Source: Basidiobolus meristosporus CBS 931.73
Taxonomy: Eukaryota; Fungi; Basidiobolomycota
Assembly (NCBI GenBank): GCA_002104905.1
Contig: MCFE01000247.1
Coordinates: 1 to 64,000, forward strand
Direction of reading: 5' to 3'
Length of the DNA: 64,000 nt
Shown here: in pieces, positions 1-64,000 of the stretch
Layout: every line of letters starts with the position of its first letter
Numbering within the stretch: position 1 is the stretch's first letter
Made by a program: the position numbers and the translations under genes
The notes under the pieces: generated by a model
What the model saw: the letters and a program-made list of their open reading frames with translations, nothing else
Told to the model about the DNA's origin: nothing
Database searches by the model: none

Positions 1-210
1 TTAAGTCCACCAAATTTCAGGATTGAATCAGAGCATACAATGGAAATTTTTTCACTCCAGAGGACTCTACAACTGTGGTTCAGCCTGAAGCAGTGCCCAG
101 GAATATCCCAGAAGTGGTCATCCCAGTATTAAATGCCCAGAGACCCAACTGGACAAGTTATAGCTCATATCACTATATCAATGTGGGTATAAACTTGGCC
201 TTATGCTATT
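1..210 (+). pseudogene. Copia family A fragment (integrase-RT linker), cut by the window edge
   Basis: Aligns by eye to 33610-33830 of the intact element (e.g. ccagaggactctacaac, gtgcccaggaatatcccagaagtg). Confidence 0.85.
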
Positions 211-213
211 ATT

Positions 214-2760
214 AGAGCTATGAATCATACAACTGCACCTAAATATATACTCAGGTCACTTGGATAGCAGCCTAAAAATCTTTGAGAATTCTTACCAAAC
301 TCCTTGCCCAAATTTACTTCAAGTATTTACCACAAAATCAGGTGTCCAGAACATGTGAATTCTCAAAGTTGACAAAACAGCCCACACTTTACACATAAAC
401 TCTCAAGAAGGATCTCAAAGTTGGAACTTATTGTGCTTAGCTGGTATCCTGATGATGTCTTGGCTTAAAGTTTTGAGTTTCATTTTCTGGTGGAAGGAGC
501 AAATAGTTGAGAATCAAATTTGCTATGAATGCTTGTTGTGCCAGTCCCCCCTTGAAAAGGATATCTGCTTGTCTGATGAGAAGCTAGTACCCAAATATTA
601 AGAGTTGTGAATTTTGGGAAGGTTAGGATTCTGCTGATAGCATGATAATACTTGACTGACCTTTTGTTAATTTTTTCTTAGGGTATGTAGTTGGGACCTT
701 CTTGAGCATATTCTTTATGCTTGATTTGCAAAGACCATGTAAAGTATAAACACTACTTTTACATTCATAAGGCAATCAGTAAAATTATAAAATATACTAG
801 CGCTCCCAATCACTTATAATGCTGCCAAGACTCTTACAGCAGGTTATAGCCCCCAAGCTGCCATTTTCAGGAATGCCTACTACTGATATTACTGAATTCC
901 TGTGCTCAGCAGAATGGTTAGATGAATTAAGCATCCAAGTCTGGAAGGTCAAGACAAAGATGCAGCTACAGGAACAAGGCCTCTAGAATATTGTTATAGG
1001 AGAAGAATGCCCTTCTAAAGGTGTAGGAGTAGGTGCCTTTAAGTACCAGAAGAAAGAGCAATGTGATTTTAACTGCATTTGCTTTATTGTTAAATACAAA
1101 TTACTAACTCACTGCTCATGAGAAAAAGCAGCAAAGAGTGCCTGGAAGGCATTACAAGATGCCAAACAGTCATCCTTAGCTGCTAGAAGGATATATCTTA
1201 GATAAATACATCTTACTCCAAAAGTGCTGCCAGGAGAAGAAATGCAAATTCTAATAAGCAGAATAGCCCTGTTGGCTGAGAAGCTGGAATTGGTGGGTGT
1301 ACCTACTACAGATGAATGTATGATAGGTACACTCCTACATAACCTCACAGACAAGCTTCAGAGACTTGTTTCTGCACCAGAGTCCAGGATGGAATATTTG
1401 ACTTCAGACTATGTATTTAGAAGGCCCCTGAATAAAGAATCTAGAAAATCAAGCACCAACAAGAAGGAAGTGGTAAATGCTTTTACATGCAATGAAAACC
1501 ATCAGAGGAGGTACTCAAGACCCTTCAAAGGCAACAGCCACCTTTCATGCAGCCACAGCAAAAGGAAAGGACACATATCAGACTGATATTCCAGAAAGGG
1601 GCACAAATACTGAATATGGAAATACTGCAACAACTTGAGATAGATTGTTCATATCTGCACTAGATATTATTTCAGACCAGGAATCTCAGACATGGTATAT
1701 TTCCTCTGGAGCATCTCAACGCTTCACAGACAAAAAAGAACCTTTTACTCATCATCAGGAAGTTCCAATGGAGAATGGTTTCATGGGTGACAATAGAACA
1801 CTTCTTGCTGTTGGAGAGGAAAGTATCCAAGTAAGCATCAGAGGCAGTGAAGGAAGTGGCACACTTGCCTTCAAAGAAGTACTCTTTATACCATAAATAG
1901 CCAAGGACCTATTAACTGTAAGCAATGATACAGCAAAAGAACTCAGTTTCAGGTTTGACAACTCTGGATGCAGGATCATTGATCAAAATGGTGTTGATAT
2001 TACTTTGAGCATCATCAATTAAAATCTATACATTTTAATTACATTTCACCATAGCTGGAAGCGGGTATAAGTACCTTGAGTAAAGAAAGACCAATGCCTT
2101 GGCTCAGGAGATTGAGCACATCAATTTTAATTCTTTGTGCAAGATGCTCATAGATCAGCTAACTTCTGGGGTGAAAATTGACCTCTCAGCTGATATGGTG
2201 CACTTTATAGCCTGCATATATTGCAACCAAGTCAAACAACCTCTTAAGAGATCTGTGTTATTAACTACTAGGAAAAACTAAACCTAATCCACCCATATTT
2301 GTGTGTACCTATACATTTTTTTCCTCAGGGGGAAGGGAGTTTTAGCCACACTTATTGATGGTCATAAAAGATACACCTGGGTCAACTGCATGGAAAGAGA
2401 GAATGTAGCTCTGCCTGAGCTCAGGGAGTCTAAAGCCATTGCTGAGGGAGAAGCTGGTGCAAAAATCTAGAAAAATGATCTGACAATGATAGATATTTTA
2501 CCTCAATACTCTTCACCCACTTCTGCAAAATTCATGGGATATTGGAAGACACTACTGCACTAGGCACCCAGCAGTGAAATGAGGCTTCAGAGCACTCATA
2601 CAGATCTAAAATCAATACAGCAAGCCCTACAATCCATGATCAAAAAATATCCTATGACTATTGGATGGAATCCATCGCTGCAACTGTGTATCTTAAAAGT
2701 CAGAGTTATAGCATAATAATTTGCTATTTACTCCATTTGAGGCATTGTATGAACACAGAT
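214..2760 (+). mobile_element. Degenerate, 3'-truncated copia family A element: 5' LTR about 214-841, PBS 842-853, gag-protease-integrase relics
   Basis: LTR similar to 31080-31429, ending ctcttacagca and followed by ggttatagcccc. ORF fragments 1224-1586 (gag), 1645-1896 (WYISSGAS protease) and 2099-2281 (pre-integrase) match the intact polyprotein. Confidence 0.85.
397..683. mobile_element. 287 bp insertion in the A-family LTR, possibly a MITE related to the CCCTA family
   Basis: Absent from other A LTRs. Removing it restores acacatgt..ttggg; flanks are CAT/TAT; the right end tttttcttaggg reads CCCTAAGAAAAA on the minus strand; the left end is poorly conserved. Confidence 0.45.
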
Positions 2761-2762
2761 TA

Positions 2763-4490
2763 TGGCCACATTGCTTCTTTTATAGCTTCATAGGCTGCCA
2801 TTTACTCTGCTTCTGTGGTAGAGAGTGCCCTGGCTTGGTAGCTTTGGTGAACTCCATTAAAATGCTTCTTTGCAGCAAAGAAAGGTGTATCCTGTGGTGG
2901 ATTCTCTGTCTTAAGCAGATATTAGCTGTTCCTTTTAGGTATCAAAAATCTACTAACTGCTGCAATACAATCAGATCCATAGGTGTGATTATGCAGGCTG
3001 ACAACTCCCACTAAATACAAGATGTCTAGGTGTGTTTCATGCAAAATATATATCCAACTGCCAACCATGGACTGATAAAGAAAGTCAGGGCTTTCAGATG
3101 GCACCAAGCTCTCTTGATTTAGTTGAGTTTTGACCAAGTTAAGGTTTGTCTCCATTGATGTAACTTCCAGTTAACATTCTTCCATATGGTACTTCCTTAG
3201 TATATTTGAATATACCTGGGCTGGCTTAGGGTGATAGTCTGGGTACTTCTGTCTATGGAGAACTTTATCCCCAAGTGGTAACTGAGTTCTTCTAGATTGG
3301 ACTTCTTGAACTCCTTAGATAGGCTGGATTTAGTCACTTCTAGTGCTTATAGGTCATTGCGGCTATAATAAGAACCTCAACACATAGTGCCAATAGGACT
3401 GAACTTGCCCTATCAGGCTTAGAGTATATGTATAAGTCAGCAGTACACCGCTGAAAACTCAATAATTTTAAATAAGAAGCTATCTTGCAACTCTAAGCAC
3501 TTGGTGATGGTTTAAGACCGTATAGAGATTTTTAAGCTTGCTGACTAAATGGGGGTTATATTAGTATGAGTTAATCTTGGCTGCCAGTGCAAAGGTTTTA
3601 CTACAGTCAAGTCCTGTTGTTTGAGAGTATCCTTTGGCCACAGGTGTTGCTTTGAATCTTTCAATTGTACCATTGGCATAATATTTACTCTTGATGGCTC
3701 ATCTGCATCCAGCTAATTTTTGGTTGATTGGTAATTTAACTGAGTCTCATTGTCAATATTTTATCAGGGCCTGATACTCCCCAGTCATTGCAGATCTGCA
3801 AAACTTTGTCTGAGGGCTTTTGAGAGCCTCTTTAAAGTCTGGGGCTCATTAATAAGGACTGAATAGTCAAAGGCTAGGTTTGTGGCCTCATTTATATAGT
3901 TATTTAGGTTATTTCTGGTCCAGTTGCATCTTCTGGTTTGTGATACAGGAAAGATCACTTCTGAAATATTCCTGGGTACTGGTTCAGGCTAAACCATAGC
4001 TGTAGAGCCCTCTGGAGTGGAAAGATTATCATTGTCTTGCTCTGATTCAATCCTGACTATTGGTGAACTTGAGATCATATCTCAGCCATCATATGATATC
4101 TTTTTCTGTGATAATTTTGCATTTTCAGCAAACAACACATCCCCAGACTTGCTCGGCTTCTTTGCTTTAGTAATGCAGAGCTTATATGCTTTACTCTTTT
4201 TCAGTAGCCCAAAAATACACATACTACACTTGGTGGCTCAAATTTTGACTGATATTTGGGTAATTTCTTGGCATATGCTATACTCCCAGATATTCTTGGA
4301 TGTTCTGCAGTTGCTCTGTATCTATACCATGCTTCAGGTTAAGTACAATCACAAAGTATACTATATAACTCCTATCTTTAAAGTATATAGCTGCGGCAAC
4401 TGATACCAGCCAAAAATTGTTGGATAATTTTTGATCATATATAATGGATCTTGCCATATCAATTACTGATCTGTTTGCTAATGTCACTAA
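2763..4490 (-). pseudogene. Degenerate copia family A integrase-RT-RNaseH fragment
   Basis: Minus-strand ORF pieces METNLNLVKTQLNQESLVPSESPDF (2922-3155) and ANRSVIDMARSIIYDQKLS (4278-4487) match the intact pol. Confidence 0.9.
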
Positions 4491-4999
4491 TTCTTGAGAA
4501 GTCTCTTACATCCAAGACACTTATCAAATTGCAACAGACACTTTCATATAGCTTGCAAACTCTCTTATCAATGTACTGTTATCCCTTGCTTTATGCTTCA
4601 CAACTTGTTGAAGCTTGCCACACCACTAAAGGGTTTGTGGTGACTTTCCTTTGTATGCTCCTAATATGACTGTTGTAACTGATGCCCTACCTATGTTGAT
4701 TTGTTAGAGGTGTCACCATTTACATAGTTTCTTGTAGGCTCTAGCTTTCACTAGTTTATAGCTCTTTAGGTAGTATTAACATCACATGTCCAATAATATC
4801 TCCAATTACATATAATGAAGTGACAATGTTATGTGAATAGTCATCTTTTCAGCAGCACTATTTATTCCATAAACTACCAAGGGAGGCTTTAGTCATAAAC
4901 CATATGTAAGGGAACTGGGGTGCATGCAATCTGCTTACCCAATCTCAAGCTTATAATAGGCTAAGCAGAGATAAGTGAGTGGGTGAATGGGGCAGGTGT

Positions 5000-5750
5000 C
5001 AAGAGTGTGCCAGGAGAAACCAAGTAGAATCTGAACACAACTCTTGGGCAAGACGTGGCTACTTTAATGGGTGCTTGTACTACATAACACAAAGTTGATG
5101 ACAGGCTCCAGAAGAAACATGCCATTTTTTAATACTGACTTCAGCACTCTCTTTATTGCAATAAGCAGATGCTTATTTCCAGTACCTTAGCATGCTTACT
5201 CCAGTCCCTGCTTTTGTTAGCCTGTTTCTTATGCACTCCATTCCCTGGTGTCCTGGCACCTTAGATTGATTGAGTAACCAAGTTTTGTTTGCTTTTGTTG
5301 TGTCATTTTCCTTGTAGTAAGTATTTCTCAGCAATATATGGCATCATCTGTAGTATAATGCTATATAATGTAGACTATACCCAGCAATGTCTTTTTCTTG
5401 TGTGTGCTGGCATTGATACAGAAGTGCTCTACTGGGGATGTTGCCTTCAGGTTTCATGTTGCAAAATATCATTGAATGGTTCTTCTTGATGTAAAAGAAA
5501 CTTCTTTGCAAGTAGAGTTTGCCCATATCTGACAAGAGATTAAAGATTATCACTGGTAGTTACCAAGCTTCACATGCACTATCAATAGTAGTTGGGTTAT
5601 TGTCTATTGATAAGTTGCCCATTATTTATACCTCTGAAAAGCTGTACAGCTGTAATGTGCTAATAGGGGTACTTCCTAGTACTTTGGAGAATACAGTAAT
5701 AGCTTCAGGGGTAGCTCCTAATACTTGATAAATATATTAACTGGATCTTG
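5000..5750 (-). pseudogene. Copia gag/protease relic (B-like)
   Basis: Minus strand gives WHVSSGACHQLC (protease motif) at about 5090-5130 and a decayed zinc-knuckle region at about 5220-5300. Confidence 0.55.
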
Positions 5751-5896
5751 AGAGGGAAAATCTTATAGGATCATGGATCTTATTGAAATGCAGTGTCAAT
5801 GCTGCAAATGAGTCATATCTTGGCCAAAATCCTTATAGGATTTTTAGGCAAATGTTTAGTGGCTAAATATTATATATATCAGCATTTGCTTTAGGA

Positions 5897-8552
5897 TGCT
5901 GTAGAAATATTAGAGAGAAATATTGGAAGTGAAATGGAGAATTAGAAGATTTACATAATACTCACTTGTTAATATGTTGAGTTGCAAAGCAGTATTTATT
6001 TTTATTGCAGAACTACACAAGTGCAGCTATTTGTTCACTATCAGGGGAGTCTCAGTAATACATGTATCAACTTTCAGCTCATATAGACAAGTTTCATATT
6101 TTCCTAAAATTCTGTACCTCACCAACTTCTAATGAATACTAATATCTTACAAACTGGTTTCTAAGTGGATCTTCTGAAATATATCATATAACTAAGTGCT
6201 AGCTCATAAAATATTGATAATCAGGTGGACTCCTAATCATTTCAACACTCCCACTAACATAATATATTAATATAATTATGAACTTGCTTTGGTGTTATGC
6301 ATCTGGTGGCTAAAATTAAACCTGTAAACCACCATCTAGCCTATTGGACAAATGTGTTCTGCAATATATGTTAGGGACTGCGTATTATCTATAATAGCTA
6401 AGTACAAGCCTATACTATTCATCATATACATCAGATCAAATTACCCAGAGTCTGAATTCTGATCTCATCACAGTATATCTATGAATAAGTACCATCCACT
6501 TGTTTGGAGTGAAGATTTTTAGATACTAATCATATCCAGTCATATTGCATTCCATCAGGTAGCTGATCTTTCAGGCTTTCTACTGCTGCTTATCTGAGCG
6601 TGAATGGTTGATAACTTGCAAAGTTGTGATGCAGTTTCCTTGTAATAGATCAGGATCATCCACAGTTCCAAAATAAAGTCTAATTCACTTGGGCTATTCT
6701 GTTGAAATATTGGGCTATTTGGTATCATTCAGCAGCTAATAATTTACTTAACAATACTAGACTAGTCTTGGTCACTGTAGGACTGATTTGCAACCACAAA
6801 TTTGCCAGTTTCTTTACATATATGATCCCATGATTATTTCCCTATAGTGAAGACCAAATTAACACTTTTTACCAAACATTATGTACTAACCCTGAAACCA
6901 TTACAGAATGCTGCTGATATGTTAAGAAACCATCCTTACTTAGTGTTACAGCTGTATTACTTCAACAAAGGTATAGATACAGATCCTCTTTATGAATAAA
7001 CAATGTTCAACTATTATCAATATACATTGATAAATTCCTTATATCCAAAGCACTTCTTAAATCTCAACATATTCTTTGTATATCCATAGCTAGATCTGGA
7101 TAATAGCTTTCCTTGTATATTCCTTAAATTTATTGCTAGAGCCAATGACTGGTCAGCATTATGGTAGCCTTAATCATCACTGGCAGATTTAATGTTTCCT
7201 CTTCCATACTAGTGATCTCAATGGATTTAGGCTAGGTTTTCTTCATTCTTGATGTGGAATATTGTACTCCCACTGAAGCTATATCTTATGGTGCTTCCTG
7301 TCTTCTAGAGCTGACCTAGAGAGATCATATTTATCCTTCTGATCTAGGCATTACTCTCTTGGACTGATATTTCTGTTACATTCTCAGAACTTCCCATTTG
7401 CATTTTGACGGGCTTGATATGGTATCACAGATTGCCACAGTCTGATTAGTAGCTATTCATAAAGGCTTCATACTAAGCAGGGTAGGTATGTTCTCTTATG
7501 TTTCATTACACTCAAACAATACTACTAGATCTGGCACTTTCCAATTGTGTAAATCAACCATAACAGCCCTAATATGCCATTGTTACTTCTGATGGAATAT
7601 TCCAGCATAGAGCTTAATTGCCAGAGTAAATGGACAAGCCCCTGAGCATCTTTGATCAGATAAACTTCTGTAAAAAGCCATTTCTCTCAGCATCTTGGCA
7701 GCAGATATCACTTACTGCAGTGTGTCATGTAGCTGGGAGCTGCAAGTAGACTGATCTGATCATAAGAGCAAGAAAAATGTTTGATCTATATTATATATAC
7801 AGTTGGCAATCACTTAGTGCCTAGTGATATATGTTCCAGTATAGGGCACCTAGTGCATTACTCAGTAGTATTTCATATATTTTCTATAGTATATATAGAG
7901 AATATATGCATATATTTTGGTCATGATCTCCAGTAGCACTTTTCTTGATGGCAGTAAAAATTCCATGTTCAGATATTCATAGGTATATCTCCTCCCACTG
8001 TTTCTGATACTTGATGAAGACATGTAGTTTGTCTAATAAGCTTCTCACAGAGCCTCAGGATCATTGATACAAGAAATAGTACCACTGTTACATTATCTGT
8101 ACTACTCCAAAGTTGGCATGTCTGAGATCACTGATCTATGCCCACATATATTGCTTGCTGTGATTACATGTCTTATCAATGCTTCATCCTGCGGCACATT
8201 TTGTAATTTGAAATGTGTCCAACATGATCTCCTCAGCATATGACCTCTTTCTTCTTTCAGTATCCCCATCAAAGGCAAAGGCCTTTCTCTCCATAACACT
8301 CTATGCTACCTAGCAGTACCTTGCAATGGCAGTACTTTTCTGTCTTTTGTAACTTCAGGTAGACAAGGTAGTCTTTCTGCAGAATAAAGACACCCAACAT
8401 ATAGCAAGCTTGGTGCTCATAAACTGTTGAAATATTGGAGAGATATATCAGAGGTGGAATGGAGCATTAGAAGATTTACATGGTATTCACTTGCTAATCT
8501 ATTGAGTTGCAACACAATATTGAAGCTTATTGCAGAACCACATAAGTGTATC
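5897..8552 (-). mobile_element. Copia-type family D element, old and internally short: 3' LTR 5897-6247, partial 5' LTR 8425-8552
   Basis: LTR ending tttcaaca next to the reverse-complement PPT ctcccact (6248). Reverse-complement PBS gctcataaac just before tgttgaaat at 8425. Gag-like relics (DPEAL*EAY, SKMLRGLS) in between. Confidence 0.7.
6700..7069 (+). repeat. Solo LTR, copia family B, with 5-bp TSD TATTC
   Basis: tgttgaaat...ctcaaca, similar to 20613-20981; TATTC at 6695-6699 and 7070-7074. Confidence 0.9.
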
Positions 8553-8944
8553 TATGTGCTCATTATTATGATTGATAAAATTGATGGCATTTTTGCAGAT
8601 AAGTGTATAAGCTTTCTAGAATAATGTAATAACTGCTTTACTCAAACTCTGTAGTGCACTATACACATTGTAGCTGGAGGTTCATGAGCCTTCTGGGCAA
8701 CTTTATGGCATGTTAACAGCAGTTTTTGCCACAATGGTTGCAAAAATAGCAAAATGACTAACAGTGCTGCTATGGGCTTTAGGCAAGGTTGACCTGATGT
8801 TAAGGTGATTGAAATGCAGTCTTCATGTATTTGAGCTGCCCTCTACAGCTAGTTCATGAGGTTTTCTAACTATAAGTAACCTCATGGTCTTTAGGCAATC
8901 AATGTATCAATCTTTTTTGGCATTATCATGGCAGTACAGTGTCC

Positions 8945-9288
8945 AGTTGAAAAGTCAGAGCTATATAGTGGAAGTGAAATGGAGAATTGTAAGACTTACT
9001 TGATATTCACTTATTGTTTCATTGAGTTTCAACACAGTATTTATACTTATTGCAGAAATACTTGAGTGTACTACTTGGTCATTGTTGGGAAGGTCTCAGG
9101 AGCACATGTGCCAGGTTTCAGCTCATTTTGACAAGTTTCAAATTTTCCTAAAATTCTGTGTCTCAGTTCATAATAATTAGCAAGCATCTTGCAAGCTAAT
9201 TTCTAAGCTATTATTCCAAACAGATCATCAAGCAAAGTGCTATTACACAATATACTAATAATCAGGTGGACTCCTAATTACCTCAAAA
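8945..9288 (-). repeat. Solo LTR, family D, with 5-bp TSD TGTCC
   Basis: Similar to 5897-6247; TGTCC at 8940-8944 and 9289-9293; decayed termini agttgaa...tcaaaa. Confidence 0.8.
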
Positions 9289-9689
9289 TGTCCCATTACT
9301 AGTCTTGCATAATGCTTCCATACCACTTTTGTATATGGTATTTCTTTTGTCTACCTCTCCTTGTTCTATTCACTTTTCCACTGTGAAATTGCAGCTCTGC
9401 ATTTGCTTACTCACTATTACCATGGGTATTTCACATATACTTTGAGCCAGAATCAAGTAACACCTTGTGAGTTGTATCTTCTATGCACATGCATATCCAA
9501 TGCACTCAATGTACTATTATCATGACTACATTGTGGCTCTTAGGTGTAGATTTGCAAAGTTGTCATGTATCATGATTTGCAGTTATATAAGATTTGCACA
9601 TGCATATGCTTAATTGCCACCACTGTGCCATGAGACTTATTAGCAACCTACAAAATATCTTTTGATACTTGGCAATCAGACCCATCTCC

Positions 9690-11070
9690 CTGATGGATTC
9701 TAGTCCCTCTGACTTGTATACACTGCTTCTTTTTGTGTAAATTCAATTCTCATAAACATAGAAATTGGCCTACATTCAAGTGAAACCTGGTATTCCTTGG
9801 TAATGTTGTCTCAATAGCAATAACTTGCTTGTTATATCCAATCTAACCTTGGCTTGCTTACAAATACAATTCCTCATCTCTCAAATTGTTTCACAACCTC
9901 TAAGGAAACAATACAGCAGCTTTCTGTGGCTGGCCTTGATTGGTTTTGCAGCTTGGGCATGTTCTCACTAGCTTCCAAGTCTCATGTTTCATTCTGGGCT
10001 AATATGCTGAAGGTTTCACAAGCCTGTAGGTACCTTCAATTCTAGGATAACCATATTGATGGAGTAGCTTGTAAGTTAAATCCAGGTGAGCAAGATAGGG
10101 GCAATAGAGAATAGAGCCTCCATCAACAATTTGGTAGGCTGTTTCATCCTGTACTACCAGATTGCTGGCTTCATCCCAGACATTTGCCTTAATATCTTCA
10201 TCCACCTTATTAGGAATGGCATGACCATCAAAGTACTTTGGTGATAAGCTTGGCCATTCTGATTCATGTACCAGGTTGAGCTATGCAACTTGTTCTAGTC
10301 TTGATAAGATGTCAGCAACTGTATTTTTTCTCTCAGGACAGCGGACTATTGCCAAGTTGAATTGTTGAAATATTCACTTGATCTTGTCACTCTTCTGTAT
10401 AGTACCATCAGATTAAATTTATACCTGAGTAGAGTGTGTTCAATCTCCGCAGTGCACTTGACTCCTTTAATGCAGCATTGAGATGTCTTCAAGCAGTGTA
10501 ATATGCTAAGAATCTTATTATCATCTGCTTGATAGTTTTCTACTGCTGAGCTCAGTTTCTTTAAATACAAAAGCAACAGGTCATTCCTTTTCCTCATGTC
10601 CTTGGCTCAGTACTCCATCAATTCCATAATCTGAAGCATCTCTGCAAAGAGTAAATTCTTTTCTGAAGTTAGGTATTCTTAGCTTAGCAGCTTGGCAAGC
10701 TCACTCTTCAACATCTGAAAGACAGCCTCTCAGGCCATGTTAGATTTCAAGGTCTTGTCTCTCTTGAGGATATTAGTCAAAGGGGCTGCAAGACTTACAA
10801 AGACTTGACAAATCTCCAATGACAGGAAGCTAGTCCAATAAACAATCTGAGATCTGAGATGCTATGCGCTGTTTCAGATTCTTGATACCTTCCACTTTCT
10901 TTGGGCCTAAGGTCTCTATTGTGCCAGTCACTATGTGTCTCAGATATTCAACATGTTCCTTGAAAAATTCACACTTTGCTAACTTGCCATATAGCTTGTT
11001 CTCTCTGGCTTCTTGGCAGCTATGCAGGTAGGATGGTGTTTTGGACCCATATATCAGACAGACTACCATA
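9690..11070 (-). pseudogene. Ty3/gypsy pol fragment (RT C-terminus, RNase H, integrase zinc-binding region), no LTRs
   Basis: KLAKCEFFKEHVEYLRHIV (RT), KKLSSAVENYQADDNKILSI (RNase H), then HQYGYPRIEGTYRLVK followed by VRTCPSCK (HHCC region) in gypsy RT-RH-IN order. Confidence 0.85.
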
Positions 11071-12981
11071 AGGTTTATGCTCTGATACAGTAAGAGGGGT
11101 GGTAGATTCAGATTGATGAGATCTGTGCCAAAGCAGCATATGCTGGTAGAGTACTAGTTGAGCAAGAATCCATCAAGTGCCAAGGCAAAGGCATGGTCAT
11201 ATGTTCCTTCAAAGTAGCCCTTGCTTGTTAGTTGTTTTTAGTGCTTGCCATCAAAAGTATTGCAAGTGTTTGTGCTTCATTGATAATGAGTATTGTACTT
11301 TACTGCTTCACAACTTTTGCTGGACTACATTAGGTTCTATAGCTGGGGTATTGCGGGCATAAATCTGGTGTGTGAGCAATGGTCTCCTCCTATGGTGGTG
11401 GATTCATGGTAAGTTGGACACCGGCAATAGTGGCATTCTCTGATATGAATGGCATGAAACTGCTAACACATACTGGTAGCAGGGTGGTCTCTGGGTCATA
11501 TGTAGCCAGCTGCATGATAGTTGTTCATTTGTACCATGTACATGGTAAGTTGCATCCTGGAATGATTTTGGCAAGAAGTATTAGTAAGTCCCCAAAGCCC
11601 CCTGTGCTGATGTTTGTGCCAACATGCCACTTCTCAAGCAACAACACTACATCATTTACTAGTAGATGGATTACTGGGCTTAATTGACTTGATAAAGTAC
11701 CCTTGGTAATTCTTTCTATAAGTGTTGTCTCAATACATATTGAAATTTGGCCAGGCTCATACAAAGCACATTTCAAAGTATCCTTAGCATTTTTCCATTG
11801 ATGTCATCTCATTTCATCATGGACATGCTGGGCTCATATGGGGTACTATTGTTAGGGGAGATTGGCTCAAAATTCATCAATGAGCCTTTATCTAAGCTTT
11901 CACTCAGTGTGCCATATTCAGAAAGCTGAGGTGAACCTTAAGACATCACACTCATCCAACTTGGTTTTTGCAAGGTAACAAGTACAACTAGGTGCTATTA
12001 TGCAAGTATGACACAGCTAGTACACAGTTGTTGGTGTTAGTGATGAGTGGTGAAATATGACTTGTGTGGCAAAACACTGTCCATGATCCTTGTAATACTT
12101 CCTATGCTATCAGAATGCTCAATGGCTTCGACACTTGTTACAATAGCTACATAATCTATTTCTCTTCTCTTACAGTGATGAATGAAAGTAGTCTTCACCA
12201 TGAGGCAAATGGTTTGACATTCAACTACATAACACTATTCTATCACTCCTTTGTTAATACCCATGTGTACTTATGACAGTCCTGTATTTAAAACATTCCG
12301 TATACATAAATGTAAAATTCAACAATGATCTGGCACGGTAAGCATTATAAATAAGGTTGTAATACCATATACACATGTAAATGTAACACTATTTCCTCTT
12401 TGGTCTAACTCACTTCTATATATATGCCACCATAAGATAAACCAAAGTTGTTTGGTTCCCAACCAAGCCACAATGCAGACAACAGCAGAAGGACAGCTGG
12501 ATCAGAGCTTGCTTTTACATTCAGTGCAACAAGCAGGCCTCCATCCATAAATGGCCATGTTGAGAGTGTGTCTACTGAAGGTAATGCAAATTTCATAGGC
12601 TCTTAGTCCAGTAAGCAATTGAAAATCTCTGCCAGGCTACAAGCTGACCATAATGCTCAGGCAGATGAGAATGCAGCAAATGCCATACCTTGAGCTCAGG
12701 GCCAGGAAGTGGCTGTCATAAAATCACCCCCAACTGTATTAGCTGGTATGTTGTCAGCTCATAACAGAACATTGATGAGGTGATTGAGTGCAGTAGTTGA
12801 TATGGTAGATGCAGTGGCCTAGAGAAATCAGGAAACAGTCCAGAAACCAAATAAGCAGATAACACATGTAGAGTAGTGAGAATCCCAGGCAGAGAACACA
12901 GTATCCTTGCCTCAAAAAAGGAACTCAAGCAACTCAAGTCATAGCCAAGTATTGAGTCATTTCCCAATGCAATAGTACAGG

Positions 12982-13349
12982 TGTTACAAGTCTTGGTATA
13001 AGAGTTGTAGAGGAATAGGGAGTTTAGCTAATATTGTATTCACTAAAACTTGAACTGATATTTATTGAGGTTCCAGCAGCTCCTTATATACATTTTGCCA
13101 GATCAACTGCTGACTAATTGTATTTCCTAATGTAGGTTGTGGCTGATGACTCATTTGATTGCATCATCATCACCCAATAAGATCCTACTTAATATATCTA
13201 TTTCTGTCTGATAAGGATCTGCTGATTCATTTGCTGACTAATGCTACTGATTTGATAGATAATACTGATATACTAATAACCTAAACATATACTAATTGAT
13301 TTGACTAAAAACTGAACTAACTTAAACATTCAAGCGGCAGATCATAACA
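12982..13349. repeat. Solo LTR of a separate family (C), 368 bp, 4-bp TSD CAGG
   Basis: tgttacaag...atcataaca; CAGG at 12978-12981 and 13350-13353; removing it restores colinearity with H ORF2 at about 37820-37850. Confidence 0.8.
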
Positions 13350-13410
13350 CAGGAACACCATACAGTCTAAGAAGCTCAATTGTATTCAAAGATAATGCCC
13401 AGAGAAATAC

Positions 13411-15571
13411 CCCCTATAAAAATTTATTGTAATGATCCAGTCAAAAGGCAGTCACAAAGCTCAAGTCCTGTGACTAAGAGGTATTGATCCTGTCATGACA
13501 CTGTCCAAAGGCTGTTGAAGAATAATTGCACCTCAGATTTTGCAAGAAAATTTTTCATTACTACAATGTAGAAGTGGCTTTGGACTGGTTCCCTGCCAAT
13601 TTACTCACTTTCAGATCCCAGCCACTCTATCACCTCCTATTCTTGTGTACATTAATTGGCTGTTACCATGTTTCACACTCCTTACTCCTTGACTCAACTA
13701 TTTCACTTACTTTTCATGCTTATAAGTTGATTTATTTCCATTGAAACTTCAGTTGTACCACAATTGCCAATTTTATTGTCCTACACAAGTCCCTATACCC
13801 TACACTAACATCAAGCCCCACCCCACACTCAACAAGTAACTCCATTAAAATCCACCATTTAACAAGTATTTCTGCTGTAACACTCTAGTTCCACAACTTT
13901 AGCAGGAACCCAATGGCTTTATGCCACTGTTCATTCACAGGTTCCCACACACCCTGGTCTTCAGCCAGCACTGCAAGGTCTAGCATCTCATCTGCCAGTC
14001 TTTGCAATAAATCCTTGCAATATTCCAGTGCATTTTCTTGAGCACTGCTCTTGAAGAAGTGCTGCAACCTCTGGGTGTGCCTATTAATGCTCCAAAATTC
14101 CCCTGAAGGCATTGCAATAGTCTTTCAAGCTCTGTACTTTATAGCCTTGTCAGTCAGTGGGATCTCCACTCTGTCAACAATGGAGGATATTGAGGCTGTG
14201 GTAGACAGATTGCCATTTGCTGCAAACTCATCTACCTTGATGGAGTGTAGCTCAACTGGCTGCGCTTCCAACTCTTGTGAAGATGGCTATTTTCTTGTTG
14301 GTAATTCTTCTTGGCTGTGATGGGATTCAGTCTGTTCTGGGCTTGCGGCATTAAATGGCAAGAACTGCAGTTTTTTTGCATGCCTCCCTGTCTCAGACTT
14401 GGGTAGACATTTTTACCTTTACCTTTACCTTTATCACTGCCGGGTCTTTCACTGCTACTTTGTCTGAGTGCTTCTTTTAAAGTACTATGTTTTCTCCCTG
14501 ATAAATTCTGCTCTGACTCATCTGTTTTGGCCAGCTTGTCCCTTGCTGGTACTCTTCTGGCAACCTGACATTTCTTTTCTGCTTGTTTTGAACTCTCAAC
14601 TGTAGTTGTGACATGCTCCTATAAAAGCTGCTGGTTTTTATCACTGCAAGGTCCTTCATTACTACTTTGATTCAGTGCTTCTTAAGTGATACTGCGCTTT
14701 TTCCTTGATAAATGTTGTGCTGGTGCATCCATGTCTGCCTGCTTGTCCCCAGTTGACACTCTTCCAGCTACCTGACATCTCTTTGATGCTTGTCTAGAGC
14801 TTTTGGTCTTGCTTGTCACCAGCTCTTGAGGAAGCTGCTGGTTTTTGGCAATGGCACCCTTGTTCATTTGCATTTGGTAGCTTCTGCTATTCTTCAGATT
14901 TCTCTGTGCCACTGCTTCTATCCTATCAGCCACTGCACCTAATTGCTTCATTAATACTTTGGTATGAGCTGACAACATACTTGCTAATATGGGTGGTGGT
15001 GATGTTATGACAGCCTCTTGATAGTCTTCAACTGAGGGTACTGCATTTGCCACATTCTGATCTGCCTGAGCATAAAGGTCAGCTTGTGGCTCCACAGAGG
15101 TTCTCAATTGCCTATCTGACAGAGAGCCTGAGGAGCTGCATTAGTCCTTCAATAGGCACACTGTCCACAGGGCCTTTCTTGGATGTAGCCCTGCTTGCTG
15201 CACAGAGTGTCAAAGCAAGCTGTGGTGCAACCGTTCTTCTGTTGCTTTCAACAGTGGGGATTGGTTGGGAACCAGACAACTTGGCTTTATTTTTTGACTG
15301 CATACATATGGAAGTGAGTCAAACCAAAGGGGAAATAGTGTTACATATATGTGTGTATATGGTGCCACAACTTTATTTATAACACTTACTATAGCAGGTC
15401 ATCATTAACTCTTACATTCATGTAGGGACAATGTCTCAAACACAAAACTGTCATAGGCTGACATGAGTATTGACCAAAAAGTGATATAATAGCACTACCT
15501 TGTTGAAGATCAAACATTTTGCCCCATAGACAAGACTACTTTGACTCAACACCATAAGAGAAGGAAAAAAG
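13411..15571 (+). mobile_element. CCCTA-type En/Spm copy H1, left arm (left terminus, ORF2 on the minus strand, transposase 5' start)
   Basis: Terminus cccctataaaaatttattg preceded by TAC; ORF2 relics at 13885-14112, 14682-15107 and 15112-15303. Confidence 0.85.
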
Positions 15572-18500
15572 TGTTGAAATATTGGCTATTTGGTATCATT
15601 TTGCAGCTAAAAATTTACTTAACAATTCTGGACTAGTCTTGGTCACTGTGAGGCTAGTTTACAGCTCTAACTTTGCCACTTTCTTCAGATCTATGATCTT
15701 ATGATTATTCCCCTATAGTCAGGATCAAATTAGCACTAATACTAACTATTAGACTTGTTCCGTTGGATAGTACCACATTGAGCCATGTGTGCCAAATGAT
15801 GCCATAGTGTGCCAGAGAGGCCATGTGAGCCTCTACCTGGCCACAGAGTGTGAAACATAGCTCCGCATCTTCATGCAAAGCAGCCCCTGTGTTTCACCCA
15901 TTGTGTTGGAGAAAATCCATTTTTTGACCTTTTTTTTGGATCAATGTTGTGCAGGATGTGTTAGAGCACAAGCAGATTGAAGATAGGCATCTGGTACTCA
16001 ATATCTATGGCACTCTGAATCTAGCTCCTGTAGCTTGTATCATGTCACAAAAATGAAAGGCACTATTTTGGTCCACTGGTACTATCTGGCACTATAAGTG
16101 CTTTGTATAGATCTTACTTTAGGGCCAATATTTAAATATAGTGCCAGATAGTACCAGTGGACTAAGATAGTGCCATTCATTTTTGTGACATGATACAAGC
16201 TACAGGAGCTAGATTCAGAGTGCCATAGATATTGAGTACCAGATGCATATCTTCAGTTCTCCTGTGCTCTTACAAATCCTGAGATACATTGATCCACAAA
16301 AAATGGTCAAAAAATGGATTTTCTCCTGCACAATGGGTGAAACACAGGGGCTGCTTTACATGAAGATGCAGAGCTATGTTTCACACTCTGTGGCCAAGTA
16401 TAGGCTCACTTGACCTCTCTGGCACACTATGGCATCATTTGGCACTCATGGCTCAATGTGGCACTATCCAACGGAACAAATCTATTATGTACTAAACCTG
16501 ACACTGTTACTGAATGCTCCTGAATATTGAGAAACCCTCCTTACTTAGTGCTACAGCTGTATTACTTATACAAAGGTATAAATACTGAGCTTCTTTATTA
16601 ATAAACAACAGTTCAACTATTATTACTATTTCTTGATAAGCTCCTTATATCCAAATCACTTCTTAAATTGCAACAGGTTATGAGCCCCAATTGCCTTGAT
16701 CTATTTAAAGACGACATCTACCAGTAAACAGAATAACACAAACATCTTCCCTGTAAAGGAGAGGTTTGATGGAAAAAACTACAGACTTTGGAGAATCAAG
16801 ATGCAGATCCACCTTGAGGAAAGGAAGCTTTGGAATATAGCAACAGGAAAAGAAGTTGAGCCCAAAGGAACAGCAGAAGAAGTGGAGAAGTTTCAAGAGA
16901 AGGAGAGAGAGGCCTTTAATGCCATATGTATCAATGTGCAAGATTCCTTCATTGGACAAATCTATGCTTCAGATACTGCCAAAGCAGCATGGGAATCCTT
17001 AGAGAAGATCTTTAGGGCAAAGTCAGTATCAAGCAAGCTTTATTTGAAACAAAAGTTCTTCAACATGAGGAAGAAGCCAGATGATGACATGCTGCAACTC
17101 ATTACCAAAATGGAGACACTTGCAGAAGAACTTTACTGTATTAATGCTGGTGTAGATGATGAAGAAACAATACTCTGCCTGCTTTGCAGCCTACCAGACA
17201 AGTATGAGCCACTCATACTTTCTTTTGAAAACAGAGAAGACAACTTGACTTTAGACTACTTCAAAGGAAGACTTCTCCATGAAGAACTCAGACGTAATGT
17301 TCAAGCAGAGAAAATCAAAGATAATGCTTTATTCAGTTCAGAAAGGCACTCAGAAAAGAAGGGAAAACAACAAAACCAAAGAAAACCTGGTTGCTGCAAC
17401 TATTGTAAAAAGTCAGGACACTGGGCAAGAGAATGCAAGAAGAAACAAACAGACAAAAAACAGAAATTAGAGCAGGCAAACCATATAACTACTGATGAAC
17501 AGTTATTTGTAACCATACAAGAGAGTGCAAGTGACCAAAGTAATGAGTGGTATATTTACTCTGGAGCATCACAGCATATCTGTGGTATAAAGGAGTGGTT
17601 CAGCCACTTAAAAACTATTCCCATAAGAAAGGTTTATCTGGGAGATAACTCTGCTCTGAAAGCTACCGCAAGTGGGTCTATACAACTAAATATGATCAAT
17701 AGCTCAGGGGCAACTACAGCAAGACTCACTGATGTACTCTATGTACCTGGAATAGCTAAGAACTTACTCTCAATCAGTAAAGCAACTACTCAGGGACTGA
17801 AATTTGTTTTTACTAATATGAGCTGCCAATATTGAGTGTGAATGGACAAAAATCAGCTTTGGGAATCAGAGAACATAATATATACAAGTTACAATGCAAG
17901 ATCATTGTACCTGAGTATGTCAACATTGCTGAAACTGATGAAACCAACTGAGATACATGGCATAGAAGGCTAGGACACATTGGGGAACAGAAAATGAGCC
18001 AATTGGTGAAAAATCAACTGGTTTTGGGCCTTTAATACCCAATTCCAATTAAATTGAATGTTTGTAAGGGATGTTCATATGGCAAACAAGCTAGGCAAAG
18101 TTTCAAGAGCTCAGAAGGCATCAATACCACAAAAATATTGGCTATTGTACACTCCAACATATGTGGCCCCATGGGAACACTGTACTTTGGAGCCAAGAGA
18201 TACTTTATGACATTTATTGATGACAAAACAAGATATACATGAGTACTTCCTCAAAACAAAGGATGAAGCTTTAGAGACGTTGAAGCACTTCAAGAACATG
18301 GCAGAAACACAAACTGGGTGTAAATTGAAGGTACTATGAAGTGAAAATGGAGGAGAATGCTGCTCAAATGAGATTGCAAAATACTGCTTGTTTATTAGTA
18401 TACTTAAACAGACCACAGTTCATCATATCTCCATGGCAATATGGAGTAGCAGAACATGCAAATAGAACAATAGTAGAGATGGGAAGATCTATGCTACATG

Positions 18501-20981
18501 ATAAGGGAATGGACTACAAGTTCTGGGCTGAATCTGTTGCTACTGCATTATACATCAGGAACAGATGCCCAACAACAGCACTACTTGATTCTACACCCTT
18601 TAAAGCATATACAGGCAAAAAACCAGATCTCCAGCACCTCAACATCTTTGGCAGTGATGTTTTTTATCACATCCCTGACAAAAAAGGTTCAAAGTTGGAA
18701 CCAAAGTGTAGGAAAGAGATCTTTCTTGGGTATTGTGAAGATACTAAAGGGTATAGAGTGTATAATGGCAGAATTCAGAAGCTGATCAAGAGCAGGGACA
18801 TTGTATTTGAGGAAAATTCAGATCAGAAAGCCACAGAAATCATCCGCCAGCTGCCTGATGATTCAATCAACACTAATGAAGAAGATATGTACCTAATCCA
18901 GCCAGATACGGAAGATACTTCTACCAGTTCCAGATCAGAACAGATTATCCCAGTTAGGAGTTCTACCAGGATAAGAAATGACCCTGGATCCTGGTGGTAG
19001 ACATCTAATGATCATGAAGAAGCTTATCTTGCCTTATGTGCCAAACCTCAGAATCTGCATCAGGCAATGCAAAGTCCAGATGCTGCTATGTGGCAACAAG
19101 CCATGCAGGAGTAGTACCAATCACTGATCAAGGTAAAAATGTGGGAACTGGTAGATTTACCAAATTGGAGAAAGCCAATAGGATGTAGATGAGTCTACAA
19201 GATCAAGATAACCTCAAATGGTGGCGTTGATAAGTACAAGGTTAGATTGGTGGCTAAAGGCTATTCCCAGATCCAGTGACTAGACTTTAAGGAAACATTT
19301 GCTCCGGTTGCCAAGTTTGACTCCATTAGGACAGTCCTAGCCTTGGCAGCTGTACACAGTCTAGATCTACACCAAATGGACATCAAAACAGCCTTTGTAA
19401 ATGGGGATTTGCAAGAAACTATATATATGGAGCAACCAGAAGGCTTTACCAATACAAAAGTATCCCATAAGGTGTGCAAACTTAGAAAATTGTTGTATGG
19501 GCTTAAGCAGGCACCTAGAGCATGGTATAACAAGATTGACACATATCTAGGGGAAATTGCCTTTTCTTATAGCACCGCAGATCATAGTATATATGTGAAA
19601 CAGCTCAAAAAGGGTGTGATCATCCTAGTGCTTTATGTGGACAACCTAATTATAGCTTCAAGTGACCAAGAGGCACTTATACAGATGAAATCAGATCTCT
19701 TCAGCAAGTTTGAGATGAAAGATCTTGGAAAATTGAGCTATTTTCTTGGGATTGAGGTCAAATTTGACATAGCTACACAGAAAATTGTGCTGAATCAGTC
19801 TAAGTACATCAGGGACATTCTTAGATGCTTCAAAATGGAAAATTGCAAAGCTGCAGCTACCCCCATGGACAATAACCTGAAATTAAGCAAATCTCAGCCA
19901 GTTATAGATGAAAACGGCTCAAATATAGAACAAAACTTTTCTTATCAGTCAATGGTTGTAAGCCTAATGTACTTAATGGTATCTACACGTCCAGATATTG
20001 CAGTGGCAGTTGGAATAGTCAGTCAATTCATGCAGAATTATGGATCAGATCGAGTTGTAGCAGTTAAGTGATCTTAAGATATCTACAAGGAACCATAAAT
20101 ATGGTACTGGAATACTCCGGAGCAGCTAATAGGCAAAATTTTGATGGTTATAGTGATTCAGATTTGGGTAGGGATCTGATTGACAGACATTCTACCACAG
20201 GCTATGTATTTCTTTATGCTGGTGCAGCTATTACTTGGAATTGCAAGAAACAACCAACTGTGGCCCTATCTACAACTGAAGCAGAATATATGGCTGAATG
20301 TCAAGCAACTAAGGAGGCTATATGGCTACAAAAATTATTCAAAGACTTAGGTTTTAATTCAGATGAACCAACATGTATTTACAAGGATAATCAAAGCTGT
20401 ATTTCATTAGCTAGAAGTCCTATTAATCATGCCAGAACTAAGCACATTGATATACAGCATCACTTTGTGAGGGAAGCTGTGGAAAAAAACGTAGTAGAGT
20501 TAGTGTACTGCCCAACTAACAAAATGGTGGCAGATATACTGACAAAACCACTAGCTAGGCCACAATTTGAGAATCTCAGTTAGGATTAAGAAACTATTTA
20601 CTTGAGGGGGAGTGTTGAAATATTGGACTATTTGGTATCATTCTGCAGCTAAAAATTTACTTAACAATTCTGGACTAGTCTTGGTCACGGTGGGACTAAT
20701 TTACAGCTCTAACTTTGCCACTTTCTTCAGATCTATGATCTTAGGATTATTCCCCTATAGTCAGGATCAAATTAGCACTAATACTAACTATTATGTACTA
20801 AACCTGAAACTGTTACAGAATGCTCCTGAATATTGAGAAACCCTCCTTACTTAGTTCTACAGCTGTATTACTTCTACAAAGGTATAAATACAGAGCTTCT
20901 TTATTGATAAACAACAGTTGAACTATTATCACTATTTCTTGATAAATTCCTTATATCCAAAATACTTCTTAAGTTGCAACA
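15572..20981 (+). mobile_element. Copia family B element B1, full length but disabled: 5' LTR 15572-16675 (contains MITE), PBS 16676-16687, gag-pol relics 16696-20583, PPT, 3' LTR 20613-20981
   Basis: TG...CA LTRs of about 369 bp, PBS ggttatgagccc, PPT gagggggag. Motifs CNYCKKSGHWAREC, WYIYSGAS, IVHSNICG, LYVDN, YSDSD and HIDIQHHFVRE; several stops and frameshifts. Confidence 0.97.
15751..16483. mobile_element. 733 bp foldback MITE (arms about 346 bp, spacer about 40 bp) inside the B1 5' LTR
   Basis: 15751-16096 is the near-exact reverse complement of 16137-16483. Termini agacttgttccgttggatag / ctatccaacggaacaaatct; flanked by ATT (or TATTA). The empty site aactattatgtac is seen in the 3' LTR at about 20787-20799. 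Confidence 0.95.
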
Positions 20982-22206
20982 CTACCTGCATCCACTGCTT
21001 GATGAAGTTTGTAGGCTTTGCAGCAGAATACTTCTAAATAGCTGTCTTATCAAAGCACATATTACTCTCTGCATTGGAGATACCCCAGCAATCAGCAAGA
21101 TGGCCCACTTCCTGGGCTCAATGAGCATTATTTCTGTAAAATGTGTGAGATCCAGAGGATTCACTCCATATCTAACACATGTTATTATTATCCAAGTACC
21201 AACACTAAGAACATATTCTTCCTAAACAGGGAACATTCAAAAGTCAGCATGCAATGAAGCAAAGTTGGTAAACTATAAGCCATTGGCTGGAATACAGAAT
21301 CCATTGTAAATCAGAAATACTCAAGATGGAGGATAACTGCTGGAGCAAAATCTTTCCACTGGGAGCAGTGCATTTGCTTTTCAACAATATCCAGATAATA
21401 ATGACCAAGTTGTACCTGCAGCATCTCAAGTTGAATGAGCCCTTCAAGATATGGGAGGAATTTGAAAGAATTGGCAAGGTATTACAGAGTATCTGCTACC
21501 CAAAGTACTTCTCATGGGCTCCAATCAATATTCATAAGCATATGCAACAACAAAAGTGCAAGAACTGGATGAACTGAGTATGAGTTGATTCAAGTGATCT
21601 TTTAAAGGCATGTCTACCAAGAGTTCATTGAAAGCATTGGGAGTCATACATTGACATTGTAGGAGTATTTATCCAGAAGTAGATCTCAGGTGCCAACAAA
21701 CCTACAGGCCATAGTTTTTTTTTATTCAAACTATATGTGGAATATGTATGATAGTAGTAAGTTAGCAAATAGAGAGGGGTAATTTTAAAGTGGAATATAT
21801 ATAATACCATTTGGTAAATAGGTATGGTGGCACTATACAGAACCAGCTGTAGGCTAACCTACTGTCAATAAAATGCCAGCAGAGGCTTTCTCTAGGGCTG
21901 TTAGAGCACTGTCCAGTTTCCTGCCATAAAAGGCAGTTGAATGTACTGATAGGTCTGCTCAAAAAAAGTAAAGAGCAGATTAAGAATGTTGAATGCCATG
22001 CAATTCTTGTCAAATTGCTACTTAAACACTGTCAAGTTTTTTACTTTATTTGGCAGTAAAATCAACAAAACACAATGACAATCCCTTGATAGAATTGTGT
22101 GGAGAGTCAATAATTACAAGTTTCTAGTATTATAATGGACTCGTTATGGTATCCTGACTGCTGATCTGGATTGGAGCCACCTGTGGAAAATTATTTTTCA
22201 TAGGTC
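20982..22206 (+). mobile_element. CCCTA-type copy H2, right arm (transposase 3' relic with deletion, right terminus), lying in the inverted segment
   Basis: AHITLCIGDTPAISKMAHFLG, IFPLGAVHLLFNNI; terminus ttatttttcataggtc followed by TTG. Confidence 0.85.
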
Positions 22207-23488
22207 TTGATGGGAACCCCATAGCTTTATGCCATTGATCATTTGCTGGTTGCCATACATCCTGGTCTTTTGCCAGCACTGAAAGGTCTAGCAACTCATC
22301 TGTCAGTCTTTTCAATAGATCCTTGCAGTGTTCAGGTGCATTCCCTTGAGCACTGCCCTCCAAGAAGTGCAGCAACTTTTTGCTATGTCTGTTATTACCC
22401 CAAAACTCCACCACTGGCATTACAATAGTCTTTTTAGTTCTTGAAAGTGTTGATTTGTCTGTCAGTGGATGCTTTACTCTTTCTATAATGGAGGACATTG
22501 AGGCAGTGGTGGAAAGATTGCCTATTGCTGAAAGCTCATATGCCTCACTGCAGTGAAGCACAGCTGGCTGCACCTCCAACTGTTGCAATGACAGGTGTTT
22601 TCTTGTTAGTGGTTCTGCTTGGCTATGATGCAATTCCACCAGTTCCTGGCTTAGAGCATTAGCAGGCAAGAATTGCAGCTTTTCTCCCAAGCTTCCCTGT
22701 TTCTGGCTAGGGTAGACCTTTTTTCTTCTACATCTTCCTTTACTACTGCCAGGTCTTCCACTGTTACTATGTCAGAGTACTTCTTGTATTGAACTGCAAT
22801 TCCTTCTTGCTAAAAACTGCACTAATGCATCTGTTTCTGCCTTCTTGTTCCTTATCAGTACTCTTTGCGCAACCTGCCATTTCTTTGCCACTTGAATTAA
22901 GCTTTGAGCCCTGATTGTTGTAGGCTCCTGAGGAAGCAACTGGTTTTGTCACTACCAGGTCCTTCACTGCTACTGCCCCAAAGTGCTTCTTGTAGGTAAC
23001 CTTACCTTTTACTTGATATATAGTGTGCTGGGCATCCATGTTACCTGCTTGTCTCATTACTGCCACTTTTCCAGCTACCTGACATTCCTTTGATGCTTGT
23101 TTAGAGCTTTTAGTCCTGCTTGTAGCATTTGGTTAAGGAAGTTGCTGGTTTTTAGCCATTAAACAGTTGCTGTTCTGCCTTCAATAGTTTCTGATATTCT
23201 TGATATACCTGCTTAGCATACCAATGCTGGCCCAAAATCTGTTTACTTGTTTAAATCCAGAATAATGCTCATGGAACTGGTCAAGTGTATACTGCTTAGC
23301 CTTGTGAGCTTGATACTCCCATGGAATGCTGGCCTTAAGGTAATGGCATGCTGTACCTCTTGTAGCCTCAAGAATAATAGCCCACTTCTCATCATTGCAC
23401 TTAACAACTTCATAGATCTTCAAAGTCATTTGATTACTGGGCTTTGGTATCAACACCAGAGTCTCTCCCTCCCATGCAGTGATAGGTA
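22207..23488 (-). mobile_element. CCCTA-type copy H0, segment 2 (ORF2 region), in the inverted segment
   Basis: ORF2 relics 22130-22690 and 23181-23456. Read on the minus strand it continues the sequence broken at 13410 (gaaatac|ctatcac) and leads into 40951. Confidence 0.8.
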
Positions 23489-26400
23489 CTCTATGAAAAA
23501 TAACTTGGTCCTGTGGGTGCTCTAATCCAGATCAGCCATCAGGATCCTATATAGTGACCATCCTAATACCAGCAGCTTGGAATTAGTGACCCTCTTAACA
23601 ATCTTATGACAGGATCACAACGGTGTTTTGCTAACTTTACAAACAAATAAGGGGATAAAACTTGACAAGATTTGATTAGTGCTGTGACAGTAATTGCATG
23701 GTATTGTTGCAGTCTTTTAGGAATCTCTAACTATTTTAAATGGATCCAACCAGCCAGGACATCCAATTGCCTTATATGGAAAGAAACTTGACATTATGTT
23801 GACAGTCTCACAGCAAGACTCTGATAGCATTATAATGGCAGTATGATGGCCTACCACTGGTTCTGTATGATGCTACTGTCCCAATTTACCAAATGGTATT
23901 TCCTTTTTCTACCTCCCCTTGTGCAATCCATATTTTCCACTGTAGAATCACCTTTCTTTATTTGCTTACCCACTACTACTTTGGGTAATTAATATATATT
24001 TTGAATCCAAAAAAACTATGGCCTCCTGCATACCAACCTCTACAAGCATACATACCTGCCACAATTGATATACTTCTATCACCTCAACTATACAACTTTT
24101 TAGTGTGATACTTGCAAAGTTGCCATATACCTTGTACTGCTGTTAACATATACATCTTGGAAACATGTGCTAGGCTGTTGCCACTTCTGCCATGAATACC
24201 TCCTGAATATCCACAAAGAACTTATGGGTATTTAGCCAATATGTTTCTTCTCCCTGTTGGACTCTGGTCCCCCATATAGATGTGATCTGGCTTTTGTTTG
24301 TGTGAATTCTGTATTTAATGGTGAAGGGTTTGCTTGTGACCAAGAAAAATCCGGCATACCTTGTTAGAGTTTTCCTAATAAAGTTGGTTGCTGGTTGCAC
24401 CCAACCCTACTTTACATTCCTTAGCTGATTACCCCCTCATTGGGGCTACTTAGCTCTTGATGCCATAGGTATAGGTATCTCCATGTGCACATTTGTCCTC
24501 AGTATTTTCCAACTCTTCCTGGCTGTCCTCCATGTGCCAACTTGTCACATCAATGTCAGACTTGTAGGTAATATACTTGATGAGACTGGGATATGGTAGT
24601 ACCAGCAACTTGACTTGTCTTCCTATCTCCCCACACATCCACACCATAGGAGACTCCCAAAAGGTGAAGCAAGGCCCAATATATTCCACACATCATGCAA
24701 GATGGGGTAGAGAATGGATACAGTAGTGGCAGAGATCTGCACATTCAGCTTGATGTTTGTAGTATAGCCCCTCGAATCCTTTCACAAACTCTTTGCACAA
24801 CAGCTGTAGATATGTCAAGTTGGCATTGGTGATCTGCTTCTAGATAAATATTCCTACAATGTCCACATATGACTCCCCATGCTTCCAGTGTATGCTTGGT
24901 AGGAATAGCTTCAGAATGCCACTCAAATAAATACATATCCAGCTCATCCAGTCTTTGCATTTGTATTGTTGCATATGCATATGAATATTAATTGGAGCCC
25001 ATGAGAAGTACTTAGGGTAGCAGATGCTCTGTAATACCTTACCAATTCTTTCAAATTTCTCCCATATCACAAAGGGCTCATTTAGCTTAATATGCCCTAT
25101 ATACAACTTGGTCATCAGTATAGAGATATTGTTGAAAGGCAAATGCATTGCTCCCAGTGGAAAGCTTTTGCTCCAACAGATACACTCTATCTTTTGTATC
25201 TCTGGTTTCTGATTGATTCCATATTCCAGCCAATGGTTTATAGCTTGCCAACTTTGCTGCAATTGCCTGCTGATTTCTGTACGTTCTCTCTGTGAAAGAT
25301 GATGTTCTTAGTGCTGGTGTTTGGGTAATAAATATGTTTGTGAGCTATAAAGTAAATCTCCTGGATCTTGCACATTCAACAGCAATACTCCCCATTGTGG
25401 CTAGAAAATCATGCTTTCTTGCTGATGGCTGCGGTATCTTCAAGGCAGATAATAATATGAGCATTATATGACAGCCATCAATTTTGACCCTGCTGGAAAG
25501 CACACAAAAATCTTCCAGCAATGGATACAGGTAGCTATCCAGGTTGGATGTTGACTTATTTCCAGATACCAATGAGACTACCATCAGATCATTACTCTGA
25601 TACTGAAAGATGGGTGGCAGATTCAGATTGATGAGAATCAGTAATCAGCAGAATTTGCTGGTAGAGTATTGTTGAATGAGAATCCATCAAGTGCTAAGGC
25701 AAAGGCATGGTTATGCATACCTTCAAAGTAGCCCTTGCTTCTTAGCTGTTTGTAATGTTTGCCATCAAATATATTGGATATGTTTGCACTTGATTTATAC
25801 TGAGCAAGGTACTGAATGCTTTCCAATATTTGTTAGACTGCATCAGCTTCCTCAGACAGGGTATGTCCAGAACATATCTGGAGTGTAAACAATACTTTCC
25901 CTCAATGGTGGTGGATTCCTGACAGTTTGGGCACGTTGCAATGGTAGCTTTTTTGGATGTGAATGCCACACAACTGTTCACACATGCTGGAATCAGGAGA
26001 GTGTCTGGATCATACATTGCCAGCCACATGATGGTTGTCCACTTGTACCATGTACATGGTAAGTTGCATCCCAGTATGATTTTGGCAAGAAGTAGTAATA
26101 AGTCCTTAAAGCCCCTATTACTGATATTAGTGGAAACGTGCCACTTCTCTAGCCACAACATTACATCATTTACCAGTAGATGTATCACTGGGCTCACTTA
26201 GTTCCAATAGGTGTTTTCTTGTTGCACATAGGGATTTGACCAGGCTCATATGTGGTACTGTTGTTAGGGAAGATAGGCTCAATATCCATCAATGAACCTT
26301 CTTTGTAAGAGCTATCGCTCTACATGCCATATTCAGAAGGCTGATGTGAGCCTAAAGGCATCACAAACTCACCTGACTCAGTTTGCACAAGGTGACAAAG

Positions 26401-26583
26401 ATGGCCAGGTGCCAATATAGAAGTATCAACTGGCCAGCAAGATAATGTTGGTACAGTAGTGGCCACTGAATGGTCAAATATGACTTGCGCGGCAAAACAC
26501 TGGCCATGATCCATGTAATACTTCCTATGCTGTCTGTGTGCTTCATGGTTGAGAGGGTTGCCACAATAGCCACATGGTCTTTT
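23489..26583 (-). mobile_element. CCCTA-type copy H1, right arm with the best-preserved En/Spm (Tnp2/Transposase_21-like) transposase pseudogene (about 24170-26583) and right terminus
   Basis: Motifs DPDTLLIPACVNSCVAFT-x-CPNC, IFDGKHYK, FALALDGFS, VVSLVSG-x-NLDSYLYPLLEDF, FPLGAMHLPFNNI, CKDWMSW and IGPCFTFWESPM-x-CGEIGRQVK; terminus ctctatgaaaaata at 23489. Confidence 0.88.
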
Positions 26584-29500
26584 TGTTGCAACTTAAGAAG
26601 TGATTTGGATACAAGGAACTGATCAAGAAATAGTGATAATAGTTGAACTGTTGTTCACTCATAAAGAGGATCTGTGTGTATACCTTTGTTGAAGCAATAC
26701 AGCTGTAGCACTAAGTAAGGAGGGTTTCTCAATATTCAGTAGCATTCAGTAACAGTTTCAGCATTAGTACATAATTGTTAGTATTAGAGCTAATTTGATC
26801 CTGACTATAGGGGAATAATCCTAAGATCATAGATCTGAAGAAAGTGGCAAAGTTAGAGCTGTAAATTAGTCCCACAGTGACCAAGACTAGTCCAGAATTG
26901 TTAAGTAAATTTTTAGCTGCAGAATGATACCAAATAGTCCAATATTTCAACACTCCCCCTCAAGTAAATAGTTTCTTAATCCTAACTGAGATTCTCAAAT
27001 TGTGGCCTAGCTAGTGGTTTTGTCAATATATCTGCCACCATTTTGTTAGTTGGGCAGTACACTAACTCTACTACTTTATTTTCCACAGCTTCCCTCACAA
27101 AGTGATGCTGTATATCAATGTGCTTAGTTCTGGCATGATTAATAGGATTTCTAGCTAATGAAATACAGCTTTGATTATCCTTGTAAATACATGTTGGTTC
27201 ATTTGGATTAAAACCTAAGTCTTTGAATAATTTTTGTAGCCATATAGCCTCCTTAGTTGCTTGACATGCAGCCATATATTCTGCTTCAGTTGTAGATAGG
27301 GCCACAGTTGATTGTTTCTTGCAATTCCAAGTAATAGCTGCACCAGCATAAAGAAATACAAAGCCTGTGGTTGAATGTCTGTCAATCAGATCCCTACCCC
27401 AATCTGAATCACTATAACCATCAAATTTTTGCCTATTAGCTTCTCCAAAGTATTCCAGTACCATATTTATGGTACCTTGTAGATATCTTAAAATCACTTA
27501 ACTGCTGCAATTTGATCTGATCCATAATTCTGCATGAATTGACTGACTATTCCAACTGCCACTGCAATATCTGGACATGTAGACACCATCAAGTACATTA
27601 GGCTACCAACCATTGATTGATAGGGAACGTTTTGTCCTATATTTGAGCCATTTTCATCTATAACTGGCTGAGATTTGCTTAATTTCAGGTTATTGTCCAT
27701 GGGGGTAGCTGCAGGTTTGTAATTTTCCATTTTGAAGCATCTAAGAATGTCCCTGATGTACTTAGACTGATTCAGCACAATTATCTGTGTAGCTATGTCA
27801 AATTTGACCTCAATCCCAAGAAAATAGCTCCATTTTCCAAGATCTTTCATCTCAAACTTACTGAAGAGATCTGATTTCATCTGTATAAGTGCCTCTTGGT
27901 CACTTGAAGCTATAATTAGGTTGTCCACATAAAGAACTAGGATGATCACACCCTTTTTGAGCTGTTTCACATATATACTGTGATCTGCGGTGCTGTAAGA
28001 GAACCCAATTTCCCCTAGATATGTGCCAATCTTGTTATACCATGCTCTAGATGCCTGCTTAAGCCCATACAACAATTTTTAAGTTTGCACACCTTATGGG
28101 ATACTTTTGTATCGGTAAAGCCTTCTGGTTGCTCCATATATATAGTTTCTTGCAAATCCTCATTTAGAAAGGCTGTTTTGATATCCATTTGGTGTAGATC
28201 TAGACTGTGTACAGCTGCCAAGGCTAGAATGTCCTAATGGAGTTAAACTTGGCAACCGGAGCAAATATTTCCTTAAAGTCTAGTCACTGGATCTGGGAAT
28301 AGCCTTTAGCCACCAATCTAGCCTTGTACTTATCAACAGCACCATTTGAGGTTATCTTGATCTTGTAGACCCATCTACATCCTATTGGCTTTCTCCCATT
28401 TGGTAAATCTACCAGTCCCCATGTTTTTGCCTTGATCAGTGATTGGTACTCCTCCTGCATGGCTTGTTGCCACTTAGTACCATCTGGACTTTGCATTGCC
28501 TGTTGCAGATTCTGAGGTTTGGCACATAAGGCCAGATAAGCTTCTTCATGATCATTGGATATCTGCTACCAGGATCCAGTGGTGTTTCATATTCTGGTAG
28601 AGCTGCTAACTGGGATAATCTGTTCTGATCTGGAACTGGTGGAAGTATCTTCCATATCTGGCTGGATTTGGTATATATCTTCTTCATTTGTGTTGATTAC
28701 ATCTTCAGGCAGCTGGCCAATGATTACTGCGGCTTTCTGATCTGAATTCTCCTCAAATACAATGTTTTTACTCTTGATCAGCTTCTGAATTCTGCCATTA
28801 TACACTCTATACCCTTTAGTATCTTCACAATACCCAAGAAAGATCTCTTTCCTACACTTTGGCTCCAACTTTGAACCTTTTTTGTCAGGGATGTGATAAA
28901 AAACATCACTGCCAAAGATGTTGAGGTGCTGGAGATCTGGTTTTTTGCCTGTATATGCTTCAAAGGGTGTAGAATCAAGTAGCGCTGTTGTTGGGCTTCT
29001 GTTCCTGATGTATAATGTGGTAGCAACAGATTCAGCCCAGAACTTGTAGTCCATTCCCTTATCATGTAGCATAGATCTTCCCATCTCTACTATTGTTCTA
29101 TTTGCATGTTCTGCTACTCCATATTGCCATGGAGATATGATGAACTGTGGTCTGTTGAAGTATACCAATAGACAAGCAGTATTTTGCAATCTCATTTGAG
29201 CAGCATTCTCCTCCATTTTCACTTCATAGTACCTTCAATTTACACCAAGTTTGTGTTTCTGCCATGTTCTTGAAGTGCTTCAACGTCTCTAAAGCTTCAT
29301 CCTTTGTTTTGAGGAAGTACTCATGTATATCTTGTTTTGTCATCAATAAATGTCATAAAGTATCTCTTGGCTCCAAAGTACAGTATTCTCATGGGGCCAC
29401 ATATGTTGGAGTGTACAATAGCCAATATTTTTGTGGTATTGATGCCTTCTGAGCTCTTGAAACTTTGCCTAGCTTGTTTGCCATATGAACATCCCGTACA

Positions 29501-31429
29501 AATATTCAACTTGATTGTAATTGAGTATTTATGGCCTAAAACAAGCTGATTTTTTACCAAATGGCTCATTTTCTGTTCCCCAATGTGTCCTAGCCTCCTA
29601 TGCTGCGTCTCCTAGTTGGTTTCATCAGTTTCAGCAATGTTGACATACTCAGATACAATGATCTTGCATTGTAACTTGTATATATTATGTTCTCTGATTC
29701 CCAAAGCTAATTTTTGTCCATTCACACTCAATATTGAGCAGCTCATCTTAGTAAAAACAAATTTCAGTCTCTGAGCAGTTGCTTTACTGATTGAGAGTAA
29801 GTTCTTAGCTATTCCAGGTACATAGAGTACGTCAGTGAGACATGCTGTAGTTGCCCCTAAGCTATTGCCCATATTTAGTTGTATAGACCCACTTGCGGTA
29901 GCTTCCAGAGCAGAGTTATCTCCCAGATAAACCTTTCTTATGGTAATAGTTTTTAAGTGGCTGAGCCACTCCTTTATACCACAGATATGCTGTGATGCTC
30001 CAGAGTCAATATACCACTCATTTTTTGGTTACTTGCACTCTCTTGTACAGTTACAAATAACTGTTCATCAGTAGTTATATGGTTTGCCTGCTCTGGTTTC
30101 TGTTTTTTGTCTGCTTGTTTCTTCTTGCATTCTCTTGCCCAGTGTCCTGGCTTTTTACAATAGTTGCAGCAACCAGGTTTTCTTTGGTTTTGTTGTTTTC
30201 CCTTCTTTTCTGAGTGCCTTTCTGAACTGAATAAAGCATTATCTTTGATTTTCTCTGCTTGATCATTACGTCTGAGTTCTTCATGGAGAAGTCTTCCTTT
30301 GAAGTAGTCTAAAGTCAAGTTGTCTTCTCTGTTTTCAAAAGAAAGTATGAGTGGCTCATACTTGTCTGGTAGGCTGCAAAGCAGACAGAGTATTGTTTCT
30401 TCATCATCTACACCAGCATAATACTGTAAAGTTCTTCTGCAAGTGTCTCCATTTTGGTAATGAATTGCAGCATGTCATCATCTGGCTTCTTCCTCATGTT
30501 GAAGAACTTTTGTTTCAAATAAAGCTTGCTTGATACTGACTTTGCCCTAAAGATCTTCTCTAAGGATTCCCATGCTGCTTTGGCAGTATCTGAGGCATGG
30601 ATTTGTCCAATGAAGGAATCTTGCACATTGATACATATGGCATTAAAGGCCTTTCTCTCCTTCTCTTGAAACTTCTCTACTTCTTCTGCTGTTCCTTTGG
30701 GCTCAACTTCTTTTCCTGTTACTATATTCCAAAGCTTCCTTTCCTCAAGGTGGATCTGCATCTTGATTCTCCAAAGTCTGTAGTTCTTTCCATCAAACCT
30801 CTCCTTTACAGGGAAGATGTTTGTGTTGTTCTGTTTACTGGTAGAAGTCATCTTTAGAATGGATTAAGGCAATTGGGGCTCATAACCTGTTGCAATTTAA
30901 GAAGTGATTTGGATATAAGGAACTTATCAAGAAATAGTGATAATAGTTGAACTGTTGTTTATTAATAAAGAAGCTCAGTATTTATACCTTTGTAGAAAGG
31001 AATACAGATGTGGAACTAAGAAAGGAGGGTTTCTCAATACTCAGGAGTATTCTGTAACAGCTTCAAGGTTAGTACATACTGTTGTAAAAATTCGTATTTT
31101 CCACCTAAATATTCACCTAACTTAGTCACTTAGATCATTACCTTCAAATCCTAGAGAATACTGACCAAATCCCTTGTCGGGATTTACTTAGAATATTTTC
31201 ACCAAAATACCAGGTACCCAGAACATGAAAATTCTCAAAGTTGTCCAAACAGCCCCAAACTTTGCACACATGTTCTTGGGACCTTCCTTAACCTATTCTA
31301 CGTGTTTGTAATGCCAAGACCAGGTAAAAGTATAAATACTACTTTTACATTCAATAAATCATTAAGTGAAAACCACATAATCTACTTGTTCTCCAAATCA
31401 CTTCCAATATCTCCAAGACTCTTACAACA

Positions 31430-31441
31430 GGTTATGAGCCC
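31430..31441 (+). other. Primer-binding site GGTTATGAGCCC (initiator tRNA-Met anticodon arm)
   Basis: Immediately follows the 5' LTR and is complementary to GGGCUCAUAACC of yeast-type tRNAi-Met; the same site occurs at 16676, 30876-30887 (-) and 55066-55077 (-). Confidence 0.9.
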
Positions 31442-34400
31442 CGAGCTGTCACTCTCTGCAATGTCTACTACTGCTATTACTGGAATTTTTCCCTCTGCTG
31501 AAAAGTTGGATGGATCTAACTACCAAGTGTGGAAGGTGAAGATGAAGATGCTGCTACAAGAAAGAGGCCTTTGGGATATTGTCATGGGAGAAGAATGCCC
31601 TCCTAAAAACATGGGAGAGGAAGCCTTAAAGTACCAGAAGAAAGAACAAAGTGCCTTTAACTGCATTTGCCTTAATGTCAAGGACAAATTGCTAATTCAA
31701 TGCTCAAGAGCAAAAACGGCAAAGAATGCCTGGAAGGCATTAGAAGACACCTACCAGTCATGTTCAGCTGCCAAGAAAATGTATCTGAGAAGAAAATTCT
31801 TTACTACAAAGATGCTGCCAGGAGAAGAAATGAAAAATCTAATTAACAGAATTACCCTGCTGGTAGATGAGATGGAATCTGTGGGCGTACCAACTACTGA
31901 TGAGGATGTGATAGTTACCATCCTGAATAGCCTGACAGACAAGTTTCAGGGCCTTGTATCAGCCCTAGAGTCCAGAACTGAAGATTTGACCTTAAATTAC
32001 GTATATGGAAGGCTCCTGGATGAAGAATTAAGAAAATCAAGCGCCAATAAGAAGGAAGAAGAAAATGCTTTAATAAGCAATGATAACCAACAAAGGAGGT
32101 ACCCAAGACCCTACAAAGGCAACAGCAACCTGTTTTGTAACTACTGCAAAAGGAAAGGACACACATCAGACCGGTGTTTCAAAAAGAAAGATTATCAGCA
32201 AAAGAAGCCTGAATATGGAAATGCTGCAACAACTGAAGATAGACTATTCATATCTGCACTAAATATGACCACAAACAAGGATTCTCAGACGTGGTATATT
32301 GACTCTGGAGCTTCTCACCACTTCACACACCAAAAAGAACTTTTTACCCAATATCAAGAAATTCCAATTAAGAAGGTTTTCATGGGTGACGATAGAACAC
32401 TTGATGCAGTGGGAGAAGGCACTATCCAAGTAAACCTTAGAAGCAGTGAAGGAAGCCATACACTGACCTTTAAAGAAGTACTCTATGTACCAGAAATAGC
32501 CAAGAACCTACTCTCTGTAAGCAAGGCCACAGCAGAAGGACTCAGTTTCAGTTTTAACAATTCTGGATGCAGGATCACTGATCAAAATGGTGCTCATATT
32601 GCTTCGGGCATCAGAGATCAGAATCTATACAAGTTGACTTATATTCCATCATATCTGGAAGCCAATATAAGTAACTTAAATGAAGAAATACCAATGCTTT
32701 GGCACAGGAGATTTGGGCACATCAATTTTGATTATTTGCGTAAAATGATCAAAGATCAGCTAATTTCTGGAGTGAAAATTGATCCCCCAGCTATTTTGGA
32801 GCACTGTGAAGCCTGCATATATGGGAAACAAGCCAGACAACCGTTCAAGAGCTCTGGGTTAATCAAAACTAAGAAAAAATTAGATCTAATTCACTCAGAT
32901 CTGTGTGGACCTATGCAAAATTTATCCTTAGGCGGGATGAAGTATTTAATCACTTTTATTGATGATTATACAAGATACACATGGGTCTACTTCATGGAGA
33001 GAAAGGAAGAAGCTCTGTCTAAGCTCAGGGAGTTTAAAGCCATGGTGGAGAGAGAAACTGGTGAAAAAATCAAGAAAATACGCTCTGACAATGGTGGAGA
33101 ATATACCTCAAAACTCTTCATCCACTTCTGCAAAATTCATGGGATAAAGCAAGAGACTACTGTACCATACTCCCCACAGCAAAATGGAGTAGCAGAACGA
33201 GCTAACAGATCAATAATTGATATGGCAAGATCTATGATCCATGATCAAAAATTATCCTATGATTTTTGGGCGGAATCAGTTGCCACTGCTGTATATCTTA
33301 CAAATAGGAGTTATAACAGAATACTTCGTGATTCTACTCCATTTGAAGCATGGTATGGATACAGACCAAGTGCAGAACATCTAAGAATATTTGGGTGTAC
33401 AGCATATGCCAAAAAACTGGCCGGAAATCAGTCAAAATTTGAGCCAAAAAGTGTAAAATGCATATTTTTGGGCTACTGCAATGAGAGTAAGGCATACAGA
33501 CTCTACAATACCAAAGCAAAGAAGCTGATCAAGTCCAGGGATGTGTTGTTTGATGAAAATTCAAAATTTTCACAAAAAATGACATCAGATGATGACGAAA
33601 ATTTGATCTCAAGTCCACCAATTGTCAGGATTGAATCAGAGCAAAACAATGAAAATTTTTTCACTCCAGAGGACTCTACAACCATGGTTCAGCCAGAATC
33701 AGTGCCCAGGAATATCCCAGAAGTGATCATTCCAGTATCAAATGCCCGGAGATCCAATCGGACAAGAAATAGCCCAAATTACTATATCAATGAGGGTACA
33801 AACTTAGCCTATGCCTATTCAGTCCATATTGATGAACCCCAGACTGTAAAAGAGGCCCTAAATAGCCCTCAGACGAAGTTTTGGAGATCTGCAATGACTG
33901 AGGAATATCAGGCCCTGATGGAAAATCAAACTTGGGACTTAGTCAAATTACCAATCAACCGAAAATCAATTGGATGCAGATGGGTCTTCAAGACAAAATA
34001 CAAGGCTGATGGTACAATTGAAAGATACAAAGCAAGACTTGTAGCCAAAGGATACTCTCAAACAAAAGGACTTGACTATACTGAGACCTTTGCACCGGTA
34101 GCCAAGTTTAATTCCATCAGATTAATATTGGCTATTGCAGCCAAATATAAGTTTTTTATTCATCAAATGGATGTAAAAACTGCATTTTTGAATGGAGAAC
34201 TTGATGAGGACGTGTATATGGACCAGCCTGATGGGTTTGTTGACCAAGATAACCCCCATTTGGTCTGCAAGCTTAAAAAGTCACTATATGGTCTCAAACA
34301 ATCACCGAGAGCCTGGAATTGCAAGATAGATTCTTATTTGGAATCTCTGAGTTTCAAAAGGAGTAATGCTGACTATAGTATATACTATAAGCCAGATAAA

Positions 34401-35405
34401 GCAAATCCAGTTCTATTAGCTCTATATGTGGATGATCTTATTATAGCCGCCAATAACCTAGAAACATTGGAAGAGACTAAATCCAGCCTATCTAAGGAGT
34501 TCAAGATGTCCAATCTAGGAGAACTTAGTTACTACTTAGGGATTAAGTTCTCCATAGACAGAAGTACCCAGACTATTACCCTAAGCCAATCCAAGTATAT
34601 TCAAGATATACTAAAGAAGTACCAAATGGAAGACTGTAAACCGGCAGCTACCCCAATGGAGACAAACCTTAACTTGGTCAAAACTCAACCAAATCAAGAG
34701 AGCTTGGTGCCATCTGAAAGCCCTGACTTTCCTTATCAATCTATGGTCGGCAGTCTGATGTATATCATGCTTGGAACACGTCCAGATATCTCATATTCAG
34801 TGGGAGTTGTCAGCCAACATAATCAGAATTATGGATCTGATCATATTGCAGCAGTTAAGCGGATTTTTAGATACCTAAAAGGAACTGCTGATATCTGCTT
34901 AAGATACACTTATAAGGATTCAGAACAGGATCTTGTGGGATACTCTGATGCTGATTGGGGACGAAATTTAGAAGACAGAAGATCCACCACAGGATACACC
35001 TTTCTTTACTGTCAAGGAGCAATTTCATGGAATTCAAGAAAGCAACCAACCGTAGCACTTTCTACTACAGAGGCAGAGTATATGGCAGCCTGTGAAGCTA
35101 CAAAAGAAGCAATGTGGTTAAGAAAGCTCTTTACAGATTTAGGCCTATGTCAAAAAACGCCTATTACTTTATTTCAAGATAATCAAGGATGTATACAATT
35201 AGGTAGAAATCCAACTTTTCATGCTAGAACCAAGCACATAGATATTAGACATCATTTCATACGTGAAGCTATAGAGAACAACTTAGTTAACTTAGTTTAC
35301 TGTCCTACAGATGAAATGATTGCAGACATATTTACCAAACCATTAGCTAGAGACAAGTTTGAATATCTTAGGTCAAAATTAGGACTAGTTAGTATGAACA
35401 TTTAG
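31434..35405 (+). CDS. Copia Gag-Pol polyprotein (Gag, zinc knuckle, aspartic protease, integrase, RT, RNase H), 1323 aa from ATG 31434 (alternative ATG 31461)
   Basis: CNYCKRKGHTSDRC, WYIDSGASHH, LWHRRFGH/CEAC, HSDLCG-RSDNGGEY-GVAERAN, HQMDVKTAFLNG, LYVDD, YSDADW, TKHIDIRHHFIRE. The listed 31302 start lies inside the LTR. Confidence 0.97.
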   Translation: MSPELSLSAMSTTAITGIFPSAEKLDGSNYQVWKVKMKMLLQERGLWDIVMGEECPPKNMGEEALKYQKKEQSAFNCICLNVKDKLLIQCSRAKTAKNAWKALEDTYQSCSAAKKMYLRRKFFTTKMLPGEEMKNLINRITLLVDEMESVGVPTTDEDVIVTILNSLTDKFQGLVSALESRTEDLTLNYVYGRLLDEELRKSSANKKEEENALISNDNQQRRYPRPYKGNSNLFCNYCKRKGHTSDRCFKKKDYQQKKPEYGNAATTEDRLFISALNMTTNKDSQTWYIDSGASHHFTHQKELFTQYQEIPIKKVFMGDDRTLDAVGEGTIQVNLRSSEGSHTLTFKEVLYVPEIAKNLLSVSKATAEGLSFSFNNSGCRITDQNGAHIASGIRDQNLYKLTYIPSYLEANISNLNEEIPMLWHRRFGHINFDYLRKMIKDQLISGVKIDPPAILEHCEACIYGKQARQPFKSSGLIKTKKKLDLIHSDLCGPMQNLSLGGMKYLITFIDDYTRYTWVYFMERKEEALSKLREFKAMVERETGEKIKKIRSDNGGEYTSKLFIHFCKIHGIKQETTVPYSPQQNGVAERANRSIIDMARSMIHDQKLSYDFWAESVATAVYLTNRSYNRILRDSTPFEAWYGYRPSAEHLRIFGCTAYAKKLAGNQSKFEPKSVKCIFLGYCNESKAYRLYNTKAKKLIKSRDVLFDENSKFSQKMTSDDDENLISSPPIVRIESEQNNENFFTPEDSTTMVQPESVPRNIPEVIIPVSNARRSNRTRNSPNYYINEGTNLAYAYSVHIDEPQTVKEALNSPQTKFWRSAMTEEYQALMENQTWDLVKLPINRKSIGCRWVFKTKYKADGTIERYKARLVAKGYSQTKGLDYTETFAPVAKFNSIRLILAIAAKYKFFIHQMDVKTAFLNGELDEDVYMDQPDGFVDQDNPHLVCKLKKSLYGLKQSPRAWNCKIDSYLESLSFKRSNADYSIYYKPDKANPVLLALYVDDLIIAANNLETLEETKSSLSKEFKMSNLGELSYYLGIKFSIDRSTQTITLSQSKYIQDILKKYQMEDCKPAATPMETNLNLVKTQPNQESLVPSESPDFPYQSMVGSLMYIMLGTRPDISYSVGVVSQHNQNYGSDHIAAVKRIFRYLKGTADICLRYTYKDSEQDLVGYSDADWGRNLEDRRSTTGYTFLYCQGAISWNSRKQPTVALSTTEAEYMAACEATKEAMWLRKLFTDLGLCQKTPITLFQDNQGCIQLGRNPTFHARTKHIDIRHHFIREAIENNLVNLVYCPTDEMIADIFTKPLARDKFEYLRSKLGLVSMNI

Positions 35406-35949
35406 CTGAGTGGGAGTGTTGTAAAAATTTGTATTTTCCACCTAAATATTCACCTAACTTAGTCACTTAGATCATTACCTTCAAATCCTAGAGAATACTG
35501 ACCAAATCCCTTGTCGGGATTTACTTAGAATATTTTCACCAAAATACCAGGTACCCAGAACATGAAAATTCTCAAAGTTGTCCAAACAGCCCCAAACTTT
35601 GCACACATGTTCTTGGGACCTTCCTTAACCTATTCTACGTGTTTGTAATGCCAAGACCAGGTAAAAGTATAAATACTACTTTTACATTCAATAAATCATT
35701 AAGTGAAAACCACATAATCTACTTGTTCTCCAAATCACTTCCAATATCTCCAAGACTCTTACAACACATACTAGTTAGTATTAGTGCTAATTTGATCCTG
35801 ACTATAGAGGAATAATCATAAGATCATAGATCTGAATAAAGTGGCAAAGTTAGAGCTGTAAACTAGTCCCACAGTGACCAAGACTAGTCCAGAATTGTTA
35901 AGTAAATTTTTAGCTGCAGAATGATACCAAATAGTCCAATACTTCAACA

Positions 35950-38900
35950 TGTAGCTCTCCAGATTGTATGATGTTTTAGGCCCAGGCACCAGTGAGATTA
36001 CCATCTTATTTCTGCTCTGCTACCGTAGGATAGGTAGCAGATTAAGGTTGACAAGAATTAGTAGCTGGTAGGACTTGCAGGTAGAGTACTTGTTTAATGA
36101 GAATCCATCAAGTGCCAAGGCAAAGGCATGGTTATACATACCATCAAAGTAGCCCTTGCTTCTTAGCTGTGTGCAATGCTTGCCCTCCAACATATTGGAA
36201 ATGTTTGCGCTTGATTGATACTGAGTGTGGTACTCTATAGCTTCACATCTATTGTTGGACTGCGTGAGCTTCTATAGATGCAATATTACTTGAATATATC
36301 TGGAGTGTGAGCAATGTTCTCTTCTAATGGTGGTGGATTCCTGACAAGTTGGACACCTTGCAATAGTGGTATTTTCTCATGTGAATGCCATGCAATTGCT
36401 AGAACATGCTGGTATCAGGATGGTCTCTGGAGCATATGTTGCCAGCTGCTTGATGGTTGTCCATTTGTATCATGTACATGGTAAGTTGCATCCTGGTATG
36501 ACTTTAGCAAGAAGTAGTAGTACATCCTTAAAGCCCCTTTGCTAATATCTGTGAAAACACACCACTTCTCTAGGCACAACACCACATCATGTACCAGTAG
36601 ATGGATTATTGGGCTCAATTGACTCCATGAATTATTTTCTGGAGGTTTTCCACAGGTGTTATCTCCAGGGATTTGGCATGGCTCATGCAGGGCACTGCTG
36701 TTAGGAGAGATAAGCTCCCAGTCTATCAGTGAGCCTTCTTCTTCAGAGCTATCACTCTGCATGCCATATTTGCAAGGCTGCGGTGAGCATATAGGTGTCA
36801 CAAACTCACCTGACTCAGTTTTTGCAAGGTGACAAGTAAAGCTAAATGCTCTTATAAAAGTATCAAGTGGCCAGCATATATGGTTGGTACAGTAGTGACT
36901 GATGCATGGTCAGATATGACTTGTGTGGCAAAATACTGTCTGTGATCCTTGTAATGCTTCCTATGCTGTCAGCATGCTTCATGGCTAAGAGGCTTGTTAC
37001 AATAGTTACAAGGTTTTTTTTCTTCTCTTACATGATAAATCATAGTGGTTTCCTTTGTAGGACAGACAGCATGGTAGTCAATAATGCAATGCTTTTATAT
37101 CCCTTTTTTGCTAATACTCATGTGAATTCACAAAAGTCTTGTGTCTGAGACATTGCATCAACAAGAGTGAGAGATTCAGTGATGACCTGCTATAGTAAGC
37201 ATTGTAATAAATGTTGTGGCACCACATACACATGTATATGTGATACTATTTCTCCTTTGGTCTGACTCACTCTGATATCAATGCTGCCAAAGTATACAGC
37301 AAAGTTGTCTGGTTCCCAACTAAACCTCACTGTTGGCAGCAGCAAAAGAAAAGTTGGACAAAAGCTTGCTTTGACATCCAGTGCAACAAGCAAGGCTGTA
37401 TCCAAAAGACTATATTGGCAGTTTGCCTACTGAAGGTGATAATACAGACTCCTCTGGCTCTCAGTCAATAAGCAAACAAGAATCTCTCTGGAGCTACAAG
37501 CTGACCATGATGCTTGGGTAGAAGAGAATGTAACAAATGGAGTACCTCTGGTTGAAAATTGGCAGGTGGCAGTCACAACATCAGCACCCCCTGTATTAGC
37601 AAGTATGCTGTTAGCACATACCAAGGTGCTGATGAGGCAATTATTTGCAGTGGCTGATAGCACAGATGCAATGACCCAGAGAAATCAGCAAATAGTACCA
37701 AAACAGGATGAGAAAATAATACATGAAGGGTAATAAATATCCCTAGTAGGCAACACAGTATCTTTGCTGCAAAGATAGAACTTAAGCAGCTCAATGACAT
37801 AGCCAGGAATTGAATCATTTCCCAATGTAACAGTAGAGGAACACTGTACAGTCTTTGAAGCACAGTAACAGTGCCTAAAGATAATGCCCTCAGAGACACC
37901 TATCACAGCATGGGAGGGAGAAACTGCGGTGCTTATACCAAAGCCTAAAAATCAAAAGACATTGAAGACCTGTGAAGCCATTGAGTACAGTGATGAAAAA
38001 TGGGCTAATATTCAAGAGGCAGTTAGAAGTCTTGCATGGCATCACCTTAAGGATATCATACCATAGGACCATCTAGATCCCAAGACCAAGCCAGAATGTG
38101 CTTGACCTGCTCCATGAGTGTTATCATGGACTGAAGCAAGCAAACAGATTTTGGCCCAGCATTGGTGTGCTAAGAAAGTATCTCAAGAATTGCAGTAACT
38201 ATTGAAGGCAGAAGAGCAAGAGTGCCATGGCTAAAAACCAGCAGCTTCCTCATGAGCTTGTCACAAGCAGGGCTGAATGCTTCCCACAAGCAGCAAAGAA
38301 ACATCAGGTTGCCAGAAGAGTGCCAGTACAGGACAGGCAGGCAGAAATGGATGCATCAGTGCAGCATTTATCTAGGAGAGAATATAGTTACATACAAGAA
38401 GCACTCAGTCACTGTAGAGTGAAGGACTTGACAGTGATAAAAACCTGCAGCTTTCTTAGGAGCCAATCACAAGCAGGGCTGAACGTTTCAAACAAGCTGC
38501 AAAGAAACCTCAGGCTGCCAGGAGAGTTCCAGTGTAGTGGTATATAAGTCCAAGGGAGAGATATGCCCAACATTTCTCAAGTAATGTATATGTGGGGAGT
38601 TCAATGGGTGCAATAACCTCTGGCTAAAGCTTGTTGGGAATAATTGGGTTCTGTCTCTACTCTTATGTCAAGGGGAGTTAAACCACCAGCTTGTCAATGA
38701 AAAACTACCAAGCTACAATCCCCAACTCAGTTGGCATCCTAACAATAGTATGTGCTGGGTTAAGTGTCCTTTGAGATGACTAAGTACTAGTGCTTCCAAA
38801 GTCAAAACAAATGTAAACTCTACAAGCAGGGACTTGAGAACAATGCAGCTGTGGTTAATAGTACAAAGACAGAAAAGTATCTTTGCTTGTACAAGAGCAA

Positions 38901-40950
38901 ACTGGGAAAGAATCAAACATAATGAAAATATCTGCTCTGAGTACTCCTCACAAGTAGTGCCTTCAAGGTCAGTTGGCTGTCAGCAAGGTTTCCTGGGAGT
39001 ATCCTGTGGTCTGGTATTGCAAGCTCAGGTAGGAGCAGGTAGCAGTGATCACACTAATAAACAAGTTGATGTATTGATAAAAGGGATGACAATTTATTGT
39101 TGAGTTATTGCCTCCCTTATATACTTTTATCACTGGCTAAGTAACTACTAATCATAATACTCCAGAAGGCTCCAGAGATCTATAAAAATCTTAAGGACAT
39201 TGGAATGAGCTGAGAATGTTTTAAGTAGATGCCCAAAGGTTCTGAGAGACACAACACATCCCACCATTCAAGGATCAGTATTCTGTGACCTGTGTAATAT
39301 AAGGATACCATTTATGGTATAAAAATGTTAGGTATGATGACAAGGTCTGACCATGTGTCACAGGTCCTGGTGCAGGCACTTGGCTAAAATAGAAGCACTT
39401 ACATCTAGTAATTTTTTGTAAAGCAAGGGATAACTTATGAAATAAATAAGCAAGTATTAAAGTTAGCTAGCTTATGGGAAAGTATTGATTAGATAAGACA
39501 AATGGAATAAAACTAAAACAGGGGTAGTGGAGAAATAAGGAAGTAGAAAATACGGGAATGGGACATCTGTTGGTAGGTACCATGGTGACCCTACTATACC
39601 AGCAAGGGACAAGCATGCAAAAACAGATGCACTGGTACAGCCTTCATCATGGAGATAACAAATTATACTACAAGAGGTACTTGGTGACAATAGCAGTGGA
39701 GAACTTAACAGTGATAAGCACCTGTGGCTTTCTCAGGAGCTCATCATAAACATGGATGATAGTTTCATGCAAGCTGCAAAGAAATATCAGGTTGCCAGGA
39801 GAGTGCTGGCAAGGGGCAAGCAGGCAAAAATGGATGCACCAGTGCAGCATTCATCAATGAGAATACAGTAAACAATACAGGAAGCACTCAGGCCAAGTAG
39901 CAGTGAAAGACTTTGAGGTGATAAAGGTAGAGGTAAAGTGAAAATGTCTACCCAAGCCAGAGACTGGCCAGTGTGAGAACAAAGCTGTAGTTCTCACCAA
40001 TTCATGCCATCAGCCCAGAACAGGCTGAATCCCATCATAGCTAAGAAGAATTATCAACTGGACAACAGCTTTTCTCTCAAGAGTCAGAAGTGCAACCATT
40101 TAGGCTACACCCCACTAAGGTAGAAGAGTTTGCAGAGAAATGCAATTTCTCTACCACTGCCTCTGTGCCCTCCATTGTAGTCAGAGTAGATTTCCCACTG
40201 ATGGTCAAAGCAGCAATGTTAAGAGCTCAAAGGCTACCACAATGCCTACAGTGGAATTCTGTTGTATCAATAGGCACATCAAGAGGTTACAGCACTTCTT
40301 AGGAGCAGTGCTCAAGAAAACGCACTTGAATATTGCAAGTTCTTATTGCAAAGACTGGTAGATGAGGTGCTAGACCTTGCAGCAAAGCCTGAAGACCAGG
40401 ATATATGGGAATCAGTGAATGAACAGTGGCATAAAGCCAGAGGGTTCTTGCCAAAGTCATGGAAAAAGGGTGTAACAGTATAAATACTTATTGAATGGTG
40501 GATGTTAATGAGGTACTTATTGAGTGTGGGGTTGGGCTGAATCTTGGTGTTGCGTATAGGGACTTGAATAGGGCAATACAGTTGGTAATTCAGGTACAAC
40601 TGAAGTTTTTACAGAAATAAATCAATTTGTATGCATCAAATGTACAAGAACCAGTTGAGTCAGGAAGTAAGGTGTGTGAAAAAGAGGCAATAGCTGGTCT
40701 ATGTACACAACTGTAGGAGGTGACTGACTGTCCAAGATCAGAGAGTAAGAGAATTGGCATTGGACCAATCAAAAGCCGCTTATGTATTGTTGTGATGAAA
40801 AACTTTGACCAAGTATTTTGTAAAATCCGGAGTGCAATTATTCTTCAACAGTATTTGCATAGTGTTCTGATGGGATCAATACCTCCAAGTCATGGGATTT
40901 TAACTTTGTGATGGCCTTTTGACAGGATCATCATAATATTATTCATAGGG
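35950..40950 (-). mobile_element. CCCTA-type copy H2, left arm (transposase 5' relic about 35950-37140, ORF2 on the plus strand, left terminus)
   Basis: VISLVPGPKTSYNLESY junction; ORF2 relics 37884-38066, 38227-38547 and 40140-40460; terminus attattcataggg ends at 40950 followed by CAA. Confidence 0.85.
38533..39598. repeat. 1066 bp LTR-like insertion with 4-bp TSD CCAG (probable solo LTR)
   Basis: Starts tgtagtggt, ends cctactata; CCAG at 38529-38532 and 39599-39602; removing it restores the H repeat module gagt-ccag-caagggacaagc. Confidence 0.7.
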
Positions 40951-41163
40951 CAAAGTAATTGATAAAGGGCATTTTGGTAGACATACTAATTGAATGGTGG
41001 ATTTCAGTGGAGATACTTTTTAAGTGTGAGCTTGTGCTTATTCTTAGTTGGGTTTAGGGACTTGTATAGGTCAGTAAAATTGAAATTGAGTTACAATTGA
41101 AGATACAAATCTTAATGTTGTGACAGCCTTTTGATGGGATTATCTCAATTATTTATTGTAGGA
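40951..41163 (-). mobile_element. CCCTA-type copy H0, left end
   Basis: Ends tgtgacagccttttgatgggat...ttattgtagga, the reverse complement of the family left-terminus motif. Confidence 0.7.
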
Positions 41164-41249
41164 ATTCTTCTCAGCCAAGAAGCATGTGGACAGTATGGGA
41201 GGTGTTACACAAATTACACCTAGTGATTGGCCATACAAATCCTATTTGA

Positions 41250-41830
41250 GCACTCATCAGTCACTACTTTACCTAGAGAAACTTGCAGCACACTTTGAAC
41301 TTCCATAAGTGCACCTAGCTGCACTTGTCACCTTGCACAAACAGAGTCTGGTTAGTTTGTGGTCACTTTTGGCTCACTTAGCATTCTGAAAATGGTCTGC
41401 AGAGTGATAGATCTGAAGTAGAAGGCTCACTGATGGATTATGGGGCTATCTCCCCTCACTACAGTACTCTGCATGTGACTGGCAAAATCTTGGTTTGCAA
41501 TGAGCAAACACTGCCAGAAAAAAAGCCATGGATACTTTGTAAAGCAAAGTGAGACCAGTAATTCTATTGCCATTCAATGAAGCAATAATATGGCCAGAGT
41601 AGTGGTGTGTTCTCACCAATATCAGTAATGGGACATAAGGATTCACTATTGACTCATGCCAAAGTCATTCCAGGATGCTTCTTACCATACATATGGTCCA
41701 AATTGACAACTCTTATGCAGCTGGCAACATATGACCTTGAGGCTGTTACAATACCAGCATGTGTTAACAGTTGCATGTCATGCATATCAGATAATGCCAC
41801 CATTGCAAGGTGCTCAGCTTGTCAAGAATT
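41250..41830 (+). pseudogene. CCCTA-type copy H4, transposase 5' relic
   Basis: LATYDLEAVTIPACVNSCMSC-x-CSACQE (41607-41909). Confidence 0.8.
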
Positions 41831-42350
41831 TGTTTTAAGAGTTTTGGTGATGTTAGATGTGACTGGGACAACAAGTAGACCATGTGGTTTTCACTTAATG
41901 ATTTATTGAATGCAGGAGTAGTCTTTATACATTTGTATGATCTTGGCATAACACACATGTAGAATAGGTTCAGGAAGGTACAGGAACATGTGTACAAAGA
42001 TTGGGGCTGTTTGAACAACTTTGAGAATTTTCATGTTCTGGGCACCTGATAATTTGGTGATAGTATTCTAAGTAAATCCTGAAAAGGAATTTGGTCAGTG
42101 TTCTCTAAGATTTATAGGTAATGATATACATGACCAAGTTAGGTGAATATATGGGTGGAATTTAAATTTTCACAATACTCCCACTCAATTATATGCTCAT
42201 ACTGACTAGCCTTAATTTTGACCTAAGATATTCAAGGTTCTCACTAGCTAATGGTATGGTAAATATATCTGCAATTATTTTATCTGTAGAGCAGTGAACT
42301 AGGTTAACTAAGTTACTCTCTATAGCTTGATGTATGAGATGATGCCTAAT

Positions 42351-45300
42351 AGACTTGTTCTGTTGGATAGTGCCACATAGTGCCAGCCTGTTGATAGTTC
42401 CAGATCAATCCAGCACTCTATGGCACTATTTGGAACTCAAATATTTACCATAATGCCAGTGGTAGTATACAGTAACTGGCATTTTCACTCAATTGTACTT
42501 ATGTTGCCCAGAACAGTGCTTTTCTTGCTTTATTTAATCTTCATAATTCTGCAGACACATATCTCTTAGTGGATATCTCCTTGTGTGCATATACTGTGCA
42601 TTAATGAGTATCTTGACTATTGTGCTGTCTCCTCCTGTATATGACTTTCCTCTGTATTTACCTGCCAATTAGCTGAATTTCTTTGGATATCTATATATAT
42701 GCTCCACTCTCAATCTCAAATGATTGAATTTCTTATTATAGAGCTTCTGCTTTCTACTAAGCACACCATATCTTGTCTTCCTGTGACCTGTAATACATCC
42801 TAATCTTGGATAATCCTCTCCTATATAAGCTTAGTCTGCCATACAATATGCCCCAGTACTGAATCCTGGATCATTCTCTACCTAGAGTGCTTTGTCATTC
42901 CTACTTCCAGCAAATTGCCAACTGAGCCAGATGATGTTACTGTCAATGTCAGAGAGTGCTTGAAACTTCACACAGTGTGCCTTGTATTTGCCAGAATGAA
43001 AGTGCCTCTGCCCCCTAGAAGGTCTGTTGACCCTGACCGGGAAGGCATCCAAAATACTTCTGATATGGAACCTGTTGTTGAGCACTCTGGGATATTGATG
43101 TCTATTGGAGCTTTGGAGCCTAGTATTCCAGGCTTGCTCTAGTTCTTTCATACTCTCTGCAAGTTGGTGCTCCTTTGCTATCAGCTGGGAATGAAAGCTT
43201 CTAGGACTTTTGTTGCCATGGATGGTGTGTTGAAACCTTGTAGGGCAATAGTTCTTGTGATAGCAGAGAAGCTTAACAGGGGATCTCCTTGAGTAGATTG
43301 GGGTAGATGGTTCACAGTACTTGGTTTGGATCTCCTCTATTGTGTCAAAAGGAAATCCAGTGGTAGTAATGGGATTGATGAGAAAAGACCATTTATATGA
43401 GTAAGTCATATCAGAATTGGTAAGTGATAGGATAGAGTTGGTATGAATCAATTTGGCACAATTGGCTCAATTTGTTGGATTTTCCATGCATTAGGATTAA
43501 ATCTTCATCAAATGCAATGTGTCTCATCAATATATTGCAAAACTCATTCTCAGACAATGACTTGGTGATTTATTGATGATTTACTTACAAGTCTATAAAT
43601 CAAAAGGAAATCTGCAATTAATGCAATCTGATCTATGTCAATTCAATCCAATATGCCTTATGCATAATATATGCAAAATCTGACAGCAACATTAGTTTTT
43701 ATACATATTTCATAAATGACCAGGTTGATGTCAATATACTAGGTATAAGTATCCAAATCCATCACTATGGTCCCTACACCAAGTCTCAGCTCATTGTTAG
43801 CACAACCCAGACAAAATGCATCCCCCAGCTCACAAGCACAGTCTGGACTGGAAAGGTTGATGTTGGATCTGTTCAAGTTCTTTCCAAATCTCTTTATTAT
43901 GCCACAAGTGTCTATGATTAGCCTTCATATAGATATTTAGGCACTACTCATTAATTTATCAGAATCAGATACCCCATATAATTGACAGAGATGGAAGAAT
44001 TTTAGTAGAATGCTGTGGCATGAATTCTACATCATAATGCCAGAAAATGTATGTAATAATATATATAACAAGCCAAGTATTGAAATCAAGACTGATCTTT
44101 GAGTAAGGGGATTTTATGAGGAAGCCAGGTGCAAGTGATTCCAAGTGTAATTTGCGCAATACGGGCTAGACACATCCCTTTGTGTCTCAGCTTTGGGAAC
44201 CAAAGAGATGTTGAATGAGTTTTTGCCTCAAATGACTAATGTACTACTTAATATATTAGTAGAGCTAAGTGGCTTCTAAGAGCAATATACACAGGAATCA
44301 TCAATGCAACAGTTCCAGAGTATCCAACAGAGGGCAAGTGAATACCTTGAGGAATTTCAAGGCATGTTTCAAGAGGAAGAATGCAGACTGCAAGCAACTG
44401 CATTGAGATTGCCCCAGCAAGCCTTGCTGGGTTCCTTACCATCTCCTGCAACACTGCTGTGCTAGCACATGTCAGTCCAGTCTACACCAACACCCTCACA
44501 AGAGTACCCTGCATTGAGTTGATGCACATCAGATTAACATGCACGCTTCAGAGCAAAAGTATCAAAACTTGCCAAACTGTATGTTTTGACACAAGTCCAT
44601 TAGAGCAGGTCAAGTTGCGTCAACATGTTACATCACATATAATTCAGCCAAGGGCTATGCCAATGCATCAAGTTGTGCCTGCACATGTCATTACACCTGA
44701 CCATCAGCAAGTTACTACTGGTGAACAGACTGACAATGACCCACATGAAGTGCCTCCGCCACTGGATCCTTTGGTAAGTAAAAGTGTGCATCAGAACATG
44801 GCACTTCAGGCTGGTCCTGTTTTATCATCTGGAGCAATTCAGCATGGCCAAGCTCCAGAATTACACTCATCAAATAGGAGGCAAAATACTAATTATAAGT
44901 ACACAAGTATTCAAGATGCTAATCAAGAAGGAAGTAGTTCAGGTGTGCAAAGTGAATCACTACCAAATTCTCAGTAGTAATCCCTGTAACAAAAAGCTTA
45001 GGAGAAGATGATGCTATTTCATTGATTTGTTAACATTTGTCATGACTCAAACAACACATTTTTTTACAATCCTAATCAAGCCATTGCAAATCAGTGATCC
45101 CTAAATACTTGATATAAGTAATATCAAGATTATCTCACATTTGAGACAGAACCCCTATAATAAACACCCTGCATATTTATACATCTTCAGTAACATCAGA
45201 ACAGCCATTTGATCTAATTTGCTTATAGAAAATTGGTTGCATGCTTGCTGTGACACCTTGTCCAATCACTAAGATCAGGGATTTACTTGCTCAATGGGCA

Positions 45301-45749
45301 AAATGGAATATTTATGGCAAAGCAGGTAGCTTGTGTATTGGTCAATGAGCCAATTGGGGCCTAACAGCTTTAGGATAATCTTAGACTAATCAACCATTCA
45401 CACATCATTCAATTGAAGTGATGGTAACCAAAATGGTAAGTTTTAGTTAGTTCATAGTGTGATGTGCATTTATTTCTGTTTGCATCAAAGAAAATGTTCA
45501 AATACTAGATTTTACCTACCACAATAGTGGTATCCAATTGTGCATATGATGCAAATATTACAAGTTGGTGCAATCATCCATTCCAACCTTGTAGTGTCAG
45601 ATTGTGCCATAGTGTGCAAAATTGTCCCACCTAGTGCAGAATTGTCCAAGAGCAATCCTGCCTACTAGCAGCTACAATATTGTGCTCAATTGTTCTTTGC
45701 TATTGCAGACTGTGCCATGCACCCTGGCACAGTATAATGGAAGAAGTCC
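42351..45749 (-). mobile_element. 3.4 kb PHIS-superfamily (PIF/Harbinger-ISL2EU-like) DNA transposon, decayed
   Basis: Termini agacttgttctgttggatagtgcc / aatggaagaagtcc shared with the MITE; flanked by AAT; inserted in A2 RNase H (compare gtctaatatctatgtgc at about 51258). Confidence 0.85.
42550..43451 (-). pseudogene. DDE_Tnp_4-type transposase pseudogene
   Basis: ILDAFPVRVNRP, HSGKYKAHCVKFQ and FAGSRND; reading through stops in the same frame gives YCMAD*AYIG and QKLYNKKFNHLRLRVEHI, i.e. a D-D-E triad in IS5/Harbinger layout. Confidence 0.88.
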
Positions 45750-45996
45750 AATATCCTTGTGCTTAGTTTTTGCATAAAGAGTTGGCTTTCTAACTAATTG
45801 TATAAATGTTTGATTCTGTTGAGATTAAGTAATTGGCATTTTTTAACATAAGCCTGAATCTGTAAAAAGTTTTCTTAGCCACATAACTTCTTGAGTAGCT
45901 TCACAGGCTTCCATGTTCTCTGCCTTGGTGGTAGAAAGTTCTATGGTTGGTTGCTTTCTTGAGTTCCATGAAATTGCTTGTTAACAGTAAAGAAAG

Positions 45997-48900
45997 TCCT
46001 ACAAAAAACTATTGTGATGATCCCATCAAAAGGCCATCACAGATTCTGAGTCCCATGACTAAGAGGTATTGATTTGATTAGTGATAGAGTGTCTGGGACT
46101 AGGAAGTGAGAAAATTGGCAGAGAGCCAATCAAAAGCCACTTTTGTATTGCTGTGATGAGAAATTTTGACCTAGTTTTTTACAATTTCTGGGGCGCCATT
46201 ATTTTTTGATGGTCTTTGTACAGTGTCCTGATGGAATCAATACCTCTTAGTCATATGACTTATAATCTGTGATGATCTTTTGATCTGTTGATCACAATAA
46301 CTTTTCATAGGGTTCTTAATATACCAATGCTGGCCCAAAATCTGTTTGCTTGTTTGAATCCATGACAATGCTCATGGAGTAAGTCAACTGCATTCTGCTT
46401 GGCTTTGAGTTCCTGATAGTCCCATAGTATGCCAGCCTTAAGGTGTTGGCGTGCTAAACTTTTAATGGCCTCTTGAATATTAGCCCACTCTTTATCACTG
46501 CACTCAACGGCTTCACGGATCTTCAATGTCTTTTGATTTTTAGACTTTGGTGTAAACACTACACTTTTCCCCCCATGCTGAGGTATGTTCTTCTGTGGGC
46601 TTTATCTTTGGGCACTGTTGTTGTGCTTTAAAGACTGTGCAGTGTTCCTCTGCTGTTACATTGGAAAGGGCTCAATTTTTGGCCATGACATTGAGCTAAT
46701 TGAGTTCCTTCTTTGCAACAAATTTACTGCTTCCTTCTACCTGGGATATCAATTGCTCTACACCTTTTATCCTCTCATCCTGTTTCTGGACTATTTCCTG
46801 ATTTTTCAGGGCCATTGCATCTATCCTGTTAGCCACTGCACCTAATTGCCTCATTAATGCTTTGATGTAAGCGGACAACAAACTTGCTAATACAGGTAGC
46901 GGTGATGTTATGATGGCCACTTGCTAGTCTTCAACTGAAGGTACTGCTTTTGCTTCATTCTCATCTGCCTCACCAATATGATCAGCTAGTGGCTCTGCAG
47001 AGATTTCTGATTGCCCACTTGACTGGAAGCCTGAGGAGTCTGCATTATTCCCTTCAGTGGGCATGCTGTCCACAAGGCCTTTTTTGGTTGTAGCCCTGCT
47101 TGTTGCACTGAATGTCAAAGCAAGCTGTTGTCCAACTGCTCTTCTGCTGCTGTTGGAGGTGGGGCTTAGATGGGAAACAGACAACTTTGCTTTATTTTTT
47201 GCTGGCATATATATGGAAGTGAGTCAAACCAATGAAGAAATGGTGTTACATATACATGTGTATGTGGTGCCACAACTTTATTAAAGATACTTACTATGGC
47301 AGGTCATCATTGAATCTTACATTCGTATAGCTGAAATGTCTCAAATTCAAGACTGTCTTAAATTCACATGAGTATTGGCAAAATAGTGATATAATAATGT
47401 TACATTGTTGTATGTCAGACTCTTTGCCCCATGGACAAGACCATTTCAATTCAATACCATAAGAGAAGAGAAAAAAGACCATGTGGCTATTGTAGCAAGC
47501 CTCTGAGCCATGAAGCATGCAGGCAGCATAGGAAGTATTACAAGGATCATGGCCAGTGTTTTGCCACACAAGTAGTATTTGACCTTTCACCAGTCACTAT
47601 TGTACCAACAATATCTTGCCTGTCACTTGATACTTCTATAACAGCCTTTAGGCTCACCCCAGCCTTCTGAATAAGGCATGCACAGTGATAGCTCTGAAGA
47701 AGCAGGCTTGCTAACAGATTGTGAGCCTATCTTTCCTAAAAACCATACCCTGCATGAGCCTGGCAAAATTCCATTATGTAATAAGACAACACCTGTGGAA
47801 AAAAATGCCAAGGATACTTTATGGAGTCATGTGAGCCCAGTAATCAATCTACTGTTGAATGATGTAATGTTATGGCTAGAGCAGTGGCACATTTCCACCA
47901 ATACTGGTAATGCGGGCTTTGAGGATATACTACCACTTTTTGCCAAAATCATCCCAGGATGCAACTTACCATGTACATGTTATAAGTGGAATACAACCAT
48001 GTGGCTGGCAACATATGACCCAGAGACCATCCTGATACCAGCATGTGCTGACAGTTGTGTGGCATTCACATCAGAAAATGCCGCCATTGCAAAGTGACCA
48101 ACTTGTCAGGAATCCACCACCATTGGGGGAAAGCATGGTTCACATTCTGGATATATTCCAGTAATACCCTGAATAAAGAAGCTCATGCAGACCAACAAGT
48201 ATTGTGAAGCTATAAAGTACCACGCTTAGTATCAGTCAAGCACAAACATATGAGATTTATTTGATGGCAAACATTACAAAAAGCTAAGAAGCAAGGGCTA
48301 CTTTGCAGGTATGTATCACCATGCCTTTGCCTTGACACTTGATGGATTCTCATTAAACAAGTATTCTACCAGCATATCCTGCTGGCCACTGATTTTCATC
48401 AACCTGAATATGCCTTCTATCTTACAGTATCAGAGCAGAAATCTGATTGTGTCTCACTGGTACCTGGGACTTTATCACCATCCAGCCTGAATACCTACCT
48501 GTATCCATTGCTGGATGAGTTTTGTATGCTTTCCAGCAGGATTACTCTAAATGGTCATCATGTAAAAGCTCAAAGCATTATTTGTATTGGAGGAACCCCA
48601 GCCATTAGCAAGATAGCCAGCTTTTCTGGGCATTATAGATGGTATTGCTGTTGAATGTGTGAGATCCAGGGGACTTACTCCATAACTCACAAACATTATT
48701 ATTACCCAAACATCAACACTAAGAACATCTTCTCTCCACAGCAAGAATGTACAGAAGTCAGCAGGGAATTGTAGCAAAGTATGCAAGCTATAAGTCACAG
48801 GCCAGAATATGGAATTAATTAGAAACCAAAGATACTTAAGATAGAGGGAATCTGCTGGAGCAAAAGCTTCGCAATGGGAGCAATGCACTTTCTTTTCAAC

Positions 48901-49530
48901 AAAATTCCTATACTGATGACCAAGTTGTAAATGGTAATTTCAAGCTGAATGAGCCCTTTGAGATTATGGAGAAATATGAAAGAATTGGCAAGATATTACA
49001 GAATAGTTTTTTTTTATCCAAACTTTATATGGAATACCCAATGTAGTAGTGGGTAAGCAAATAAAGAGGGGTGAATCCACAGTGGAATAAGTGAATTGCG
49101 CAAGTGGAGGTAGAAAAGCAAATATCATTTGGTAAATTGGTTAGATAGCATTACTCACACCTAGCTGTAGGCTGCCATACTGCTGTAACAATGCCATCAG
49201 TGGCTTGTAAATGGCCATCTAAACACCGTCATGTTTTCTGTCATATATGGCAATTGGATGTACTAGCTGGTTAGATCCACTCAAATAGTTGTAAAGTGCA
49301 CTAAGACCATAACAATGCCATGCCATCCTTGGCAAAACAAGTGCAAACTCCATTGTATTTTTTCAACTGTATTTGGCTGTAAATTAGCAAAATGCTGTTT
49401 TGATCTTATCACCAGATTGTGTAGATAGTCATCAATTTCAAGCTGCTGGTATTATAGTGGTCTCTTGATGGGATCTTAACAGCTGATCTGGATTAGATCC
49501 ATCTGCAGGACCAAGATATTTTTCATAGGC
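45997..49530 (+). mobile_element. CCCTA-type copy H3 (internally deleted) with 3-bp TSD AAG, inserted in A2
   Basis: Termini tcctacaaaaaac / atttttcataggc; AAG at 45994-45996 and 49531-49533; ORF2 relics 46305-47208 (-), transposase relics 47431-48990 (+). Confidence 0.88.
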
Positions 49531-50744
49531 AAGGTCTATCTGGTGGTGGATCTTATGTCATCTAAATTTTGTCCTCAGTTAGCAACAGAGTATCCCACAA
49601 AACCCTTTCTGAGTCCTTATAGTGTATCTTAAGCAGATAGCAACAGTCTCTTTTAGGTATTTAAAAATCTGCTCAACTGCTGCAATGCATTCAGATCCAC
49701 AGTTCTGATTATGCTGGCTGACAACTCCTGCTGAATATGAGATGACTGGATGAGTTCTGAGCATGATAGATATCAGACTGCTGACCACAGTTTGATAAGA
49801 AAAGTTAGGGCTTTCAGATGACACCAAGCTTTCTGGATTTGGTTGAGTTTTGACAAAGTTTAGGTTTGTCTCCATTGATGTGGCTGATGGTTTAAAGTCC
49901 TCCATTTGGTACTTCCTTGTATATCTTGAACATACTTGGGTTGGCTTAGAGTGATATTCTGGATACTTCTGTCTATGGAGAACTTTATTACTAAGTAGTA
50001 ACTGAGTTCTCTCAGATTGGACATCTTGAACTCCTTAGATAGGCTGGATCAAGTCTCTTTTAAAGTTTCTAGGTTATTGGTGGCTGTAATAAGCTCATCC
50101 ACATATAGAGCCAATAGGCCTGCATTTGCCCTATCCAATTTATAGTATATGTAATAGTTAGCAATACTCTTTAGGAAACTCAAAGATTTTAAGTAAGTAT
50201 CTATCTTACAATTCCAGGCTCTTGTTGATTGTTTGAGTTGATGTAGAGATTTTTTAAGCCTGCCAACCCAAACAGGGGTTATCTTGATCAGCAAACTCAT
50301 TGGGCTGTTCTATATACATGTCCTCATTAAGTTCTGCAATCAAAAATGCAGCCTTTCTATCTATTTTATATATAAGAACTTATATTTGTCTGCAATAGCA
50401 AATATTGATTTGATGGAATTAGACTTTGCCACCCATGTAAAAGTCTCAGTATAGTCAAGTCCTTTTGTTTGAGAGTATACTTTGGTCACAAGTTATGCTT
50501 TGTGTCTTTCAACTATATCATCAGCCATTTATAATGTTGTCAAGACCAATTAACTTTTGGCTGAATGGTAACTTAACTAAGTCCCAAGTTTGATTTTCCA
50601 TCAGGGTCTGATACTCCTCAGTCATTGCAGATCTCCAAATCTTTGTCTGGGGGCTATTTAGGGCCACTTTTTCAGTCTGGGGGTCATCAATATGGACCAA
50701 ATAGGCATAGGCTAAGTTTATACCCTCATTGATATAGTCAATTG

Positions 50745-53700
50745 TGTTGTAAGAGTGTTGGAGATATTGGAAGTGATTGGGAGAACAAGTAGATTATGCG
50801 GTTTTCACTTATAATTTATTGAATGTAAAAGTAGTATTTATACTTTTACATTGTCTTGGCATAATGAACATGTACAATAGGTTAAGGAAGGTCCGAAGAA
50901 CATGTGTGCCAAGTTTGGGGCTGTTTGGACAACTTTGAGTATTTTCATATTCTGGGTGCCTGGTATTTTGGTGAAAATATTCCAAGTAAATCCCAACAAG
51001 GAATTTGGTCAGTATTCACTAGGATTTGAAGGTAATGATCCAATTGACTAAGTTAGGTGAGACTTAGGTGGAATTACAAACTTTTACAACACTACCACTC
51101 AGCTAAATGTTCATACTGACTAGTCCTTGTTTTGACCTAAGATATTCAAACTTCTCTCTAGCTAATGGTTTAGTAAATAAATCTGCAATCATTTCATCTG
51201 TAGGACAGTAGCCTAAGATAACTAAGTTATCATCTATAGCTTCACATATGAAATGATGTCTAATATCTATGTGCTTGGTTCTAGCATGAAAAGTTGGATT
51301 TTGACCTAATTGTTTATATCCCTGATTATCTTGAAATAAAGTAATAGGTGTTTTTTGACATAGACCAATATCTGTAAAAAGCTTTCTTAACCACATTGCT
51401 TCTTTTGTAGCTTCACAGGCTGCCATATACTCTGCCTCTGTGGTAGAAAGTGCTATGGTTGGTTGCTTTCTGGAATTCCATGAAATTGCTCCTTGACAGT
51501 AAAGAAAGCTGTATCCTGTGGTGGATCATCTGTCTTCTGAATTTCGTCCCCAATCAGCATCAGAGTATCCCACAAGATCCTGTTCTGAATCCTTATAAGT
51601 GTATCTTAAGCGGATTTCAGCAGTTCCTCATAGATATCTAAAGATCCACTTAACTGCTGCAATATGGTCAGATCCATAGTTCTGGTTATGCTGGCTGACA
51701 ACTCCCACAGAATATGAGATATCTGGACATGTTCCAAGCATGATATACATCAGACTGCCAACCATAGATTGATCAGGAAAGTCAGGGCTTTTAGATGGCA
51801 CCAAGCTCTCTTGATTTGGTTCAGTTTTGACCAAATGAAGGTTTGTATCCATTGGGGTAGCTGCTGGTTTACAGTCTTCCATTTTGTACTTCTTTAGTAT
51901 ATCTTGAATATACTTGGATTGGCTTAGGGTAATAGTCTGGGTACTTCTGTCTATAGAGAACTTAATCCCTAAGTAGTAACTGAGTTCTCCTAGATTGGAC
52001 ATCTTAAACTCCTTAGATAGCTTGGATTTAGTCTCTTCCAATGTTTATAGGTTATTAGTGGCTATAATAAGATCATCCGCATAAAGAGCTAATAGAGCTA
52101 GATTTGCTCTATCTGGCTTATAGTATATACTATAGTCAGCATTGCTCCTTTTGAAACTCAAAGATTCCAAATAGGAATCTATCTTGCAATTCCAGGCTCT
52201 GGGTGATTGTTTGAGACCATATAGTGACTTTTTAAGCTTGCAGACCAAATGGGGGTTATCTTGGTCAACAAACCCATCAGGCTGGCTCATATACATGGCC
52301 TCATCAAGTTCTCCATTCAAAAATGCAGTTTTTACATCCATTTGATGAATAAAGAACTTATATTTGGCTGCAATAGCTAATATTAATCTGATGGAATTAA
52401 ACTTGGCTACCGGTGCAAAGGTCTCAGTATAGTCAAGTCTTTTTGTTTGAGTGTATCCTTTGGCCACAAGTCTTGCTTTGTATCTTTCAATTGTACCATC
52501 AGCCTTGTATTTTGTCTTGAAGACCTATCTGCATCCAATTGATTTTTGGTTGATTGGTAATTTGGCTAAGTCCCAAGTTTGATTATCCATCAGGCCCTGA
52601 TATTCCTCAGTCATTGCAGATCTCCAAAACTTCATCTGAGGGCTATTTAGGGCATCTTTTAAAGTCTGGGGCTCATCAATATGGACTCAATAGGCATAGG
52701 CTAAGTTTGTACCCTCATTGATATAGTAATTTGGGCTATTTCTTGTCCAATTGGATCTCCAGGCATTTGATACTGGAATGATCACTTCTGAGATATTCCT
52801 GAGCACTGATTCTGGCTTAACCAAGGTTGTAGAGTGCTCTGGAGTGAAAAAATTTTCATTGCTTTGCTCTGATTCAATGCTGACAATTGGTGGACTTGAG
52901 ATCAGATTTTTGTCATCATCTGATGTCATTTTTTGTGAAAATTTAGAGTTTTCATCAGACAACACATCCCTAGACTTGATTAGCTACTTCTCTGCAGTAT
53001 TATGGAGTCTATATGCTTTCATCTCATTGCAGTAACCCAAAAATATGCATTTTACACTTTTTGGCTCAAATTTTGACTGATTTCTGGGCAGTTTCTTGGC
53101 ATATGCTGTACACCCAAATATTCTTAGATGTTCTGCACTTGATCTGTACCCATACCATGCTTCAAATGGAGTAGAATCACAATGTATTCTGTTATGACTC
53201 CGATATTTAAGGTATACTGCAGTGGCATCTGATTCTGCCCAAAAATCATAGGACAATTTTTGATCATGGACCATAGATCTTGCTATATCAATTATTAACC
53301 TGTTAGCACGTTCTGCTACTTCATTTTGCCTTAGGAAGTATGGTACAGTAGTCTCTTGCTTTATCCCATAATTTTGCAGAAGTGGATGAAGAGTTTTGAG
53401 GTATATTCTTCACCATTGTCAGAGCGCATTATCTTAAATTTTTTCATTAGTTTCTCTCTTGACCATGGCTTTAAATGCCCTGAGCTTAGACAGAGCTTCT
53501 TCCTTTCTCTCCATAAAGTAAACCCACATATATCTTGTATAATCATCAATCAAAGTGATCAAATACTTCATCCTGCCTAAGGATAAATTTTGCATAGATC
53601 CACACAGATCTGAGAGAATTAGATCTAATTTTTCATAGTTTTGACTAACCCAGAGCTCTTGAACAGTTGTCTGGCTTGTTTTCCATATATGCAGGCTTCA

Positions 53701-55426
53701 CAGTGCTCCAAATTAGCTGGGGGATCAATTTTTACTCCGGAAATTAGCTAATCTTTGATCATTTTGCGCAAATAATCAAAATTGATGTGCCCAAGTCTCC
53801 TGTGCCAAAGCATTGGTGTTTCTTCATTCAAGTTACTTACATTGGCTTCCAAATATGATGGAATATATGTTAACTTGTATAGATTCTGATCTCTGATACC
53901 CAAAGCAATATGGGCACCATTTTGATCAGTGATCTTATATCCAGAATTGTCAAAGCTGAAATTGAGTCCTTCTGCTGTGGCCTTGCTTACATGTAGTAGG
54001 TTCTTGGCTATTTCTGGTTCATAGAGTGCTTCTTTAAAGGTCAGTGTATGGCTTCCTTCACTGCTTCTTAGGTTTACTTGGATAGTTCCTTCTCCCACTG
54101 CATCCAGTGTTCTATCATCACCCATGAAAACCTTCTTAATTGAAATTTCTTGATATTGGGTAAAAAGTTCTTTTTGGTGTGTAAAGTGCTGAGATGCTCC
54201 AGAGTCAGTATACGACATCTGAGAATCCTTGTCTGTGGTTATACTTAGTGCAGATATGAATAGTCTATCTTCAGTTGTTGCAGCATTTCCATATTCAGGC
54301 TTTTTCTGCTGACAATCTTTCTTTCTGAAGCATCAGTTGGATGTGTGTCCTTTCTTTTTGCAGTAGTTACAAAACAGATTGTTGTTGCCATTGTAGGGTT
54401 ATGGGTACCTCATTTGTTAGTTATCATTGCTTATTAGAGCATTTTCTTCCTCCTTCTTATTGGCACTTGATTTTCTTAATTCTTCATCCAGGAGCCTTCC
54501 ATATACTTAATTTCAGGTCAAATCTTCAGTACTGGACTCTAGGGCTGATACAAGGCCCTGAAACTTGCCTGTCTGGCTATTCAGGATGGTAAATCTCACA
54601 TCCTCATCAGTGGTTGGTATGCCCACAGATTCCATGTCATCTACCAGCAGGGTAATTTTGTTAAGAAGATTTTTCATTTCTTCTCCTGGCAACATCTTTG
54701 TAGTAAAGAATTTTTGTCTCAGATACATTCTCTTAGCAGCTGAACATGACTGGTAGGTGTTTTATAATGTCTTACAGGTATTCTTTGCCATTTTTGCTCT
54801 TGATCATTGAATTAGCAATTTGTCCTTATCATTAAGGCAAATGCAGTTAAAGGCACTTTGTTCTTTCTTCTGTTACTTTAAGGCTTCCTCTCCCACATTT
54901 TTAGGAGGACATTCTTCTCCCATGACAATATCCCAAAGGCCTCTTTCTTGTAGCAGCATCTTTGTCTTCACCTTCCACACTTGGTAGTTAGATCCATCCA
55001 ACTTTTCAGCAGAGGGAAAAATTCCAGTAATAGCAGTAGTAGACATTGCAGAGAGTGACAGCTTGGGGCTCATAACCTGTTGTCAGAGTCTTTGGAGATA
55101 TTGGAAGTGATTGGGAGAACAAGTAGATTATGTGGTTTTTACCTAATGATATGATGAATGTAAAAGTGGTATTTATACTTTTACATGGTCTTGGCATAAC
55201 AAACATGTAGAACAGGTTAAGGAAGATCCCAAGAATATGTGTGCAAAGTTTGGGGCTGTTTGGACAACTTTGAGAATTTTCATGTTTGGGTACCTGTTAT
55301 TTTGGTGAAAGTATTTCAAGTAAATCCTGACAAGGAACTTGGTCAGTATTCACTAGGATTTGAAGGTAATGATCTAAGTGACTAATTTAGGTGAATACTT
55401 AGGTGGAATTATGAATTTTCTCCACA
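50745..55426 (-). mobile_element. Copia family A element A3, full length but disabled (LTRs 50745-51091 and 55078-55426), nested in A2
   Basis: All pol domains present as fragments; reverse-complement PBS ends at 55077; TSD AATTG/ATTTG (one mismatch) at 50740-50744 and 55427-55431. Confidence 0.93.
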
Positions 55427-57213
55427 ATTTGGGCTATTTCTGGTCCTTTTGGATCTCCAGGTTTGTGCTACTGGAACAATCACTTCTGGGATATTCCTGA
55501 GCACTGGTTCAGGCTGAACCACAGCTGTAGAGTCCTCTGGAATGAAATAATTTTCATTGTTTTGCTCTGATTCAATCCTGACAATGGGTGGACTTGAGAT
55601 CAAATTTTTGTCATCATCTGATGTCATTTTTTGTGAAAATTTTGAATTTCATCAAACAACACATCCCTGGACTTGATCAGGCTCTTTGCTTTGGCATTGT
55701 AGGGTATGTATGCCTTACTATCATTGCAGTAGCCCAAAATATGCATTTGGTACTTTCTAGCTCAAATTTTGACTTATTTCCCGGCAGTTTCTTGGCATAT
55801 GCTGCGCACCCATATATTGTTAGATGTTCTGCACTAGATCTGTATCCACACCATGCTTCAAATGGAGTAGAATCACAAAGTATGCTGTTATAACTCCTAT
55901 TTCTAAGGTACACAGCTGTGGCAACTGAATCTGCCCAAAAATCATTGGATACTTTTTGATGATGGAGCATATTTCTTGCCATATCAGTTATTGATCTCTG
56001 TGAACATTCTGCTACTCCATTTTTCTGTGGGGAGTATGGTAAAGTGGTCACTTGCTTTATCCCATGCATTTTGCTCCCTGGGCCTAGACAGAGCTTTTTT
56101 TGTCTTTCCATAAAGTAGACCCCCATGTATCTTTTATAATCATCAACAAAAGTGATTAAATACTTCATCCCACCTAAGGATAAATTTTGCATAGGTTTGC
56201 ACAGATCTGGGTGAGTTAGATTCAGTTTTTTCTTGATTTGATCAGCCCAGAGCTCTTGAACAGTTGTCTGCCTAGTTTCCCATATATGCAGGGCTCACAG
56301 TGCTCCAAATCAGCTGGGGGATCAATGATTACTCTGGAAACTTGCTGATCTCTTATCATTTGCACAAATAATCAAAGTTAAAAGTTGGATCTTCAGTTCT
56401 AGACTCTAGGGCTTATACAAGGCCCTGAGACTCATCTGTCAGGCCACTCAGGATAGTTACTAACAAATCCTCATCAGTCACTGGTATACTCACAGATTCC
56501 ATCTCATCTACCAGCAGGGTAATTCTGTTAAGTAGATTTATCTTTCTTCTCCTGGCAGCATCTTGGCAGTAAAGAGTTTTTGTCTAAACTACATTCTCTT
56601 GGCTGCTGAACATGATGGATAAGTGCCTTCTAATGCCTTCCAAGCATTTTTTGCTGTTTTTGCTCTTGGGCACTGAATTAGCAATTTGTCTTTAACATTA
56701 GGGCAAGTGCAGTTGAAGGCACTTTGCTCTTTCTTCTAGTACTTTAAGGCTTCCTCTTCAATGCTTTTAGGAGGACATTCTTGTTCCATGTCAGTATCTC
56801 AAATGCCTCTTTGTTGTAGCAGCATCTTCATCTTCACCTTCCACACTTGGTTGTTAGATCCATCCAACTTATTGGCAGAGGGAAAAATTCCAGTAATAGT
56901 GGTGGTAGCCATTGCAGAGAGTGACAGCTTGGGGCACAAAGCCCATTGTAAGTGTCCTTGGAGATATTGGAAGTGATGGGGAGAACAAGCTGATAATGTG
57001 GTTTTCACTTAATGATATATTGAATGTAAAAGTAGTATTTATACTTTTACATGATCTTGGTGTAGCAAGTGTGTAGAATGAGCTTAGGAAGGTCCCAAGA
57101 GCATGTGTGCAAAGTTTGGGGCTGTTTGGACAACCTTGAGAACTTTTGTGTTCTGGGTACCTGATATTTTGGTGAAAGTATTCCAAGTCAATCCCAACAA
57201 GAAATTTGGTCAG

Positions 57214-58467
57214 GCCAGAATGCCAATGACAGAATAAGATCTATGTGACTAAATTAACATGAATAATCAGGTGGGACTACATAACATGGAGGACATTGGA
57301 CCCTGATACACCTTTTGGGAGTCTCCACAGAGCAGATCTGTGGAGAGATAAAAAGAGTGGTCAAGTTGCAAGTACTACCATATTACAATCTCATTAAGAA
57401 TATTGCCTTTAGGTCCATCCTGGATATGATGAGTTGGCATATGGAAGACAGCCTAGAAGTGTTCAAAGATATGCAGCACAGATCTGTCCATGGAGACACC
57501 TATACCTTTGGCATTAAGAAGCTAAGCAGCCCCAATGTGTGGGTACTGAGTTAGGTAATGCAAGGTTGGGTTGAGCACAGCAAGCAACAAATCTTTAATA
57601 GGTCAACTGTACCAAAGTACACTAGACATCTCCTGGGCACAAGCCAATTTTACACCTTTCAAAACAGAATCTCCACAAATAAGTGCCAGAGCACACCTAC
57701 AAGGTGGACTAGAATCCAGCAGGGAGAAGGACTACACTGGCCAAGTACCAAGAACTATTTTGTAGATATTCAAGTGGTATACATGGCAAAAGTGGTTGCA
57801 ACTAAGCATATGTTTGAAAGATATATACAAGGTATATGGCACCTTTGAAAGTATCACACTGAAATGCCTTGAGTTCAGGTGATAGAAGTGTGTCAATTGT
57901 GGCAGGTATGAACATATACAAAGGTTAGTAAACAGGAGGCCATAGTTTTGGTTGATTTAAACTATATGGGGAATACCCACGGTAGTAGTGTGTAAGCAAA
58001 TTTAATGGTGTGACTCTACAGTGGAATGTATGAATTGTGTAAGGGGAGGTAGAAAATGGAATATCATTTGGTAAGCTGGCTTGGTAGAATTATACAGGAC
58101 TAGCTGTAGGTCACTGTACTGCTGTGAAAATGCCAACTGAGGTCTGTATTAAGGCTGTCAAAGCATCATCATGTTTCTGCCATATAAGGCAATTGCGTAT
58201 ATTGGCCAGTAAGGTCTGCTCAGATAAGTGTAGGCCACATTTATACCATCTGGATGCCATGCAAGTCCCACTAAAAGACAGTTAAAACACCATCAAGTTT
58301 ACTACTTAACTTGGCAGTAAAAACTGCAAAACACTGTCACAATCCCACCATTAGATTGTGGAGAAGGTCAAGAATTCCAAGCTGCTGGCATTATAACAGC
58401 CTCATTGTGGGATTCAGATGGCTTATCTGGATCAGATCCACCTGTGGGACTGAATTAGTATTCATAG
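57214..58467 (+). mobile_element. CCCTA-type copy H4, 3' region and right terminus
   Basis: GVSTEQICGEIKRVVKLQVLPYYNLIKNI matches the transposase C-terminal region at 24450-24689; ends ttagtattcataga. Confidence 0.75.
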
Positions 58468-59941
58468 AAGGATAGGTTGATGGGAGCCCCAGAAAGTGTT
58501 TCCCTATGTCTGGTTGGGGGCAACATCTCAACAACATGAAAAGAGAATAGTGCTTTCATGAAATCCATGATCCCAATGTAGGTACCAGATGAGGTTCCTC
58601 AATGGATTCCAAGATATCAGCCTGAGTGAAGCATGTAAACCTTATGTACAATTGATTGGGCAAAACTGACCTTGAGTTTGCCCTGAGTGAATCAGGTCTT
58701 ACCACCTGTTCAGGCTTAGCAAACCTGCCAACAGCTAGATTCTCAGGTCTCACTGCCACCGCAAATTAGCACCAGTGGGCCCTTCACATGCTAATTCATT
58801 GAGTCAGTTTTGGCCATTCACTCCCGAAACGGAACTGTTTACACCTGGGGAGTGGAGGCGATTGAAGGAGAGCCACCCAAAAGTGGTGATATGGTGCGTT
58901 GGAGGGTTTGAGATGAGGTCAAACCCATTCTTTCCTGAATTGAACGGCACCTAACAACCCCGGAAGCCGCCATGAAACCACAAGCGCAGTCCCCGAGTGG
59001 TGTATCCTGAGGACATTCTAAGGAGGCGGGAGATAGGAGTCAGACTGAAACAATCCATGGTGATTGCATCTGCCGGCTGGCATGCCCCTCTGGAGTCACC
59101 ACTAGGACGTTCAGGAGTCGCTGGTATTCAGTTCTCCATTAGACCAAGGATGCAGAATGATTGAGACACCTGAATCAACCAGCTAGGGGGATCCGGAGGA
59201 TCACCAGTCGGGACCTGAAGGTACTGCCAAGGCCGGACGCTCCCTAATTGATGACCCGAAACCGGGCCGGGCGTTTCGACCTCAGGGACATTCACTGGGC
59301 ATCAAGCCTCCGACCCAGGAACCGAGCCAGGCATGAAACAAGGTGGGCTGAGATTTGGAACCTTGCAGGCGGGAAACTGAGGAATCAGGTGAGGAGCAAC
59401 TGAACCCATTCGTTGCCTCCTCAGATCCAGTAACTATGAACCCCACCCTAGGTTGGTAGGCAGGCCAATTCCGGGAGAATCATGGTTGGTGCGCGGTGGA
59501 ACCTATAGAACCCTGGGCATAGAAGAATACGTAATCAGGTTCCCGAAGAAGATGGGGGTGTATGTACAACCGTCCAGAGGATATCCTCGGGTGACCAGCC
59601 TCCTCCCATATAGTCAAAACTCGGATGACTTTGGCTGTTTATTTACTGGTGGGAAACAAAACGACCTTGCCGACTCATTCATTAAAGTGGGGGGGGTGTC
59701 CCACTGGCAGGAAAGGCGCCAACCGCAATGGAACGATGCCACGGTGACGATGATAGGGATAGCTTGGGATGAAAATCAGAGGGAAAGGTCTGTGAGGGGG
59801 GGGGGGGTTGGGGAGTTTTTTACTTCACCATCTCGGTTCTACTGCGTAAAAAAGGGGGAGGTAGCTAGATGGCTGGATATGAAAAGGAGAGGCTGGCGGG
59901 GATGGCGGTAGAAACGTGCGTTTTTGACGAGCCCTCCGGGA

Positions 59942-61445
59942 TTAACTTAGAGACTTGAGATTGAGCGGATACTCTGCGACGTACAAGGTCGGCATTAAAC
60001 GATTTGCGATGGGGTACGTGAATGCTGGTGGGGACTTACTTGTGCCTGATCCTCCGCTAGGATACACTTTCCGTCCGGAACTGCTGAACGGCTTGGGGTC
60101 CGGGAACTCGGTATGAGAGTGGAAGGTCCAGCGTCCTTCGGAGGTAGGAGGGTGCTTCTTGACTACAAAGGGTGTAAACAAAGGATTAAACGATCGAACT
60201 TGCGCGGCGATTCCATAGTGAGTTACCTTGGTGGGTAGGTTGGGAGGGTGCCTTTGCAATTCCGATGGCAGGTAACGTGTTCACTGGCGAAGGTGCCTTA
60301 GTAACAGGTGGTGGTGGTGGGGGCCCAAGTGCTTTGGGTGCAGCTGATGGAGGTGGTGGTGGGGGCGGTAGTGTCGTGGGTGATACGTGAGCCTTGGGTG
60401 CAGTATGTGTAAGTTGAGAAGGACCTCTAGATACAGGAGGTGGTGGTGGTGGGGGTGAGACCGGAGTGCTACGCAATGGATTTGGTGCTCTGTTTGGGGG
60501 AGGGGGTGGAGGAGCAGTACTACGGCTAGGTGGTGGCGGTGGTGGACCTGGTCGACGAGCAGGTGGTGGTGGTGGCTTTCTTCCCCCAGGAGGGGGTGGT
60601 ACACTTCTACGTGATGGTGGTGGTGGAGCAGGGCCTCTGGCCGGAGGGGGTGGTGCCGGGCCTCTTCTAGGAGGAGGTGGAGCAGCACCTCTTGGCGGTG
60701 GAGGTGGGGCAGCATTTCTCGGGGGTGGTGGTGGAATGGCACTTCTCTGAGGAGGTGGAGCAACCGATCTGTTGGGTGGTGGGGAAGCTACGTTTCTTTG
60801 AGGCAGTGGCGGATTAAATGTACTAGTTTTGTTAACAGGTGGTGGAGGTGGGGGAATATTATTCACAGGCTTGCTTGGGAGACTCGAGCCGTTAAAGCGG
60901 CCAGCGGGCGGTGGGGGTAAAGCTGAAACAGCGGGTTTTGGAGCTGAAAAGCCATTCCCTTTATAGACATGGGGTGAGTACGGCATGGCCTAAAACCAAC
61001 TGTAGGTGAATGGCTATGAAATAAAGCACATTACCTTCATCTTTACCCGTATCTATTCCTCCGCGAGATTTAAGTTTAGGCATCCCACCGGCAAATAATC
61101 CGCCTAGCCCAGGTGGACCGCCCATCCCAGTCGGGGCACTACTCCCGCCAGCACTTGCCGATCCACCACTGAAACCGGTAGATGCACTTGGGCCAGACGT
61201 TTTTCCTGTTTTGCGTAGCGAGAAGCAGTGAGTATTTTCCGGTCGAGGCGTTTGAAGGCCAGATGAAGATGGAGTTGTATGTGCAACCAGGTACCTGAAA
61301 GTTGTGGACCGGATCTGTCGTTGGTAACCGTTTTCTTCAGTCTAGTGCCAGTTTGGATTTGGCTTAGCAAGGCGGAACGATTAGGTGCCGCTGGCGGGGG
61401 ACCCCCTGAGGCAGGCGGTGGGGGTGGTGGTGGGGGGCCAGGCAT
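59942..61445 (-). CDS. VRP1: Verprolin / WASP-interacting protein (WIP) homolog, about 397 aa; exons 61445-61295, 61205-61035, 60943-60227, 60162-60040, 59973-59942
   Basis: N-terminal polyproline, WH2 motif RSALLSQIQTGTRLKKTVTNDRS, GLGGLFAGGMPKLKSRG, long proline-rich core, C-terminal GRWTFHSHTEFPDPKPF-x-KVYPSG. Four GT-AG introns give an in-frame 1194 nt CDS. Confidence 0.92.
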
Positions 61446-61862
61446 CTTGTTTGAAAAGAAGAAACTACTGTATAAAGGAGAATTTACTGTAGAAGAGAAT
61501 AAGCTACTTTGTGGAAACTGGAAGTTAAAGTTGGTCAAATGACACCCAAACCCGAACTCGTATTTCCGATTCGCAAAACATCGGGAAAGTCAAATAACCA
61601 CCGGCAGAAATCATGGAAATCCGGGGAGTCAAACATCGATCATTGATGACGAGTATGGTGGAGCTTAGACAAGATTGATTGGCCAGTTGGTAAAGCTCTG
61701 ACCGCGCATATCCCAAGATTTCAAAACGCCATAGTTTGGAAACGCGAGAAGGACGACCCTCATTTATTTTTGGTTCGGTGATCACAAAATACAAAATACT
61801 CCCTGGATCGATAATTATAACTACATTCTCTATGCTATGTAAGGTGCGGGGCAGGCTGGGAA

Positions 61863-63108
61863 TTACATCCACTCCAAAGCCAGGATCTCTCTTCTGACCC
61901 GTTCTTCCACGGTGTATACAGTGGTTACCTTGAATTGAGCCTCACGTTCAACGAGTTGTCGGAAAAGGAGAACGCTTCCATTACACCCAAAGTACATGGA
62001 TTTGGCCGCAACATAGGCAACACCGCCACGCTTCAGCAACGCCTTGATAAGATTGTAGAGTTTCAAGTGGGACTCGACAGAGTAGATGGTCTCGGAGGTA
62101 AGCAAGACGTCGTACTTGTCCTCTTCGCTGAGATTCAACAAGGCCTAATCGAACGTGATTAATGAAGGGACCACAAGTTAAGCACGCCATTGGAGCACTC
62201 TACCGGTAGGGACTCCCAATCTCCGGAAAAGAAGCGGGTTCGTTTGGAAAGCTCCTGCAAGACTTGCTTCTCGTCAGCATCTTCGATATCCTGCTCGATC
62301 AAGCCATTGACTAGATCCGAGTCTGGTTGGGGGCGTGTCACAGTGTTGACCATAACGTTAGGGATGGTGATCAATCTAAGGACCTGCTCATTATAATCCT
62401 GCATATGGACAGCACATGTTTGATGCTGTACAAGGCAGTAGAGCGAGGGTAGCGAGGATCCACACCCTATCTAAATCCAGCCACGAATCAGCAAAGGCCC
62501 TAGGATGGATCGAGGAAACCTACTCACCTCGAACACCTTCTTGTCATCGAAAAAGTTTTTTGGAAGTTGGGTGGACATGAAGCGAACCAGATCGACGGAG
62601 CATTCCCAGGTCTTGAAGCCACCTGTACATATCACATAAGTTAACCAAAGCTGCGGGTCGTTCTCGGGCCACCAGCTTGACGCTAACCTTCATAAACACC
62701 GGCCACCAGATCGGAATTGTCTTCCAAACCAACAATGTTCTTTTGCTCGCCGTTCTCGATCTGATCCTCTTGGGCAAGTTGGAATTTGACGTCAGATAAA
62801 TGACGTTTGTAGATGGGCTGGAGGTCTTGAGCGAACAAAATGGGTTCAACAACTATGTTCGTGGGCTACAACAATGTCAGCACCATTTCTGAGAAACCCC
62901 TTCAGAGAAAAGTGACCGCTCTCTTACCAAAGGGAGTATGACCTCCGGAGAGACTTCGCGGCTGGACTCGTAAGAAATAGAAACCTCAGGGTTTACTTGA
63001 TCGACGCTATCATCGTCATCCTAGGGTGCAGGGAAGTTGAGCCAGAGCGCCTTTTGTGAAGCATGTCGGGGACAAAGTGCCACTTACCACAAAGTCGAAG
63101 CGAAACAT
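61863..63108 (-). CDS. HPM1: Histidine protein methyltransferase, Hpm1/METTL18-like, about 311 aa; exons 63108-63088, 63020-62928, 62865-62688, 62622-62528, 62470-62204, 62144-61863
   Basis: MFRFDF start, YKRHLSDVKFQLAQED, DLVAGVYEGGFKTWECSVDL, EIGCGSSLP (SAM motif I), QDYNEQV, FFSGDW, YDVLLTSETIY, VAAKSMYFG. Five GT-AG introns of 57-67 bp give an in-frame 936 nt CDS. Confidence 0.9.
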
Positions 63109-63501
63109 TGTACTAAGGTCAAATAGGCGAACCCAGAAGCCTCGAAAACCCCATTTCAATATGGAATATAACCCGATGGTTTTTTTTATCCGGTTTGACG
63201 AAAGGCTGTTTAATCTGATTGCCTGCTCACATCTGTGATTAGTTTCACGACGAAGTAGGCAAGATCCATTTTTCTTTTGAACCAAATCCGGATTTTTCTT
63301 CACCGATACCATGCAAATCTGCTAGGATGCAAATTGAGGCTATATTGCACACTATGCAGTCCGAGGATTCTTCTATCGTCCGTAAACGCTCCATTATCAA
63401 CGAGATCGGTTGTGTTTGTTGGTAAATGAGGAATGGAATTATTTATTCAATCAAAAAGTATATGTATATGAAAGTTGTTGGGGCGAATTATTACACTGCG
63501 C

Positions 63502-64000
63502 TTATGAGGCTTCTTCCATCTTGGTATCGGTATCATTGCATGTCTCCTTGACATTTTTCGCAATGAGATAGGTGAAGGGAAGGGACACGGTGAACAGTGC
63601 CCAGGACACGATCAGCTGGATCAAGAAGCTGGTGTTGACTGCGTCGATTCTCCAGGCAATGGCTGCTCCAGCAGATTGCATTCCCTTGTAGTAACCGGCA
63701 TATCTGGCCAAGATGGTCGAGTCGTTGGACATGGCTCCCATGATCCAGTAGGCGTAGGTCTGGAGGGCAGCATCGCAGATACCATAGCAGACATACAGCA
63801 CCCACTTGGGCCAGAAGGCCCCGGCATCATTGATGAAGTCGATATCCTTGGGGTGATCCTCGCGGGTGTATTGAAGCTGCAGAGCAAGACCTCCACCCCA
63901 GGTGGCGGTGAACAGGATCCCGACGCCAGCAAGTCCGTACAAAGCTCTGGTTCTTCTGCCGAAGCGGGGGGTATCAAGGAACGCACCCAAGATGTATGCT
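63502..64000 (-). CDS. UNC-93-like MFS membrane protein, 3' part (5' end lies outside the window)
   Basis: Hydrophobic helices plus YGICDAALQTYAYWIMGAMSND-x-ARYAGYYKGMQSAGAAIAWRID, typical of fungal UNC-93-like proteins; frame open to the window edge. Confidence 0.85.
   Translation of the reverse strand, partial: AYILGAFLDTPRFGRRTRALYGLAGVGILFTATWGGGLALQLQYTREDHPKDIDFINDAGAFWPKWVLYVCYGICDAALQTYAYWIMGAMSNDSTILARYAGYYKGMQSAGAAIAWRIDAVNTSFLIQLIVSWALFTVSLPFTYLIAKNVKETCNDTDTKMEEAS

Follow-up and report, generated by a model that had tools for sequence, protein, structure and literature searches.

Exchanged target-site duplications point to an inversion between two oppositely oriented copia elements in a transposon nest of Basidiobolus meristosporus

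Copia elements of the nest

The window analysed comprises the first 64,000 nt of contig MCFE01000247.1 (assembly GCA_002104905.1) of Basidiobolus meristosporus CBS 931.73. It carries two old Ty1/copia elements, B1 (nt 15572–20981, forward strand) and B2 (nt 26584–35949, reverse strand), embedded in copies of a host repeat, H, and both with LTRs that have the ends TGTTG...CAACA. The 5' LTR of B1 is split. Its first 180 nt (nt 15572–15751) start with TGTTG and its last 188 nt (nt 16488–16675) end with CAACA, followed by GGTTATGAGCC, which is read as a putative primer-binding site. Between them lies a 731-bp foldback insert (nt 15752–16482, no strand assigned) with arms that are 89.7% complementary and a target duplication, TATTA, at nt 15747–15751 and 16483–16487; its 34-nt termini are matched at nt 42352–42385. 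The internal region of B1 (nt 16676–20612) holds broken copia frames for gag, protease, integrase and RT, in which Pfam recognises Retrotran_gag_2, Pol_BBD, SH3_retrovirus and RVT_2 in pieces, and a purine tract, GAGGGGGAG, precedes the 369-nt 3' LTR (nt 20613–20981).

In B2, which is read on the reverse strand, a 369-nt 3' LTR (nt 26584–26952) adjoins an internal region (nt 26953–30887), again with broken frames, and the 5' LTR is divided into its last 187 nt (nt 30888–31074) and its first 183 nt (nt 35767–35949). The interruption is C (nt 31080–35766, forward strand), a young copia insertion from a different family, flanked on both sides by the target duplication CATAC, of which one copy (nt 31075–31079) directly adjoins the LTR of B2. 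The 350-nt LTRs of C are 99.7% identical to each other, and its 1367-aa reading frame (nt 31302–35405) is uninterrupted, with the Pfam order Retrotran_gag_2, Pol_BBD, gag_pre-integrs, rve, SH3_retrovirus and RVT_2. The closest database relatives of this intact polyprotein are just 40–45% identical. All three elements, B1, B2 and C, display the Ty1/copia features of TG...CA LTRs, a 5-bp duplication, a purine tract and the domain order gag-protease-integrase-RT.

Aligned in opposite orientation, B1 and B2 share 95.36% identity over 4501 columns, or 95.3% over 4678 columns (4.7% divergence) when the nested inserts are removed, these being skipped for alignment only. The window holds one further member of this family, a solo LTR of about 84% identity. 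A gene-like region at 58–64 kb shows only a WH2 motif.

The host repeat and its copies

Three copies of H are interleaved around B1 and B2. The oldest, H0, has a left part at nt 9289–13410 (reverse strand; left limit approximate) that ends in TAC (nt 13408–13410), the trinucleotide duplicated by the insertion of H1. The left part of H1 (nt 13411–15571, forward strand) has the terminus CCCCTATAAAAAT and ends at B1 in AAAAG (nt 15567–15571). Beyond B1 follow the left part of H2 (nt 20982–22206, forward strand), which starts with CTACC (nt 20982–20986) and has its terminus at nt 22206; a middle part of H0 (nt 22210–23485, forward strand) lying between the points at which H2 and H1 inserted; and the right part of H1 (nt 23489–26583, reverse strand), which ends at B2 in CTTTT (nt 26579–26583). 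These three pieces appear inverted relative to the rest. On the far side of B2 is the right part of H2 (nt 35950–40950, reverse strand), which starts with TGTAG (nt 35950–35954) and has its terminus at nt 40950, next to CAA (nt 40951–40953), and finally the right part of H0 (nt 40954–41108, reverse strand), the right limit of which is a mere alignment end. An edge in the H0 similarity at nt 11015, exactly the position homologous to the copia insertion site in H2 (site Y below), was considered as a meaningful boundary and rejected, as a more sensitive comparison found H-like sequence further left (nt 9289–9861), so that the edge is merely a locally diverged stretch.

H is a degenerate, DNA-transposon-like repeat in which the Transposase_21 signal is weak. 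The piece at nt 25348–25644 (reverse strand), in the right part of H1, matches Transposase_21 (tnp2) with an E-value of 1.7e-5 and 24.6 bits, below the 28.6 cut-off, and among the 100 nearest named clusters of the Atlas, 64 are PF02992. Pfam gave only chance-level rows for fifteen other H reading-frame pieces, and an exhaustive HMMER search with a 151-aa H piece gave four weak matches and no useful families. As in CACTA/EnSpm elements, the target duplications are of 3 bp (TAC for H1, CAA for H2, each checked against an uninterrupted paralogue). CACTA termini are not present on H, both ends being C(C/T)CTATGAAAAAT-like, and H is therefore filed only as Transposase_21-like and not as a typical CACTA element. 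The host sequence had been called transposase in the first-pass annotation, a label that is weakly supported.

Flanking duplications and continuity of the host

Neither copia element is flanked by a matching duplication: the two flanks of B1 agree at one of five positions, and so do those of B2. Taken crosswise, they do match. At site X, AAAAG before the B1 5' LTR pairs with CTTTT after the B2 3' LTR (reverse complement AAAAG) at all five positions, and at site Y, CTACC after the B1 3' LTR pairs with TGTAG before the B2 5' LTR (reverse complement CTACA) at four of five, with one mismatch. The joint chance of two such matches is about 2e-5, a rough estimate made from base composition and not with a tool.

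A stronger test than flank matching is to rejoin the empty sites and align them formally. Rejoined site X (sequence up to nt 15571, continued by the reverse complement from nt 26578) aligned to another H copy in the window, H3 (nt 47077–47817), over 803 columns with 76.0% identity, and the junction was free of gaps. Rejoined site Y (the reverse complement ending at nt 20982, continued from nt 35955) aligned, likewise with no gap at the junction, to H3 over 807 columns (77.4%) and to H1 (nt 25135–25930) over 812 columns (76.8%). When the two flanks of B1 itself were joined as a control, the alignment ended at the junction. No filler bases, deletions or duplications were found at any of the four junctions.

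The duplications made by H1 and H2 themselves lead to the same arrangement. TAC (nt 13408–13410) is paired with GTA (nt 23486–23488) for H1, and TTG (nt 22207–22209) with CAA (nt 40951–40953) for H2. Reverse-complementing nt 20982–26583 in silico turned both pairs into direct duplications and restored in H0 the empty sites of H1 and H2, where TAC and CAA each occur once; H2, H3 and H1 run continuously across the corresponding positions. After this de-inversion, the rebuilt H1 (5251 bp) and H2 (6221 bp) show colinearity from one end to the other, and one match of 2467 columns between them covers both copia insertion sites.

These results bear out the first-pass annotation, which had placed all four 5-bp flanks and all four trinucleotides correctly, had described the copia flanks as unmatched within each element and matched between them, and had located the uninterrupted sites in H3, found here at nt 47472–47477 and 48468–48495. 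Its assertions that the crosswise joins recreate continuous host sequence, and that the 3-bp duplications make sense only with nt 20982–26583 flipped, also held. The continuity of H0, too, is recovered only by this flip.

The probable inversion, its alternatives and its meaning

The arrangement is probably the product of a crossover between two inverted copia insertions, which would have inverted between 5.6 and 20.4 kb. An old H0 copy would first have taken up H1 and H2 in tail-to-tail arrangement, with a 3-bp target duplication made at each site. Two near-identical copia elements would then have integrated with 5-bp duplications, X into H1 in forward and Y into H2 in reverse orientation, and so formed inverted repeats about 5.6 kb apart. 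Homologous crossover between X and Y (non-allelic homologous recombination on one chromatid) would have inverted everything between the crossover points, giving the order A–(X 5' part + Y 3' part)–inverted middle–(X 3' part + Y 5' part, reversed)–D. A single event of this kind explains four exchanged flank pairs at three nesting levels (copia X/Y, H1, and H2/H0), and the recombination between inverted copia copies proposed in the initial reading is thus supported, as is its lower bound of at least 5.6 kb (nt 20982–26583, 5,602 bp). The upper bound is 20,378 bp (nt 15572–35949), and the crossover itself would lie at some point within the paired elements. The flipped segment contains no affected gene, and an effect on the phenotype is therefore not to be expected.

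A different origin of the pattern would be an assembly flip, in which the ancestral order persists on the chromosome, both copia elements being ordinary ones flanked by their own duplications, and the assembler joined the middle segment the wrong way round across the two inverted repeats. All four LTR-flank junctions are the same in either orientation, so sequence alone cannot separate the two. Public reads (four runs of one study, possibly of the source sample itself) include, with joints having sides below 31 nt ignored, an 86-nt contig that bridges 15571|15572, a junction common to both orientations; they are available as contigs only, the listed pieces being shorter than 300 nt, and so cannot phase a repeat of 5.4 kb. 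Yet B1 and B2 differ in 213 columns over the 4.5 kb aligned, their longest run of identity is 149 bp, and there is neither a collapsed stretch nor an identical one in the middle; they were therefore resolved as distinct sequences. A flip would also require two matched wrong joins, in a window that has no gaps even through harder repeats such as the LTRs of C. An assembly error of this sort is considered quite unlikely, and the assembled order is probably that of the living chromosome.

An inversion may also have arisen through the same repeats by another route, either replication template switching or breakage and end-joining near the element ends. The same flank product is expected from these, and the mosaic divergence described below indicates that the copies interacted but leaves the manner unsaid. 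End-joining at exactly both LTR termini is improbable, however, and all four junctions are clean. Template switching, likewise driven by homology, counts as a version of the crossover explanation and not as a separate finding; together these routes seem improbable. Aberrant transposition of a hybrid element, debated for DNA transposons, would have the ends of two copies act jointly in an insertion elsewhere and yield an inversion with exchanged duplications; for cut-and-paste transposons the resulting flanks look similar (PMC2775673). The copies here are not identical, having diverged by 4.7%. LTR retrotransposons integrate new cDNA and their chromosomal copies are not excised, so this mechanism is inapplicable and its involvement scarcely credible.

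Under the preferred reading of a crossover, B1 and B2 would each be chimeric, joining parts of X and Y. Among the informative LTR sites, two support the chimeric pairing, none the pairing as assembled, and four group the 5' LTRs against the 3' LTRs, while 38 are singletons. Distances among the four LTRs are all similar (5.2–8.9%) and their tree is star-like, which leaves this test of LTR chimerism without power. Divergence between B1 and B2 is a mosaic of blocks of about 2% and of 6–10% (chi-square 76, p 4e-10), for which GC, CpG and codon position were tested and give no explanation, and the substitutions are near-neutral. The mosaic, together with the sites that set 5' against 3' LTRs, are signs of past exchange between B1 and B2. 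It is possible, although we think it rather unlikely, that they form a recombinationally active inverted pair and not a one-off fossil, in which case these patterns would record exchange on several occasions, by gene conversion and perhaps by more than one flip.

The mechanism and its diagnostic signature are already known, and the locus is well supported as a clean example of a known transposon-mediated rearrangement. Exchanged duplications around inverted copies are the published signature of inversion by ectopic recombination, with copy chimerism as the third criterion, and several inversions of Drosophila buzzatii, 2z3 among them, arose in this way between copies of Galileo (PMC2775673). 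As with Galileo, homologous copies in opposite orientation bound the segment, the duplications are exchanged, and a single target is seen in uninterrupted reference sequence. Unlike Galileo, a DNA transposon, B1 and B2 are Ty1/copia LTR retrotransposons; the inverted DNA is 5.6–20 kb within a transposon nest and not a cytological inversion; and paralogous H copies, rather than non-inverted chromosomes, supply the uninterrupted targets. In plants and yeast, homologous recombination between LTR retrotransposons is also recognised to leave intact elements whose duplications do not match, and solo LTRs and gene conversion between LTRs are likewise described (PMC7251063). B1 and B2 resemble these in being complete with unmatched flanks. 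Most of the plant and yeast cases are exchanges in direct orientation that delete DNA, whereas B1 and B2 are inverted, so nothing was lost and both reciprocal products are legible side by side.

The bacterial elements IS26, Tn3 and Mu leave inversions by intramolecular replicative transposition, again with two inverted copies and duplications placed crosswise around the inverted segment. In that route the event itself generates the second copy, together with just one new duplication. It differs from the present case, in which both copia sites have integrase-type 5-bp duplications at different positions in two H copies. Nor do LTR elements use replicative transposition at the DNA level.

Here the two reciprocal products, the two copia target sites and two more nested layers of 3-bp duplications agree on one inversion, so that six insertions and one rearrangement can be put in order from a single sequence. 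For annotation, the inversion accounts for two complete copia elements without matching duplications, and LTR dating of B1 and B2 as they stand would pair the wrong LTRs. For genome evolution, the locus is one more case to suggest that small inversions arise when retrotransposons in inverted orientation recombine ectopically. Should the pair be recombinationally active, small copia-mediated inversions might regularly reshuffle the transposon islands of this genome, and such inversions might be polymorphic among individuals.

Exchanged flanks of two copia elements

Self-comparison of the window, with junctions read directly, gave the anatomy of two Ty1/copia elements of one family lying in opposite orientation, B1 (nt 15572-20981, + strand) and B2 (nt 26584-35949, - strand). 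The LTR ends read TGTTG...CAACA, and a purine tract, GAGGGGGAG, stands just before the 3' LTR. In both elements the 5' LTR is split, in B1 (nt 15572-15751 and 16488-16675) by a foldback insert of 731 bp (nt 15752-16482), and in B2 (nt 30888-31074 and 35767-35949) by C, a complete copia of another family (nt 31080-35766, + strand). The 3' LTRs occupy nt 20613-20981 (B1) and 26584-26952 (B2). Element C has LTRs of 350 nt that are 99.7% identical to each other, is flanked on either side by a duplication of its own (CATAC), and has an uninterrupted frame of 1367 aa and the full set of Pfam domains in copia order. The broken frames of B1 match the Pfam families for copia gag, the Pol beta-barrel domain, the integrase-associated SH3 domain and RVT_2. 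When the nested inserts are left out of the comparison, 219 columns (4.7%) differ between B1 and B2 in an alignment of 4678.

B1 is flanked by AAAAG on the left and CTACC on the right, and B2, read in its own orientation, by CTACA before and AAAAG after. Each element's own two flanks agree at one of five positions, as against 5/5 and 4/5 when the flanks are compared crosswise; the first-pass annotation had claimed just such a crosswise match, and all of its short-flank positions proved correct on direct reading. The insertion points of the two ancestral elements, sites X and Y, could be rejoined on this basis. Site X (B1 left flank plus the reverse complement of the B2 left flank, with a single AAAAG kept) aligned over 803 columns, at 76.0%, with nt 47077-47817 of H3, an uninterrupted copy of the host repeat family H. 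Site Y (reverse complement of the B1 right flank plus the B2 right flank) aligned with H3 (807 columns) and with the right part of another copy, H1 (nt 25135-25930; 812 columns). The junctions were gap-free in all three alignments, bearing out the earlier proposal that crosswise joining restores host continuity. When B1's own two flanks were joined as a control, the alignment stopped exactly at the junction.

Nested host repeats and the probable inversion

Members of the H family end in short inverted repeats of the form C(C/T)CTATGAAAAAT. The left end of H1 (nt 13411) is preceded by TAC, and its other end (nt 23489) adjoins GTA within the disputed segment; a further copy, H2, ends at nt 40950 with CAA directly after, and its other end (nt 22206), also in that segment, adjoins TTG. 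Empty sites were built by joining nt 13410 to the reverse complement of nt 23485, and the reverse complement of nt 22210 to nt 40951. Both can be aligned to other H copies with no gap at the junction, leaving a single TAC and a single CAA, as expected from the claim that these 3-bp duplications make sense only after a flip. The restored sites identify H0, an older copy, as the target of both H1 and H2, and show that its middle piece (nt 22210-23485) is now inverted.

De-inversion in silico, a check that the first-pass annotation had itself proposed, was performed by reverse-complementing nt 20982-26583 and removing the copia elements. The rebuilt H1 (5251 bp) and H2 (6221 bp) are colinear end to end, and match each other in a single alignment of 2467 columns (77%) that runs across both copia insertion sites. 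Chance cannot explain the mending of four separate junction pairs by one flip. H3 (nt 46313-49530) is without the first ~1.5 kb of the H family, and a piece of an H left end in inverted orientation (nt 46082-46311) abuts it.

Most reading-frame pieces of H gave no Pfam match. One piece of H1 (nt 25348-25644, - strand), which spans the position homologous to site Y, matched Transposase_21 (PF02992), the tnp2 family of CACTA/EnSpm elements, with an E value of 1.7e-5 and 24.6 bits, under the curated 28.6. Among the 100 named ESM Atlas clusters nearest in language-model features, 64 carry PF02992. A 3-bp target duplication is consistent with the CACTA superfamily. We call H a putative degenerate, Transposase_21-like DNA transposon; it was not filed as a typical CACTA element because its termini do not read CACTA. 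The original description of the interrupted DNA as host transposase sequence is plausible at site Y, at the sub-threshold score of that match.

Probable origin of the inversion

In the simplest history, H0 would have been present first, and H1 and H2 would have inserted into it, tail to tail. Next, H1 would have received copia X, and H2 copia Y in the opposite orientation, and a homologous crossover between X and Y would have inverted all DNA between the crossover points. Since the flanks are silent on the position of the crossover within the elements, the flipped DNA is given as a range, from a minimum of 5,602 bp (nt 20982-26583), which matches the lower bound of 5.6 kb first suggested, to a maximum of 20,378 bp (nt 15572-35949). 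The mechanism is that of the ectopic recombination model, for which the published hallmarks are copies in inverted orientation, an exchange of their duplications, and chimerism of the copies (PMC2775673). Recombination between elements is also known to yield complete LTR elements that lack matching duplications (PMC7251063).

That the segment was instead flipped during assembly is improbable. All four LTR-flank junctions are identical in both arrangements, but the longest identical run shared by B1 and B2 is 149 bp, neither has a collapsed-looking stretch, and the window passes without N through harder repeats than these. Four public sequencing runs (short contigs, single study) were placed on nt 15300-21200 at 98% likeness. 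Among the pieces listed there all are <300 nt, and one bridges 15571|15572, a junction that exists in either orientation. Two very small runs (X3, X4) covered almost only the foldback region (nt 15752-16482), besides three short pieces elsewhere. Transposition of a 'hybrid element', a rival debated for DNA transposons, is not applicable here, since what LTR elements integrate is a new cDNA.

Pairwise distances among the four B1 and B2 LTRs are roughly equal (5.2-8.9%). Two informative sites favour the pairing expected from the inversion (B1 5' with B2 3'), none the pairing as assembled, and four separate the 5' LTRs as a pair from the 3' LTRs. Between B1 and B2, the three codon positions carry nearly equal shares of the substitutions (41/30/48), and the codon differences are 36 synonymous vs 72 non-synonymous; most of the divergence therefore arose once both copies were dead. 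At the time of insertion X and Y must have differed very little, which leaves no signal of chimerism. The divergence is strongly uneven, ranging from 1.7% to 9.3% in 300-column bins (chi-square 76, p 4e-10; internal region only, p 2e-6), and forms a mosaic of blocks of ~2% and 6-10%; GC, CpG and coding constraint were tested, and none explains it. Gene conversion between the inverted copies would fit both this unevenness and the four sites separating 5' from 3' LTRs, as folded-back pairing would place each 5' LTR opposite the other. Alternatively, the unevenness may reflect mosaic ancestry from template switching in reverse transcription.

The surrounding transposon nest

Both B 5' LTRs were hit by unrelated insertions at overlapping targets within the LTR 10-mer AACTA(T/G)TATG. 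The target duplications are TATTA for the foldback insert (nt 15747-15751 / 16483-16487) and GTATG for C (nt 31075-31079 / 35767-35771). The sites overlap by 3 bp, for which the chance is ~1 in 500, so that the LTR may contain an insertion hot spot. The arms of the foldback insert are 89.7% complementary, and its 34-nt termini match the start (nt 42352-42385) of the element at nt 42352-45736 at 88%; it is probably a non-autonomous derivative. A solo LTR of a B-related family (nt 6700-7069, ~84% identical to the B LTRs) is flanked by a perfect 5-bp duplication, TATTC; solo LTRs are the usual outcome of LTR-LTR recombination.

A second complete member of the C family (nt 50743-55419, - strand, 93% identical to C) has its own near-perfect duplication (AATTG/ATTTG), and forms a further inverted pair with C, in which flank exchange was not seen. 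Fragments of the family lie at nt 1-4480, 41827-42351 plus 45737-45996, 49531-50743 and 55426-57213, so that C-family sequence is densely nested in the window. The end of the window (58-64 kb) is GC-richer and gene-like, and contains a frame with a WH2 actin-binding motif (nt 61104-61538, - strand, E 3.5e-12).

The inversion sits in the transposon nest and touches no gene. Its mechanism and diagnostic are already well known; the present case is a new instance, and an unusually well documented one, because both reciprocal products survive together with two extra nested layers of duplications.
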